From the NCBI GenBank assembly GCA_965230905.1, contig OZ246396.1, forward strand, positions 360,001 through 392,000: 32,000 nucleotides of DNA, read 5' to 3'. Below are positions 1-32,000 of this stretch, piece after piece. Positions within the stretch are counted from its first letter, which is position 1. The number at the start of each line of letters is the position of its first letter. The position numbers were made by a program, and so were the translations under genes. The notes under the pieces were generated by a model, which did no database searches, was not told the DNA's origin, and was given only the letters and a program-made list of their open reading frames with translations. The stretch is from Candidatus Saccharimonadota bacterium (lineage in GTDB: Bacteria > Patescibacteriota > Gracilibacteria > UBA1369 > 2-02-FULL-48-14).

Positions 1-752
1 GAATGAGTTTTTGGATAGTCAATTCCATAATACATTTTTAGTATTTGCACTTCTCTTTTATCTAGACCGGAGCTGCGAGTTAAATACCTTTGATGAATCA
101 GCTCATTAGGATCCTCTTCCTCTTCAATCAGTCTTGCGAGGGCGTCCCCTGCTTCAGTATCTTGCACCTGTCCCTCCAGCTGCTTGCCCGAGTCGTGATC
201 AAGCTGTGGACTCAACGATGCCAGCGGCGCATTGAGCATGTGGAGGCCTTCTATTTTTTCAATTGAGGTCTCAAGGAAACTTGCTATTTCTGTACTGCTC
301 AATTCTTGACCCGAACTTTTCGAAGCTTCAGCATTCAGGTTACGTACTTTTCTAAGCAAACTTCTATCCCGACCAGACGTCTTGAGTAGGCGTATATTTT
401 TAGCGATGTAGTCCAGGATCATCTGGTCGATCCACCATTTGGCGTAGCTTGAAAATTTAATCCCACGGGTGGGGTCAAACTTTTCTGCCGCCTTTATCAA
501 TCCGAGCACCCCTTCTTGAATGAGGTCTTCCTTGAACTCTAAAGTATAGTGGTAGCTGTTTACACGTTTATAAACCATACGCAGATGATCTTTGACCAAG
601 GCCTGTTGATTCAATTCACTAGCTGCTTTCATTTTTCCTTTCACTTCTTTCCTAAAGTCGTCGACCTCAGTGCTGATTCTTTCGGGAGACTTTAAAGACA
701 GCGCTGGCTTCGCATTAAGCAAATCTGGAGGTTTATTTGTCGTTTCGGTCAT
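1..752 (-). CDS. Sigma-70 family RNA polymerase sigma factor (3' end cut by window edge)
   Basis: Not in the ORF track because it runs off the window. Manual translation of the minus strand from ATG 752..750 gives an uninterrupted ~250-codon frame: [12 protein letters not shown]...[37 protein letters not shown] (sigma-70 region 2)...[15 protein letters not shown] (region 4). Its ATG overlaps the upstream gene's TGA (ATGA at 749-752). Confidence 0.8.
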
Positions 753-1615
753 GAATTATTTAATGGATTGAGTTTATTGCGCTTCTGGATTCTTTTAATT
801 GCTTTGAGCTCTATTTGACGAATCCTTTCGCGCGTGAGGCCAATTTCTTTACCTATTGCTTCCAAACCCATCCCATCGGTTCCTTCGAGTCCGTACCTCA
901 ATTCAATTACTCTTCTTTCTCTAGGATTGAGTAGATGAAGGTATCCATTAATTTGTGCAAGTTCATCCGCTTTAAGTAGAGGTGCTTCCGTATCTGCACT
1001 GGTATCTGGAATAAATTCTCCAACGGTGGCTGCATTGTCTTCACTCGCTGGTGCGTCCAAAGAGCTAGGATCTTTGGCAACGTTGAGAAGCTTCTGTAGT
1101 TCATATGGATCTATATCCATTATTGCTGCTATTTCATCAATGGTCGGTTCTCGCCCATGTTGCTGGGAAAATTCCTTTGAGAATTTTCGGAAATGATTCA
1201 AATCCTCTAGTTTATAGATTGGAATATGTATGGTGCGCCCATTGCTTTCTACGGCTCTGATGATCGCTTGTTGAATCCACCAAGTGGCATAAGTTGAAAA
1301 CTTGAATCCTCGCGAGTGGTCAAACTTATCAACGCCCTTCATAAGACCGATGTTTCCCTCCTGGATCAGGTCTTCTAAGCGAACGCCTCGGTAGAGGTAC
1401 TTTTTGGCTATGCTCACCACTAAGCGGAGGTTTGCCTTGACCATATAATCACGGGCCAGGATTGCATCGGGGCCTCCATCATCTATACGTTTAGCCACTT
1501 CATATTCATCGGCACGGCTCAATAAAGGAGTCTTCTCTATCTCTTTGAAATATTTGCTGAGGAGAAGAGGCTCGTTAGCCCGCTCTTCCGGATGACAGTT
1601 AGTGCTTTTTTCCAC
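749..1615 (-). CDS. rpoD: RNA polymerase sigma factor, RpoD/SigA-like short form (288 aa)
   Basis: Region 1.2-like [20 protein letters not shown]. Region 2 [13 protein letters not shown]...[40 protein letters not shown]. Region 3 RTIHIPIY. Region 4 [15 protein letters not shown]...TRERIRQIE. Confidence 0.9.
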
Positions 1616-1664
1616 CGTTTGCTTTTGTTGTATAGTACACCTTTTTATCTTAAATTACCTGGGA

Positions 1665-1693
1665 TTGCAAGTTCTCGCTTTTTCTGCTATAAT
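1665..1693 (+). promoter_or_regulatory. Sigma-70-type promoter candidate for the L,D-transpeptidase gene
   Basis: TTGCAA (1665-1670), 17-nt spacer, TATAAT (1688-1693). It lies 25 nt upstream of ATG 1719. Confidence 0.55.
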
Positions 1694-1718
1694 TTTCTGA
1701 ATACAAAAACAAAAGCCC

Positions 1719-2843
1719 ATGATCTCTCGAAATACTCTACGCCGTCCTATTCTTACGATGTTCTTTGCCTCACTGACCTTTATGGTCACCTTGCTGGTGG
1801 GACTTTTGAGTAATCAACACATTCAAGCGTCGCTGTTTGGTAAGCCGATTACGGCGCTGAGCGGTGTCTACTTTGACAACGTTATGCGTGTGGACCCGGA
1901 GGCTTATGGCGAAGGGAATAATATGGATAATGTGGTGCTGGGAAAATATGGAGAATGGTCTTATTGCCAATACGATTTGCCCGAAGTTCCTGAATATAAG
2001 GTGGAACTGAGCAAGGTAGAAGTGGAAGAAAACATTCAACCCGGACAAGTGTTTAGCGTGAGCATGAGCTTTGTAAACGCAGGAAATACTCGGTTGTTTG
2101 CCGAAGATTCCGACTGTTTCGGACTCCCTGCTCTCAACGTGGGAACTCAAAAAGAACAGGATCGTGAGAGTGTGTTTGGAAGCAGTGACGCCGCCGTAAC
2201 AGGTTGGATTCGTCCAAACCGCGTGCTTATGGTGGAAGATTATGTGGAACCGAACGAAGTGTTCCATGTGGATTTCCAGAGCATTGCTCCAGAAGGAGAT
2301 AACGTTTACCGAGAATTTTTTCAGCCTGTGATTGAAGGACAAGCCTGGCTCGACGAGAGCTTTGGAGTGGACATCAGCGTGGGCGCGCCTAGTGACGAGA
2401 TGAAAGACGACATTTCCTTTGTGACCGACCTTTCTATTGATGCGGCGCAACTGGCCAACCTGACTCGTAACTTGGAAATCGACCTAGCTAACCAAATGAT
2501 GTACGCCAAATTCGGGGAGCTTACCGTGTGGAGCATGCAAGTTTCCAGCGGAGCCTACGCCACCCCAACACCTCGTGGAACTTACAAAATTTTGACTAAA
2601 CAAGAGCTTCGTATTGGACAAGCTTATCCGCACTACCGCATGCCGTACTTCCAACTCTGGGATTACCGTGGGTATGGAATCCACGCCTTGCCTTACTTGG
2701 CAACGGATGGAGGAACTTTCTGGACGGAAGCGCTGAGCCACATCGGCCGACCGGTGAGCCACGGATGTATCCGTACGCTGCCAGACGATGCTGAAACGGT
2801 GTACAAATTCACCTATATTGGAACGCAGCTGGTGGTTTATTAA
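1719..2843 (+). CDS. L,D-transpeptidase (YkuD domain) with N-terminal membrane anchor
   Basis: N-terminal hydrophobic segment FFASLTFMVTLLVGLL. C-terminal YkuD catalytic region GYGIHALPY...HIGRPVSHGCIRT, which contains the conserved H-G-C motif. Confidence 0.85.
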   Translation: MISRNTLRRPILTMFFASLTFMVTLLVGLLSNQHIQASLFGKPITALSGVYFDNVMRVDPEAYGEGNNMDNVVLGKYGEWSYCQYDLPEVPEYKVELSKVEVEENIQPGQVFSVSMSFVNAGNTRLFAEDSDCFGLPALNVGTQKEQDRESVFGSSDAAVTGWIRPNRVLMVEDYVEPNEVFHVDFQSIAPEGDNVYREFFQPVIEGQAWLDESFGVDISVGAPSDEMKDDISFVTDLSIDAAQLANLTRNLEIDLANQMMYAKFGELTVWSMQVSSGAYATPTPRGTYKILTKQELRIGQAYPHYRMPYFQLWDYRGYGIHALPYLATDGGTFWTEALSHIGRPVSHGCIRTLPDDAETVYKFTYIGTQLVVY

Positions 2844-4084
2844 AGTTTCTTTAAACGAACCTTTAGAATAGTGTTGCGCAGCATTTGCGTAACTGTGAAT
2901 TGCCAGTTTTCCATGAGTACGGTTTCGCCTTCGTGCGGCAGGTAGCCGAGTTCTTCGATGATGAAGAAGCTGACGGTTTTGTAGCCGGGGTGTTCGAATT
3001 TCACTTTCATGATTTTGGTGAGGTCGTCGAGTTCCACGCGGCCGCTGAGTTCATATTCGTGCTCGGAGATTTTTTTCACATGTTCTTCCTCTAAATCCTG
3101 CTCGTCTTCAATGTCGCCCACCAGTTCTTCCAAAAGATCTTCCATGGTCACAATTCCCAAGGTGCCGCCGTGTTCGTCGAGCACAATGGCCATGTGCATG
3201 CGCTTCTTTTTGAACTGACGGAAAAGTTCCTGCACCTTCATGGTGCTCGGCACTTTAAGCGGCGTGAGCAGGTTGATTTGGCGAAGACTGGTGTGCTCGG
3301 GATCTTCTTGCGTGTGGTATTGCTTAAGGAGTTCCTTGAGCGACAAAATGCCCACGATGTGGTCGATGTTCTCGCGGTAAATGGGGATGCGGGTGTGGGT
3401 GTGGTTCACGGCGAATTCGGTGGCTTCGTCCAGCTTGAAGGTTTCGGGAATCGCGTCTACGTGGACACGCGGGGTCATGATTCCTTCCACAGGAATGTCG
3501 TTGAATTCCAGTGCGTTTTCGATGAGGGCGAGTTCGTGTTCGTCGATGCTGCCTTCTTCGGCGCCAATGGAGGCCATGGCGATGAGCTCTTCATCGGTGA
3601 CTTGGTTCTGTTTGGAAGATCCAAAGAGGCCCAAGATGAAATTGATGAGGTGGTCTAAAATCCACACCAGCGGCGTTAAAATCCAAACAAAAAGTCGAAT
3701 GGGCGGTGCGAGGAAAAGTCCCACTTTTTGCGCGTGGACGCTGGCCAAAGATTTGGGAAGCGCTTCGCCAAAAATAAGGCTTATAATCGTGAGCACTCCG
3801 GAAACAATTCCCAAATAAATGGAGTCGAATTTTTCTGCCACCAAGATGGTTGCCACGGCGGCCGCCAGGGTATCTACGAATTGATTTCCAAATAAGACCG
3901 CAATCAGGGTGCGGTGGTAGTTCTTTTTAAGCCAGTCCAGTTGCTGAGCGCCCGGTTTTTTCTCTTCGACTAAAGTGCGGACCTTGGCCGGTGACAAAGA
4001 ATTGATTGCCGTTTCAGCAGCCGCAAAGAATGCGGAGAGGAGAACGAATAGTACGATGAGGCCTATGCCTAAGGCAGGGTCCAA
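2840..4084 (-). CDS. CNNM/DUF21 - CBS pair - CorC_HlyC family membrane protein (hemolysin / divalent-cation efflux-like)
   Basis: N-terminal multi-TM DUF21-like region (AAAETAINSLS). CBS-pair region (IMTPRVHVDAI...HTRIPIY...IVGILSLKELL). C-terminal CorC_HlyC-like region (MAIVLDEHGGTLGIVTMEDLLEELVGDI). Confidence 0.85.
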   Translation of the reverse strand: MDPALGIGLIVLFVLLSAFFAAAETAINSLSPAKVRTLVEEKKPGAQQLDWLKKNYHRTLIAVLFGNQFVDTLAAAVATILVAEKFDSIYLGIVSGVLTIISLIFGEALPKSLASVHAQKVGLFLAPPIRLFVWILTPLVWILDHLINFILGLFGSSKQNQVTDEELIAMASIGAEEGSIDEHELALIENALEFNDIPVEGIMTPRVHVDAIPETFKLDEATEFAVNHTHTRIPIYRENIDHIVGILSLKELLKQYHTQEDPEHTSLRQINLLTPLKVPSTMKVQELFRQFKKKRMHMAIVLDEHGGTLGIVTMEDLLEELVGDIEDEQDLEEEHVKKISEHEYELSGRVELDDLTKIMKVKFEHPGYKTVSFFIIEELGYLPHEGETVLMENWQFTVTQMLRNTILKVRLKKL

Positions 4085-4121
4085 GTGGTGATTTAAAAAA
4101 CAAAGTGAAGTCTAACACCTT

Positions 4122-4150
4122 TTGACCCGCTTTCACAAGTGGCTTATAGT
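4122..4150 (+). promoter_or_regulatory. Sigma-70-type promoter candidate for argS
   Basis: TTGACC (4122-4127), 17-nt spacer, TATAGT (4145-4150). The ORF-track GTG start at 4139 lies inside this spacer. Confidence 0.45.
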
Positions 4151-4156
4151 TCGCAC

Positions 4157-5875
4157 ATGAAAATCATGTCTCAAGAGCTCAAAGTGCTTTTCGCCCAGGC
4201 AACGCTGGCGGCTTTTCCGGACCTGACGCACGAGGAGGCGCTTGCGTGCACGGGAGTGGAAGAACCTAAGAACAAGGAGCACGGCGATTACGCCTGTAGC
4301 GCGGCCTTTAAACTCAGCAAGCGATTCAATGAAAATCCGCGGACGGTGGCCGATAAAATCATCAAGCACTTTCCAAAAGATTACCGTGTGGAATCGCTGG
4401 AATTTGCGGCGCCCGGGTTTATAAATTTGCGACTGAGCGACGAATTTTTGGCGGAGGCGCTTAAGCAACTTGAAGATGGATTCAGCGTGGAGCAGGGCCA
4501 GCATCACGACCGGCCTGTGATTGTGGAATATTGCGCGACGAATGCGGCCAAACACATGGGCGTGCACCATATTTTGTCGACGGTGATTGGAGATGTGCTG
4601 GCGAATTTATTTGATTTCATGGGGAACGAAGTCGTACGCATCAACCACTTGGGCGACTGGGGAATGAATTTTGCGAAATTGATTTACGCCATGGAAGTGT
4701 GGGGCGATATGAAGGAAATCCACAAAAATCCCAACGGCGAATTCACGCGGCTTTATGTGAAATTCCACGAGGAAGAAGAAAAGAATCCCGAGCTTTTGGA
4801 AGAAGCACATAAGATTTTTAAATCGATTGAAGAGGGGGACGAAAAACGGCTGGAACTCTGGAAGTGGATTGTGCACGAGAGCTTGGAGGATTTGAAAAAA
4901 ATGTTCGTGCGACTGGGCACGGAATTTGACCACATCACGGGCGAAAGTTTTTATTTAAAAATGGCGGAGGAAGTTTTGACGGAAGGAAAGAAGAAGGGCC
5001 TGTTTGTGGAGGGCGAAAAGGGCGCGCTGATTTTTGACATGGGCGAAGGCAAGACGCCGGCACTGATCCAAAAAGGTGACGGCACGACTTTGTATTTAAC
5101 GCGCGACGTAGCTACCGTGAAGTATAGGGTGGAAACGTGGCATCCCGAGGCGATTTTGTACGTGGTGGACACGGCGCAGTCGCTGCATTTTGTGCAAGAT
5201 TTTACCGTGGCGAAGGCACTGGGCTACGCAGAAGATACTCAGCTCGAACATATTTCATTTGGCCGCATGAGTTTTGCGGACACCGCTATGAGCAGCCGAA
5301 AAGGAAATGTGATTCGCCTCGAGTTTTTGCTGGATGAAGCGGTGAAGCGAGCGGGGGAACTTTCCGCTGAGCGCGGCACGGAACTGCCCCGCGAGCAGTA
5401 TGCACAGTTGGCGGAAATTGTGGGCGTGGCCAGCGTGAAATACGCCATTCTTTCGCAGGATCGAAACAAGGACATTGTGTTTGATTGGAATAAAATCATC
5501 ACGCTGGAAGGAAACTCCGCGCCGTACTTGCTGTACTCGTACGCGCGCTCACGCAGCATCATTGAAAAAGTGGGTGACATGGCGCTGAGCGGCATGCCCG
5601 TTTTCAGCAAAGACTCCGAAAAAAACATCGTGCGACAACTTCTCAAATTCCCCGATGCACTCGACCGAGCGCTGCACGAACGCAAGCCGCACATCGTGTG
5701 CACGGCGCTCTACGAAATGTGCCAGGAATTCAATCGCTTCTACGGAACCACTTCCGTGGCCGGCGCCGACACCGAGGCTCAAAAACGCACGCGGCTCGGC
5801 GTGGTGAATGCTTTTATGTACGCGCTCAAATCCGGCCTCACGGTTTTGGGGATTCCGACTCTGGAGCGGATGTAG
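4157..5875 (+). CDS. argS: Arginine--tRNA ligase
   Basis: The frame is open from 4139. I prefer ATG 4157 (or 4166) because of the promoter just upstream. Class I signature region CATNAAKHMGVHHILSTVIGD. KMSKS-equivalent MSSRKG. Anticodon-binding region NSAPYLLYSYARSRSI. Confidence 0.9.
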   Translation: MKIMSQELKVLFAQATLAAFPDLTHEEALACTGVEEPKNKEHGDYACSAAFKLSKRFNENPRTVADKIIKHFPKDYRVESLEFAAPGFINLRLSDEFLAEALKQLEDGFSVEQGQHHDRPVIVEYCATNAAKHMGVHHILSTVIGDVLANLFDFMGNEVVRINHLGDWGMNFAKLIYAMEVWGDMKEIHKNPNGEFTRLYVKFHEEEEKNPELLEEAHKIFKSIEEGDEKRLELWKWIVHESLEDLKKMFVRLGTEFDHITGESFYLKMAEEVLTEGKKKGLFVEGEKGALIFDMGEGKTPALIQKGDGTTLYLTRDVATVKYRVETWHPEAILYVVDTAQSLHFVQDFTVAKALGYAEDTQLEHISFGRMSFADTAMSSRKGNVIRLEFLLDEAVKRAGELSAERGTELPREQYAQLAEIVGVASVKYAILSQDRNKDIVFDWNKIITLEGNSAPYLLYSYARSRSIIEKVGDMALSGMPVFSKDSEKNIVRQLLKFPDALDRALHERKPHIVCTALYEMCQEFNRFYGTTSVAGADTEAQKRTRLGVVNAFMYALKSGLTVLGIPTLERM

Positions 5876-6512
5876 CCCATGGAAAATCTTTTTGAACGGC
5901 TAGGGTCAGCTCCCTTTTGACATCGGCCTTGAGCTCTTCTTTGTCGGCTTCGCTCACTGTCGTGAGGCGGGCAGATAAAGTAGCGAACTCTTCTTGTTTA
6001 TCTTGGAGCTCTGTATAGGTTTTTAAAATGGCACGCCATTTAGGACCGAGCACAGGATCGGACTCCACGTTGCGAGAAATTTCTTCTACCGTTTTGTCTA
6101 AACTGGTGTCGCCTGAACTCATCCATTCCACCGCATCCTTTTTGAATCCGTTCCACAGAGTGCTCGCACCCATTTTCACTCCATCCCATGTTGTCCCTTT
6201 GGCTTTCACTTCGTTTAAAAATTCTCCCGTTTGTGCAATGATTTGCAGAATGAGCGGCTTCACAGATCCCCAAAACGCTCCAAGTTCTGCAGTGCGTTCC
6301 CCAAGCTCGCGAGACGCGACATCTACCATAACTCCAGGCGCTACTTCAGCTGCTTTTCCTGCACCATAACCAAACCCCATCACCGACCCAACGGCTCCTC
6401 CCACTCCTAGTCCACCCACAAGTCCAGCAGAAGATCCTACTAGCAGGCCACGACGAGATATTCCTTGTGGAGCAGGTATAGCGTCTTCCGGTTCTGAATC
6501 TCTTTCAGCCAT
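5838..6512 (-). CDS. Hypothetical membrane-associated protein (Tat-like RR motif plus glycine-zipper segment)
   Basis: 224-aa ORF. N-terminus ISRRGLLVGSSAGLVGGLGVGGAVGSVMGFGYGAG. The remainder looks helical. It is a paralog of the next ORF. Its 3' end overlaps the argS 3' end by 38 nt (convergent). Confidence 0.55.
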   Translation of the reverse strand: MAERDSEPEDAIPAPQGISRRGLLVGSSAGLVGGLGVGGAVGSVMGFGYGAGKAAEVAPGVMVDVASRELGERTAELGAFWGSVKPLILQIIAQTGEFLNEVKAKGTTWDGVKMGASTLWNGFKKDAVEWMSSGDTSLDKTVEEISRNVESDPVLGPKWRAILKTYTELQDKQEEFATLSARLTTVSEADKEELKADVKRELTLAVQKDFPWATSAPESESPKP

Positions 6513-6536
6513 AAGTTATGAGTTAGAATTACGAAA

Positions 6537-7016
6537 TTATAAATCTTTTTTACCCTTCAGTCTAGCCATCAAGTCGCTGAGGTCTTTTTGGATTTCGGCT
6601 TTCACCCCACTCCACACCGCGCTCACCACCTGTTTTTGGGCGATTTCTTTCACGTGGGCCAGGGCTTCGTCGGTCTTGAGTTTGGCGAAATGGAAGCTGA
6701 TTTTCACATTCTCCCAAGGCTCTTGCAGCTCGGGATGTTTGAGCACAATCGCAGACAAATCTTTGTCCAAGTGCGTCACGAGTTTGTCCGGCGTCCAGTT
6801 GTGCTGTGTGATCATTTCTTGCAAATCTTTTAGGAGCCCCAGCCCGCCGGAAGTCACCAATTTTAGCCCGTCGCGCCAGGAATCTGGGCGAACAACCTGG
6901 CTCAAAAAAGCCTTAAAATCCTGACGAAATTGTTCCGCCGCCTGACCCGCATCCAAGACTGCGCTTTTGGCGACTTCTTTGCTTTCTTCCAGGTTGGCGG
7001 GAACGGCAGGTTCCAT
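6537..7016 (-). CDS. Hypothetical protein, paralog of 5838-6512
   Basis: 159-aa ORF. It aligns by eye with the C-terminal part of the neighbour: FLSQVV..SWRDGLKL...LKDLQEM...TPDKLV...HPELQEPW versus FLNEVK..TWDGVKM...FKKDAVEW...SLDKTV...DPVLGPKW. Confidence 0.55.
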   Translation of the reverse strand: MEPAVPANLEESKEVAKSAVLDAGQAAEQFRQDFKAFLSQVVRPDSWRDGLKLVTSGGLGLLKDLQEMITQHNWTPDKLVTHLDKDLSAIVLKHPELQEPWENVKISFHFAKLKTDEALAHVKEIAQKQVVSAVWSGVKAEIQKDLSDLMARLKGKKDL

Positions 7017-7129
7017 AGATTTAATTATCAGATCATTATAGCACAGTTTTCAGGTTAGGGGAAGAATCGCTTGCCCTGAATAAGCGAAATGCATAAACTG
7101 GGGTGGCTCTTTTCAATTTAGGGCTTAGT

Positions 7130-7223
7130 GGAGAGGTGGCCGAGTGGCCGAAGGCGGCGGTTTGCTAAACCGTTATACGGGGTAATACTCGTATCGAGGG
7201 TTCGACTCCCTCCCTCTCCGCCA
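7130..7223 (+). tRNA. tRNA-Ser (anticodon GCU), CCA encoded
   Basis: Acceptor GGAGAGG/CCTCTCC. Anticodon stem GCGGT/ACCGT with loop TTGCTAA (anticodon GCT). Long variable arm, T-loop GGTTCGACTCC, discriminator G, then CCA. Confidence 0.9.
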
Positions 7224-7236
7224 TTAAAAATCGCGT

Positions 7237-7656
7237 ATGAAGATTTCACTCACACGTATTTCGCCGACCCATCATCGCCTGGTGTGCGTGCGCACAGACG
7301 GCAGCCAGGAGAATGTGGAGTTGGACACTAAAAGTTTCCTTTTTCATGATTTGCTGCACTTTGCGGCTGAGGAAGCGGCGGGTATTCAAGGTGGGTTTTG
7401 GGGAAATTTGGCGAGTGGCAAAACTATGGCAGAGATGAATATGAAGGGAGCATTGATGGGTGCTTTTACGCCGCAGACTGAACTGGATTGCATGGAAATA
7501 GTGGTGGGCGCACTGACTGGAGCGTGGAAGGCACCTGAACGTGCTGGAAACATGCGCCAAGGGCTTCAAAGTATTTTTGATGCCTACGAAAAAACGCTGC
7601 CACCTTACATCACCGACGACTTTGCGTTTAAAGTTTGGGGAAAGCTTGGTGCTTGA
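7237..7656 (+). CDS. Hypothetical protein (139 aa)
   Basis: Clean ORF starting 14 nt after the tRNA. I recognise no family. Confidence 0.5.
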   Translation: MKISLTRISPTHHRLVCVRTDGSQENVELDTKSFLFHDLLHFAAEEAAGIQGGFWGNLASGKTMAEMNMKGALMGAFTPQTELDCMEIVVGALTGAWKAPERAGNMRQGLQSIFDAYEKTLPPYITDDFAFKVWGKLGA

Positions 7657-7741
7657 GTGGTGAAGCCGGCGAGTACGTTCTTGTTGAAGAGTGGGTGAAA
7701 CCAGAGTAAGTATTAAGTATAGTTTTTAACTCCACACGAAA

Positions 7742-8368
7742 ATGGATCTTATTCAACAGCTCAAGTGGCGCTACGCAACCAAGGTTTATGACCCTACAAA
7801 AAAGCTGACGGACGAACAGGTGGCGACTTTAAAAGACGTGCTGCAACTCTCCCCTTCTTCGTTTGGCCTGCAACCTTATAAATTTGTGCAGGTAAAAAAT
7901 GCGGATCTGCGAGCGAAGCTGCGTGAAGTTTCTTGGGGGCAGCCTCAAGTAACGGATGCGTCTGAGCTTTTTGTGCTTTGCCGTATTGATCAAATAGACG
8001 CCGCTTATGGAGAAAAATTCATTGAAATGACGGCTAAAATGCAGGGCGGAGACGTGGCCAATTATGCAGGTCTCAAGGGAATGATCATGGGTTTTGTGGA
8101 AGCACAAACGCCTGAAACCTTTGCGCCTTGGGCCGACAAACAGGTTTATCTAGCGCTTGGAAACTTACTGACCAGCTGCGCGGTGATGGGCATCGATGCC
8201 TCCCCTATGGAAGGTTTTGATAAGGCTAAATACGACGAAATCTTGGGATTGGCGGCTATGGGCCTGCACAGCGTGGTGATCTGCGCGGTGGGAATGCGTG
8301 GCGACGATAAGTATGCCGGCGCTAAGAAAGTTCGCTACTCGCAGGAGGAGCTATTCTTAAGCCTCTAA
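7742..8368 (+). CDS. Nitroreductase family NAD(P)H-flavin oxidoreductase
   Basis: 208 aa. N-terminal RYATKVYDPTKKLTDEQ, SSFGLQPYKF, and a C-terminal MEGFD motif typical of the NfsB/FRase-type nitroreductase fold. Confidence 0.8.
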   Translation: MDLIQQLKWRYATKVYDPTKKLTDEQVATLKDVLQLSPSSFGLQPYKFVQVKNADLRAKLREVSWGQPQVTDASELFVLCRIDQIDAAYGEKFIEMTAKMQGGDVANYAGLKGMIMGFVEAQTPETFAPWADKQVYLALGNLLTSCAVMGIDASPMEGFDKAKYDEILGLAAMGLHSVVICAVGMRGDDKYAGAKKVRYSQEELFLSL

Positions 8369-8388
8369 GGCTTGGAGAAGAGTTTGAT

Positions 8389-8416
8389 TTGACTTTGCAT
8401 AATTTTGCTGTACAAT
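8389..8416 (+). promoter_or_regulatory. Promoter candidate for the RRM protein gene (long 5' UTR)
   Basis: TTGACT (8389-8394), 16-nt spacer, TACAAT (8411-8416). This implies a leader of about 105 nt before ATG 8528. Confidence 0.4.
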
Positions 8417-8527
8417 TGGTGTTGTTGTATTTCCGTTCAGTAAAGCAAATGTCTTTAACACTTACGGCGGGTCGAATTACAGAAAGTATATCAAGTACTC
8501 TAATTTTGGCGTAAGCCAATCAATACT

Positions 8528-8815
8528 ATGCAAACTAAAAAACTATTCGTACGAAATCTTCCATTCAATGCAACGGAAGACAGCCTTAAAGATTTCTTCA
8601 TGCAGTTCGGTGCAGTTGAATCTGCAGTTATCATCAAAGACCGAGCAACTGGACGAAGCAAAGGTTTCGGATTCGTAGAAATGTCTACGATGGAAGAAGC
8701 TGAAGCAGCTGTTCAACAGATCGAAGAGGGTAAGATGGAAATGGGTGGACGACAAATCTTCGCTAACGAGGCACAACCTCGTGAAGAACGTCCTCGTCGT
8801 GACGATCGTTATTAA
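8528..8815 (+). CDS. RRM-type RNA-binding protein
   Basis: RNP-2 LFVRNLPF and RNP-1 KGFGFVEM. Short basic/acidic C-terminal tail. Confidence 0.9.
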   Translation: MQTKKLFVRNLPFNATEDSLKDFFMQFGAVESAVIIKDRATGRSKGFGFVEMSTMEEAEAAVQQIEEGKMEMGGRQIFANEAQPREERPRRDDRY

Positions 8816-8860
8816 TTGCTTAGCCTCCGCTTCACTGCGGCTTGCTAGCAACTTCTTAGA

Positions 8861-8889
8861 AGACAGGCTTTCGGGCCTGTCTTTTTTTG
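8861..8889 (+). terminator. Rho-independent terminator
   Basis: Stem AGACAGGC/GCCTGTCT with loop TTTCGG, followed by a T-run. Confidence 0.8.
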
Positions 8890-8921
8890 TGCTAAAATAG
8901 CGGTACATAACCCCCACGCCC

Positions 8922-9338
8922 ATGGATACTGTTACGCTTAATTTTGCTGCCATTTTGGTGGCCGCCGTTGTGAATATGGTGATCGGCGCGCTTTGGTATT
9001 CACCGCTGCTGTTTGGAAATATTTGGATGAAGGCCATGAAGTTCAGCACGAACGACATGAAAGCAGACAAGTACATGGGCGCACGCTACGCGGTGGCTTT
9101 TTTGATGGGGCTGATGATGATATTTGTACTGGCGCACTACATCGCCGCTTTTGAAGCAAATACGGCGTCTATGGGAGCGCAAGCCGCGTTCTGGCCATGG
9201 CTGGGATTCATGGTGCCTGTGCTGGCCGGAGATATTTTGTGGAACAACAAGCCAATCAGCGTTTTTGTGATCAATGCGTCGCACTACCTAGTAGCGCTTT
9301 TGGTGGCTGGTGTGATTTTGGCGGTTTGGCAGGCGTAG
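8922..9338 (+). CDS. DUF1761 family membrane protein
   Basis: N-terminal pattern LVAAVVNMVIGALWYSPLLFGNIWMKAM typical of DUF1761. Several hydrophobic segments. Confidence 0.75.
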   Translation: MDTVTLNFAAILVAAVVNMVIGALWYSPLLFGNIWMKAMKFSTNDMKADKYMGARYAVAFLMGLMMIFVLAHYIAAFEANTASMGAQAAFWPWLGFMVPVLAGDILWNNKPISVFVINASHYLVALLVAGVILAVWQA

Positions 9339-9364
9339 AATCAGGACAGATTTTTCAAACTGGC

Positions 9365-9397
9365 AAAGCCCTTTCGCTATCCGAGAGGGCTTTTTCA
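9365..9397 (+). terminator. Rho-independent terminator
   Basis: AAAGCCCTTTCG / CGAGAGGGCTTT stem (about 12 bp with one G-U pair) with loop CTATC, followed by TTT. Confidence 0.7.
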
Positions 9398-9438
9398 GAT
9401 ATAATGGGATCTGTTATTTTATCCTTAATTTACTTCCT

Positions 9439-9657
9439 ATGATGGGATATAAAGGATGTTGCGGAGTCCACAAAGTGGCTGCTGCACTTGTTATCGTTGG
9501 CGCCCTTAACTGGGGACTGATTGGCGTGTTCGAATGGAACCTCGTTAGCGAACTCCTGGGAAACTGGGAATGGGCTGAACGAACGGTTTACATTTTAGTG
9601 GGGGTTTCTGCCCTTGCTATGCTTGGATCTTGCTGGTGCAAGATGTGCAAGAAATAA
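9439..9657 (+). CDS. DUF378 family small membrane protein
   Basis: 72 aa. It contains the VGALNWGLIG motif characteristic of DUF378 and has a Cys-rich C-terminus. Confidence 0.75.
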   Translation: MMGYKGCCGVHKVAAALVIVGALNWGLIGVFEWNLVSELLGNWEWAERTVYILVGVSALAMLGSCWCKMCKK

Positions 9658-9670
9658 GCTTTTCTTGTTG

Positions 9671-9703
9671 AAAAAGGCGCGGCTTACGGGCTGCGCTTTT
9701 TTT
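9671..9703. terminator. Bidirectional rho-independent terminator between convergent genes
   Basis: A-run, then stem GCGCGGC/GCTGCGC (one G-U pair) with loop TTACGG, then T7. It sits between 9657 (+) and 9711 (-). Confidence 0.75.
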
Positions 9704-9710
9704 GTGAGTA

Positions 9711-10544
9711 TTAGAAGCGGCCGCTGGCGCCACCGCCACCGAATCCTCCACCTCCAAAGCCGCTGAATCCGCCTCCCCCGCTACCGCCGTGACCACCGCG
9801 GCCGCCACCAAAAAAGATGCCGGGATTGCCGACTTTTTGAAAAAAGAATTTAGACACAATGAAGTCCAGGGCCAAGCCGCCGATTCCGCCCATGAGCAGG
9901 CCGGTAACGCCTCCGACTACGAGACCAAAGGCTCCGCCGAAGATGCCGCCGAGCCACCAGGCTTTGGTGCTGGAAAACCAGCTCACCACTGCCCATAAAA
10001 GCGGCAAACCCCAAAAGAAGAGAGTGGAAAGCAGGTCGGAATAGTCTTGTTGGGCGGTCGCTTCTGGCAGATCGAAAGTTTCGCCGCGTGCCAGCGTTTC
10101 AAGTTGAGCCATGGACTCCAAAACACCTTGATCATAGTTGTCCTCTTTAAGGTAGGGCGTGGCGGTGTGCGTTAAAATGAGGTAGCTGTTGGAATCGGTA
10201 ATCGCCCCTTCAAGGCCGTAGCCCACTTCAATGCGCATTTCACGGTCTTCCGTCACCACTAAAAAGACGAGGCCGTTGTCCAAACCCTCTTGGCCCACAC
10301 CCCATTCGCGGCCCAGCTCCAGCGCGTAGCTTTCAATAGGGTAATCGTTGAGCGTGGGAATCGTTACCACCACCATGCCCGTGCTGGTTTCGCTGGCGAG
10401 CGTGCTGAGCTGCGTTTGAAGCGCTGCCTCCGTTTCATCGGAAAGCACATCAGCACTGTCGAGCACATACCAATCCTCACCCGCGGGTCCAAGCGGACGT
10501 GCGGGGAGATCGGCAGCTGCAAAGGCGGTGGGTATAAAGTTCAT
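9711..10544 (-). CDS. TPM (YgcG-like) domain protein with C-terminal TM segments and glycine-rich tail
   Basis: TPM-domain pattern YVLDSADVLSDETEAALQTQL...VVVTIPTL...GLVFLVVTEDREMRIEVGYGLEG. Tail GGGRGGHGGSGGGGFSGFGGGGFGGGG. Confidence 0.8.
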   Translation of the reverse strand: MNFIPTAFAAADLPARPLGPAGEDWYVLDSADVLSDETEAALQTQLSTLASETSTGMVVVTIPTLNDYPIESYALELGREWGVGQEGLDNGLVFLVVTEDREMRIEVGYGLEGAITDSNSYLILTHTATPYLKEDNYDQGVLESMAQLETLARGETFDLPEATAQQDYSDLLSTLFFWGLPLLWAVVSWFSSTKAWWLGGIFGGAFGLVVGGVTGLLMGGIGGLALDFIVSKFFFQKVGNPGIFFGGGRGGHGGSGGGGFSGFGGGGFGGGGASGRF

Positions 10545-10559
10545 GTTCGGGTCCGCCTG

Positions 10560-11168
10560 TTATTCTCCGATGTTGAATTCAATTTCAGGTGCGTCCTCGG
10601 TTCCTTCATCAGATTCGAGCAAAGGATATTCATCGAAATCGAAGAAACCGGCGATGAGTTTGGTTGGGAAAGTACGAAGCGTAATGTTGTACTGGGCTGC
10701 CGCGTCGTTGAAATCTTTGCGGGCAACGGCGATGCGATTTTCATTTCCTTCTAAAGTAGCCTGGAAAGCTTGGAAACTTTCGGTGGCCGTGAGCGTTGGG
10801 TAGGCTTCCACGGTTACGAGCAGACGGGAAAAGGCCGAGTCAAAAGATTGGGTGGCTGCGATTTGGTCTTCAATGGTCGCGGTGGAATCATCGGCGGTTT
10901 GAGCCCATGCACTGCGGGCTTCCACGATTTCGGTCAGTGTGTCTTGTTCGAATTCAGCGGTGGCTTCCACGGTTGGGAGGAGCTGCGCCACGGTGTCGCT
11001 ACGACGTTGGTACTGCACTTCAACCTGGGCCCAGTTGGCCTGCACGTTCCCTTCTTCCTGCACGAGTCCGTTGTAAACGCCCATCACCCAGGCTCCAATC
11101 ATAAAGACCACTCCAAGCACGATGAGGAGAATTGCCCAGGTCGGAAAGCGATTTGAGGTTTTTGCCAT
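10560..11168 (-). CDS. lemA: LemA family protein
   Basis: N-terminal TM segment followed by a LemA-like region (YNGLVQEEGNVQANWAQVEVQYQRRSD...). It pairs with the downstream TPM gene, a common arrangement. Confidence 0.85.
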   Translation of the reverse strand: MAKTSNRFPTWAILLIVLGVVFMIGAWVMGVYNGLVQEEGNVQANWAQVEVQYQRRSDTVAQLLPTVEATAEFEQDTLTEIVEARSAWAQTADDSTATIEDQIAATQSFDSAFSRLLVTVEAYPTLTATESFQAFQATLEGNENRIAVARKDFNDAAAQYNITLRTFPTKLIAGFFDFDEYPLLESDEGTEDAPEIEFNIGE

Positions 11169-11292
11169 AGGTGGATTTTAAAAGTTATGGACATAGAATA
11201 GCAGAGCCATGCGAAGAGCAAAAGCGCTGACTGCAGACTTGGGCTTGAAAATTGCTAAAGCATTGGCTACTCTTCGCAGGCACACCGCCTAT

Positions 11293-11383
11293 GGAGAGAT
11301 GGCTGAGCGGTCGAAAGCGGCGGTCTTGAAAACCGTTAGGGAGCCTGTCTTCCTCGGGGGTTCGAATCCCTCTCTCTCCGCCA
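11293..11383 (+). tRNA. tRNA-Ser (anticodon UGA), CCA encoded
   Basis: Acceptor GGAGAGA/TCTCTCC. Anticodon loop CTTGAAA (anticodon TGA). Long variable arm, T-loop GGTTCGAATCC, discriminator G, then CCA. Confidence 0.9.
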
Positions 11384-11552
11384 GAACGTGCATGATTTAA
11401 GCCTATGACCCACCTACCTGAGTAAAAGGTGAACTGGGAAGGTTTAATGATTTCCTCCTTCATAAGGCTTGAAAAGGCCGCCTATTACTAGACTCATGTT
11501 ATTGAGTGGCACGGGCGTTCATTAAAACCTGATATCTACGCTAAAGCCCTTT

Positions 11553-12881
11553 TTATTGGTGAGCCAGCTCCATTCCGATCTTCTTACTTTTCTCCAACCA
11601 GACCTCTCCATTCTTTAAAAATAGCTGTCCATCTAGACAGTCGAGGAAATTCCGCTTTTCCTGTAGAGTTCCGTGCTTCAGTACGTATTCGATGTAGGTT
11701 TGATGGCTTATCTCTTTGGCATTCTCTCCTAGAGTCAGTCTTTGCATATCGTTGAACCTTTGTACCTCTTTCGTAATCTTTTTATGAACTTGAAGGTCTT
11801 TTTCCTTGTACTCATTCACCATCGTAGCGATTGATTCAATCAGCTTCTCTTCCCGAATGTATTTTTCATTACAATTCTTTGTTCCTCCGTATTTGGTGCA
11901 TTTGTAGTAGACATAGCGCTTCTTAAAACGGTTATAGCGTTCTTCTCCACAGACTCCTGAGTTACAAATCCCGCATTTAAACAATTTTCCAAAGAAAAAG
12001 CTCTTACTTCCCCATTTTGTCTTTTCATAGGTTTTAATAATCTCTTTGGCTTTCTCCCACTGGTCTTTTGTGATCAGCGGCTCATGCACCCCTTTATACC
12101 AATTGCCGCTTCCAACAGGGTACTCAAAGTCGCCGTAATAAAAGGCTTCTTTGAACATTCGATAGGTCATACTCAAAGTTACCTTTTTGCCGGTTCTCGT
12201 CCGAAACCCTTCGCTGCTTAGGAAGTCATTCACTTGCCTGCCACTGAATCCATTTACTGTTACGTAGCTGAACATTTTCTTCACAAATGGAGCACGTTCT
12301 GGATCTACAATAATCTTATTTTCTAAGTTTGGATTATGTGGATCTCTAAAGATCATGTAGCCAAGGGGAGGGGGTCCAGGCCTTTTGCCTCTTTGACATT
12401 TTGCTCTAAGTCCACGTCTCACATTTGTTCCTCGATTGTCGTTCTCAAGCTTAGCCTGACTACACAAAATCATAAGTAGAAACTTCTCATTTGGAGTATT
12501 GGAGAAGCTTTGTCCGTATGTTCGAATTGAAACAAGCTTATTTAAATCCATAAGGTCTACTAAAGCTCCTAAATCCCCAGCGTTACGGCTGAGACGATCC
12601 GGTGCCCACGTCAAAATTGCATTGAACTTTCCTTCCTTTATATCCTGAAGTAGACGATTGAATTCTATCCTACAGCCGACTGCTTTGGCACTTTTACTTT
12701 CGTGTCTAACTTCGGCAATATTTAGATTTTCGTTTTTTGCTATTTTGAGCATCTCATTGATTTGAGAATCAATGCTCATTGCCTGTCTTTCGTCCGATTC
12801 CGAGGATTTACGAGCGTAAAGACAGTATTTTAAAGGTACTTGAAGCTCTGTCATGTCTAATGGGTTAAAGTCTACCCACAT
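11553..12881 (-). CDS. Large serine recombinase (integrase)
   Basis: N-terminal resolvase catalytic domain YCLYARKSSESDERQAMSIDSQ. Recombinase domain follows. Zinc-ribbon CGICNSGV...YYKC. C-terminal coiled region. Confidence 0.9.
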   Translation of the reverse strand: MWVDFNPLDMTELQVPLKYCLYARKSSESDERQAMSIDSQINEMLKIAKNENLNIAEVRHESKSAKAVGCRIEFNRLLQDIKEGKFNAILTWAPDRLSRNAGDLGALVDLMDLNKLVSIRTYGQSFSNTPNEKFLLMILCSQAKLENDNRGTNVRRGLRAKCQRGKRPGPPPLGYMIFRDPHNPNLENKIIVDPERAPFVKKMFSYVTVNGFSGRQVNDFLSSEGFRTRTGKKVTLSMTYRMFKEAFYYGDFEYPVGSGNWYKGVHEPLITKDQWEKAKEIIKTYEKTKWGSKSFFFGKLFKCGICNSGVCGEERYNRFKKRYVYYKCTKYGGTKNCNEKYIREEKLIESIATMVNEYKEKDLQVHKKITKEVQRFNDMQRLTLGENAKEISHQTYIEYVLKHGTLQEKRNFLDCLDGQLFLKNGEVWLEKSKKIGMELAHQ

Positions 12882-12936
12882 AGATGACAGAACGACCCAT
12901 CTTTATCCAGATGGATTTATACCTAAAAGTTAGCCT

Positions 12937-13152
12937 CTAAAACTTTAGGAGCTTCCAGAGCGGGATCCCAAAACCATCCGCCAACTTTTGCAGTATGTCC
13001 AGACTTGGATTCCTGGGTTTCTTTCCCTCAAGGCTTTGAATGTACTTCAAGCTAATATGAGAAAGCCCCGCAAGTTTCTCCTGTGAAAGCTTGTGCTTTT
13101 TACGGAGATGGCGCATCCGTTCTGCGAATTGTGCTGATATGTCTTTTTTCAC
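12937..13152 (-). CDS. XRE-family helix-turn-helix transcriptional regulator
   Basis: 71 aa. FAERMRHLRKKHKLSQEKLAGLSHISLKYIQSLEGKKPRNPSLDILQKLADGFGI is a typical HTH_XRE. Confidence 0.85.
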   Translation of the reverse strand: MKKDISAQFAERMRHLRKKHKLSQEKLAGLSHISLKYIQSLEGKKPRNPSLDILQKLADGFGIPLWKLLKF

Positions 13153-13180
13153 GCCTTAATACTCGATCGTTCACCTTCTA

Positions 13181-13209
13181 TTGAGAACCAACAGTTGTTG
13201 GTGTACTAT
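13181..13209 (+). promoter_or_regulatory. Promoter candidate for mod with a palindromic operator in the spacer
   Basis: TTGAGA (13181-13186), 17-nt spacer, TACTAT (13204-13209). The spacer contains the perfect inverted repeat ACCAACA-GT-TGTTGGT (13187-13202). Confidence 0.45.
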
Positions 13210-13237
13210 CGTTGGCAATCGCCTAGATAAAATAAGG

Positions 13238-15244
13238 ATGCCCATCAAAACCTCTCCATCAGTACAGAAAAAATCTCAGAATCGTCTCGACTACCTGCTT
13301 TCTCAAATCTCTGAAAATGCTTTGCGCTTGGGGTTGGAACGAGAAATTTCTAAACTTCGAATGAACCGCAAGTTTGGTTTAGTGTTTGAAGAGCATGTCC
13401 CGGAACATGTGAGGCTTTACCACCACATGGTCACTGTTGGCACAAAGGTGGTTTTTCGTAATGGTAAGGGCGACGATGTGTTTAATGTGATCAATATTGA
13501 GAAAAAATCCGTGCAGTTACTTCACGAAATCGATGGCCGTTGGGAAGAGGCGCAAGTTGAGGACTTAGTAGTGATTAAGAAATTTGAGGAACCGATCTAT
13601 CCTTCTCTTATTCCTGTTGATCAGATGGTGAGAGGAGGAAATAAGCCCTATCATGCGATTATAAATGCAGACAATTTTCATGCATTACAACTTCTTCTTT
13701 ATTCTTATGAGAAGAAAGTAGACGTCATTTACATTGACCCTCCATACAATACGGGAGCTCGGGATTGGAAATACAACAATAATTATGTCGATAACAATGA
13801 TCAGTATCGCCATAGCAAATGGCTTTCGATGATGAAGAAACGATTGTTATTGGCAAAAGGTCTGCTCAAATCTGATGGCGTGCTGATAGTCGCGATCGAC
13901 GATAACGAACTTAGTACGCTTTCCTTGCTAATGAAGGATCTCTTTCCTGATCGTGAGATTGAACGAGTGATAATTAAGCATCATCCTCAGGGCAACAATG
14001 GGGTCAACATTTGGTCTACCCATGAATATGCTCTCTTTGCCCTACCAAGAGGAAGAAAGTCATTATTTGGATTTAAACATGACATGAAAGAGGAGTTTTG
14101 GTCTTTGAAGAGATCGGGGACAGGTGCAGGAAATTGGCGGCATGGAAGGCCAAAGATGTTTTTTGCTCTGCACATTGATGAGAAAAAACGAAAAGTTGTA
14201 GGTGTGGGTGAAGAGTTGAGCATCAATGAAAAGTACAAGACGGGCTATACGAAAGAGGGTCTAAAAATGATTTATCCTGTAGATGAAAAAGGTGGAGAAC
14301 GTGTCTGGAGATACGGACGGGAGACAATGATTGAGAAAATAAAAAAAGGAGAGGTTGTTGTTAGAGGCAAAGAAGGTAACTCGCTCTCTGTAGTCGCACC
14401 ACCAAGAAGTCATGCTCCTATTTTCAGTGTGTGGGATCAACCTCAATACAACGCCGGAACTGCCGGGGCAAATCTTCTATCGAACATAATGGGGGTATCT
14501 AATTCTTTCCCTTTCCCAAAATCACTCTATACAGTTCAAGATTGTATTGGTGCTGTATGCCGCGACAAACCAGATGCCCTAATCCTTGATTTCTTTGCAG
14601 GGTCGGGAACTACGCTCCATGCTACATGTCTTTTAAATACAGAAGACGACGGGAATCGTCGTTGCATTCTTGTGACTAACAACGAGGTTTCTGAGAAAAG
14701 AGCAAAGGATCTAGAGGAGAGTAGTATTTTCCCGGGTAATCCTAAATTTGAACAATACGGGATTTGTGAATCTGTGACATGGCCACGATGCAAGTACGCT
14801 ATTCAAGGAAAGCGCGACGATGGAACAGCCTTGGACGGTGAATACTTTGGTGGACGGTCTATCAAAGAAGGCTTTGAAGAAAATGTCCAATACTTTCGAT
14901 TAGATTATTTGGATCCAAATGCAGTCGCTTATCGGGAAAAACTTGAGGATGTCCTTCCTATACTTTGGCTTATGGCTGGAGCAAAAGGAGAAATAGGAAG
15001 GGCTAAAAATAAGGACTGGTTTATTTCAAAAGATTCCGCTTTTGCTGTGCTTATGAAAGAGTCTTTATTTTGCGAATTTAAAGCTGAAATTACAAATCAC
15101 AAAGATTTGACTCACGTGTTCATAGTCACGGATTCAGAAGAAGCATATCGAGATATGTGCATGCAGCTGCCTAGCAAATTTAAAACAAAAATGCTCTACA
15201 AGAGCTATTTAGAAAACTTCCGTATTAATATCGCTCAAACATGA
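13238..15244 (+). CDS. Type III-like DNA methyltransferase (Mod; beta-class N6A/N4C)
   Basis: The ORF opens at TTG 13181. ATG 13238 is preceded by AAGGA. Motif IV VIYIDPPYNTG comes before motif I ILDFFAGSGTT (beta-class order). Its stop overlaps the res start (ATGA at 15241-15244). Confidence 0.85.
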   Translation: MPIKTSPSVQKKSQNRLDYLLSQISENALRLGLEREISKLRMNRKFGLVFEEHVPEHVRLYHHMVTVGTKVVFRNGKGDDVFNVINIEKKSVQLLHEIDGRWEEAQVEDLVVIKKFEEPIYPSLIPVDQMVRGGNKPYHAIINADNFHALQLLLYSYEKKVDVIYIDPPYNTGARDWKYNNNYVDNNDQYRHSKWLSMMKKRLLLAKGLLKSDGVLIVAIDDNELSTLSLLMKDLFPDREIERVIIKHHPQGNNGVNIWSTHEYALFALPRGRKSLFGFKHDMKEEFWSLKRSGTGAGNWRHGRPKMFFALHIDEKKRKVVGVGEELSINEKYKTGYTKEGLKMIYPVDEKGGERVWRYGRETMIEKIKKGEVVVRGKEGNSLSVVAPPRSHAPIFSVWDQPQYNAGTAGANLLSNIMGVSNSFPFPKSLYTVQDCIGAVCRDKPDALILDFFAGSGTTLHATCLLNTEDDGNRRCILVTNNEVSEKRAKDLEESSIFPGNPKFEQYGICESVTWPRCKYAIQGKRDDGTALDGEYFGGRSIKEGFEENVQYFRLDYLDPNAVAYREKLEDVLPILWLMAGAKGEIGRAKNKDWFISKDSAFAVLMKESLFCEFKAEITNHKDLTHVFIVTDSEEAYRDMCMQLPSKFKTKMLYKSYLENFRINIAQT

Positions 15245-17730
15245 AAATAGAATTAAAACCGTTTCAGGAAATTGCAGCTCAAAAGCTGTTGTCACATGTG
15301 AAGAAAGCTAGAAAAGGTGTGCTCGATAAAGATAATCAGGCAATTATCCTTAGTTCTCCCACAGGCTCTGGTAAGACAGTGATACTAACTCAGCTCATCG
15401 AGTGGATTTTGCAGGGCGACGAAGAAACAGAGGGAGACAAAGATGCTGTCTTCATTTGGCTTTCGGATATGCCAGAACTCAATCTTCAAAGTAGAGACAA
15501 AATTCTTCAACAATCTTCCGACCTTTCTGGAAGCATCTTGGAGGTTATCGAATCTCCCTTTAATCAAGACCGGCTGCTTCCTGGGAAAGTTTATTTCCTC
15601 AATACTCAGAAACTAGCAAAGGATGCCCTCCTTACTAAGGTCGGAGACGGCAGGGAGTACACCATATGGCAAACCATTGAAAATACAATTAAGGCATCCC
15701 CTGAGCATCTTTATGTGATTATCGATGAAGCTCACCGTGGTATGGCGGATGGAAAAGAAAATGCCAAGGCTTCAAGTATTGTGCAGCGATTTATTGTTGG
15801 TTACCCAGAAGGTGGCATGCAACCGATACCTCTTATCATTGGTATGAGTGCTACACCTGATCGATTTCAAAAACTGATTGAGAAGACAGACCGTACCCAA
15901 CGTCCATGCATCATCGAACCTGAGGACGTTAAAGCTTCTGGTCTACTTAAAGACCGCATTATTCTTTGGCATCCTACAGAGAAAGAATCGTCTGACTTCA
16001 CGCTGCTTGCTGAAGCGACAAGACGTTGGAATACGTGTATTGAGGAATGGAAGAAATACTCCAAATCACAAAAGAGGGATGACCCAGTAGAGCCAATACT
16101 CGTAGTGCAAGTAGAGGATGGAACTGAGAAAAAGCTTTCGAGTACAGATATTGAAACGATTATTAGAACGGTTGAAAATGTAACGGGTAAACTTGATGAC
16201 AATGCCTGGGCACATGCTTTTCAAGATGAAAAACCACTTGAAATTGCCGGCAGAGTCATTCGGAAAATTGATGCCTCTAAAATTGAGGCAGACCCATTAG
16301 TGAAAGTTGTTCTTTTTAAAATGAGTCTTTCAACGGGATGGGATTGTCCACGTGCCGAAGTATTAATGTCTTTTCGCAAGGCTAAGGATGCCACTTTTAT
16401 CGCCCAGCTGGTAGGACGTATGGTTCGCACTCCTCTTGCACGTAGAGTTGAGCATAACGAACTGCTCAATAGTGTTTCTCTTTATCTTCCAAACTATGAT
16501 GAAGGGAATTTAAAAACAGTTGTGCAAAAGCTTAATTCGCAAGATCCTGAGCAGGGAATTGCTATTGAGGTAGTCGATGGTTCTAAACTCGTGCAGCTCG
16601 TACGAGATTCTGAAAAGGAACAGTCGTTTAAAAAACTTGAGACTCTGCCCACTTACCGTATTGAGCGCATTGCAAAAAGTCCAAGTGTGAGAAGACTGCT
16701 TAAGTTTGCTCGTGCATTAACAAACGATGAGATCGACAAGAAGTCATGGGATTCTTCTAAGGAGTTTGTTCTCGATTTGCTCAATAAGGAGCTGACGAAG
16801 TTAAAAAAGAAAAAATCCTTTATGGATATCATTGAGAGTAAAGGTAAAATTGAAGTTCGTGAATCCTGGCTAGAGTATGGGGAGCAGTCCCTTTCAACTT
16901 CAAATAACTACATTTCGATTGAATCTTCACCCGAGAATATAGATGACCTCTTTGAGCAGTGTGGGCGTAAACTTGGCGAAGGACTTCACATGGAGTTTTG
17001 GCGTTCAAGACAAAATAAACAAGATCCAATTGTTACAAAGCTAGAAATAATTGCCCTTTTGCAAGAAGCTGGAATCGAGGATCTCATTGAACAGCAGTGT
17101 AGTGAAGAGCTAGAGCATTTTTGGAAGACCCATGCACAAGATATTCGTGCACTACCAAGTGGCAGGGAAGAGGAATATCGCATTATCATGAGAAGGTCTA
17201 AAGAGCCTTTTGCAGAGACTCTTCAAATGCCCATAGAAATGGAGGGTGTGAAGGAAGATGCAAGCTGGGAGAAGCACATTTATATTTCCGAGAAAGGTAA
17301 GTTCACTGCGGATTTGAATAACTGGGAGTCTAGAGTGGTGCACGAAATGATCGAGGAAGATTCATCGGTTATAGGCTGGTTACGTATTCTACCTAGAAAG
17401 GACTGGGCACTTTGCATCCCTTATCGGATGGAGAATGTTGATAAGCCTCTTTATCCGGACATCATCGCGTTCCGTAAAGAAAAAGGGCAAATAGTGGCTG
17501 ATATCTTTGATCCACACGCCAGTAGTCTTACGGACGCTGTCGACAAGGCAAAAGGACTCGCGGAATATGCAAAGAAGCACGGTGAGCATTTTGGAAGAAT
17601 TCTACTTATGATTATTAATGAGAAGGATCGTCTTTGTTGTCTCGATTTAAACAAGGAAAGTGTGCGGAACGAAGTGAATAAAGTAACTAGCCAAGCACAC
17701 TTGGAGAAACTTTTTGCAGATGCTCTTTGA
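15241..17730 (+). CDS. Type III-like restriction/helicase subunit (Res; SF2 DEAH ATPase)
   Basis: Motif I SSPTGSGKT. Motif II VIIDEAHRG. Motif III GMSATP. LSTGWDCPR. Motif VI QLVGRMVRTP. The C-terminal region has YPDII...IVADIFDPH. A clear PD-(D/E)xK lysine is not evident to me. Confidence 0.8.
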   Translation: MKIELKPFQEIAAQKLLSHVKKARKGVLDKDNQAIILSSPTGSGKTVILTQLIEWILQGDEETEGDKDAVFIWLSDMPELNLQSRDKILQQSSDLSGSILEVIESPFNQDRLLPGKVYFLNTQKLAKDALLTKVGDGREYTIWQTIENTIKASPEHLYVIIDEAHRGMADGKENAKASSIVQRFIVGYPEGGMQPIPLIIGMSATPDRFQKLIEKTDRTQRPCIIEPEDVKASGLLKDRIILWHPTEKESSDFTLLAEATRRWNTCIEEWKKYSKSQKRDDPVEPILVVQVEDGTEKKLSSTDIETIIRTVENVTGKLDDNAWAHAFQDEKPLEIAGRVIRKIDASKIEADPLVKVVLFKMSLSTGWDCPRAEVLMSFRKAKDATFIAQLVGRMVRTPLARRVEHNELLNSVSLYLPNYDEGNLKTVVQKLNSQDPEQGIAIEVVDGSKLVQLVRDSEKEQSFKKLETLPTYRIERIAKSPSVRRLLKFARALTNDEIDKKSWDSSKEFVLDLLNKELTKLKKKKSFMDIIESKGKIEVRESWLEYGEQSLSTSNNYISIESSPENIDDLFEQCGRKLGEGLHMEFWRSRQNKQDPIVTKLEIIALLQEAGIEDLIEQQCSEELEHFWKTHAQDIRALPSGREEEYRIIMRRSKEPFAETLQMPIEMEGVKEDASWEKHIYISEKGKFTADLNNWESRVVHEMIEEDSSVIGWLRILPRKDWALCIPYRMENVDKPLYPDIIAFRKEKGQIVADIFDPHASSLTDAVDKAKGLAEYAKKHGEHFGRILLMIINEKDRLCCLDLNKESVRNEVNKVTSQAHLEKLFADAL

Positions 17731-17732
17731 AA

Positions 17733-18668
17733 TTATATAATGGACATTCGACTCAGTGTTTCCCATAAAAACTTCTTATTTTCCTTTGCGTTACAATGTT
17801 TAGCGATGAGTCCCCAGTAGCTGGAGAGGTTCTGAGAGTTTAAGCGAGTGATTGCTCGATTTATTGCCCTATCGTTGAGGGTCCTTCCACTTGGATACAT
17901 ACGCACACCGAGAAAATGAAGACCCTGTTTTGCTTTGAGTAGTTGATCGTTTGTAGGATGGAGAGTCAGTTTCAGTTTTTCCTTCAAAAAATGTTCTACC
18001 TGCTCTCTTTTTTGTTTTAATAAAAGTGGGTCACTATCGAAAACCAGGAAGTCATCGCCATAACGTAAATAAGCACTAGATTTAAGATGAGTAGTCACAA
18101 AACGATCTAATTCGTTCAAATAAATGTTGGCAAATATTTGGCTCGTCAGATTGCCAATAGGAATTCCAGCCGGATAGCTAAAGATGACTTCTTGAAGGAG
18201 TAAAAGTGTGGCCGGATCCGTCACTCTCCGCTTTAAAAGAGTAAGCAAAACATCCTGATCTACATGGTCAAAGAACTTCCGGATGTCGGCACGCCAAACG
18301 TAGTGATTTGGAAAGGACTTTAGAAAATCTTGTGTGCGTTCGATCGCACCTAAAAGACCCTTTGTTTTCCTGCAAGACCAAGCATCAAAAATGAACGTAT
18401 GATCAAAAATTGGTACAAGGTAATCATACAAAATCCGGTGAACAATGCGATCCCTGATAGCCGCCACTGAGATCTCTCTGCGCTTATTTTCCGCTACGAT
18501 AAAGGTTCGGTAGGAACCATGCTTGTATGTTCCCTTAGCCAAGTCTTCAAAAAGGGCCTGCAAGTTTCCTTCTAAGCTATACTCAAACTCCTCTAACTGT
18601 GGACCCGCATTTTTACCTTTTCGGTAGTTCCACCAACTTTTCCAAATATTCTCTAATTTTATATCCAT
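17733..18668 (-). CDS. Diversity-generating retroelement reverse transcriptase
   Basis: The ORF opens at TTG 18692. ATG 18668 gives MDIKLENIWKSWWNYRKGK, a typical DGR RT N-terminus. The DGR-specific motif IGNLTSQ is at 18138-18158. Catalytic RYGDD is at 18051-18065. Confidence 0.9.
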   Translation of the reverse strand: MDIKLENIWKSWWNYRKGKNAGPQLEEFEYSLEGNLQALFEDLAKGTYKHGSYRTFIVAENKRREISVAAIRDRIVHRILYDYLVPIFDHTFIFDAWSCRKTKGLLGAIERTQDFLKSFPNHYVWRADIRKFFDHVDQDVLLTLLKRRVTDPATLLLLQEVIFSYPAGIPIGNLTSQIFANIYLNELDRFVTTHLKSSAYLRYGDDFLVFDSDPLLLKQKREQVEHFLKEKLKLTLHPTNDQLLKAKQGLHFLGVRMYPSGRTLNDRAINRAITRLNSQNLSSYWGLIAKHCNAKENKKFLWETLSRMSII

Positions 18669-19011
18669 GGAAGCACTTCCAATTATAAACAAAAGTTACA
18701 GCCTTTATAAGGATCTTGTAAGTGCACAGGACCTTTTAAGCAAGCGTCATCGTTATTCACTAGGAGTAAGTTCTGAGACTAGCATCCTTTCTCTCTTAGA
18801 AGAACTCACGATGGCAAAAAATGCTCCAAAGCCTTTAAAAGGCCCTTATCTCATCAAGGCAAGTGCCAGTTTAGAAGTGCTCATACTAAAACTTCGACTT
18901 CTACTAGAACTGAAACTAATCAACGAAACAAAGGTTTTCCAACTCCAAGCCAAAGCCTCCGAGATCGGAAGGATGCTTGGAGGTTGGCTTAAAAGTGTCC
19001 AAAGTACTTAA
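18667..19011 (+). CDS. avd: DGR accessory variability determinant (Avd; four-helix-bundle / 23S rRNA IVS-like protein)
   Basis: 114 aa. LPIINKSYSLYKDLV...KRHRYSLG...LEVLILKLRLLLELKLI...ASEIGRMLGGWLKS matches the Avd pattern (compare BPP-1 Avd ...AEVGRILGSWIARV). It is on the opposite strand to RT, TR and the targets. Confidence 0.85.
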   Translation: MEALPIINKSYSLYKDLVSAQDLLSKRHRYSLGVSSETSILSLLEELTMAKNAPKPLKGPYLIKASASLEVLILKLRLLLELKLINETKVFQLQAKASEIGRMLGGWLKSVQST

Positions 19012-19116
19012 CCATCATCGAGGCACGCAACCGGGCATTATCGTTTGGATTATCTAGATTATCGTTGTTGAACTTTGCCTTATCATCATTCCAGTTTCCA
19101 TAGGCGACGTTACCGT
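19008..19116 (-). repeat. DGR template repeat (TR)
   Basis: About 109 nt, homologous to VR1 and VR2. Sense (minus) strand: GGTAACGTCGCCTATGGAAACTGGAATGATGATAAGGCAAAGTTCAACAACGATAATCTAGATAATCCAAACGATAATGCCCGGTTGCGTGCCTCGATGATGG. It is rich in AAC/AAT/GAT codons. Nearly all TR/VR differences fall on TR adenines. Confidence 0.9.
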
Positions 19117-19152
19117 GAGTTGACCGCACCTATCCGATAGATCTTCACAGCC

Positions 19153-19185
19153 GCAACCATGAAGTCCGCATTGGTTTGCTTTTTT
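19153..19185 (+). terminator. Candidate terminator for the avd transcript (after it has crossed the TR in antisense)
   Basis: Stem GCAACCA / TGGT(T)TGC (7 bp, one bulge) with a 12-nt loop, followed by T6 (19180-19185). Confidence 0.35.
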
Positions 19186-19360
19186 CAAGGCCTTCTATGA
19201 CCTTAGATGCGGCTCAAACGTGATGGGTATTAATACTTTGTGATTGAGATTGTAGGCAGTGCTTCACATGGCGCTGACTATTTATAGACCTCAATTCTAT
19301 GGTAGCTGCCGTCGTAGCGACAGATGCTATTCACCACGACCGTAGTTTAAACGACTCCGC

Positions 19361-19387
19361 AAAAAAGAAAAAGCCCGCTTCGCGGGG
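19361..19387 (-). terminator. Rho-independent terminator after DGR target 1
   Basis: Minus strand reads CCCGC-GAA-GCGGG followed by CTTTTTCTTTTTT. It lies about 30 nt after the stop at 19416. Confidence 0.7.
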
Positions 19388-19415
19388 AAGGATAAGAAAA
19401 AATAAATTTCAAATG

Positions 19416-20375
19416 TTAAGCTTCAACTTCACCCATCACCGAGGCACGCAACCGGGCACCAGCGCTTGGATTACCTAGACCATCGCGGTCGAACCCCGCC
19501 CTAGCACCAGCCCCGTACCCAAAGGCGACGCTGCCGTCTCGAACGTGGGCAGCTTTAGGTTCACCAGCAAGTAAAGTGAACTGAGAACTACTAGCGTTAA
19601 TCATATCTGTTGGCTTGCCTACCCTGAGGTTCCTCATCATGAGCATCATATAAGCATGGGCATTCATACTTTGAATACCTTTACTGGCATAGTTCGCTTC
19701 AAAGTCTGCTATACGCTTATCATTCCTCATACTTTGTTGTTTATTCCATGGTTCTGACGCATCAGTACCATTAAAGTTTTGAGCACCTTCCACAATTGCG
19801 AACCGGTATTTTGTAATTTCTTGGTCTCTACGCACGCCGAAGTGCTGCGCAGCCTGCATGACTGTATCTTTAAAGAAGTCACCCACATAGGCATCCTGTT
19901 GGCCAGTTATGGCCCCTTTATTCTTGCACTCGGGTTTATTAATTGCAGTTTGGAGTCGCTCTATATTTGTGTCTGGAACAATTAACAATACTGACTCTCG
20001 TAGCTTTCTAAGTTCAGCTATTTGCTCAGGCTTAAGCTGCTTTAAGATGGATGCTTTAATTTTTTCTTTGCTTGGTGCTCTTTCACCCTTTCGTGGGTCT
20101 AAAACGAGTGAGAGAGTGGTAGAAGCCTCACCATACTCACGGTCCACAATATCTTTAATCCATTCTTCATCGTTTTTCTCTAGATTTCTTGTTTTACCAG
20201 ACAAAACTGCCTCAATATCACTACGCAAAGTGTCTATTTCCTGAACTAAACTGCCTTTATCTGGCGAGGCTTTTATCCTTGGGATTGCGGCGTCCACAGC
20301 GGCTTTTACCTTCTCATTTGAGAGGTATAATTCGCTTCTGCGTAGTTCGCTTATGAAAGTATCTGTATCGTTCAT
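19416..20375 (-). CDS. DGR variable protein 1 (319 aa; C-terminal variable module only)
   Basis: The C-terminal ~215 aa are homologous to the C-terminus of the next gene (LLIVP...INKPECK...DAY...YRF.I..G...WN...). The last ~35 aa are encoded by VR1: GSVAFGYGAGARAGFDRDGLGNPSAGARLRASVMGEVEA. Confidence 0.85.
   Translation of the reverse strand: MNDTDTFISELRRSELYLSNEKVKAAVDAAIPRIKASPDKGSLVQEIDTLRSDIEAVLSGKTRNLEKNDEEWIKDIVDREYGEASTTLSLVLDPRKGERAPSKEKIKASILKQLKPEQIAELRKLRESVLLIVPDTNIERLQTAINKPECKNKGAITGQQDAYVGDFFKDTVMQAAQHFGVRRDQEITKYRFAIVEGAQNFNGTDASEPWNKQQSMRNDKRIADFEANYASKGIQSMNAHAYMMLMMRNLRVGKPTDMINASSSQFTLLAGEPKAAHVRDGSVAFGYGAGARAGFDRDGLGNPSAGARLRASVMGEVEA
19429..19537 (-). repeat. DGR variable repeat VR1
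   Basis: Offset +421 from the TR. My manual alignment gives 22 substitutions at TR-adenine positions and 2 at non-adenine positions. The 3' IMH-like end GCCCGGTTGCGTGCCTCGGTGATGGGTGAA differs from TR ...CTCGATGATGGTTAAG. Confidence 0.9.
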
Positions 20376-20413
20376 TTTAAATTAAAGAAAAAAAGAAAAG
20401 CAAATTTTAAATG

Positions 20414-22981
20414 CTAAGTTTTAATTTCACCCATCACCGAGGCACGCAACCGGGCACTATCGAGTGGAAAATCCAGATTAGCGTTGTGGAACCCGGCCCT
20501 AGCACCAGCCCAGTCGCCACAGGCGACGCTACCGTTTCTTTGAACCTGTTCCAGCAATGTTATTGTATTTTTGTCTATAGGGGCACCGCTCTTCATGGCT
20601 CGCATTTGTAATAGAGCATAAGATTGGTCATCTAAGCCCATCATAGATTTTGGTCTAAAGTTGGCATTAAAGGCGTTGATACGCTCTTGATTAGTCGGTG
20701 TTTTGGTTCCAATTTTTGCCTGATTCCACTCACCGTGATCAGTAATGTCTTCAACTCCATCTGTAATTACGAATCTATACCCTAAGATTTTGCCATCGTC
20801 TAAAGCTTTTCCCTTGGGGGCAGTTAAACCTGCTTTTGCCTGTGTGCACTGCAAGTTAAAAGTCTCCTTTGTGAACTCTGAAAAGTAAGCATCGTTTGCG
20901 CTGCTAGGAGTTTTACATTCCGGCCTATTGATCGCTTTTTCATAACGGTCAAGTTTGGCAGGATACGGAACAATGAGCAGGGTTGGCTTTTTGAATTTTA
21001 CAACTTCTTCCCATTGTTCTTTCTTTACAACCTTTAATGCCTGCTTTATCTGTTCAGGTGTTGGCGCAGGCGCATCCCCGGTACCAATTTCAAATAATCT
21101 TGCTATATCTAGGGCTTCTTGAATCTGCTGTTCCATTTGTTTTTCTATTTCTTTGGGTTTTTCACGTCCCCTTCCACTAGGGTTCAGTAGTCCCAATAAT
21201 CTTTCCTGAGCTTCTCCTAGAGCCTCGTCTTCATCATCCATATCAATATCAGCCTTGGGTTTAACCCCAAACAACCTACCTACTTCCGAAGGCAGAATTA
21301 CTTCTCGGCTTTCTTCGCCCCAAAGAGCTTTATCCAATGGAGGGGCTATCACTCCGCTTCCACCAGCATCTAGGACTCCACAAACATTCAGAATCACACC
21401 TGCTAATTGTTTTTCCTGCTTATCCATATCAAACTTAGGATCTCTCAAAAAACGATCTAGTTTTTCTGCTAGGAACTGCCTAAAGGTTCTGCCTTTTGCT
21501 TTTTCCAGATCCCATCCTTCAAACATTCGAGTCAGTGTTCCAGTATCTAAGAAGCTTTTGTCCAAATGAACTTCATCCATACGTCCACCAAAGACCTGTG
21601 CAATCACTTCTTTATTGGCAGAAGCATTCAAGCCATCAATCTCACGATCGTGGCACATCTGCATGAGTTCTGCCGCCTTTGTCACCCGACGGATCAACTC
21701 TACGTCTTGAGGGCTCAGCGGTAGAAAGCCTGTGTCATCCATCATTTCTGCTAAAACTACTTTAAATAGCTCATCAGAAGGCATGTAGCCCACTTTAACT
21801 CCGGAGAGCATACGCAAAATAGCAGGATCCATGTCTTCACGAGCTTTAGTCCTATCATCTTTAAGGTTACCTGTAAAAATTTCTCCAAAGCCCTCTTTTA
21901 CTTCAAACACATCTCCGTTAAAACCGGGGAGATGAAGTTTTTGACCTACCCTCGCATTTAATTGGGCTTTAGCTGAAAGTTGTGCGCGAGTTGATCCCGT
22001 AGTGTACTCATCATGAATTACAATCTTTCCGTTGGTAATCGCAAGCGAAACTGGGCCAGGCTTGGTTCGACTTTTCATTCCTCCTTCCGCTTGATCAATT
22101 TCACGGTAACCAAATAAGTCTCTAGGAGTAGTGCCTTCATGCCACGAGACAATCTCATACCCCTCATCGTTAACTAAGTCTGCAACTAAGGTAGCTAGTT
22201 GAGTCTTACCAGTTCCAGTTGAGCCTATAAGAAATATCTTTTCTCCATGAGCTACTCCAGATAGGACACGACTTAAAAGTGTCCTTCGTGACTCCGTAGT
22301 AGCAAACCCTTTTTCTTGAAGTTCTTTCTTGTATCCAAGTAACTCTTGAACGTACAACCAACTCTTTGTGTCGGAGTCCGCAGTAGCTGTTGCTTGAGCT
22401 ATTTCAGTTTCTGCCCTCTCTCGTTTAGACTCAAGCGCTCCAATAGTCTTTTTTGTGGTTTCCTGAACCTTCCCACGTTCTCTTTTGTCTTTGAGGTACA
22501 TTGTTGTGACTTTCCGTGGGATAACTGCTCTTAAACGACTCAGTCTTGCTACTTTCTTTAGAGTTGGTCTAGCTGCTTTGAATTTTTGTGACTCTGTTTT
22601 CAGAACTCTAAAAAATTCTCTTTTAACATCTGGCACAGCAAGTAGTAGACGAATTTCTCCGCGGATTGTTTCTTTAGCATCGTCGGCATCCCGACTTTTT
22701 CCATCAGATTTTTCTAATTTTGCTAGCAATTGATCCAAATCTTCTTCCTCAGCCCAATCAAGATGTTCCTTTGCTTCTGGATTCCCCTCAGAAAAGTATT
22801 CTTCGATCAGACCTAAAAGACTTAGTGCCTTGCCCTGCACATCTTCGGACACTTTGCTGACTTCCCCTTCATCTCTATCTGTTATTTCCATTTCTTCCTT
22901 AAATCGTCCTTCGTCCGGTTGCATTAGACGACGCAGATAACGATTCATCCCATTTCCATCTTTTTGTGGCTCTTCTGACAT
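20414..22981 (-). CDS. DGR variable protein 2: MoxR-like AAA+ ATPase fused to the C-terminal variable module (855 aa)
   Basis: Walker A KIFLIGSTGTGKTQ (nt 22202-22225). Walker B KIVIHDEY. Acidic/coiled N-terminal ~240 aa. The C-terminal ~215 aa are paralogous to variable protein 1 and end in the VR2-encoded GSVACGDWAGARAGFHNANLDFPLDSARLRASVMGEIKT. Confidence 0.85.
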   Translation of the reverse strand: MSEEPQKDGNGMNRYLRRLMQPDEGRFKEEMEITDRDEGEVSKVSEDVQGKALSLLGLIEEYFSEGNPEAKEHLDWAEEEDLDQLLAKLEKSDGKSRDADDAKETIRGEIRLLLAVPDVKREFFRVLKTESQKFKAARPTLKKVARLSRLRAVIPRKVTTMYLKDKRERGKVQETTKKTIGALESKRERAETEIAQATATADSDTKSWLYVQELLGYKKELQEKGFATTESRRTLLSRVLSGVAHGEKIFLIGSTGTGKTQLATLVADLVNDEGYEIVSWHEGTTPRDLFGYREIDQAEGGMKSRTKPGPVSLAITNGKIVIHDEYTTGSTRAQLSAKAQLNARVGQKLHLPGFNGDVFEVKEGFGEIFTGNLKDDRTKAREDMDPAILRMLSGVKVGYMPSDELFKVVLAEMMDDTGFLPLSPQDVELIRRVTKAAELMQMCHDREIDGLNASANKEVIAQVFGGRMDEVHLDKSFLDTGTLTRMFEGWDLEKAKGRTFRQFLAEKLDRFLRDPKFDMDKQEKQLAGVILNVCGVLDAGGSGVIAPPLDKALWGEESREVILPSEVGRLFGVKPKADIDMDDEDEALGEAQERLLGLLNPSGRGREKPKEIEKQMEQQIQEALDIARLFEIGTGDAPAPTPEQIKQALKVVKKEQWEEVVKFKKPTLLIVPYPAKLDRYEKAINRPECKTPSSANDAYFSEFTKETFNLQCTQAKAGLTAPKGKALDDGKILGYRFVITDGVEDITDHGEWNQAKIGTKTPTNQERINAFNANFRPKSMMGLDDQSYALLQMRAMKSGAPIDKNTITLLEQVQRNGSVACGDWAGARAGFHNANLDFPLDSARLRASVMGEIKT
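20427..20535 (-). repeat. DGR variable repeat VR2
   Basis: Offset +1419 from the TR. My manual alignment gives 20 substitutions, all at TR-adenine positions. Its IMH-like 3' end is the same as in VR1. Confidence 0.9.
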
Positions 22982-23015
22982 TTGATTATTTAAATCTGTT
23001 AATTATAGCATTCTT

Positions 23016-25607
23016 TTATAACCTTTTCAAGGAGTTGCTGAGCATCCTATGCCTTGTCAGTACTGCTTCTTTCACATCGCTTAGTACCACTCCTGCGTCA
23101 GGAGTTCCAGGGTCATGACAAATCACACGAATATCTTGGGCACTTTCTCCAAAACCTATCCCTTGGACAACAATACCTCTGGCCCTGAGCCTTGTAATAA
23201 TATTCACGGCTTCGGGTTTATCACCCACTCCTCCATCTGAAACAATGGTAAGTACCTTAACGCATTTCCCATTTTTTATTTTTTGGTCTGTTTTGCCGTC
23301 TAGGGCCGCTTCATAGGCCTTCAGTGCTCCAACTAAATTTCCTCCTCCGCTCTGCGTTTTGTTGAGTTCGTCATATAGGAATGCTAGTGCCTTCTCATCA
23401 ATCTTTTGCTCGGGATTTTGTAAAACTGATACTAAGGTATCTCCTTTGAAGGAAAGTACGTGACTTCGCAAATTGATTGGATCTTTCATCCTTTTACGAT
23501 ATTTATCTAAATCGAGTCGCTTGTTTAGCATCATAAGGTTGTAGAGTCCTGAAAGGATCATCTTTTTTTGTTCTTCGGCAGGCGTTCCACTCATGGAACC
23601 TGTAAGATCCAAAATTGCATCATCTTCAAATTCAGTTACATAAATCTCTTCGCGAGTCTTAACTGCATGAATTTTATACCCTAGGGGATCTGGTTCTCCC
23701 GCAAGTAGGTCAATTGCAGCATCAACCGGATCATCCAGTTCGTCACCTTCGCTTTGACGCACGGGTCCTCGGTAAGCCTCGACGGAGATTTCGCGTCTTT
23801 TATAAATTATTTCAAATAAACTATCCCACTCTTCTTTCAGTGTGCTTGTGCGATTTTTGATGCTAGATACTGCTGGAACAGGCGTGTTGTTGACCCCACT
23901 AATGAAAGCTTCTACAGCTTTCCATTTCGCAAGAGACACTCCTGTTTGCTGTTCAAATAGTTTTGCCGGATTAGGATCTTCCTCCTTCCCTTTGGCCTGT
24001 TCCAGCATTTCTTCAAAAAGAGTTCGAACTTCTTCTAAGGAAAGTTCTTCTTGCTCTTCAGGTGGTGCAGCCTCCCCAAAATCTCCATCTTGCGGCTCGC
24101 CATTTTCCTCTTCATCATCATCATCTTCCTTTTCTTTTGCTGGAGTCGCATCAGTACGAATCCACTCCTCGCCATTCCACACTTCCCCCCAGGCGTGACC
24201 AATGCCTGCAATAGCCGCAAAGTCAAAACGCGGATCTTTTGAGATGTAATGCCCTGCAATTACTCTGTGATGAATGCCAAGATGGGCAAGCATTTGACCG
24301 TGAAAAATATTGCTCCAGTAACAATCAGCAATTCCATTGGTAGTCATCACTTGCAATAAATTATCTCCAGAGTTCAAGTAGGCTTCGTTCATCTGTGCTC
24401 TTGCCCCCTCGTCTTTTGGATATTTAAATCGTTTCCTTACGTAGGCTGCACAGCGTTTGGCCTTTTCAATATCTGAAAGGGTATGATCTTGTTCAAGGTT
24501 TTTTAAAAAACCTTCTGCTTCGTTATCAAAATTGCCTAAAACTTTCTCTATTTCTTCGGGTTCATCGTTTAGTTTAATAGCTTCATTTTGGGCTAAAATA
24601 AACTTAAACGTGACTGGTGTTTTTGCAGTTACTTTTGGTGAACCCTGCTTGGCGGCTAAATAAAAGCTTCCCGTATCACTTCTTACAATTTGGAGATTTT
24701 TAGGTTCTAGTGTGTGTGGAAGTGGAACAGCAGCATAGGGAAGTTCCAAAAGATTATCTTTGTCTGGATTGAAGACAGTTTCATAAGTGTATTCTTTAGC
24801 TTCTTCCAAATCATCTGGTGCAAAAGTGTGCGCTTGCCCAGGTTTCTGTACGATTTGTTTTTGATTGGAATCGTATGCACAAACATTTCCTCGGTAGTAG
24901 CCACCAAAAAAGGGACTGACTTTCGTTTCGATATCGTTTGGATCAATTGGTTCTTGTTCCCCAGCTCCGACCTGAGGCTTATATTCAAATTTCTTCGTTT
25001 CTTGCTTTTCTTCTTCCTTTAGCGCTAGGTGCGCCCGTTCTAAATGCCCGTAAAGTTTTAGATTAACCTCTGGAGTATATTCTTCGGAAATGAGCTCATC
25101 CAAGGCGTGAAGTTTTCGTCTGCTTTTTGGAACGGCACGGAAAGCTTTAGCCACTTCAGGGCTTAAACCTTCTGGTAACTTACCTCGAATCACGTATTGT
25201 TCACATGCGTACAAGAATTGATCGGCCAAGCCCAAGTCACCGGGATTGACTTGAGTAGGTGGAAGCTCTCGCTTAAGGTGTTTTAGACCTTGAAGCTTAA
25301 GAATATTTTTGTATCCTTTTTGATCTTGTAAAACCCGAAAGGCTGCTTGAGCGTCTTGTTGGATGAATCGTCTAGTTTGGGTCAATTCCGCTACTCTAAG
25401 TGTGGCAGCCCTTATGGCTTGATTTCGGTCACTGAATTTTTGTCGATTGACCTCAACTTTAAAGACTTCTCCATCTTTGCTGACATGGACTTTTGGTCCA
25501 GTATCTACAAGCACGATTTGATTACCCGCAAGAGTCATTTCTATCAGCTGAAGATCAGCCTCTGATAGGTCTTTTGTTTCGTCTAGTTGGTCGTCTTTTT
25601 CTGCCAT
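23016..25607 (-). CDS. Transglutaminase-like cysteine protease domain + von Willebrand factor A domain fusion protein (863 aa)
   Basis: TGase core at about nt 24138-24470: GIADCYWSNIFHGQMLAHLGIHHRVIAGHY...GIGHAWGEVWNGEEWIRTDATP (Cys-His-Asp). Acidic linker KEKEDDDDEEENGEPQDGD. C-terminal vWA at about nt 23058-23630 with a MIDAS-like DLTGSMSG and later TIVSDGG. Confidence 0.8.
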   Translation of the reverse strand: MAEKDDQLDETKDLSEADLQLIEMTLAGNQIVLVDTGPKVHVSKDGEVFKVEVNRQKFSDRNQAIRAATLRVAELTQTRRFIQQDAQAAFRVLQDQKGYKNILKLQGLKHLKRELPPTQVNPGDLGLADQFLYACEQYVIRGKLPEGLSPEVAKAFRAVPKSRRKLHALDELISEEYTPEVNLKLYGHLERAHLALKEEEKQETKKFEYKPQVGAGEQEPIDPNDIETKVSPFFGGYYRGNVCAYDSNQKQIVQKPGQAHTFAPDDLEEAKEYTYETVFNPDKDNLLELPYAAVPLPHTLEPKNLQIVRSDTGSFYLAAKQGSPKVTAKTPVTFKFILAQNEAIKLNDEPEEIEKVLGNFDNEAEGFLKNLEQDHTLSDIEKAKRCAAYVRKRFKYPKDEGARAQMNEAYLNSGDNLLQVMTTNGIADCYWSNIFHGQMLAHLGIHHRVIAGHYISKDPRFDFAAIAGIGHAWGEVWNGEEWIRTDATPAKEKEDDDDEEENGEPQDGDFGEAAPPEEQEELSLEEVRTLFEEMLEQAKGKEEDPNPAKLFEQQTGVSLAKWKAVEAFISGVNNTPVPAVSSIKNRTSTLKEEWDSLFEIIYKRREISVEAYRGPVRQSEGDELDDPVDAAIDLLAGEPDPLGYKIHAVKTREEIYVTEFEDDAILDLTGSMSGTPAEEQKKMILSGLYNLMMLNKRLDLDKYRKRMKDPINLRSHVLSFKGDTLVSVLQNPEQKIDEKALAFLYDELNKTQSGGGNLVGALKAYEAALDGKTDQKIKNGKCVKVLTIVSDGGVGDKPEAVNIITRLRARGIVVQGIGFGESAQDIRVICHDPGTPDAGVVLSDVKEAVLTRHRMLSNSLKRL

Positions 25608-25678
25608 CTGTTAATTTTACCAGAAAATGGCGGAAAAAGCACCTCTTTATGCCAATCAGACGTAAACCTGAGAAGGAC

Positions 25679-25706
25679 TTCACTTTTTAAGGTTATCTGC
25701 TACACT
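25679..25706 (+). promoter_or_regulatory. Promoter candidate for the structured leader and SLH gene
   Basis: TTCACT (25679-25684), 16-nt spacer, TACACT (25701-25706). The predicted start at about 25713 coincides with the base of the long hairpin. Confidence 0.35.
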
Positions 25707-25712
25707 TCTCCT

Positions 25713-25861
25713 GTCGCTCTACAACACATTTTTTTGTTCTCCCGCGAGGCTTGTTGCTCGTCAAACCCAGATATTGGGCAATGACGGGTACCTAGCCAAT
25801 ATCGGCTACTCCTCGCGGAGCAAGTGTTGTTGGGCGACCTAGGTGCCCTTTTTTGTTTTTT
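25713..25861 (+). promoter_or_regulatory. Structured 5' leader: ~126-nt four-segment hairpin overlapping an intrinsic terminator (riboswitch/attenuator-like)
   Basis: Pairings seen: GTCGC 25713-17 with GCGAC 25834-38. ACAACAC 25721-27 with GTGTTGT 25824-30. CTCC(C)GCGAGG 25739-49 with CCTCGCGGAG 25811-20. CC(A)GATATTGG 25767-77 with CCAATATCGG 25796-805. Terminator GGGC(G)AC-CTAG-GTGCCC at 25832-48 followed by T6GT6. The terminator 5' arm reuses 25834-38. Confidence 0.45.
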
Positions 25862-25875
25862 AACCCCCAAATCCT

Positions 25876-27471
25876 ATGACACAGATCTCCAAAAATCTTA
25901 AGAAAGGCATCCTAGCCGTTCTTTTGACCGTTCTTCTTATCCCTACTGCTTCAGCCTCCACTTTTGGAGACGTTGCATCCAGCAACACCAACTATGTTGC
26001 GATTGAGTACCTCGTTAGCATTGGTACTCTTGAAGGTTACTCAGATGGCACCTTCAAACCCAACCAAACCATCAATCGGGCGGAGCTCATGAAAATCCTT
26101 GTTGCCGGACAAGGCATTGATCCCGATGAAAATACTTATAAAAACTGTTTCCCGGACGTCACTACAGATTGGTACGCTAAATATGTTTGCTATGCCCATG
26201 AAGAAGGGTGGGTGGACGGTTATCCTGATGGAACATTTCAACCCGCAACCACTGTTAACAAAGTGGAAGAAGTAAAAATGCTCGTGAATGCTTTGGGCCT
26301 CGATTCAATGCTTCCAAGCTCTGTCAGCACGACTTTGTTTACCGACACGGACAGTTCAGCTTGGTATGCTCCATACCTCTATGTTGCAAAAGATTTGAAT
26401 TTGCTTGAAATCAGCAGTGGGAATTTCCTCCCCTCGGGGGACATGGATAGAAGCGGCGTTGCAGAAAATATTTATCGAACCCTAGTTGTGCAGGAGACTG
26501 ATGTGAGTGCGTTTAGTGACGAAGCACAAACGAACTTTCTCACGCAAAAGGATCTTACTTCACTGATCAGCTCGGATGATTCCAATGACACGGAAACTAC
26601 AGATTTCTCTGATGAAACTGAGAGTAACGACCAAACTGTTTCAATTGATGACATTGAACTCTCCGGTTCAGGTGCAGAAGTTTCTGACCCTTTCCAACTT
26701 GAAGAAGGTTTATCCGTAGTCACTTTAACTCACTCGGGAGACAGTAACTTTATAGTCAGGGTTCTTTCTACTTCGGATGACAGCACAGAATATCTCGTGA
26801 ACGAAATTGGCGACTACGATGGTGTTACTGCCTTTGGAGTTGATGAGGCTGGAGAGTACGTTTTAGACATTGATGCGGATGGGCCTTGGACTGCTACCAT
26901 TGAGCAGCCTCGAGATACTTCCAACGCTCAGTACACCAAAAGTTTCTCGGGAGAAGGCATGATGGTCACAGATTTTATAAAAGTTGAGGAGGGACTTGCT
27001 GTCTTCAACTTTACGCATGATGGTGATTCGAATTTTATAGTACATCTCTTGGATGAGGGTGGAGATGTCGTTGGCTATCTTGCCAACCAAATTGGTGAAT
27101 ATGAAGGGTCTATCGCGGAATATGTAGATGAGGGGACGTATGTGGTTCGCATCGATGCGGATGGTGAATGGACGATGGACTTTGACCAAGTAGATTTTAG
27201 TGACAGTAGTTCTGATACCAGCTTCAGCGGTGAAGGTAGTGCTGCTACCCAAGTCTTTCACGTTGAGACAGGAGGTTTGAAGACTTTTGACCTCAGTCAC
27301 TCGGGCGATAGTAACTTCATTGTTCACCTTCTTGATTCTGATGGCCGAACGGTGGCTTACCTGGCAAATGCCATTGGAGACTACAGCGGCTCTACTGCCG
27401 AGTATTTGGATGCAGGCGACTATATTATGAACGTTCAAGCGGACGGAGAGTGGGACATTTCCATTGACTAA
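25876..27471 (+). CDS. Secreted SLH-domain surface protein with three tandem copies of an unknown ~85-aa domain
   Basis: Signal peptide ...LLIPTASA/S. Three SLH repeats (FGDVASSNTNYVAIEYLVSIGTLEGYSDGTFKP; FPDVTTDWYAKYVCYAHEEGWVDGYPDGTFQP; FTDTDSSAWYAPYLYVAKDLNLL). Ser/Asp/Thr-rich linker, then the three repeats. Confidence 0.85.
   Translation: MTQISKNLKKGILAVLLTVLLIPTASASTFGDVASSNTNYVAIEYLVSIGTLEGYSDGTFKPNQTINRAELMKILVAGQGIDPDENTYKNCFPDVTTDWYAKYVCYAHEEGWVDGYPDGTFQPATTVNKVEEVKMLVNALGLDSMLPSSVSTTLFTDTDSSAWYAPYLYVAKDLNLLEISSGNFLPSGDMDRSGVAENIYRTLVVQETDVSAFSDEAQTNFLTQKDLTSLISSDDSNDTETTDFSDETESNDQTVSIDDIELSGSGAEVSDPFQLEEGLSVVTLTHSGDSNFIVRVLSTSDDSTEYLVNEIGDYDGVTAFGVDEAGEYVLDIDADGPWTATIEQPRDTSNAQYTKSFSGEGMMVTDFIKVEEGLAVFNFTHDGDSNFIVHLLDEGGDVVGYLANQIGEYEGSIAEYVDEGTYVVRIDADGEWTMDFDQVDFSDSSSDTSFSGEGSAATQVFHVETGGLKTFDLSHSGDSNFIVHLLDSDGRTVAYLANAIGDYSGSTAEYLDAGDYIMNVQADGEWDISID
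26660..27468 (+). repeat. Three tandem coding repeats (approx 26660-26907, 26944-27192, 27223-27468)
   Basis: Protein-level repeat consensus FSGEG....F.VE.GL..F.LTHSGDSNFIVHLLD..G..V.YLAN.IG.Y.GS.AEY.D.G.Y...I.ADGEW. Confidence 0.8.
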
Positions 27472-27480
27472 TGGACCTTT

Positions 27481-27510
27481 AAAAAGAGGCCGGGGAACCG
27501 GCCTCTTTTT
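27481..27510. terminator. Bidirectional rho-independent terminator
   Basis: A5, then stem AGAGGCCGG/CCGGCCTCT with loop GGAA, then T-run. It sits between the convergent SLH gene and terL. Confidence 0.85.
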
Positions 27511-27520
27511 AAAAACATAC

Positions 27521-29074
27521 TCAATCGTACACGACTCTTTCATTTCCATAACGGTCTGAATAAACAGATCTGTCTTTATAGTGCGTACTACTCCCGCCAT
27601 TGTAATCTAAAAACATCAGACAATATGACAGCTCTTTCCCTTGCGAAGCATGAGAGATCAACATGCTTAGGGCATCCATCAGATCGTCATGGCGTTCCAG
27701 TCCAAAATTTGTTATTTGCTGGATTAGTTTTTCGCAGCCCTGTTCGGGGAAAAGTATCTGACCTTTTTCGAAGTAGTGTGAAATCAGGCTCAACCTGGCC
27801 CGCTTATCTCCTTTCGGAATAAAACCCTCCACATCGCAGCCAGCTGCCTCCAGCTCTTGAATTGCTGCTTTTTGGAACTGTACGTCCTCCACGATCAGCT
27901 TTGCCCCGTGCTCGTCATGGATTTGCTTGGCTACCCCTAGAATGTGGTTGAAGGTTAGGTGGGCATTGATGGGATTGGGCATAATGTAGATCCTCATCTT
28001 GTCTTTATATCCATGGACTTGGGCAGTAACCATGGCTGTGTAATCCGCTTTATCGTTTTGAGAAATAGCGAGATCAATGCCAGTAAACATTCCCCTGAAC
28101 TCATTTGTCCGTTTGTCCTTTTCTGGAAGTGCATGGTAAGTGCGAATCCATTCTGGGAAAATCACCCTGTCACTGTCCGTAACAATCGTGAGCATATACT
28201 CTCGTTGCCAGGATGATTCTTTTCCAATTCTTTTTTTCTCGTGAAGGATACTTTCTTCATCAGGAAACTTCCCAGGCCACACACTCTCCTCCTTTTCGTT
28301 CAGCAAAGGGTACGCACGGAACTCTCCATCAAACTCCTTGTTCACTATGCGCTTCCTTAGACGCATGATGAAAGAGTCCTCGTGTAAGAGGTTACCGATC
28401 ACTACGAGCCGCGTCTTGGGCGTTCCGGCTGGGATGATCTCACTGGTGATGACTTCGTCCACCTTGTCTCTACTCTCCAAGGTTTTGGTGGAATTTAAAT
28501 CCTCTACATCGTCGCAGATGATGAGGTCTGGACGATGTGCTCCGTGACGAATACCACGAATACTTTGGTCTATAGAGACGGCAGTGATTCTGGCACCTAG
28601 ATCTGGAATTTCAAGAGTGTAGGCACTCCAGTCGTTCTCTATTTCCTTGAATGGGCCAAGATCCTTGCTTAAAAGCTCGTTATTCTCAAGTTCCTGCTTG
28701 ATGTTTTTTAGGTGACGTTTGGCTTGATCTTGGGTTAAACCGACAATCACCACGTGTTTACATTGTGGTTTTCCTAAGATAGACCAAATAGGAAGACTGG
28801 TATTCATGATGGTCGATTTTCCGGATCCTCGAAATGCTACTATCACGATATTTTTTGCATTGGGATTTTCCGTGAGTGTAAACATTTCCTTTTGGAATTC
28901 AGCAGTGTCGTATTCGATGTAATGCCTGAAATAAATGTGGAAAAACATGAAGTGGCTTTCAAAAGTCAGCTGTTTGCGGAGTTTTTTATTCTTTACGATT
29001 TCCGGTAAATTATAGATTGGTTCCATCGTTTTGTGGGTTAGTGGGTAATAGACCGGCATGGACAAGTGCTTCAT
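27521..29074 (-). CDS. terL: Phage terminase large subunit
   Basis: Walker A VIVAFRGSGKST. Walker B/coupling LIICDDVED. C-terminal RNaseH-like nuclease region (GIDLA...DYTAM...DDLMDAL). The start may be ATG 29074, 29059 or 29026. It overlaps the terS end. Confidence 0.85.
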   Translation of the reverse strand: MKHLSMPVYYPLTHKTMEPIYNLPEIVKNKKLRKQLTFESHFMFFHIYFRHYIEYDTAEFQKEMFTLTENPNAKNIVIVAFRGSGKSTIMNTSLPIWSILGKPQCKHVVIVGLTQDQAKRHLKNIKQELENNELLSKDLGPFKEIENDWSAYTLEIPDLGARITAVSIDQSIRGIRHGAHRPDLIICDDVEDLNSTKTLESRDKVDEVITSEIIPAGTPKTRLVVIGNLLHEDSFIMRLRKRIVNKEFDGEFRAYPLLNEKEESVWPGKFPDEESILHEKKRIGKESSWQREYMLTIVTDSDRVIFPEWIRTYHALPEKDKRTNEFRGMFTGIDLAISQNDKADYTAMVTAQVHGYKDKMRIYIMPNPINAHLTFNHILGVAKQIHDEHGAKLIVEDVQFQKAAIQELEAAGCDVEGFIPKGDKRARLSLISHYFEKGQILFPEQGCEKLIQQITNFGLERHDDLMDALSMLISHASQGKELSYCLMFLDYNGGSSTHYKDRSVYSDRYGNERVVYD

Positions 29075-29435
29075 GGATTTGTACTTCCTCCTCGGAAGTG
29101 AGTTTGTCTAAGTTTTCTAGCCGCCCAGTGACTTCGACCTTGGTTTTGTAGTCTGGGTGGTTATTTTTTAGCCAGAATATGATTCCGGTCATGTTTCCGT
29201 CCCGGACGGCTTTCATGAGCTGGGACTCAGCTATGTCGTTCACGATTTTCTTTCCTGAATAAAGTGCTCCGTCGGATTCTTCAGTGAACTTTTCATCCTC
29301 CTTGCGCCAGCGGTAGTAGGTTGCTCTTCCAATGCCAGTTTTTTCACAGGCGACTTGAACAATTGGAGTTTTACGAAGATTCTCCAGAAGTATTTCTTTG
29401 TTCTTTTCGGTTTTTTGCGCTGTTAAGTCATCCAT
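29010..29435 (-). CDS. terS: Terminase small subunit-like HTH protein
   Basis: 141 aa. HTH GIGRATYYRWRKEDEKF, followed by LMKAVRDGNMTGIIFWLKNNHPD, typical of small terminase / phage DNA-binding proteins. It lies directly upstream of terL. Confidence 0.65.
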   Translation of the reverse strand: MDDLTAQKTEKNKEILLENLRKTPIVQVACEKTGIGRATYYRWRKEDEKFTEESDGALYSGKKIVNDIAESQLMKAVRDGNMTGIIFWLKNNHPDYKTKVEVTGRLENLDKLTSEEEVQIHEALVHAGLLPTNPQNDGTNL

Positions 29436-29438
29436 AGC

Positions 29439-30215
29439 TTATGGGGTTAGTTTTAAGGCTTTGACCCCCGCCACCTTTTCAAATCTTTCGATTATGACTT
29501 GGCAGTAATCAGGGTCCAGCTCTACGCCAAGGCACCTCCTCTTGGTTTGTTCGCAGGCAATGAGTGTGGAGCCACTTCCAAGAAAGGGGTCGTAGACTGT
29601 CGCTCCTAAGGCCGTACTGTTTAAAATCAAGCGTCTTAGAAGAGAGACCGGCTTCATGGTTGGGTGAAGCGCGTTTTTCTTTGGTTTTGGTGCGACTAGG
29701 ACGCTTTTATCCTTGTCTTTCAGTGGTTCGTGGATTCCGTGCCAACCGTAGACGATCAGTTCATGCTGAGGGTTGTAGTCCAGCCTGCCTAGGACTGCGC
29801 CTGTCTTTACCCAAATCAGTAGTTGCGAAAGCTTGAAGTCCTGTCCTTTAAGTGCACCATGAAGGCCGAAGAGCATTCGGTCGCTGTTGAAGACATAGTA
29901 GGCGTTCTTGGTCTCCAAATAGGGCTTCACTGATGCCAGCCAATGCGTTGTGAAATCTCTGTACTCTTCCTCCGACTGGATGTGATCATTGGCGATGATT
30001 TTATGGTCTTTTTTGGAGCTTTTTATCCTATTTTCCACATATCCAACACCGTAGGGTGGATCCGTTAAGATCAGTTTTACCTTTGAATTATTCAACAGAG
30101 TTTCCACCTGCTCTGGGCGAGTTGAGTCCCCACAAAGTAGTAAGTGGCTGCCAAGCTGAAAAATATCCCCTAGTTTAACTGAGTTTTGTGGCCTTTTGGC
30201 CTGTGAGTTTTTCAT
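29439..30215 (-). CDS. DNA methyltransferase (N6A/N4C, beta-class)
   Basis: Motif IV LILTDPPYGVGY. Motif I VYDPFLGSGSTLIACE. N-terminal LGSHLLLCGDSTRPE is shared with the upstream methylase. Confidence 0.85.
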   Translation of the reverse strand: MKNSQAKRPQNSVKLGDIFQLGSHLLLCGDSTRPEQVETLLNNSKVKLILTDPPYGVGYVENRIKSSKKDHKIIANDHIQSEEEYRDFTTHWLASVKPYLETKNAYYVFNSDRMLFGLHGALKGQDFKLSQLLIWVKTGAVLGRLDYNPQHELIVYGWHGIHEPLKDKDKSVLVAPKPKKNALHPTMKPVSLLRRLILNSTALGATVYDPFLGSGSTLIACEQTKRRCLGVELDPDYCQVIIERFEKVAGVKALKLTP

Positions 30216-31455
30216 AGCGTTTGATTATGAGAGAGGAGAAGAGGGGGTCTAGCTCTACGAGGTAGCACGTGCGTTTGAGTTGCTCGGCTGCGATGAGCGT
30301 TGATCCAGATCCTCCGAAGAGTTCTAGGACACTGTCTCCGGGCTTCGTGCACCTACGGATGGCTTTCTCGTAGAGCGTGGGTGGCTTTTGTGTGGGATGT
30401 TCCATTTCGCTAGCGGGAAGGCGTTTTTCGAGCCAGACACTAAACATGTCCAAAACGTCCCCGTGGAGTCTATTACCCGTGCCCACTTCTTTGTTCATCA
30501 CTTCGTTGAAGGCTGTGTGGTACTTGGAAAGGAAAGGATCACCTCGGATGCCATAAATGCAGGGTTCAAAAACCTTGTGGAAGGCTATCTGCGGAGTGCT
30601 CATTTGGTTGTTCTTGAGCCAGATACAAACTCGTTTATTCTGGATTCCGATTTTTTCGTAAACGCTTTGCACGAGACCAATGTATTTTTCGTCTGACCAA
30701 CAGAAGAAGTGTGCACTCGGAAGACTCGCTTTGAGGCCATTCTGGAGGCAAGTGACTAAGAAATTTTGATACTCTTCGTTGGTTTTATTGTCCTGAACTT
30801 TGGTACCTCCATATTTTCCTTTTCCGCCAATGCCTTTGTTGTAGTCTAGGCCTATGTTGAACGGGGGATCCGCCGTGATGAATCCTACTTTTTCACCTAG
30901 CAGGAGTTTTTCAAAGGTTTCTGGTTTCGTGGAGTCTCCGCAGATTAGTCTGTGTTTGCCGAGACTCCAGACTTCACCTTCTTTTACAAAGGGTTCTTTG
31001 ATGTTTTTTAGTTCTTCCTCAATATCGAAATTATCATCTTCGGTTTCTAAAACGTCGTCCCATATCTGTTGCAAATCACTGTCATCAAAACCAACATCCA
31101 GAAGCAAGGAGATGTCTAGTTCGCGGAGCAGTTCAAAATCCCAAGTGCCCGTGTTTTTGTTTAAGCGTAGGTTCAGTTCCTTTTCCTTCTCGACGTCTGG
31201 TATACTCAAAAAGACCACTGGGATTTCTTTGAAGCCGATGTCTTTGCAGACTTTTAACCTGAAATGGCCACCAATTACGATGTTTTTTCGATTTGGAGCT
31301 CCGTTCACAATGATTGGATCTATTAAACCAAATCTCTTGATGCTCTCTTTTAGTTCAGCCTCTGCTTTTGCCTCGAACTTCCTTGGGTTATATGGAGCGG
31401 GGTTAAGGTCGTTAACGTCAACTGAAACGATCTTTATATCTGACGAAATTTTCAT
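30175..31455 (-). CDS. ParB-like nuclease domain fused to DNA methyltransferase
   Basis: N-terminal ParB/Srx fold (LNPAPYNPRKF...SIKRFGLIDPIIVN...IGGHFRL). MTase motif IV ITADPPFNIG. Motif I VLELFGGSGSTLIAAE. Confidence 0.85.
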   Translation of the reverse strand: MKISSDIKIVSVDVNDLNPAPYNPRKFEAKAEAELKESIKRFGLIDPIIVNGAPNRKNIVIGGHFRLKVCKDIGFKEIPVVFLSIPDVEKEKELNLRLNKNTGTWDFELLRELDISLLLDVGFDDSDLQQIWDDVLETEDDNFDIEEELKNIKEPFVKEGEVWSLGKHRLICGDSTKPETFEKLLLGEKVGFITADPPFNIGLDYNKGIGGKGKYGGTKVQDNKTNEEYQNFLVTCLQNGLKASLPSAHFFCWSDEKYIGLVQSVYEKIGIQNKRVCIWLKNNQMSTPQIAFHKVFEPCIYGIRGDPFLSKYHTAFNEVMNKEVGTGNRLHGDVLDMFSVWLEKRLPASEMEHPTQKPPTLYEKAIRRCTKPGDSVLELFGGSGSTLIAAEQLKRTCYLVELDPLFSSLIIKRYEKLTGQKATKLS

Positions 31456-31529
31456 ATTTAAAAATTAGGAATAGCTTCACGCTATAGCTGTCCTAACTTT
31501 TAATATAAGAATTAAGTGTACTGCACTTG

Positions 31530-32000
31530 TTAGCTTCGAGCCTTCCTTTCCAAAGAAAGGATTTTTCCGATGGATCCAACATCTGCATCTAGCCCACATT
31601 CTTTTTTAACTACTTCCATTATTTCTTTCAGGGGACGTTCTCGATTTTGCCAGATCAATTCATTCCTCTTCCGTGTTATCGCCATTTTTCCGCGACTTTT
31701 ACCAATAAGTGACCCTTCTTTCTTATACTTTTCTTGGAGTGGGACTATTTCCGTGGTGTAAATATCTTTCACATAAGCCAAGATATCCCTTTGTGATGCG
31801 TATGGACTTATGAGGAGTCCAACTGGATAAGCAGTGGTCAAGTCGTCGTTTAACTCTTGGCCTAACGAATCTTGTTTTGTCGAGATGTCGGTGATGTAAC
31901 AGACGTTGTGTGAATTTGGTTCTGGAGATATGAATATTTGATTGAAGAATAAATATTGCTCAATGCTGAATGACCAATCTTTACTTGGGATCTGCTGGTT
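31530..32000 (-). CDS. Hypothetical protein (5' end beyond window)
   Basis: The track starts it at TTG 31841. My manual translation shows the frame stays open upstream to the window edge (NQQIPSKDWSFSIEQYLFF...). I recognise no family. Confidence 0.5.
   Translation of the reverse strand, partial: NQQIPSKDWSFSIEQYLFFNQIFISPEPNSHNVCYITDISTKQDSLGQELNDDLTTAYPVGLLISPYASQRDILAYVKDIYTTEIVPLQEKYKKEGSLIGKSRGKMAITRKRNELIWQNRERPLKEIMEVVKKECGLDADVGSIGKILSLERKARS

Follow-up and report, generated by a model that had tools for sequence, protein, structure and literature searches.

The locus raises the question of whether a reverse transcriptase (RT) gene, a small accessory gene and a 110-nt sequence repeated at the ends of two other genes constitute a complete diversity-generating retroelement (DGR), whether this element is still functional and what its targets may do. 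The whole stretch of 32,000 nucleotides, hereafter referred to as the window, was analysed, and the features identified are listed in Table 1.

Anatomy of the element and its mutational signature

The initial annotation proposed a complete DGR. All defining components that can be tested on sequence were found to be present and intact, and the locus is a genuine DGR of a kind frequently found in ultra-small (CPR) bacteria. The RT matches RVT_1 (E 1.5e-15) and carries both of the motifs previously ascribed to it, IGNLTSQ and YGDD. Its best PDB match is Bordetella bRT (8ub7, E 3.7e-39), with group II intron RTs at 1e-17, and its orthologues in related loci were called at 311-320 aa. The gene described earlier as Avd-like matches PF22296 (bAvd; 50.4 bits, cut-off 40) and NF033474 (E 4.3e-17), scoring 62 bits, which is under the NCBIfam equivalog cut-off of 80 bits. 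As read directly from the sequence, the ATG codons of avd and of the RT gene share 2 nt within CCATGG; the avd stop codon adjoins the 3' end of the template repeat (TR). The orientation of avd, opposite to that of the RT, the TR and the targets, was absent from the initial annotation. The range first given for the element (17733-20535) omits most of the second target gene.

Table 1. Features of the DGR cassette and adjacent elements (window coordinates).
Feature	Position	Strand	Description
DGR RT gene	17733..18668	-	311 aa from ATG 18668; mechanical ORF start TTG 18692
avd	18667..19011	+	accessory gene, opposite strand to RT
Duplex strand a'	18998..19020	-	last 14 nt of TR (IMH*-like end, 19007-19020) and 9 nt beyond (18998-19006)
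TR	19007..19116	-	non-coding; 32-33 adenines in 80-nt variable part; machine alignment
Structured RNA domain	19112..19225	-	conserved, immediately 5' of TR; three-helix, strong covariation
RNA domain, box		-	first element in 19112..19225; ACGUUUGAG
RNA domain, P1	19205-19212 paired with 19124-19131	-	after box
RNA domain, P2 hairpin	19187-19204	-	after P1
RNA domain, A-rich single strand		-	between P2 and P3; GAAAAAAGCAAACCAAUGC
RNA domain, P3 hairpin	19143-19164	-	loop UUGCGR
Duplex strand a	19219..19243	-	ends in conserved box
Further conserved non-coding sequence	19250..19340	-	GGTGAATAGC, variable hairpin, GCTACC, A-rich stretch; from alignment
Terminator-like hairpin	19374..19386	-	after small target gene; CCCGC GAA GCGGG, then CTTTTTCTTT
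VR1	19428..19537	-	3' end of small target ORF 19416-20375(-)
Small target gene	19416..20375	-	319 aa; N-terminal helical region, C-terminal variable domain
VR2	20426..20535	-	3' end of AAA_5 target ORF 20414-22981(-)
Large target gene	20414..22981	-	855 aa; MoxR-like AAA_5 ATPase, C-terminal variable domain
Partner gene	23016..25607	-	863 aa; transglutaminase-like core, C-terminal vWA domain

An independent repeat search also recovered the claimed family of one TR and two variable repeats (VRs), with no fourth copy within the window; the repeats stand where they had been placed, except that each set of coordinates was off by one base at one end. The differences counted by eye were reproduced exactly by machine alignment: VR1 departs from the TR at 22 adenines and two thymines (Fisher test versus non-A positions, p=1.3e-9), and VR2 at 20 adenines and nowhere else (p=1.6e-10). 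The 32 TR adenines reported previously are obtained from GGT AAC to the last AAT, and 33 if the A of the preceding ACGG is included. Instead of being spread evenly over the four bases, the mismatches in the computed alignment are adenine-specific, with 42 of the 44 TR/VR differences falling on adenines, which make up 33 of the 80 positions. The targets are truly paralogous over about 220 residues, as would be expected if the repeats were those of ordinary paralogues that diverged by point mutation or gene conversion; this reading, already next to impossible given that the third copy is non-coding and lies beside the RT and Avd genes and that 62 related loci show this pattern too, is refuted by the base-specific mismatch spectrum and was rejected.

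The TR is rich in AAY codons, and the repeats end, as annotated, in an IMH/IMH*-type arrangement, the invariant GCCCGGTTGCGTGCCTCG being followed by GTGATGGGTGAA in the VRs and by ATGATGGTTAAG in the TR. A GC-rich hairpin directly 3' of the VRs, an expected hallmark, was looked for and not found; such hairpins are not universal among DGRs.

Variation between sister strains and related loci

Comparison with sister strains, the flanks of which are ~93-95% identical to the window, revealed a TR that is 100% identical in L081/L082, whereas 26 positions of VR1, including 24 TR adenines, and 25 of VR2, all TR adenines, differ from the window. In both VRs, mismatch density reaches a maximum of 26 per 100 nt, while the RNA leader is nearly constant at 2 mismatches per 100 nt. 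Since the TR is constant and both VRs differ almost only at TR adenines, homing was recent, and the DGR is probably still active. It might be argued that the repeats record past mutagenic homing by an element now dead in this strain. One of the two non-adenine changes in VR1 converts the nearly invariant Trp288 of the family to Gly, which may compromise the small target in this strain; two AAG codons of the TR can mutate to TAG stops; and the TR of L083 has drifted since its last homing, with 7-8 non-A mismatches common to both VRs, which indicates that in relatives homing can become infrequent or cease. Nevertheless, a fossil element is improbable in view of the intact RT, Avd and both target ORFs, the lack of any non-A mismatch in VR2, and the contrast, between strains with such similar flanks, of an identical TR and a nearly constant leader with VRs differing at about 25 adenine sites.

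The layout VR - ~420 nt - TR - avd(-) - RT, with A-biased mismatches, recurs in 62 of 83 related loci. Among ~70 related CPR loci with an Avd match, avd is mostly encoded opposite to the RT gene and immediately 5' of it, and the relatives of the RT come mostly from CPR MAGs. An avd inverted head-to-head with the RT gene is the usual CPR layout.

Target proteins and their genomic setting

The small target, for which no Pfam family was matched, is paralogous to the C-terminal part of the AAA target (37% identity, E 1e-33), and in its AF2 model (pLDDT 93.8) the VR corresponds to the beta-hairpin 282-299 and the next loop. In the large target, the AAA_5 domain (residues 249-390; PF07728 at E 1.6e-13) with the Walker A motif GSTGTGKT is followed by the homologous variable domain (residues ~640-855), for which neither Pfam nor a Foldseek comparison with solved and viral folds gave a match. 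Target orthologues share 73-88% identity, the differences being clustered in the VR. The partner protein contains a Transglut_core (E 7.6e-8) with Cys-His-Asp motifs and a vWA domain with a MIDAS-like motif, DLTGSMSG; the latter matches VWA at E 0.0038, under the Pfam cut-off, and PF00092 is recorded for partner homologues. A partner homologue directly adjoins the AAA_5 gene in L081, L083, L084, L205, L206 and L207, and lies about 3 kb from it, with two genes intervening, in L208; the pair is kept both with and without an adjacent DGR.

The cassette is located in a prophage-like island, flanked by type III R-M, serine integrase, tRNA-Ser and terminase genes. No signal peptide, membrane or hydrophobic segment was predicted in the three cassette proteins, and PADLOC has no model for them. 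Both targets are cytoplasmic-looking proteins, the tips of which would be rewritten by the DGR. From domain content and neighbourhood, the hypervariable domain may tentatively be regarded as an intracellular ligand sensor; the ATPase-vWA pair would relay binding to the transglutaminase-like peptidase, in a conflict or defence module carried on the island, although the odds are slightly against this role. Still less likely is that the same DGR acts outside the cytoplasm, for instance in the attachment of an episymbiotic CPR cell to its host, or serves a prophage in host recognition or take-over. Host attachment is among the roles suggested for CPR/DPANN DGRs (PMC10907252), TerL and TerS lie 2-4 kb from the cassette in the window, and in L205 the same cassette is found between terminase/portal/minor-capsid genes and the major capsid gene. 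These observations are countered by the absence of signal peptides and membrane segments, by the fusion of one target to an AAA+ ATPase paired with a vWA protein, typically a cytoplasmic machine, by the plain chromosomal contexts of the cassette in L083, L206 and L207, and by the lack of anything similar in deposited phage genomes and IMG/VR.

Structured RNA, proposed mechanism and comparison with known systems

When 18 loci were aligned with MAFFT, 87% of the cells of the RNA domain were paired; shuffles gave 58% and slid partners 39-46%. Compensatory changes were seen in 21 of 22 pairs. Covariance models detected the domain in 24 of 85 sources, in one copy per locus and invariably directly 5' of the TR, with no further match in the 1.28 Mb; no Rfam family matches it. 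RNAduplex predicted a long-range duplex of 21 bp between strands a and a', the latter taking in the complement of the avd stop codon, with a mean energy of -19.5 kcal/mol for cognate versus -13.8 for non-cognate strands. Column counts gave 72.9% paired, versus 64.7% in shuffles (0/500 reach it) and 34-50% with slid partners, and nine pairs carry compensatory changes. The duplex is predicted to clamp the RNA domain to the 3' end of the TR, downstream of which no conserved structure was found. The sequence at 19250-19340 may be a promoter or the 5' part of the TR transcript.

By analogy with Bordetella, a minus-strand non-coding transcript would consist of the ~125-nt structured leader, the 110-nt TR and the avd antisense, and would probably continue into the RT gene. 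The leader would serve as an RT/Avd-binding and cis-priming scaffold, on which the RT-Avd complex would reverse-transcribe the TR, misincorporating opposite template adenines. Guided by the invariant GC-rich end, the cDNA would then replace the homologous VR at the 3' end of either paralogous gene. The 17 recodable codons of the TR allow about 10^16 protein variants per target, which would be displayed on the C-terminal beta-hairpin and loop of the variable domain. Taken as a whole, the locus is very likely best explained by a functional DGR of the CPR (Patescibacteria) type with this mechanism and these targets.

The Bordetella DGR RNA includes elements termed cPRT-stop, thumb-ring and bRT-binding (bioRxiv 10.1101/2023.10.23.563531). 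In common with that RNA, described by Handa et al. (2018/2024), and with the Rfam RT-10 motif of Weinberg et al. (2017), the sequence immediately 5' of the TR is joined by a duplex to a distal strand, the TR 3' end takes part in another duplex, and a stem-loop, an adenosine run, a single strand and a second stem-loop follow. Unlike in Bordetella, every element is located 5' of the TR and the order is circularly permuted, directly 3' of the TR no Avd-binding stem-loop was found, and there is no sequence or model similarity. The leader looks like a circular permutation of the Bordetella RNA. Its location 5' of the TR/RT transcription unit would also suit a regulatory leader (an attenuator, a processing site or a protein-binding 5' UTR for TR/RT expression). 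This seems rather unlikely, as strand a pairs, with covariation, with the 3' end of the TR, P1 forms a duplex that lies immediately 5' of the TR, the order of elements parallels that of Bordetella, and conserved structure is missing downstream of the TR, where Bordetella has such elements.

The prototype mtd-avd-TR-brt DGR of Bordetella phage BPP-1 shares with the present element a same-clade RT (8ub7, E 3.7e-39), Avd, adenine-specific TR/VR changes, an AAY-rich TR, a VR at the target 3' end and an invariant GC-rich end followed by IMH/IMH*-type differences. In contrast to BPP-1, avd is inverted and downstream of the TR, the element has two targets and neither is a tail fibre, no hairpin directly follows the VR, and the structured RNA is upstream of the TR; none of the Rfam RT motifs, RT-10 included, matched here. 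In multicellular bacteria, the DGR-linked vWA-MoxR conflict systems of the "VMAP ternary" type (Kaur et al. 2020; Dore et al. 2024) likewise combine a MoxR-type AAA+ ATPase and a vWA protein beside a DGR with a hypervariable ligand-binding domain, presumed to be the sensor, and with a peptidase-type domain. Here, however, the variable domain resides on the ATPase (and a free paralogue) rather than on the vWA protein and is not a recognisable FGS/CLec, a VMAP component is missing, and the vWA protein itself bears the peptidase-like domain, in the form of a transglutaminase core; moreover, the RT falls into another DGR clade, and the host is a member of the CPR.

From CPR/DPANN DGRs (Paul et al. 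2017; Wu et al. 2018; Roux et al. 2021) nothing essential differs, and the locus is a new member: a Patescibacteria host, an inverted avd, cytoplasmic-looking targets, a Midasin/AAA-type ATPase target and a VR domain of no recognised family are shared, matching the "CPR set", architecture B3, VR class UVR4 and target category g1 of Wu et al. 2018 and clade 2 of Roux et al. 2021. Fusion of the target to an AAA domain has been described as the commonest architecture in CPR (PMC10907252). The transglutaminase-vWA partner, stand-alone paralogous second target, prophage-like island and upstream RNA domain were not found in the DGR literature examined, the primary CPR paper aside. Whereas the CPR host, the avd inverted head-to-head versus the RT gene and the MoxR-like AAA_5-fused target make this an already known type, the new details are a variable domain lacking a Pfam or Foldseek match, the transglutaminase-vWA pairing, the prophage-like island and the upstream RNA domain.

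Retroelement genes, repeats and class membership

The initial annotation proposed a complete diversity-generating retroelement (DGR) at this site, and both the finding and its interpretation proved right: an RT, an Avd, a template repeat (TR) with its variable repeats (VRs), target genes and IMH-type ends are all present. The RT, described earlier as DGR-type, carries both motifs by which the DGR clade is recognised (motif 4 of the form [I/L]GxxxSQ, plus YxDD), and among solved structures it is closest to the Bordetella DGR RT (bRT; PDB 8ub7, E 3.7e-39), with group II intron RTs at 1e-17. The gene annotated as Avd-like scored 50.4 bits against PF22296 (cut-off 40) and 62 bits against NF033474, the latter under the equivalog cut-off of 80. 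The avd and RT genes are divergent and their start codons share 2 nt within the palindrome CCATGG (18665-18670), so that the promoter of each gene must be located inside the other. The avd stop codon abuts the end of the TR, and a transcript of TR and RT would be antisense to the entire avd gene.

Features of the cassette, its RNA and the surrounding island (window coordinates except in the last row; repeats and RNA elements in reading direction)
Feature	Position	Strand	Remark
Prophage-like island	11293-32000		GC falls from ~0.50 to ~0.42 after ~11 kb
Serine integrase	11553-12881		phrog_95, E 3e-64
Type III restriction-modification pair	13181-17730		within the island
RT ORF	17733-18692	-	probable ATG 18668, 311 aa; IGNLTSQ and YGDD; RVT_1 match
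avd	18667-19011	+	PF22296 (bAvd) and NCBIfam NF033474 matches
TR	19116-19007	-
VR1	19537-19428	-
VR2	20535-20426	-
Strand a	19243-19219	-	first RNA element in 5'-3' order
Box ACGUUUGAG	19221-19213	-	invariant/conserved
P1 5' strand	19212-19205	-	pairs with 19131-19124
P2 hairpin	19204-19187	-
GAAAAAAGCAAACCAAUGC	between P2 and P3	-	A-run and single strand
P3 hairpin	19164-19143	-	loop UUGCGR
ACGGAUA-like stretch	between P3 and P1 3' strand	-
P1 3' strand	19131-19124	-	followed by UCAAC, then the TR
Transglutaminase-core and vWA protein gene	23016-25607	-	next gene upstream of the AAA_5 target
TerL	27521-29074		beyond the cassette
TerS	29010-29435		beyond the cassette
Two DNA methyltransferases	29439-31455		beyond the cassette
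TR of related locus L083	8434-8540		coordinates of L083

The one TR and two VRs of the initial annotation are real and lie at the positions it gave, and alignment reproduced its mismatch counts. VR1 differs from the TR at 24 positions, 22 of them at A and the other two at T, and all 20 differences of VR2 are at A. Fisher tests of adenine against the 47 non-A positions of the 80-nt variable part gave p = 1.3e-9 for VR1 and 1.6e-10 for VR2; this part contains 33 TR adenines, or 32 in the narrower range counted before. No fourth copy of the repeat was found in the whole window. Both target ORFs read through their VR and end at a stop codon 12 nt past it, and the non-coding TR precedes the RT start by 339 nt. 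An 18-nt sequence, GCCCGGTTGCGTGCCTCG, is identical in TR, VR1 and VR2, and the bases after it are common to both VRs and different in the TR, an arrangement which agrees with the IMH/IMH* ends claimed earlier. A GC-rich inverted repeat 3' of the VR, as in target recognition of the Bordetella type, is not universal among DGRs; directly 3' of VR1 or VR2 no significant GC-rich hairpin or cruciform was detected, and the nearest stem to VR1 is a terminator-like one of 5 bp, ~40 nt beyond the repeat.

The TR codons AAG GCA AAG (19072-19080) include two, both AAG, that are mutable to the stop codon TAG and depart from AAY, the typical codon type of DGR templates. At these two codons VR1 and VR2 of the window both have AGG and GGG, and the VRs of L081 and L083 have other sense codons.

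The same cassette is present in two sister strains (L081 and L082) at 93-95% nucleotide identity. Their TR is identical to that of the window over the 110 nt compared; their VR1 differs from the window at 26 positions, 24 of which are TR adenines, and their VR2 at 25, all of them TR adenines, the mismatch density along the cassette reaching its maximum of 26 per 100 nt exactly at both VRs. An identical TR beside VRs ~25 adenine sites apart speaks for recent activity and lends indirect support to ongoing mutagenic homing. Divergence from L081 across 17747-22846 is mosaic, with ~1.4 kb without differences beside stretches at 10-19 per 100 nt, namely the 5' half of the small target gene and the 3' part of the RT gene, which suggests recombination between strains.

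In the more distant L083, where the small target is 73% identical, the TR shows 7-8 non-adenine differences common to both its VRs, several of them at sites where the VRs agree with the window TR instead. The L083 TR has accordingly drifted since the last homing, which suggests that this element is dormant. In another related locus, L206, two VRs located 6 kb apart (6138-6241 and 12216-12319) in different genes, those of a 325-aa protein and of an AAA_5 protein, are identical over the 104 nt aligned, and both differ from their TR at 17 adenines; this identity could mean that one cDNA homed to both sites, that gene conversion took place, or that the assembly is in error.

The best 80 relatives of the RT among 185,579 species genomes come mostly from MAGs of the ultra-small CPR bacteria (Patescibacteria), the closest of these 80 belonging to Peregrinibacteria and other Patescibacteria or their relatives (54-61% identity), and the small target (319 aa, with VR1) occurs unchanged among the proteins of an NCBI Patescibacteria MAG. 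In most of the ~70 related loci with an Avd match, avd is inverted and lies head-to-head directly 5' of the RT. The TR precedes the RT by ~320 nt in 62 of 83 loci, with at least 75% of the mismatches at adenine, and in most of these 62 a VR precedes the TR by ~420 nt. The inverted avd and the position of the RT among CPR RTs assign the element to architecture B3, the typical CPR layout, which comprised 90% of the CPR set of Wu et al. 2018 (PMC5758913). The same authors list CPR targets with Midasin/AAA domains and a VR fold given as unknown, and an AAA ATPase fused to a variable domain is named as the commonest CPR target in a statement of Dore et al. 2024 citing Paul et al. 2017 (PMC10907252). 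By its layout, RT relatives and published counterparts of its targets, the element belongs to an already described class and is an ordinary representative of CPR DGRs: one more well-resolved example of a class whose abundance in these bacteria was known before.

Variable domain, ATPase partner and prophage-like island

The small target and the AAA_5 target (855 aa, with VR2) are paralogues over their last ~220 residues (37% identity, E 1e-33). In 1.84 billion cluster representatives, searched exhaustively by profile, this variable domain has only 152 relatives, most of which are ~300-aa proteins and a few ~800-aa AAA_5 fusions. No Pfam family was detected over the domain in these relatives even at E 5, and no match was obtained in NCBIfam, PADLOC or PHROGs or, using the domain profile, among PDB sequences. 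The AlphaFold2 model of the small target (pLDDT 93.8) places the 17 recodable codons (residues 282-306) in a beta-hairpin and a loop before the invariant last strand ARLRASVMGE, and Foldseek searches with this model against PDB and BFVD (viral predicted structures) returned nothing below E 0.5. Read by eye, the VR follows the pattern W, ~15 residues, P, then [AG]-x-R-x-x-V on the last strand, which resembles the C-type lectin pattern. A confident model without a match makes the domain a candidate for a new scaffold tolerating massive variation, which would be of interest for protein engineering; its fold may differ from the C-type lectin and Ig folds known in DGR targets. At codon 288 of VR1 (19512-19514) a non-adenine change from TGG to GGG replaces Trp288 of the small target by Gly, a Trp which is nearly invariant across the family and retained in the orthologues P0002 and P0003.

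The variable domain is a DGR target also in L002, L003, L007, L012, L029 and L030. According to hhalign it is distantly related to two more clusters of CPR DGR targets and unrelated to targets of the FGE-sulfatase or DUF4256 type. The Pfam family DUF4256 also occurs as a DGR target domain, in the three CPR loci L001 (8486-9268), L004 and L032, with E down to 1e-43, and a 995-aa protein (P0072) contains AAA_5, a copy of the window's variable-domain family and, after both, DUF4256.

The AAA_5 target has an ATPase domain of the MoxR/dynein type (AAA_5, E 1.6e-13), and the vWA domain of the neighbouring transglutaminase-vWA protein was matched at E 0.0038, PF00092 being on record for five of its homologues. 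The two genes are directly adjacent in six of seven other loci and ~3 kb apart in the seventh (L208). They are accompanied by a DGR in L081/L082, L083, L205 and L206, and occur without an adjacent RT in L084 (51% and 45% identity), L207 and L208. As only some of these loci combine the two genes with a DGR, the latter appears to have been added later to an existing MoxR-vWA-type pair, which would thus present a hypermutation device grafted onto an existing two-protein machine. A MoxR-type AAA+ ATPase also adjoins a vWA protein in the vWA-MoxR VMAP ternary conflict systems; in those of cyanobacteria and gammaproteobacteria, however, it is the vWA protein to which the DGR-diversified domain is fused (PMC7159879), whereas here the VR domain is carried by the ATPase and by a free paralogue. 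Among the cassette proteins, Pfam scans detected no VMAP-type family, and no hydrophobic segment or signal-like N-terminus was found in the small target, the AAA_5 target or the transglutaminase-vWA protein. In the gap before the AAA_5 gene there is a strong sigma-70-like promoter match (23002-23030, minus strand; TTGAAA, 17 nt, TG-TATAAT; 11/12), so that this gene may have a transcript of its own, apart from that of the transglutaminase-vWA gene.

Homology between the window and L081 begins exactly at the tRNA-Ser(tga) gene (11293) with which the prophage-like island starts. No portal or capsid gene was detected within the window, nor any att direct repeat of at least 12 nt between the tRNA-Ser and the far side of the island. 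In L205 (1-16712) a cassette of transglutaminase-vWA, AAA_5 with VR, inverted avd and RT genes, with 13 of 15 TR/VR mismatches at A, is embedded in a phage structural module, where terminase, SPP1-type portal and minor capsid genes flank it at one end and an SU10 major capsid gene at the other. This location among capsid and portal genes indicates that the cassette travels on phage-like elements. The transglutaminase-vWA protein found no match in deposited phage genomes and IMG/VR. Between the cassette and the terminase genes of the window, on the opposite strand (25876-27471, plus), a secreted-looking protein with SLH domains is encoded, in which three apparent internal repeats ending GDSNFIV were seen by eye.

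Structured RNA upstream of the TR and a proposed priming model

An alignment of 21 loci revealed that the 300 nt between VR1 and TR consist of conserved boxes between helices, the sequences of which vary yet remain complementary; judged by this comparison, the interval is more than a spacer. In the RNA domain, 87% of the cells of an 18-locus MAFFT alignment were pairing, as against 58% in shuffles and 39-46% for slid partners, compensatory changes were observed in 21 of the 22 pairs, and the covariation score was 0.81 versus 0.26. Covariance models recognised the domain in 24 of 85 sources, in one copy per locus and always just 5' of the TR, with no copy elsewhere in the 1.28 Mb searched; L206 was matched too. 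More distant CPR DGRs were unmatched, a second model reached none further, and Rfam gave no family match at E<=1 except one at chance level. A metagenome scan with a degenerate RNA pattern is uninformative on abundance, since the covariance model left 79 of the 80 fetched loci unconfirmed, and these are probably chance matches.

The partner of strand a consists of the final 14 nt of the TR and the next 9 nt (together strand a', 19020-18998), the latter including the complement of the avd stop codon, and the two strands form 21 bp in the window. The energy of the a:a' duplex is -19.5 kcal/mol for cognate and -13.8 kcal/mol for non-cognate partners. Paired columns amount to 72.9%, compared with 64.7% in shuffles (0 of 500 reaching the observed value) and 34-50% for slid partners, and nine pairs are compensatory. 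Across 21 loci, RNAalifold found no consensus pairing over the 130 nt that follow the TR. As a stem-loop of the Avd-binding type 3' of the TR, the window hairpin at ~18937-18985 was rejected, being long but not conserved; the sequence conservation there is due to avd coding on the other strand. On the 5' side of the RNA domain, the segment 19250-19340 (minus strand) comprises the conserved GGTGAATAGC, a hairpin of variable sequence, GCTACC and an A-rich stretch, and may represent a promoter or the start of the TR transcript.

The long-range duplex would carry the invariant ACGUUUGAG box to the 3' end of the TR, and cDNA synthesis might consequently be primed from a nucleotide of this conserved box upstream of the TR. 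An upstream RNA tied to the TR 3' end provides a concrete, testable priming model for inverted-avd (B3) DGRs, which constituted ~90% of CPR DGRs in the 2018 survey (Wu et al. 2018, PMC5758913); no study of priming in B3 DGRs was found in the accessible literature. The parts that merit further work are the conserved RNA leader, the variable domain that has no match, and the partnership of ATPase, vWA and transglutaminase.

In the Bordetella RNP, the TR 3' end is paired with a primer strand that lies downstream of the TR. An adjacent duplex connects the spacer with the sequence immediately 5' of the TR, and after it come a small stem-loop, adenosines that are unpaired, a single-stranded thumb ring and a stem-loop that binds the RT (bioRxiv 10.1101/2023.10.23.563531). 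The CPR RNA displays the same succession in a:a', P1, P2, the A-run, the single strand and P3. Unlike in Bordetella, however, the chain enters before the primer strand and exits after the TR, and the same order with another point of entry and exit amounts to a circular permutation, which fits the inversion of avd. We therefore infer, by analogy, a circularly permuted form of the Bordetella-type DGR RNA; that the cis-priming scaffold is permuted in this CPR DGR clade is a possibility to which we give somewhat less than an even chance. In contrast to Bordetella and the RT motifs of Rfam, no conserved structured TR-RT spacer was found in the 21 loci, and the elements that follow the TR in Bordetella, namely primer strand, stop duplex, stem-loop, adenosine run, thumb ring and RT-binding stem-loop, would all be located upstream of it.

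What the first reader, a model, noticed from the sequence alone, without database searches (positions are those of the whole stretch)
19416..25607. DGR-diversified receptor module fused to a MoxR-like AAA+ ATPase, partnered with a transglutaminase-vWA protein
**What the sequence shows.** Three co-oriented genes with short gaps (34 and 38 nt) and no terminator between them form one apparent operon.
- An 863-aa protein carries a transglutaminase-like Cys-His-Asp core (ADCYW...GHAWGEVW...RTDATP) and a C-terminal vWA domain (MIDAS-like DLTGSMSG).
- An 855-aa protein carries a MoxR/AAA_5-like ATPase (GSTGTGKT, VIHDEY). Its last ~215 aa form a module that ends in VR2.
- A 319-aa protein consists essentially of the same ~215-aa module and ends in VR1.

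**Established knowledge.** MoxR-type AAA+ ATPases characteristically work with vWA-domain partners. MoxR, a vWA-like protein and a transglutaminase-like protein recur together as a gene neighbourhood in bacteria. DGR variable regions normally sit at the ligand-binding face of C-type-lectin-like folds.

**Inference.** The ATPase of a MoxR/vWA/TGase machine has itself acquired a hypervariable ligand-binding C-terminus, and a free-standing copy of that module is encoded next to it. This suggests a programmable recognition system: variable sensor, then ATPase, then vWA/transglutaminase (protease or cross-linker) output. That would fit a conflict, surface-remodelling or host-attachment role better than a phage tail fibre.

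I do not recognise the 215-aa module (LLIVP..INxPECK..DAY..YRFxI..G...WN...) as a named family.
Basis: partly seen in the sequence, partly recalled or inferred. Interest (0 to 1): 0.9.

Follow-up and report, generated by a model that had tools for sequence, protein, structure and literature searches.

The report
Retroelement-diversified MoxR ATPase with protease partner
A candidate-phyla (Patescibacteria) bacterium carries a working mutagenic retroelement that rewrites the binding tip of a MoxR-type motor ATPase (and of a small stand-alone copy of that tip), and this ATPase is always encoded next to a transglutaminase-like protease fused to a vWA docking domain; the ATPase fusion was already known as the commonest such target in these bacteria, but the fixed protease-vWA partner gives it a testable mechanism.

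Summary
Three co-oriented minus-strand genes (gaps 34 and 38 nt) encode a transglutaminase-core + vWA protein (863 aa), an AAA_5 ATPase with a C-terminal variable module (855 aa), and a 319-aa stand-alone copy of that module.

Just downstream lies a complete DGR of the CPR-typical TR-(avd)-RT layout. One 105-nt template carries 35 adenines. VR1 and VR2 differ from it at 23 and 21 adenine positions and at only 2 and 0 other positions.

A near-identical strain has 0 changes over ATPase residues 81-760 but about 18 in the variable region, so diversification is recent.

The ATPase model matches NorQ and CbbQ, MoxR ATPases that work through vWA partners (Foldseek E about 1e-11). Catalytic and MIDAS residues are invariant.

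The TGase-vWA gene sits directly upstream of the ATPase gene in all 13 distinct close-family loci with upstream DNA. It stays in the cassette down to 23% identity.

AAA-CLec DGR targets in CPR are already published. The conserved TGase-vWA partnership appeared in no paper I could search. The sensor-motor-protease function is inferred. Verdict: real, a new variant of a known kind, moderately interesting.

The parts
23016..25607 (-). Gene for the 863-aa transglutaminase-like (Cys-His-Asp) plus acidic linker plus C-terminal vWA/MIDAS protein. There is no signal peptide or TM segment.
   Evidence: ORF. Pfam Transglut_core 7.6e-8 and VWA 0.0038. 29 of 33 homologues match Transglut_core and 13 of 33 match VWA. 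A family profile hits solved TRAP vWA domains at 3e-5. The maximum 19-residue hydropathy is 0.91.
24141..24476 (-). Transglutaminase-like core (aa 378-489) with Cys429, His471 and Asp486.
   Evidence: Pfam match. The triad is invariant in 37 of 37 homologues.
23088..23630 (-). vWA domain (about aa 660-840) with MIDAS residues D667-x-T669-x-S671 and D791-G792.
20414..22981 (-). Gene for the 855-aa protein. It has an N-terminal long-helix region (aa 45-245), a MoxR-type AAA+ core and lid (aa 249-535), a disordered acidic linker (aa 578-607) and a C-terminal variable module (aa 640-855).
   Evidence: ORF. AAA_5 1.6e-13. AlphaFold model with pLDDT 79. Foldseek top hits are NorQ and CbbQ at E 1e-11 to 1e-8, TM 0.73-0.81 on the target.
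21377..22249 (-). AAA+ ATPase core and lid (aa 245-535): Walker A GSTGTGKT, Walker B VIHDE, sensor 1 TGN, and Arg381 and Arg390.
   Evidence: Conservation in 31 homologues. Structural match to NorQ and CbbQ.
20417..21064 (-). About 215-aa variable module fused to the ATPase (aa 640-855).
   Evidence: BLASTP against the small protein gives E 1e-33. AlphaFold model with pLDDT 88, pTM 0.87. Family of 591 clusters.
20431..20535 (-). VR2, the variable region at the 3' end of the ATPase gene (aa 816-851).
   Evidence: 21 mismatches to the TR at adenines and 0 elsewhere. About 18 residue differences from a strain that is identical over aa 81-760.
19416..20375 (-). Gene for the 319-aa stand-alone protein: an N-terminal region of about 100 aa followed by the same module.
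19433..19537 (-). VR1, the variable region at the 3' end of the small gene.
   Evidence: 23 adenine mismatches and 2 non-adenine mismatches to the TR. 17 of the 38 differences from an 88%-identical homologue fall in the last 39 residues.
19374..19386 (-). GC-rich hairpin followed by a T-run, about 30 nt after the stop codon of the VR1 gene. It is either the operon terminator or the DGR target-site hairpin, or both. VR2 has no equivalent.
19012..19116 (-). Template repeat (TR): 105 nt, 35 adenines, rich in AAC/AAT codons. It encodes GNVAYGNWNDDKAKFNNDNLDNPNDNARLRASMM.
18667..19011 (+). avd accessory gene, on the strand opposite to the TR, the RT and the targets (B3 layout, TR-(avd)-RT).
   Evidence: Pfam bAvd 3.7e-13. 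phrog_3206 7.7e-16. The same orientation recurs in related loci. The layout is defined in PMC5758913.
17733..18692 (-). DGR reverse transcriptase gene.
   Evidence: RVT_1 1.5e-15. phrog_1423 1.2e-83.

Best explanation
**What it is (shown).** This is a Patescibacteria-type diversity-generating retroelement in the TR-(avd)-RT layout. It uses one adenine-rich template to rewrite the last 35 or so codons of two paralogous C-terminal modules. One module is fused to a MoxR-family (CbbQ/NorQ-like, AAA_5) AAA+ ATPase. The other is on a 319-aa stand-alone protein. The ATPase gene is preceded, in an apparent operon, by a gene for a soluble protein that joins a catalytically intact transglutaminase-like Cys-His-Asp domain, through an acidic linker, to a vWA domain with an intact MIDAS site.

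**How it most likely works (inferred).**
1. All three proteins are cytoplasmic.
2. The ATPase forms a hexamer, as NorQ, CbbQ and RavA do.
3. The vWA domain of the partner docks on the ring, as NorD docks on NorQ through a finger in the central pore. This tethers the transglutaminase-like peptidase or cross-linker to the motor.
4. The ring displays up to six hypervariable modules. These bind a changing set of protein ligands, most plausibly components of phages or other invaders.
5. ATP-driven remodelling then exposes the bound ligand, or the vWA protein itself, to the transglutaminase-like domain for cleavage or modification.
6. The free-standing module, diversified from the same template, serves as a second receptor, an adaptor or a competitor.

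In effect this would be a MoxR-vWA-peptidase machine whose substrate specificity is re-drawn by a retroelement.
For: **Shown**
- The DGR is complete and A-specific.
- Diversification is recent: a second strain is identical over aa 81-760 but differs at about 18 residues in the VR.
- The same ATPase family ends in a VR with a cognate TR in 8 further independent loci, with 13-23 adenine mismatches and 0-1 other mismatches.
- AAA_5 is matched by 31 of 31 family members, and the ATPase motifs are conserved.
- The full-length model matches NorQ (including NorQ-NorD vWA complexes) and CbbQ at E 1e-11 to 1e-8, TM 0.73-0.81.
- The TGase triad and the MIDAS residues are invariant in 37 homologues. The vWA domain is supported at profile level.
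- TGase-vWA sits immediately upstream of the ATPase gene in every distinct close-family locus with upstream DNA: the window plus 12 distinct places, L001, L003, L004, L007-L012, L014, L015 and L022.
- In relatives at only 23-29% identity, TGase-vWA is still in the cassette but lies after the RT (L017, L018, L019).
- None of the three proteins has a hydrophobic segment above 1.6 or an N-terminal signal-like sequence.

**From the literature**
- MoxR ATPases act through vWA partners, and the NorD vWA finger enters the NorQ pore (PMC13036017).
- MoxR, vWA and transglutaminase-like peptidase genes form a common operon that has been proposed to be a degradation system (PMC3495828).
- DGR-diversified CLec/FGS domains are proposed sensors of MoxR-vWA conflict systems (PMC7159879, PMC10907252).
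Against: - No physical interaction, ATPase activity or peptidase activity was tested.
- No match to any PADLOC defence model was found.
- Some loci keep TGase-vWA, the ATPase and even the small gene without a detectable RT or TR (L001, L012, L015). The machine can therefore persist with a frozen receptor.
- CPR bacteria are episymbionts, so a role in host interaction cannot be excluded by sequence alone.
- Whether the transglutaminase-like domain cleaves, cross-links or only binds is unknown.
Confidence: 0.6

Rival explanations
1. Host-attachment or surface-remodelling system of an episymbiont. The variable modules are exported and bind structures on the host cell, and the transglutaminase-like domain cross-links or trims surface proteins.
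For: - The organism is a Patescibacteria MAG. DGR targets in CPR have been suggested to mediate host interaction (PMC10907252, discussing Paul et al. 2017).
- A secreted SLH-domain protein is encoded divergently, next to the operon.
- The weak structural hits of the module are to adhesive C-type-lectin domains.
Against: - None of the three proteins has a signal peptide or TM helix.
- The variable module is covalently fused to an ATP-dependent motor of a family that works in the cytoplasm.
- The SLH gene is not conserved next to the cassette in other loci.
Confidence: 0.12
2. Phage or mobile-element accessory module. The cassette belongs to a prophage and serves the phage, for example in tropism, superinfection exclusion or counter-defence, rather than the cell.
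For: - In this window the cassette lies in a lower-GC island. The island starts at tRNA-Ser (11293-11383) with a serine recombinase and contains terminase large and small subunits and DNA methyltransferases.
- One IMG/VR contig carries the same cassette.
Against: - In other genomes the cassette sits between housekeeping genes: trmD and the rpsI/rplM operon, or ftsZ and ftsA.
- Only 1 true relative was found among 2.9 million viral contigs, against 13 among species-representative genomes.
- No virion structural gene adjoins it, and the targets are not tail-fibre-like.
Confidence: 0.1
3. Programmable chaperone or regulatory tuner for the cell's own proteins. The MoxR-vWA pair matures or remodels endogenous complexes, as NorQD, CbbQO and RavA-ViaA do. 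The DGR varies which endogenous partner is engaged, and the transglutaminase-like domain acts as a binding or modifying module rather than a killing effector.
For: - The closest solved relatives are maturation factors and activases (NorQ, CbbQ), not defence proteins.
- No PADLOC match was found.
- Loci without a DGR keep the three genes (L001).
- DGRs have been proposed to tune regulatory pathways in cyanobacteria (PMC7517822, abstract seen).
Against: - About 1e17 possible receptor variants and strain-level turnover confined to the VR fit a moving target better than a fixed endogenous client.
- The cassette is patchily distributed and sits in variable genomic places, next to restriction-modification and toxin-antitoxin genes.
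Confidence: 0.18

Closest known systems
[quoted passage not shown] 2017, as summarised in PMC10907252; 'UVR4' and category g1 P-loop/midasin-like targets and the B3 TR-(avd)-RT layout in Wu et al. 2018, PMC5758913)
   Same: The host group, the midasin/AAA_5-type ATPase N-terminal to a C-terminal VR, the reversed avd between TR and RT, and multiple targets fed by one TR all match.
   Different: In the text I could read, those surveys left the fold of the VR domain undecided and did not mention a partner gene. Here the ATPase is placed structurally with NorQ and CbbQ, and a TGase-vWA gene is shown to accompany it throughout the family. I could not read Paul et al. 2017 itself.
[quoted passage not shown] 2020, PMC7159879; Dore et al. 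2024, PMC10907252)
   Same: A MoxR-type ATPase, a vWA protein and a peptidase effector are encoded together with a DGR that diversifies a C-terminal receptor domain. The components are predicted to be cytoplasmic, and the proposed logic is sensor, then ATPase, then effector.
   Different: In VMAP systems the variable domain is fused to the vWA protein and the peptidase (usually trypsin or caspase, rarely transglutaminase-like) is on a separate VMAP protein. Here the variable domain is on the ATPase and the peptidase-like domain is fused to vWA. No VMAP domain was detected. The host is CPR, which that study excluded, and Dore et al. state that most CPR RTs form a clade of their own (not tested here).
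MoxR-vWA-YebA (transglutaminase-like peptidase) three-gene operon (Zhang and Aravind 2012, PMC3495828)
   Same: The same three domain types are linked, and the system was proposed to be ATP-dependent, with vWA recruiting, MoxR unwinding and the transglutaminase-like domain cleaving.
   Different: The YebA-type protein is an eight-TM membrane protein. vWA is separate or fused to MoxR, and there is no variable receptor or retroelement. Here the TGase protein is soluble and fused to vWA.
NorQ-NorD, CbbQ-CbbO and RavA-ViaA MoxR/vWA pairs
   Same: These include the best structural matches of the ATPase core (NorQ and CbbQ). They depend on a vWA partner. RavA also carries a C-terminal ligand-binding (LARA) domain on the ATPase; this last point is from my own knowledge.
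   Different: Those systems have fixed clients (nitric oxide reductase, Rubisco, LdcI/Frd) and no peptidase domain. Their ATPases are about 260-500 aa, without the 245-aa helical N-terminus or a hypervariable module.
C-type-lectin-fold DGR variable proteins (Mtd, TvpA, AvpA, TaqVP)
   Same: The VR lies at the extreme C-terminus, the template is rich in AAY codons, and a two-helix plus beta-sheet subdomain carries the VR. The best, though weak, structural hit is a CLec-fold variant (Bd2740 tip, PMC10769870).
   Different: There is no significant sequence or Foldseek similarity to any of them, and the module has an extra N-terminal alpha/beta subdomain of about 130 aa.

Membership tests
Diversity-generating retroelement (DGR) | Reverse transcriptase of the DGR type next to the repeats | tested here: met
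   RVT_1 1.5e-15. phrog_1423 1.2e-83 over 274 aa.
Diversity-generating retroelement (DGR) | TR/VR pair whose differences fall almost only at template adenines | tested here: met
   VR1 has 23 A-site and 2 non-A mismatches; VR2 has 21 and 0. The TR has 35 A in 105 nt.
Diversity-generating retroelement (DGR) | VR at the 3' end of a target ORF, with an invariant 3' flank (IMH-like) | tested here: met
   Both VRs end 4-5 codons before the stop. The shared segment GCCCGGTTGCGTGCCTCG follows the variable part.
Diversity-generating retroelement (DGR) | Accessory protein Avd | tested here: met
   bAvd 3.7e-13, above the gathering score. It lies on the opposite strand, as in the B3 layout.
Diversity-generating retroelement (DGR) | Evidence of ongoing diversification | tested here: met
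   P0001 and P0080 show 0 differences over aa 81-760 and about 18 in aa 801-845. Read-level heterogeneity was not testable.
MoxR-family AAA+ ATPase (CbbQ/NorQ-like, Pfam AAA_5) | Intact Walker A, Walker B, sensor 1 and arginine finger | tested here: met
   GSTGTGKT, h-h-H-[D/E]-E325, T370-G-N372, R381 and R390 are invariant or nearly so in 31 sequences.
MoxR-family AAA+ ATPase (CbbQ/NorQ-like, Pfam AAA_5) | Closest structural relatives are MoxR ATPases | tested here: met
   The top 18 Foldseek PDB hits are NorQ and CbbQ at E 1.7e-11 to 3e-8 with TM 0.72-0.81 on the target. Dynein, McrB and Rea1 follow. By sequence profile there is only a weak midasin hit at 0.0024.
MoxR-family AAA+ ATPase (CbbQ/NorQ-like, Pfam AAA_5) | Adjacent gene for a vWA-domain partner | tested here: met
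MoxR-family AAA+ ATPase (CbbQ/NorQ-like, Pfam AAA_5) | Hexameric ring, ATP hydrolysis, and docking of the vWA domain on the ring | not testable with these tools
   This needs complex prediction or biochemistry.
VMAP ternary conflict system (Kaur et al. 2020) | A separate VMAP protein with VMAP domains | tested here: not met
   Pfam scans of the three proteins and of 64 family members returned no VMAP family. The bpMoxR model is matched weakly by 8 of 31 ATPases, best E 2.5e-5.
VMAP ternary conflict system (Kaur et al. 2020) | DGR-diversified FGS/CLec domain fused to the vWA component | tested here: not met
   The VR is on the ATPase and on a stand-alone protein. The vWA protein carries no VR.
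MoxR-vWA-YebA transglutaminase operon (Zhang and Aravind 2012) | Transglutaminase-like domain in a multi-pass membrane protein | tested here: not met
   The maximum 19-residue hydropathy of the 863-aa protein is 0.91, so there is no TM segment.
MoxR-vWA-YebA transglutaminase operon (Zhang and Aravind 2012) | Linked MoxR, vWA and transglutaminase-like Cys-His-Asp domains | tested here: met
C-type-lectin-fold DGR variable domain | CLec/FGE-type fold of the VR-bearing domain | tested here: inconclusive
C-type-lectin-fold DGR variable domain | Variable residues form one solvent-exposed surface | not testable with these tools
The VR maps to strands 818-825 and 828-835, the loop 836-846 and the start of strand 847-853.
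CPR AAA-fused DGR targets (Paul 2017; Wu 2018 UVR4/g1) | CPR host, P-loop/midasin-like ATPase upstream of a C-terminal VR, and TR-(avd)-RT layout | tested here: met
   Source names are Patescibacteria. AAA_5 and the midasin hit. Layout. Identity with the published UVR4 alignment could not be checked because the supplement is not held.

The most novel reading that the evidence does not exclude
Patescibacteria carry a phylum-wide, cytoplasmic, retroelement-programmable AAA+ machine. A MoxR hexamer has substrate-binding tips that a DGR redraws to about 1e17 possible variants. Through a vWA/MIDAS dock it is hard-wired to a transglutaminase-like peptidase or cross-linker. This would make it a re-targetable protein-capture-and-processing (immune-like) system that evolved separately from the VMAP ternary systems of multicellular bacteria. 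It also has interchangeable receptor domains on one conserved motor.
Probability: 0.35. Interest if true: 0.8.

Novelty: new variant of a known kind. Interest (0 to 1): 0.55.

Why it matters
DGR targets fused to AAA ATPases are said to be the commonest DGR architecture in the candidate phyla radiation, yet nobody knows what they do. Three results here turn an uncharacterised 'AAA-CLec target' into a concrete three-part hypothesis: a variable receptor on the motor, a vWA dock, and a peptidase or cross-linker.

- The ATPase is a NorQ/CbbQ-type MoxR enzyme.
- A catalytically intact transglutaminase-vWA protein is its constant neighbour.
- All parts lack export signals.

The hypothesis can be tested with complex prediction, pull-downs and activity assays in a heterologous host.

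It also gives a second, apparently separate case in which a DGR feeds a MoxR-vWA system. In this case the variable domain sits on a different subunit. That bears on whether such systems are a general solution for anticipatory recognition inside bacterial cells. If the model is right, the scaffold could be of interest as a naturally re-targetable protein-processing machine.

Tried and rejected
- **Sequence searches with the module.** The module found nothing in Pfam, PHROGs, NCBIfam or PADLOC. The same module as a profile found nothing in PDB.
- **Second C-terminal type.** A profile of the '...GFRxAVVLG' type found in other family members found nothing in PDB. It showed no significant hhalign similarity to the window's module (probability 0.5%). 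I therefore could not transfer its FGE/CLec-like motifs (R-[LM]-P-T-x-x-E, GFR) to this module.
- **ATPase by sequence alone.** A single-sequence PDB search gave only P-loop noise. A family profile gave a weak midasin hit. Only the structure search was decisive.
- **Word-indexed search.** With the 319-aa protein it returned only 3 proteins. The exhaustive profile search was needed to see the family.
- **Literature.** Paul et al. 2017 could not be read, and the supplements of Wu et al. 2018 are not held. Whether the TGase-vWA neighbour was noted there is unknown. Full-text searches for DGR plus transglutaminase found no CPR paper.
- **Rejected idea: the reversed avd is an ORF-calling artefact.** It scores above the Pfam gathering threshold, and the same orientation recurs in 10 distinct related loci that carry avd.
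- **Rejected idea: the variable proteins are tail fibres.** See the phage rival explanation.

Full report
**1. Observation**

The gaps are 34 and 38 nt. A consensus scan finds no terminator-like site in either gap. The first one on that strand is a GC hairpin with a T-run at 19374-19386, just after the last gene.

Pfam confirms Transglut_core in the 863-aa protein (7.6e-8, aa 378-487). It also gives a sub-threshold VWA match (0.0038, aa 666-833). AAA_5 is confirmed in the 855-aa protein (1.6e-13, aa 249-390). Nothing is found in the 319-aa protein. The C-terminal 215 residues of the ATPase align with residues 100-318 of the small protein at 37% identity, E 1e-33.

**2. The retroelement**

A 143-nt direct repeat has three copies, at 18977-19119, 19398-19540 and 20396-20538. 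In register, the copy next to the RT is the template: 19012-19116, 105 nt, with 35 adenines.

- VR1 (19433-19537) differs from it at 23 adenine positions and 2 other positions.
- VR2 (20431-20535) differs at 21 adenine positions and none other.

The template encodes GNVAYGNWNDDKAKFNNDNLDNPNDNARLRASMM. It has 23 adenine-containing codons, which allow about 2e17 protein variants.

The RT (17733-18692, minus strand; phrog_1423 1.2e-83) and Avd (18667-19011; bAvd 3.7e-13) are present. Avd lies on the plus strand, between the TR and the RT. This is the 'B3' TR-(avd)-RT layout, which Wu et al. found in 90% of their CPR DGRs and almost nowhere else (PMC5758913).

The element is, or very recently was, active. 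A second strain's ATPase (P0080) is identical over residues 81-760 but differs at about 18 residues within 801-845. In an 88%-identical small protein (P0040), 17 of the 38 differences fall in the last 39 residues.

**3. Origin and context**

The proteins are exact matches to a Patescibacteria MAG, on a 1.3-Mb contig.

In this window the cassette lies in a lower-GC stretch (about 0.41-0.46, against about 0.50-0.54 for 5-11 kb). The stretch begins at tRNA-Ser(tga), 11293-11383, next to a large serine recombinase. It also holds:

- a type III restriction-modification pair;
- terminase large and small subunits;
- two DNA methyltransferases.

So here the cassette rides on an integrated, phage-related island.

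Elsewhere the same cassette sits among housekeeping genes: between trmD and the rpsI/rplM operon in L001, and between ftsZ and ftsA in L004. Only one true relative was found in 2.9 million IMG/VR contigs. I therefore treat it as a cellular cassette that can be carried by mobile elements, not as a phage structural module.

**4. The ATPase**

The word-indexed search returned 38 relatives. All those that carry a source name are from Patescibacteria, and most are about 850-880 aa. All 31 full-length members match AAA_5, and 8 weakly match the bpMoxR model.

Conserved motifs:

- Walker A, GSTGTGKT;
- Walker B, VIH[D/E]E, with Glu325 invariant;
- sensor 1, T370-G-N372;
- Arg381 and Arg390.

Sequence searches of the PDB gave only a weak midasin hit (0.0024). 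This echoes the 'Midasin' note of Wu et al. for their CPR 'UVR4' targets.

The full-length AlphaFold model has mean pLDDT 79. It shows:

- long N-terminal helices (aa 45-245);
- an alpha/beta core (aa 249-415);
- a helical lid (aa 424-535);
- a disordered acidic linker (aa 578-607);
- the C-terminal module.

Foldseek against the PDB puts NorQ first, including chains from NorQ-NorD vWA complexes, followed by CbbQ. E-values run from 1.7e-11 to about 3e-8 and TM-scores from 0.72 to 0.81 on the target. Dynein, McrB, a MoxR of unknown function (2R44) and Rea1/midasin come after. NorQ and CbbQ are MoxR ATPases that act only together with vWA proteins. In NorQD a finger from the vWA domain enters the pore of the hexamer (PMC13036017). 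'MoxR-like' is therefore supported by structure, not only by the P-loop.

**5. The partner**

The 863-aa protein has 38 relatives of about 860-900 aa, several on the same contigs as ATPase relatives. In 37 aligned homologues the following are invariant:

- Cys429, His471 and Asp486 (the transglutaminase/papain-like triad);
- Asp667, Thr/Ser669 and Ser671 (the DxSxS of MIDAS);
- Asp791-Gly792.

29 of 33 members match Transglut_core and 13 of 33 match VWA. A family profile hits solved TRAP vWA domains at 3e-5. A D/E-rich stretch of about 60 residues separates the two domains.

None of the three proteins has a hydrophobic 19-residue window above 1.6 or a signal-like N-terminus. I infer that all three are cytoplasmic.

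**6. Linkage**

I built HMMs from the two families and scanned six-frame ORFs of the window and the related loci fetched up to that point. A later scan added L019, L021 and L022.

- **Close family.** The TGase-vWA gene lies immediately upstream of the ATPase gene in the window and in 12 further distinct places: L001, L003, L004, L007, L008, L009, L010, L011, L012, L014, L015 and L022. Duplicate places (L002, L005, L013) are not counted. That is every close-family locus with upstream DNA.
- **Avd and RT.** Avd and RT follow the ATPase gene in most of these. Avd is reversed, except in L014, where both Avd and RT are on the other strand.
- **Distant relatives (23-29% identity).** The order changes to ATPase-(avd)-RT-TGase-vWA, with avd not detected in L018, but the linkage persists (L017, L018, L019).
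- **No TGase gene seen.** Two distant ATPases (L016, L021) show no TGase gene, but their downstream DNA is cut short.
- **Cognate TRs.** A TR with 13-23 adenine mismatches and 0-1 other mismatches matches the 3' end of the ATPase gene in L003, L004, L008, L009, L010, L011, L014 and L017. In L008 it also matches a small second target, as in the window.
- **Loci without a working DGR.** L001 keeps TGase-vWA, the ATPase and the small gene, but has only a 68-aa RT remnant and no TR. L012 and L015 show no RT or TR.

The two-gene core is therefore older and more stable than its attachment to a working DGR.

**7. The variable module**

A 15-sequence alignment gave a confident model (pLDDT 88, pTM 0.87). 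It has an N-terminal alpha/beta part, then two helices and four to five beta-strands. The VR (aa 816-851) covers the last strands and the loop between them.

The module is not rare. A profile search of 1.84 billion representatives found 591 clusters at E <= 1e-3 (370 at <= 1e-10). Most are stand-alone proteins of about 300-340 aa with the module at the C-terminus. A minority are ATPase fusions of about 800-1000 aa.

Within the ATPase family the C-terminal domain is not constant. Many members end in '...YEWxEDEY...GFRxAVVLG', and hhalign cannot relate this type to the window's module. One conserved motor therefore carries at least two unrelated-looking receptor types, each diversified by a DGR.

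**8. Mechanism**

Shown:

- an active DGR writes into the tip of a MoxR ATPase and of a stand-alone paralogue;
- the ATPase always travels with a soluble transglutaminase-like protein fused to vWA, with intact active-site and MIDAS residues.

From established knowledge:

- MoxR hexamers work through vWA partners (NorQD, CbbQO, RavA-ViaA);
- a MoxR-vWA-transglutaminase-like operon is widespread and was proposed to be an ATP-dependent degradation system (PMC3495828);
- DGR-diversified CLec/FGS domains are proposed antigen sensors of MoxR-vWA conflict systems (PMC7159879, PMC10907252).

Inferred: the vWA domain docks the transglutaminase-like domain on the ring. The variable modules capture changing ligands, most plausibly foreign proteins. 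ATP-driven remodelling then couples capture to cleavage or modification. The small protein is an extra receptor, an adaptor or a competitor.

I give the anatomy about 0.9 and the functional chain about 0.4. The stated 0.6 is for the whole. The rivals are surface or host attachment, phage accessory function, and a programmable chaperone for endogenous clients. Each is listed with its evidence.

**9. Comparison and novelty**

[quoted passage not shown] 2017. They suggest the ATPase may transduce signals from the C-terminal region. Wu et al. recorded midasin-like and P-loop N-termini in CPR targets but left the VR fold undecided. The headline fusion is therefore known.

The locus is not a VMAP ternary system: no VMAP domain was found, the VR is on the ATPase rather than on vWA, and the peptidase is fused to vWA. 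It is not the YebA-type operon either, because the TGase protein has no membrane segment.

In the literature I could search, three points seem not to be described:

- the constant TGase-vWA partner;
- the structural placement of the ATPase with NorQ and CbbQ;
- the exchange of receptor types on one motor.

I could not read Paul et al. 2017.

I rate the finding a new variant of a known kind, interest 0.55. It is real, coherent and mechanistically suggestive. However, the central fusion is published and the function is untested.

Noticed in passing
window 18667-19116: avd is on the strand opposite to the TR, the RT and the targets. Its stop codon abuts the TR (19011/19012). Its start overlaps the longest RT ORF by 26 nt: the RT TTG start is at 18692, and an in-frame ATG at 18668 would place the two start codons back to back. 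So TR-RT transcription must run antisense through avd, and no obvious room is left for divergent promoters. The orientation is conserved in related loci.
   Followed up: partly
window 11293-12881 and 27521-31455: tRNA-Ser(tga) lies directly next to a large serine recombinase. GC drops from about 0.50-0.54 to about 0.41-0.46 from there onward. Terminase small and large subunits, a DNA methyltransferase and a ParB-methyltransferase lie at 27.5-31.5 kb. The DGR cassette in this genome therefore sits in an integrated phage-related island, whose far end is beyond the window.
   Followed up: partly
window 13181-17730: A type III restriction-modification pair (mod 687 aa, res 829 aa; PADLOC MTase_III 2.4e-120) lies directly beside the RT gene and converges on it.
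   Followed up: partly
window 25876-27471 (+): A divergently transcribed 531-aa protein has a signal-like N-terminus and SLH domains. Three repeats of about 100 aa each follow, each with the motif H-x-GDSNFIV-x-LL. Function unknown, and the gene is not conserved next to the cassette elsewhere.
   Followed up: no
window 23002-23030 (-): A strong sigma-70-like match (TTGAAA, 17 nt, TATAAT, with TG extension; 11 of 12) straddles the end of the TGase-vWA gene and the 34-nt gap. It could be an internal promoter for the ATPase and small genes. Overall, promoter-like sites are fewer than in shuffled sequence.
   Followed up: no
window 18934-19011 (-) and 19374-19386 (-): The 78 nt after the TR fold into an extended stem-loop (DNA parameters, -12.5 kcal/mol, z = -2.4). 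VR1 is followed by a short GC hairpin, while VR2 has none, yet VR2 is diversified between strains.
   Followed up: partly
L001 7399-13841 (and its duplicate L002): This cassette has TGase-vWA, the ATPase and the small target, but only a 68-aa RT fragment and no detectable TR or avd. It is wedged next to the ribosomal protein S9/L13 operon and looks like a decayed DGR with retained, now frozen, targets.
   Followed up: partly
L004 5768-16741: The whole cassette is inserted between ftsZ and ftsA, next to HepT/MNT and HicAB toxin-antitoxin pairs.
   Followed up: no
L019 1-8403: A distant version of the cassette has two tandem AAA_5 genes (about 890-905 aa) separated by a small Fic-domain gene. 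These are followed by a 127-aa ORF, a reversed avd, the RT and an 800-aa TGase-like gene.
   Followed up: no
ATPase family C-termini (P0013-P0036): Many family members carry a different C-terminal variable domain. One type ends '...R-[LM]-P-T-x-x-E-L/W...YEW...GFRxAVVLG', and a third type ends '...LGVVxSR'. hhalign cannot relate these to the window's module, which suggests receptor-domain swapping on a conserved ATPase.
   Followed up: partly
P0112 (995 aa, from the representatives search): This ATPase-module fusion carries an extra C-terminal DUF4256 domain (5e-28) after the module, so in that protein the module is not at the C-terminus.
   Followed up: no
L011 and L016 record titles: Two loci with the cassette come from MAGs labelled 'uncultured Gammaproteobacteria', while all others are Patescibacteria. 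This is either a binning or labelling error, or transfer outside CPR.
   Followed up: no
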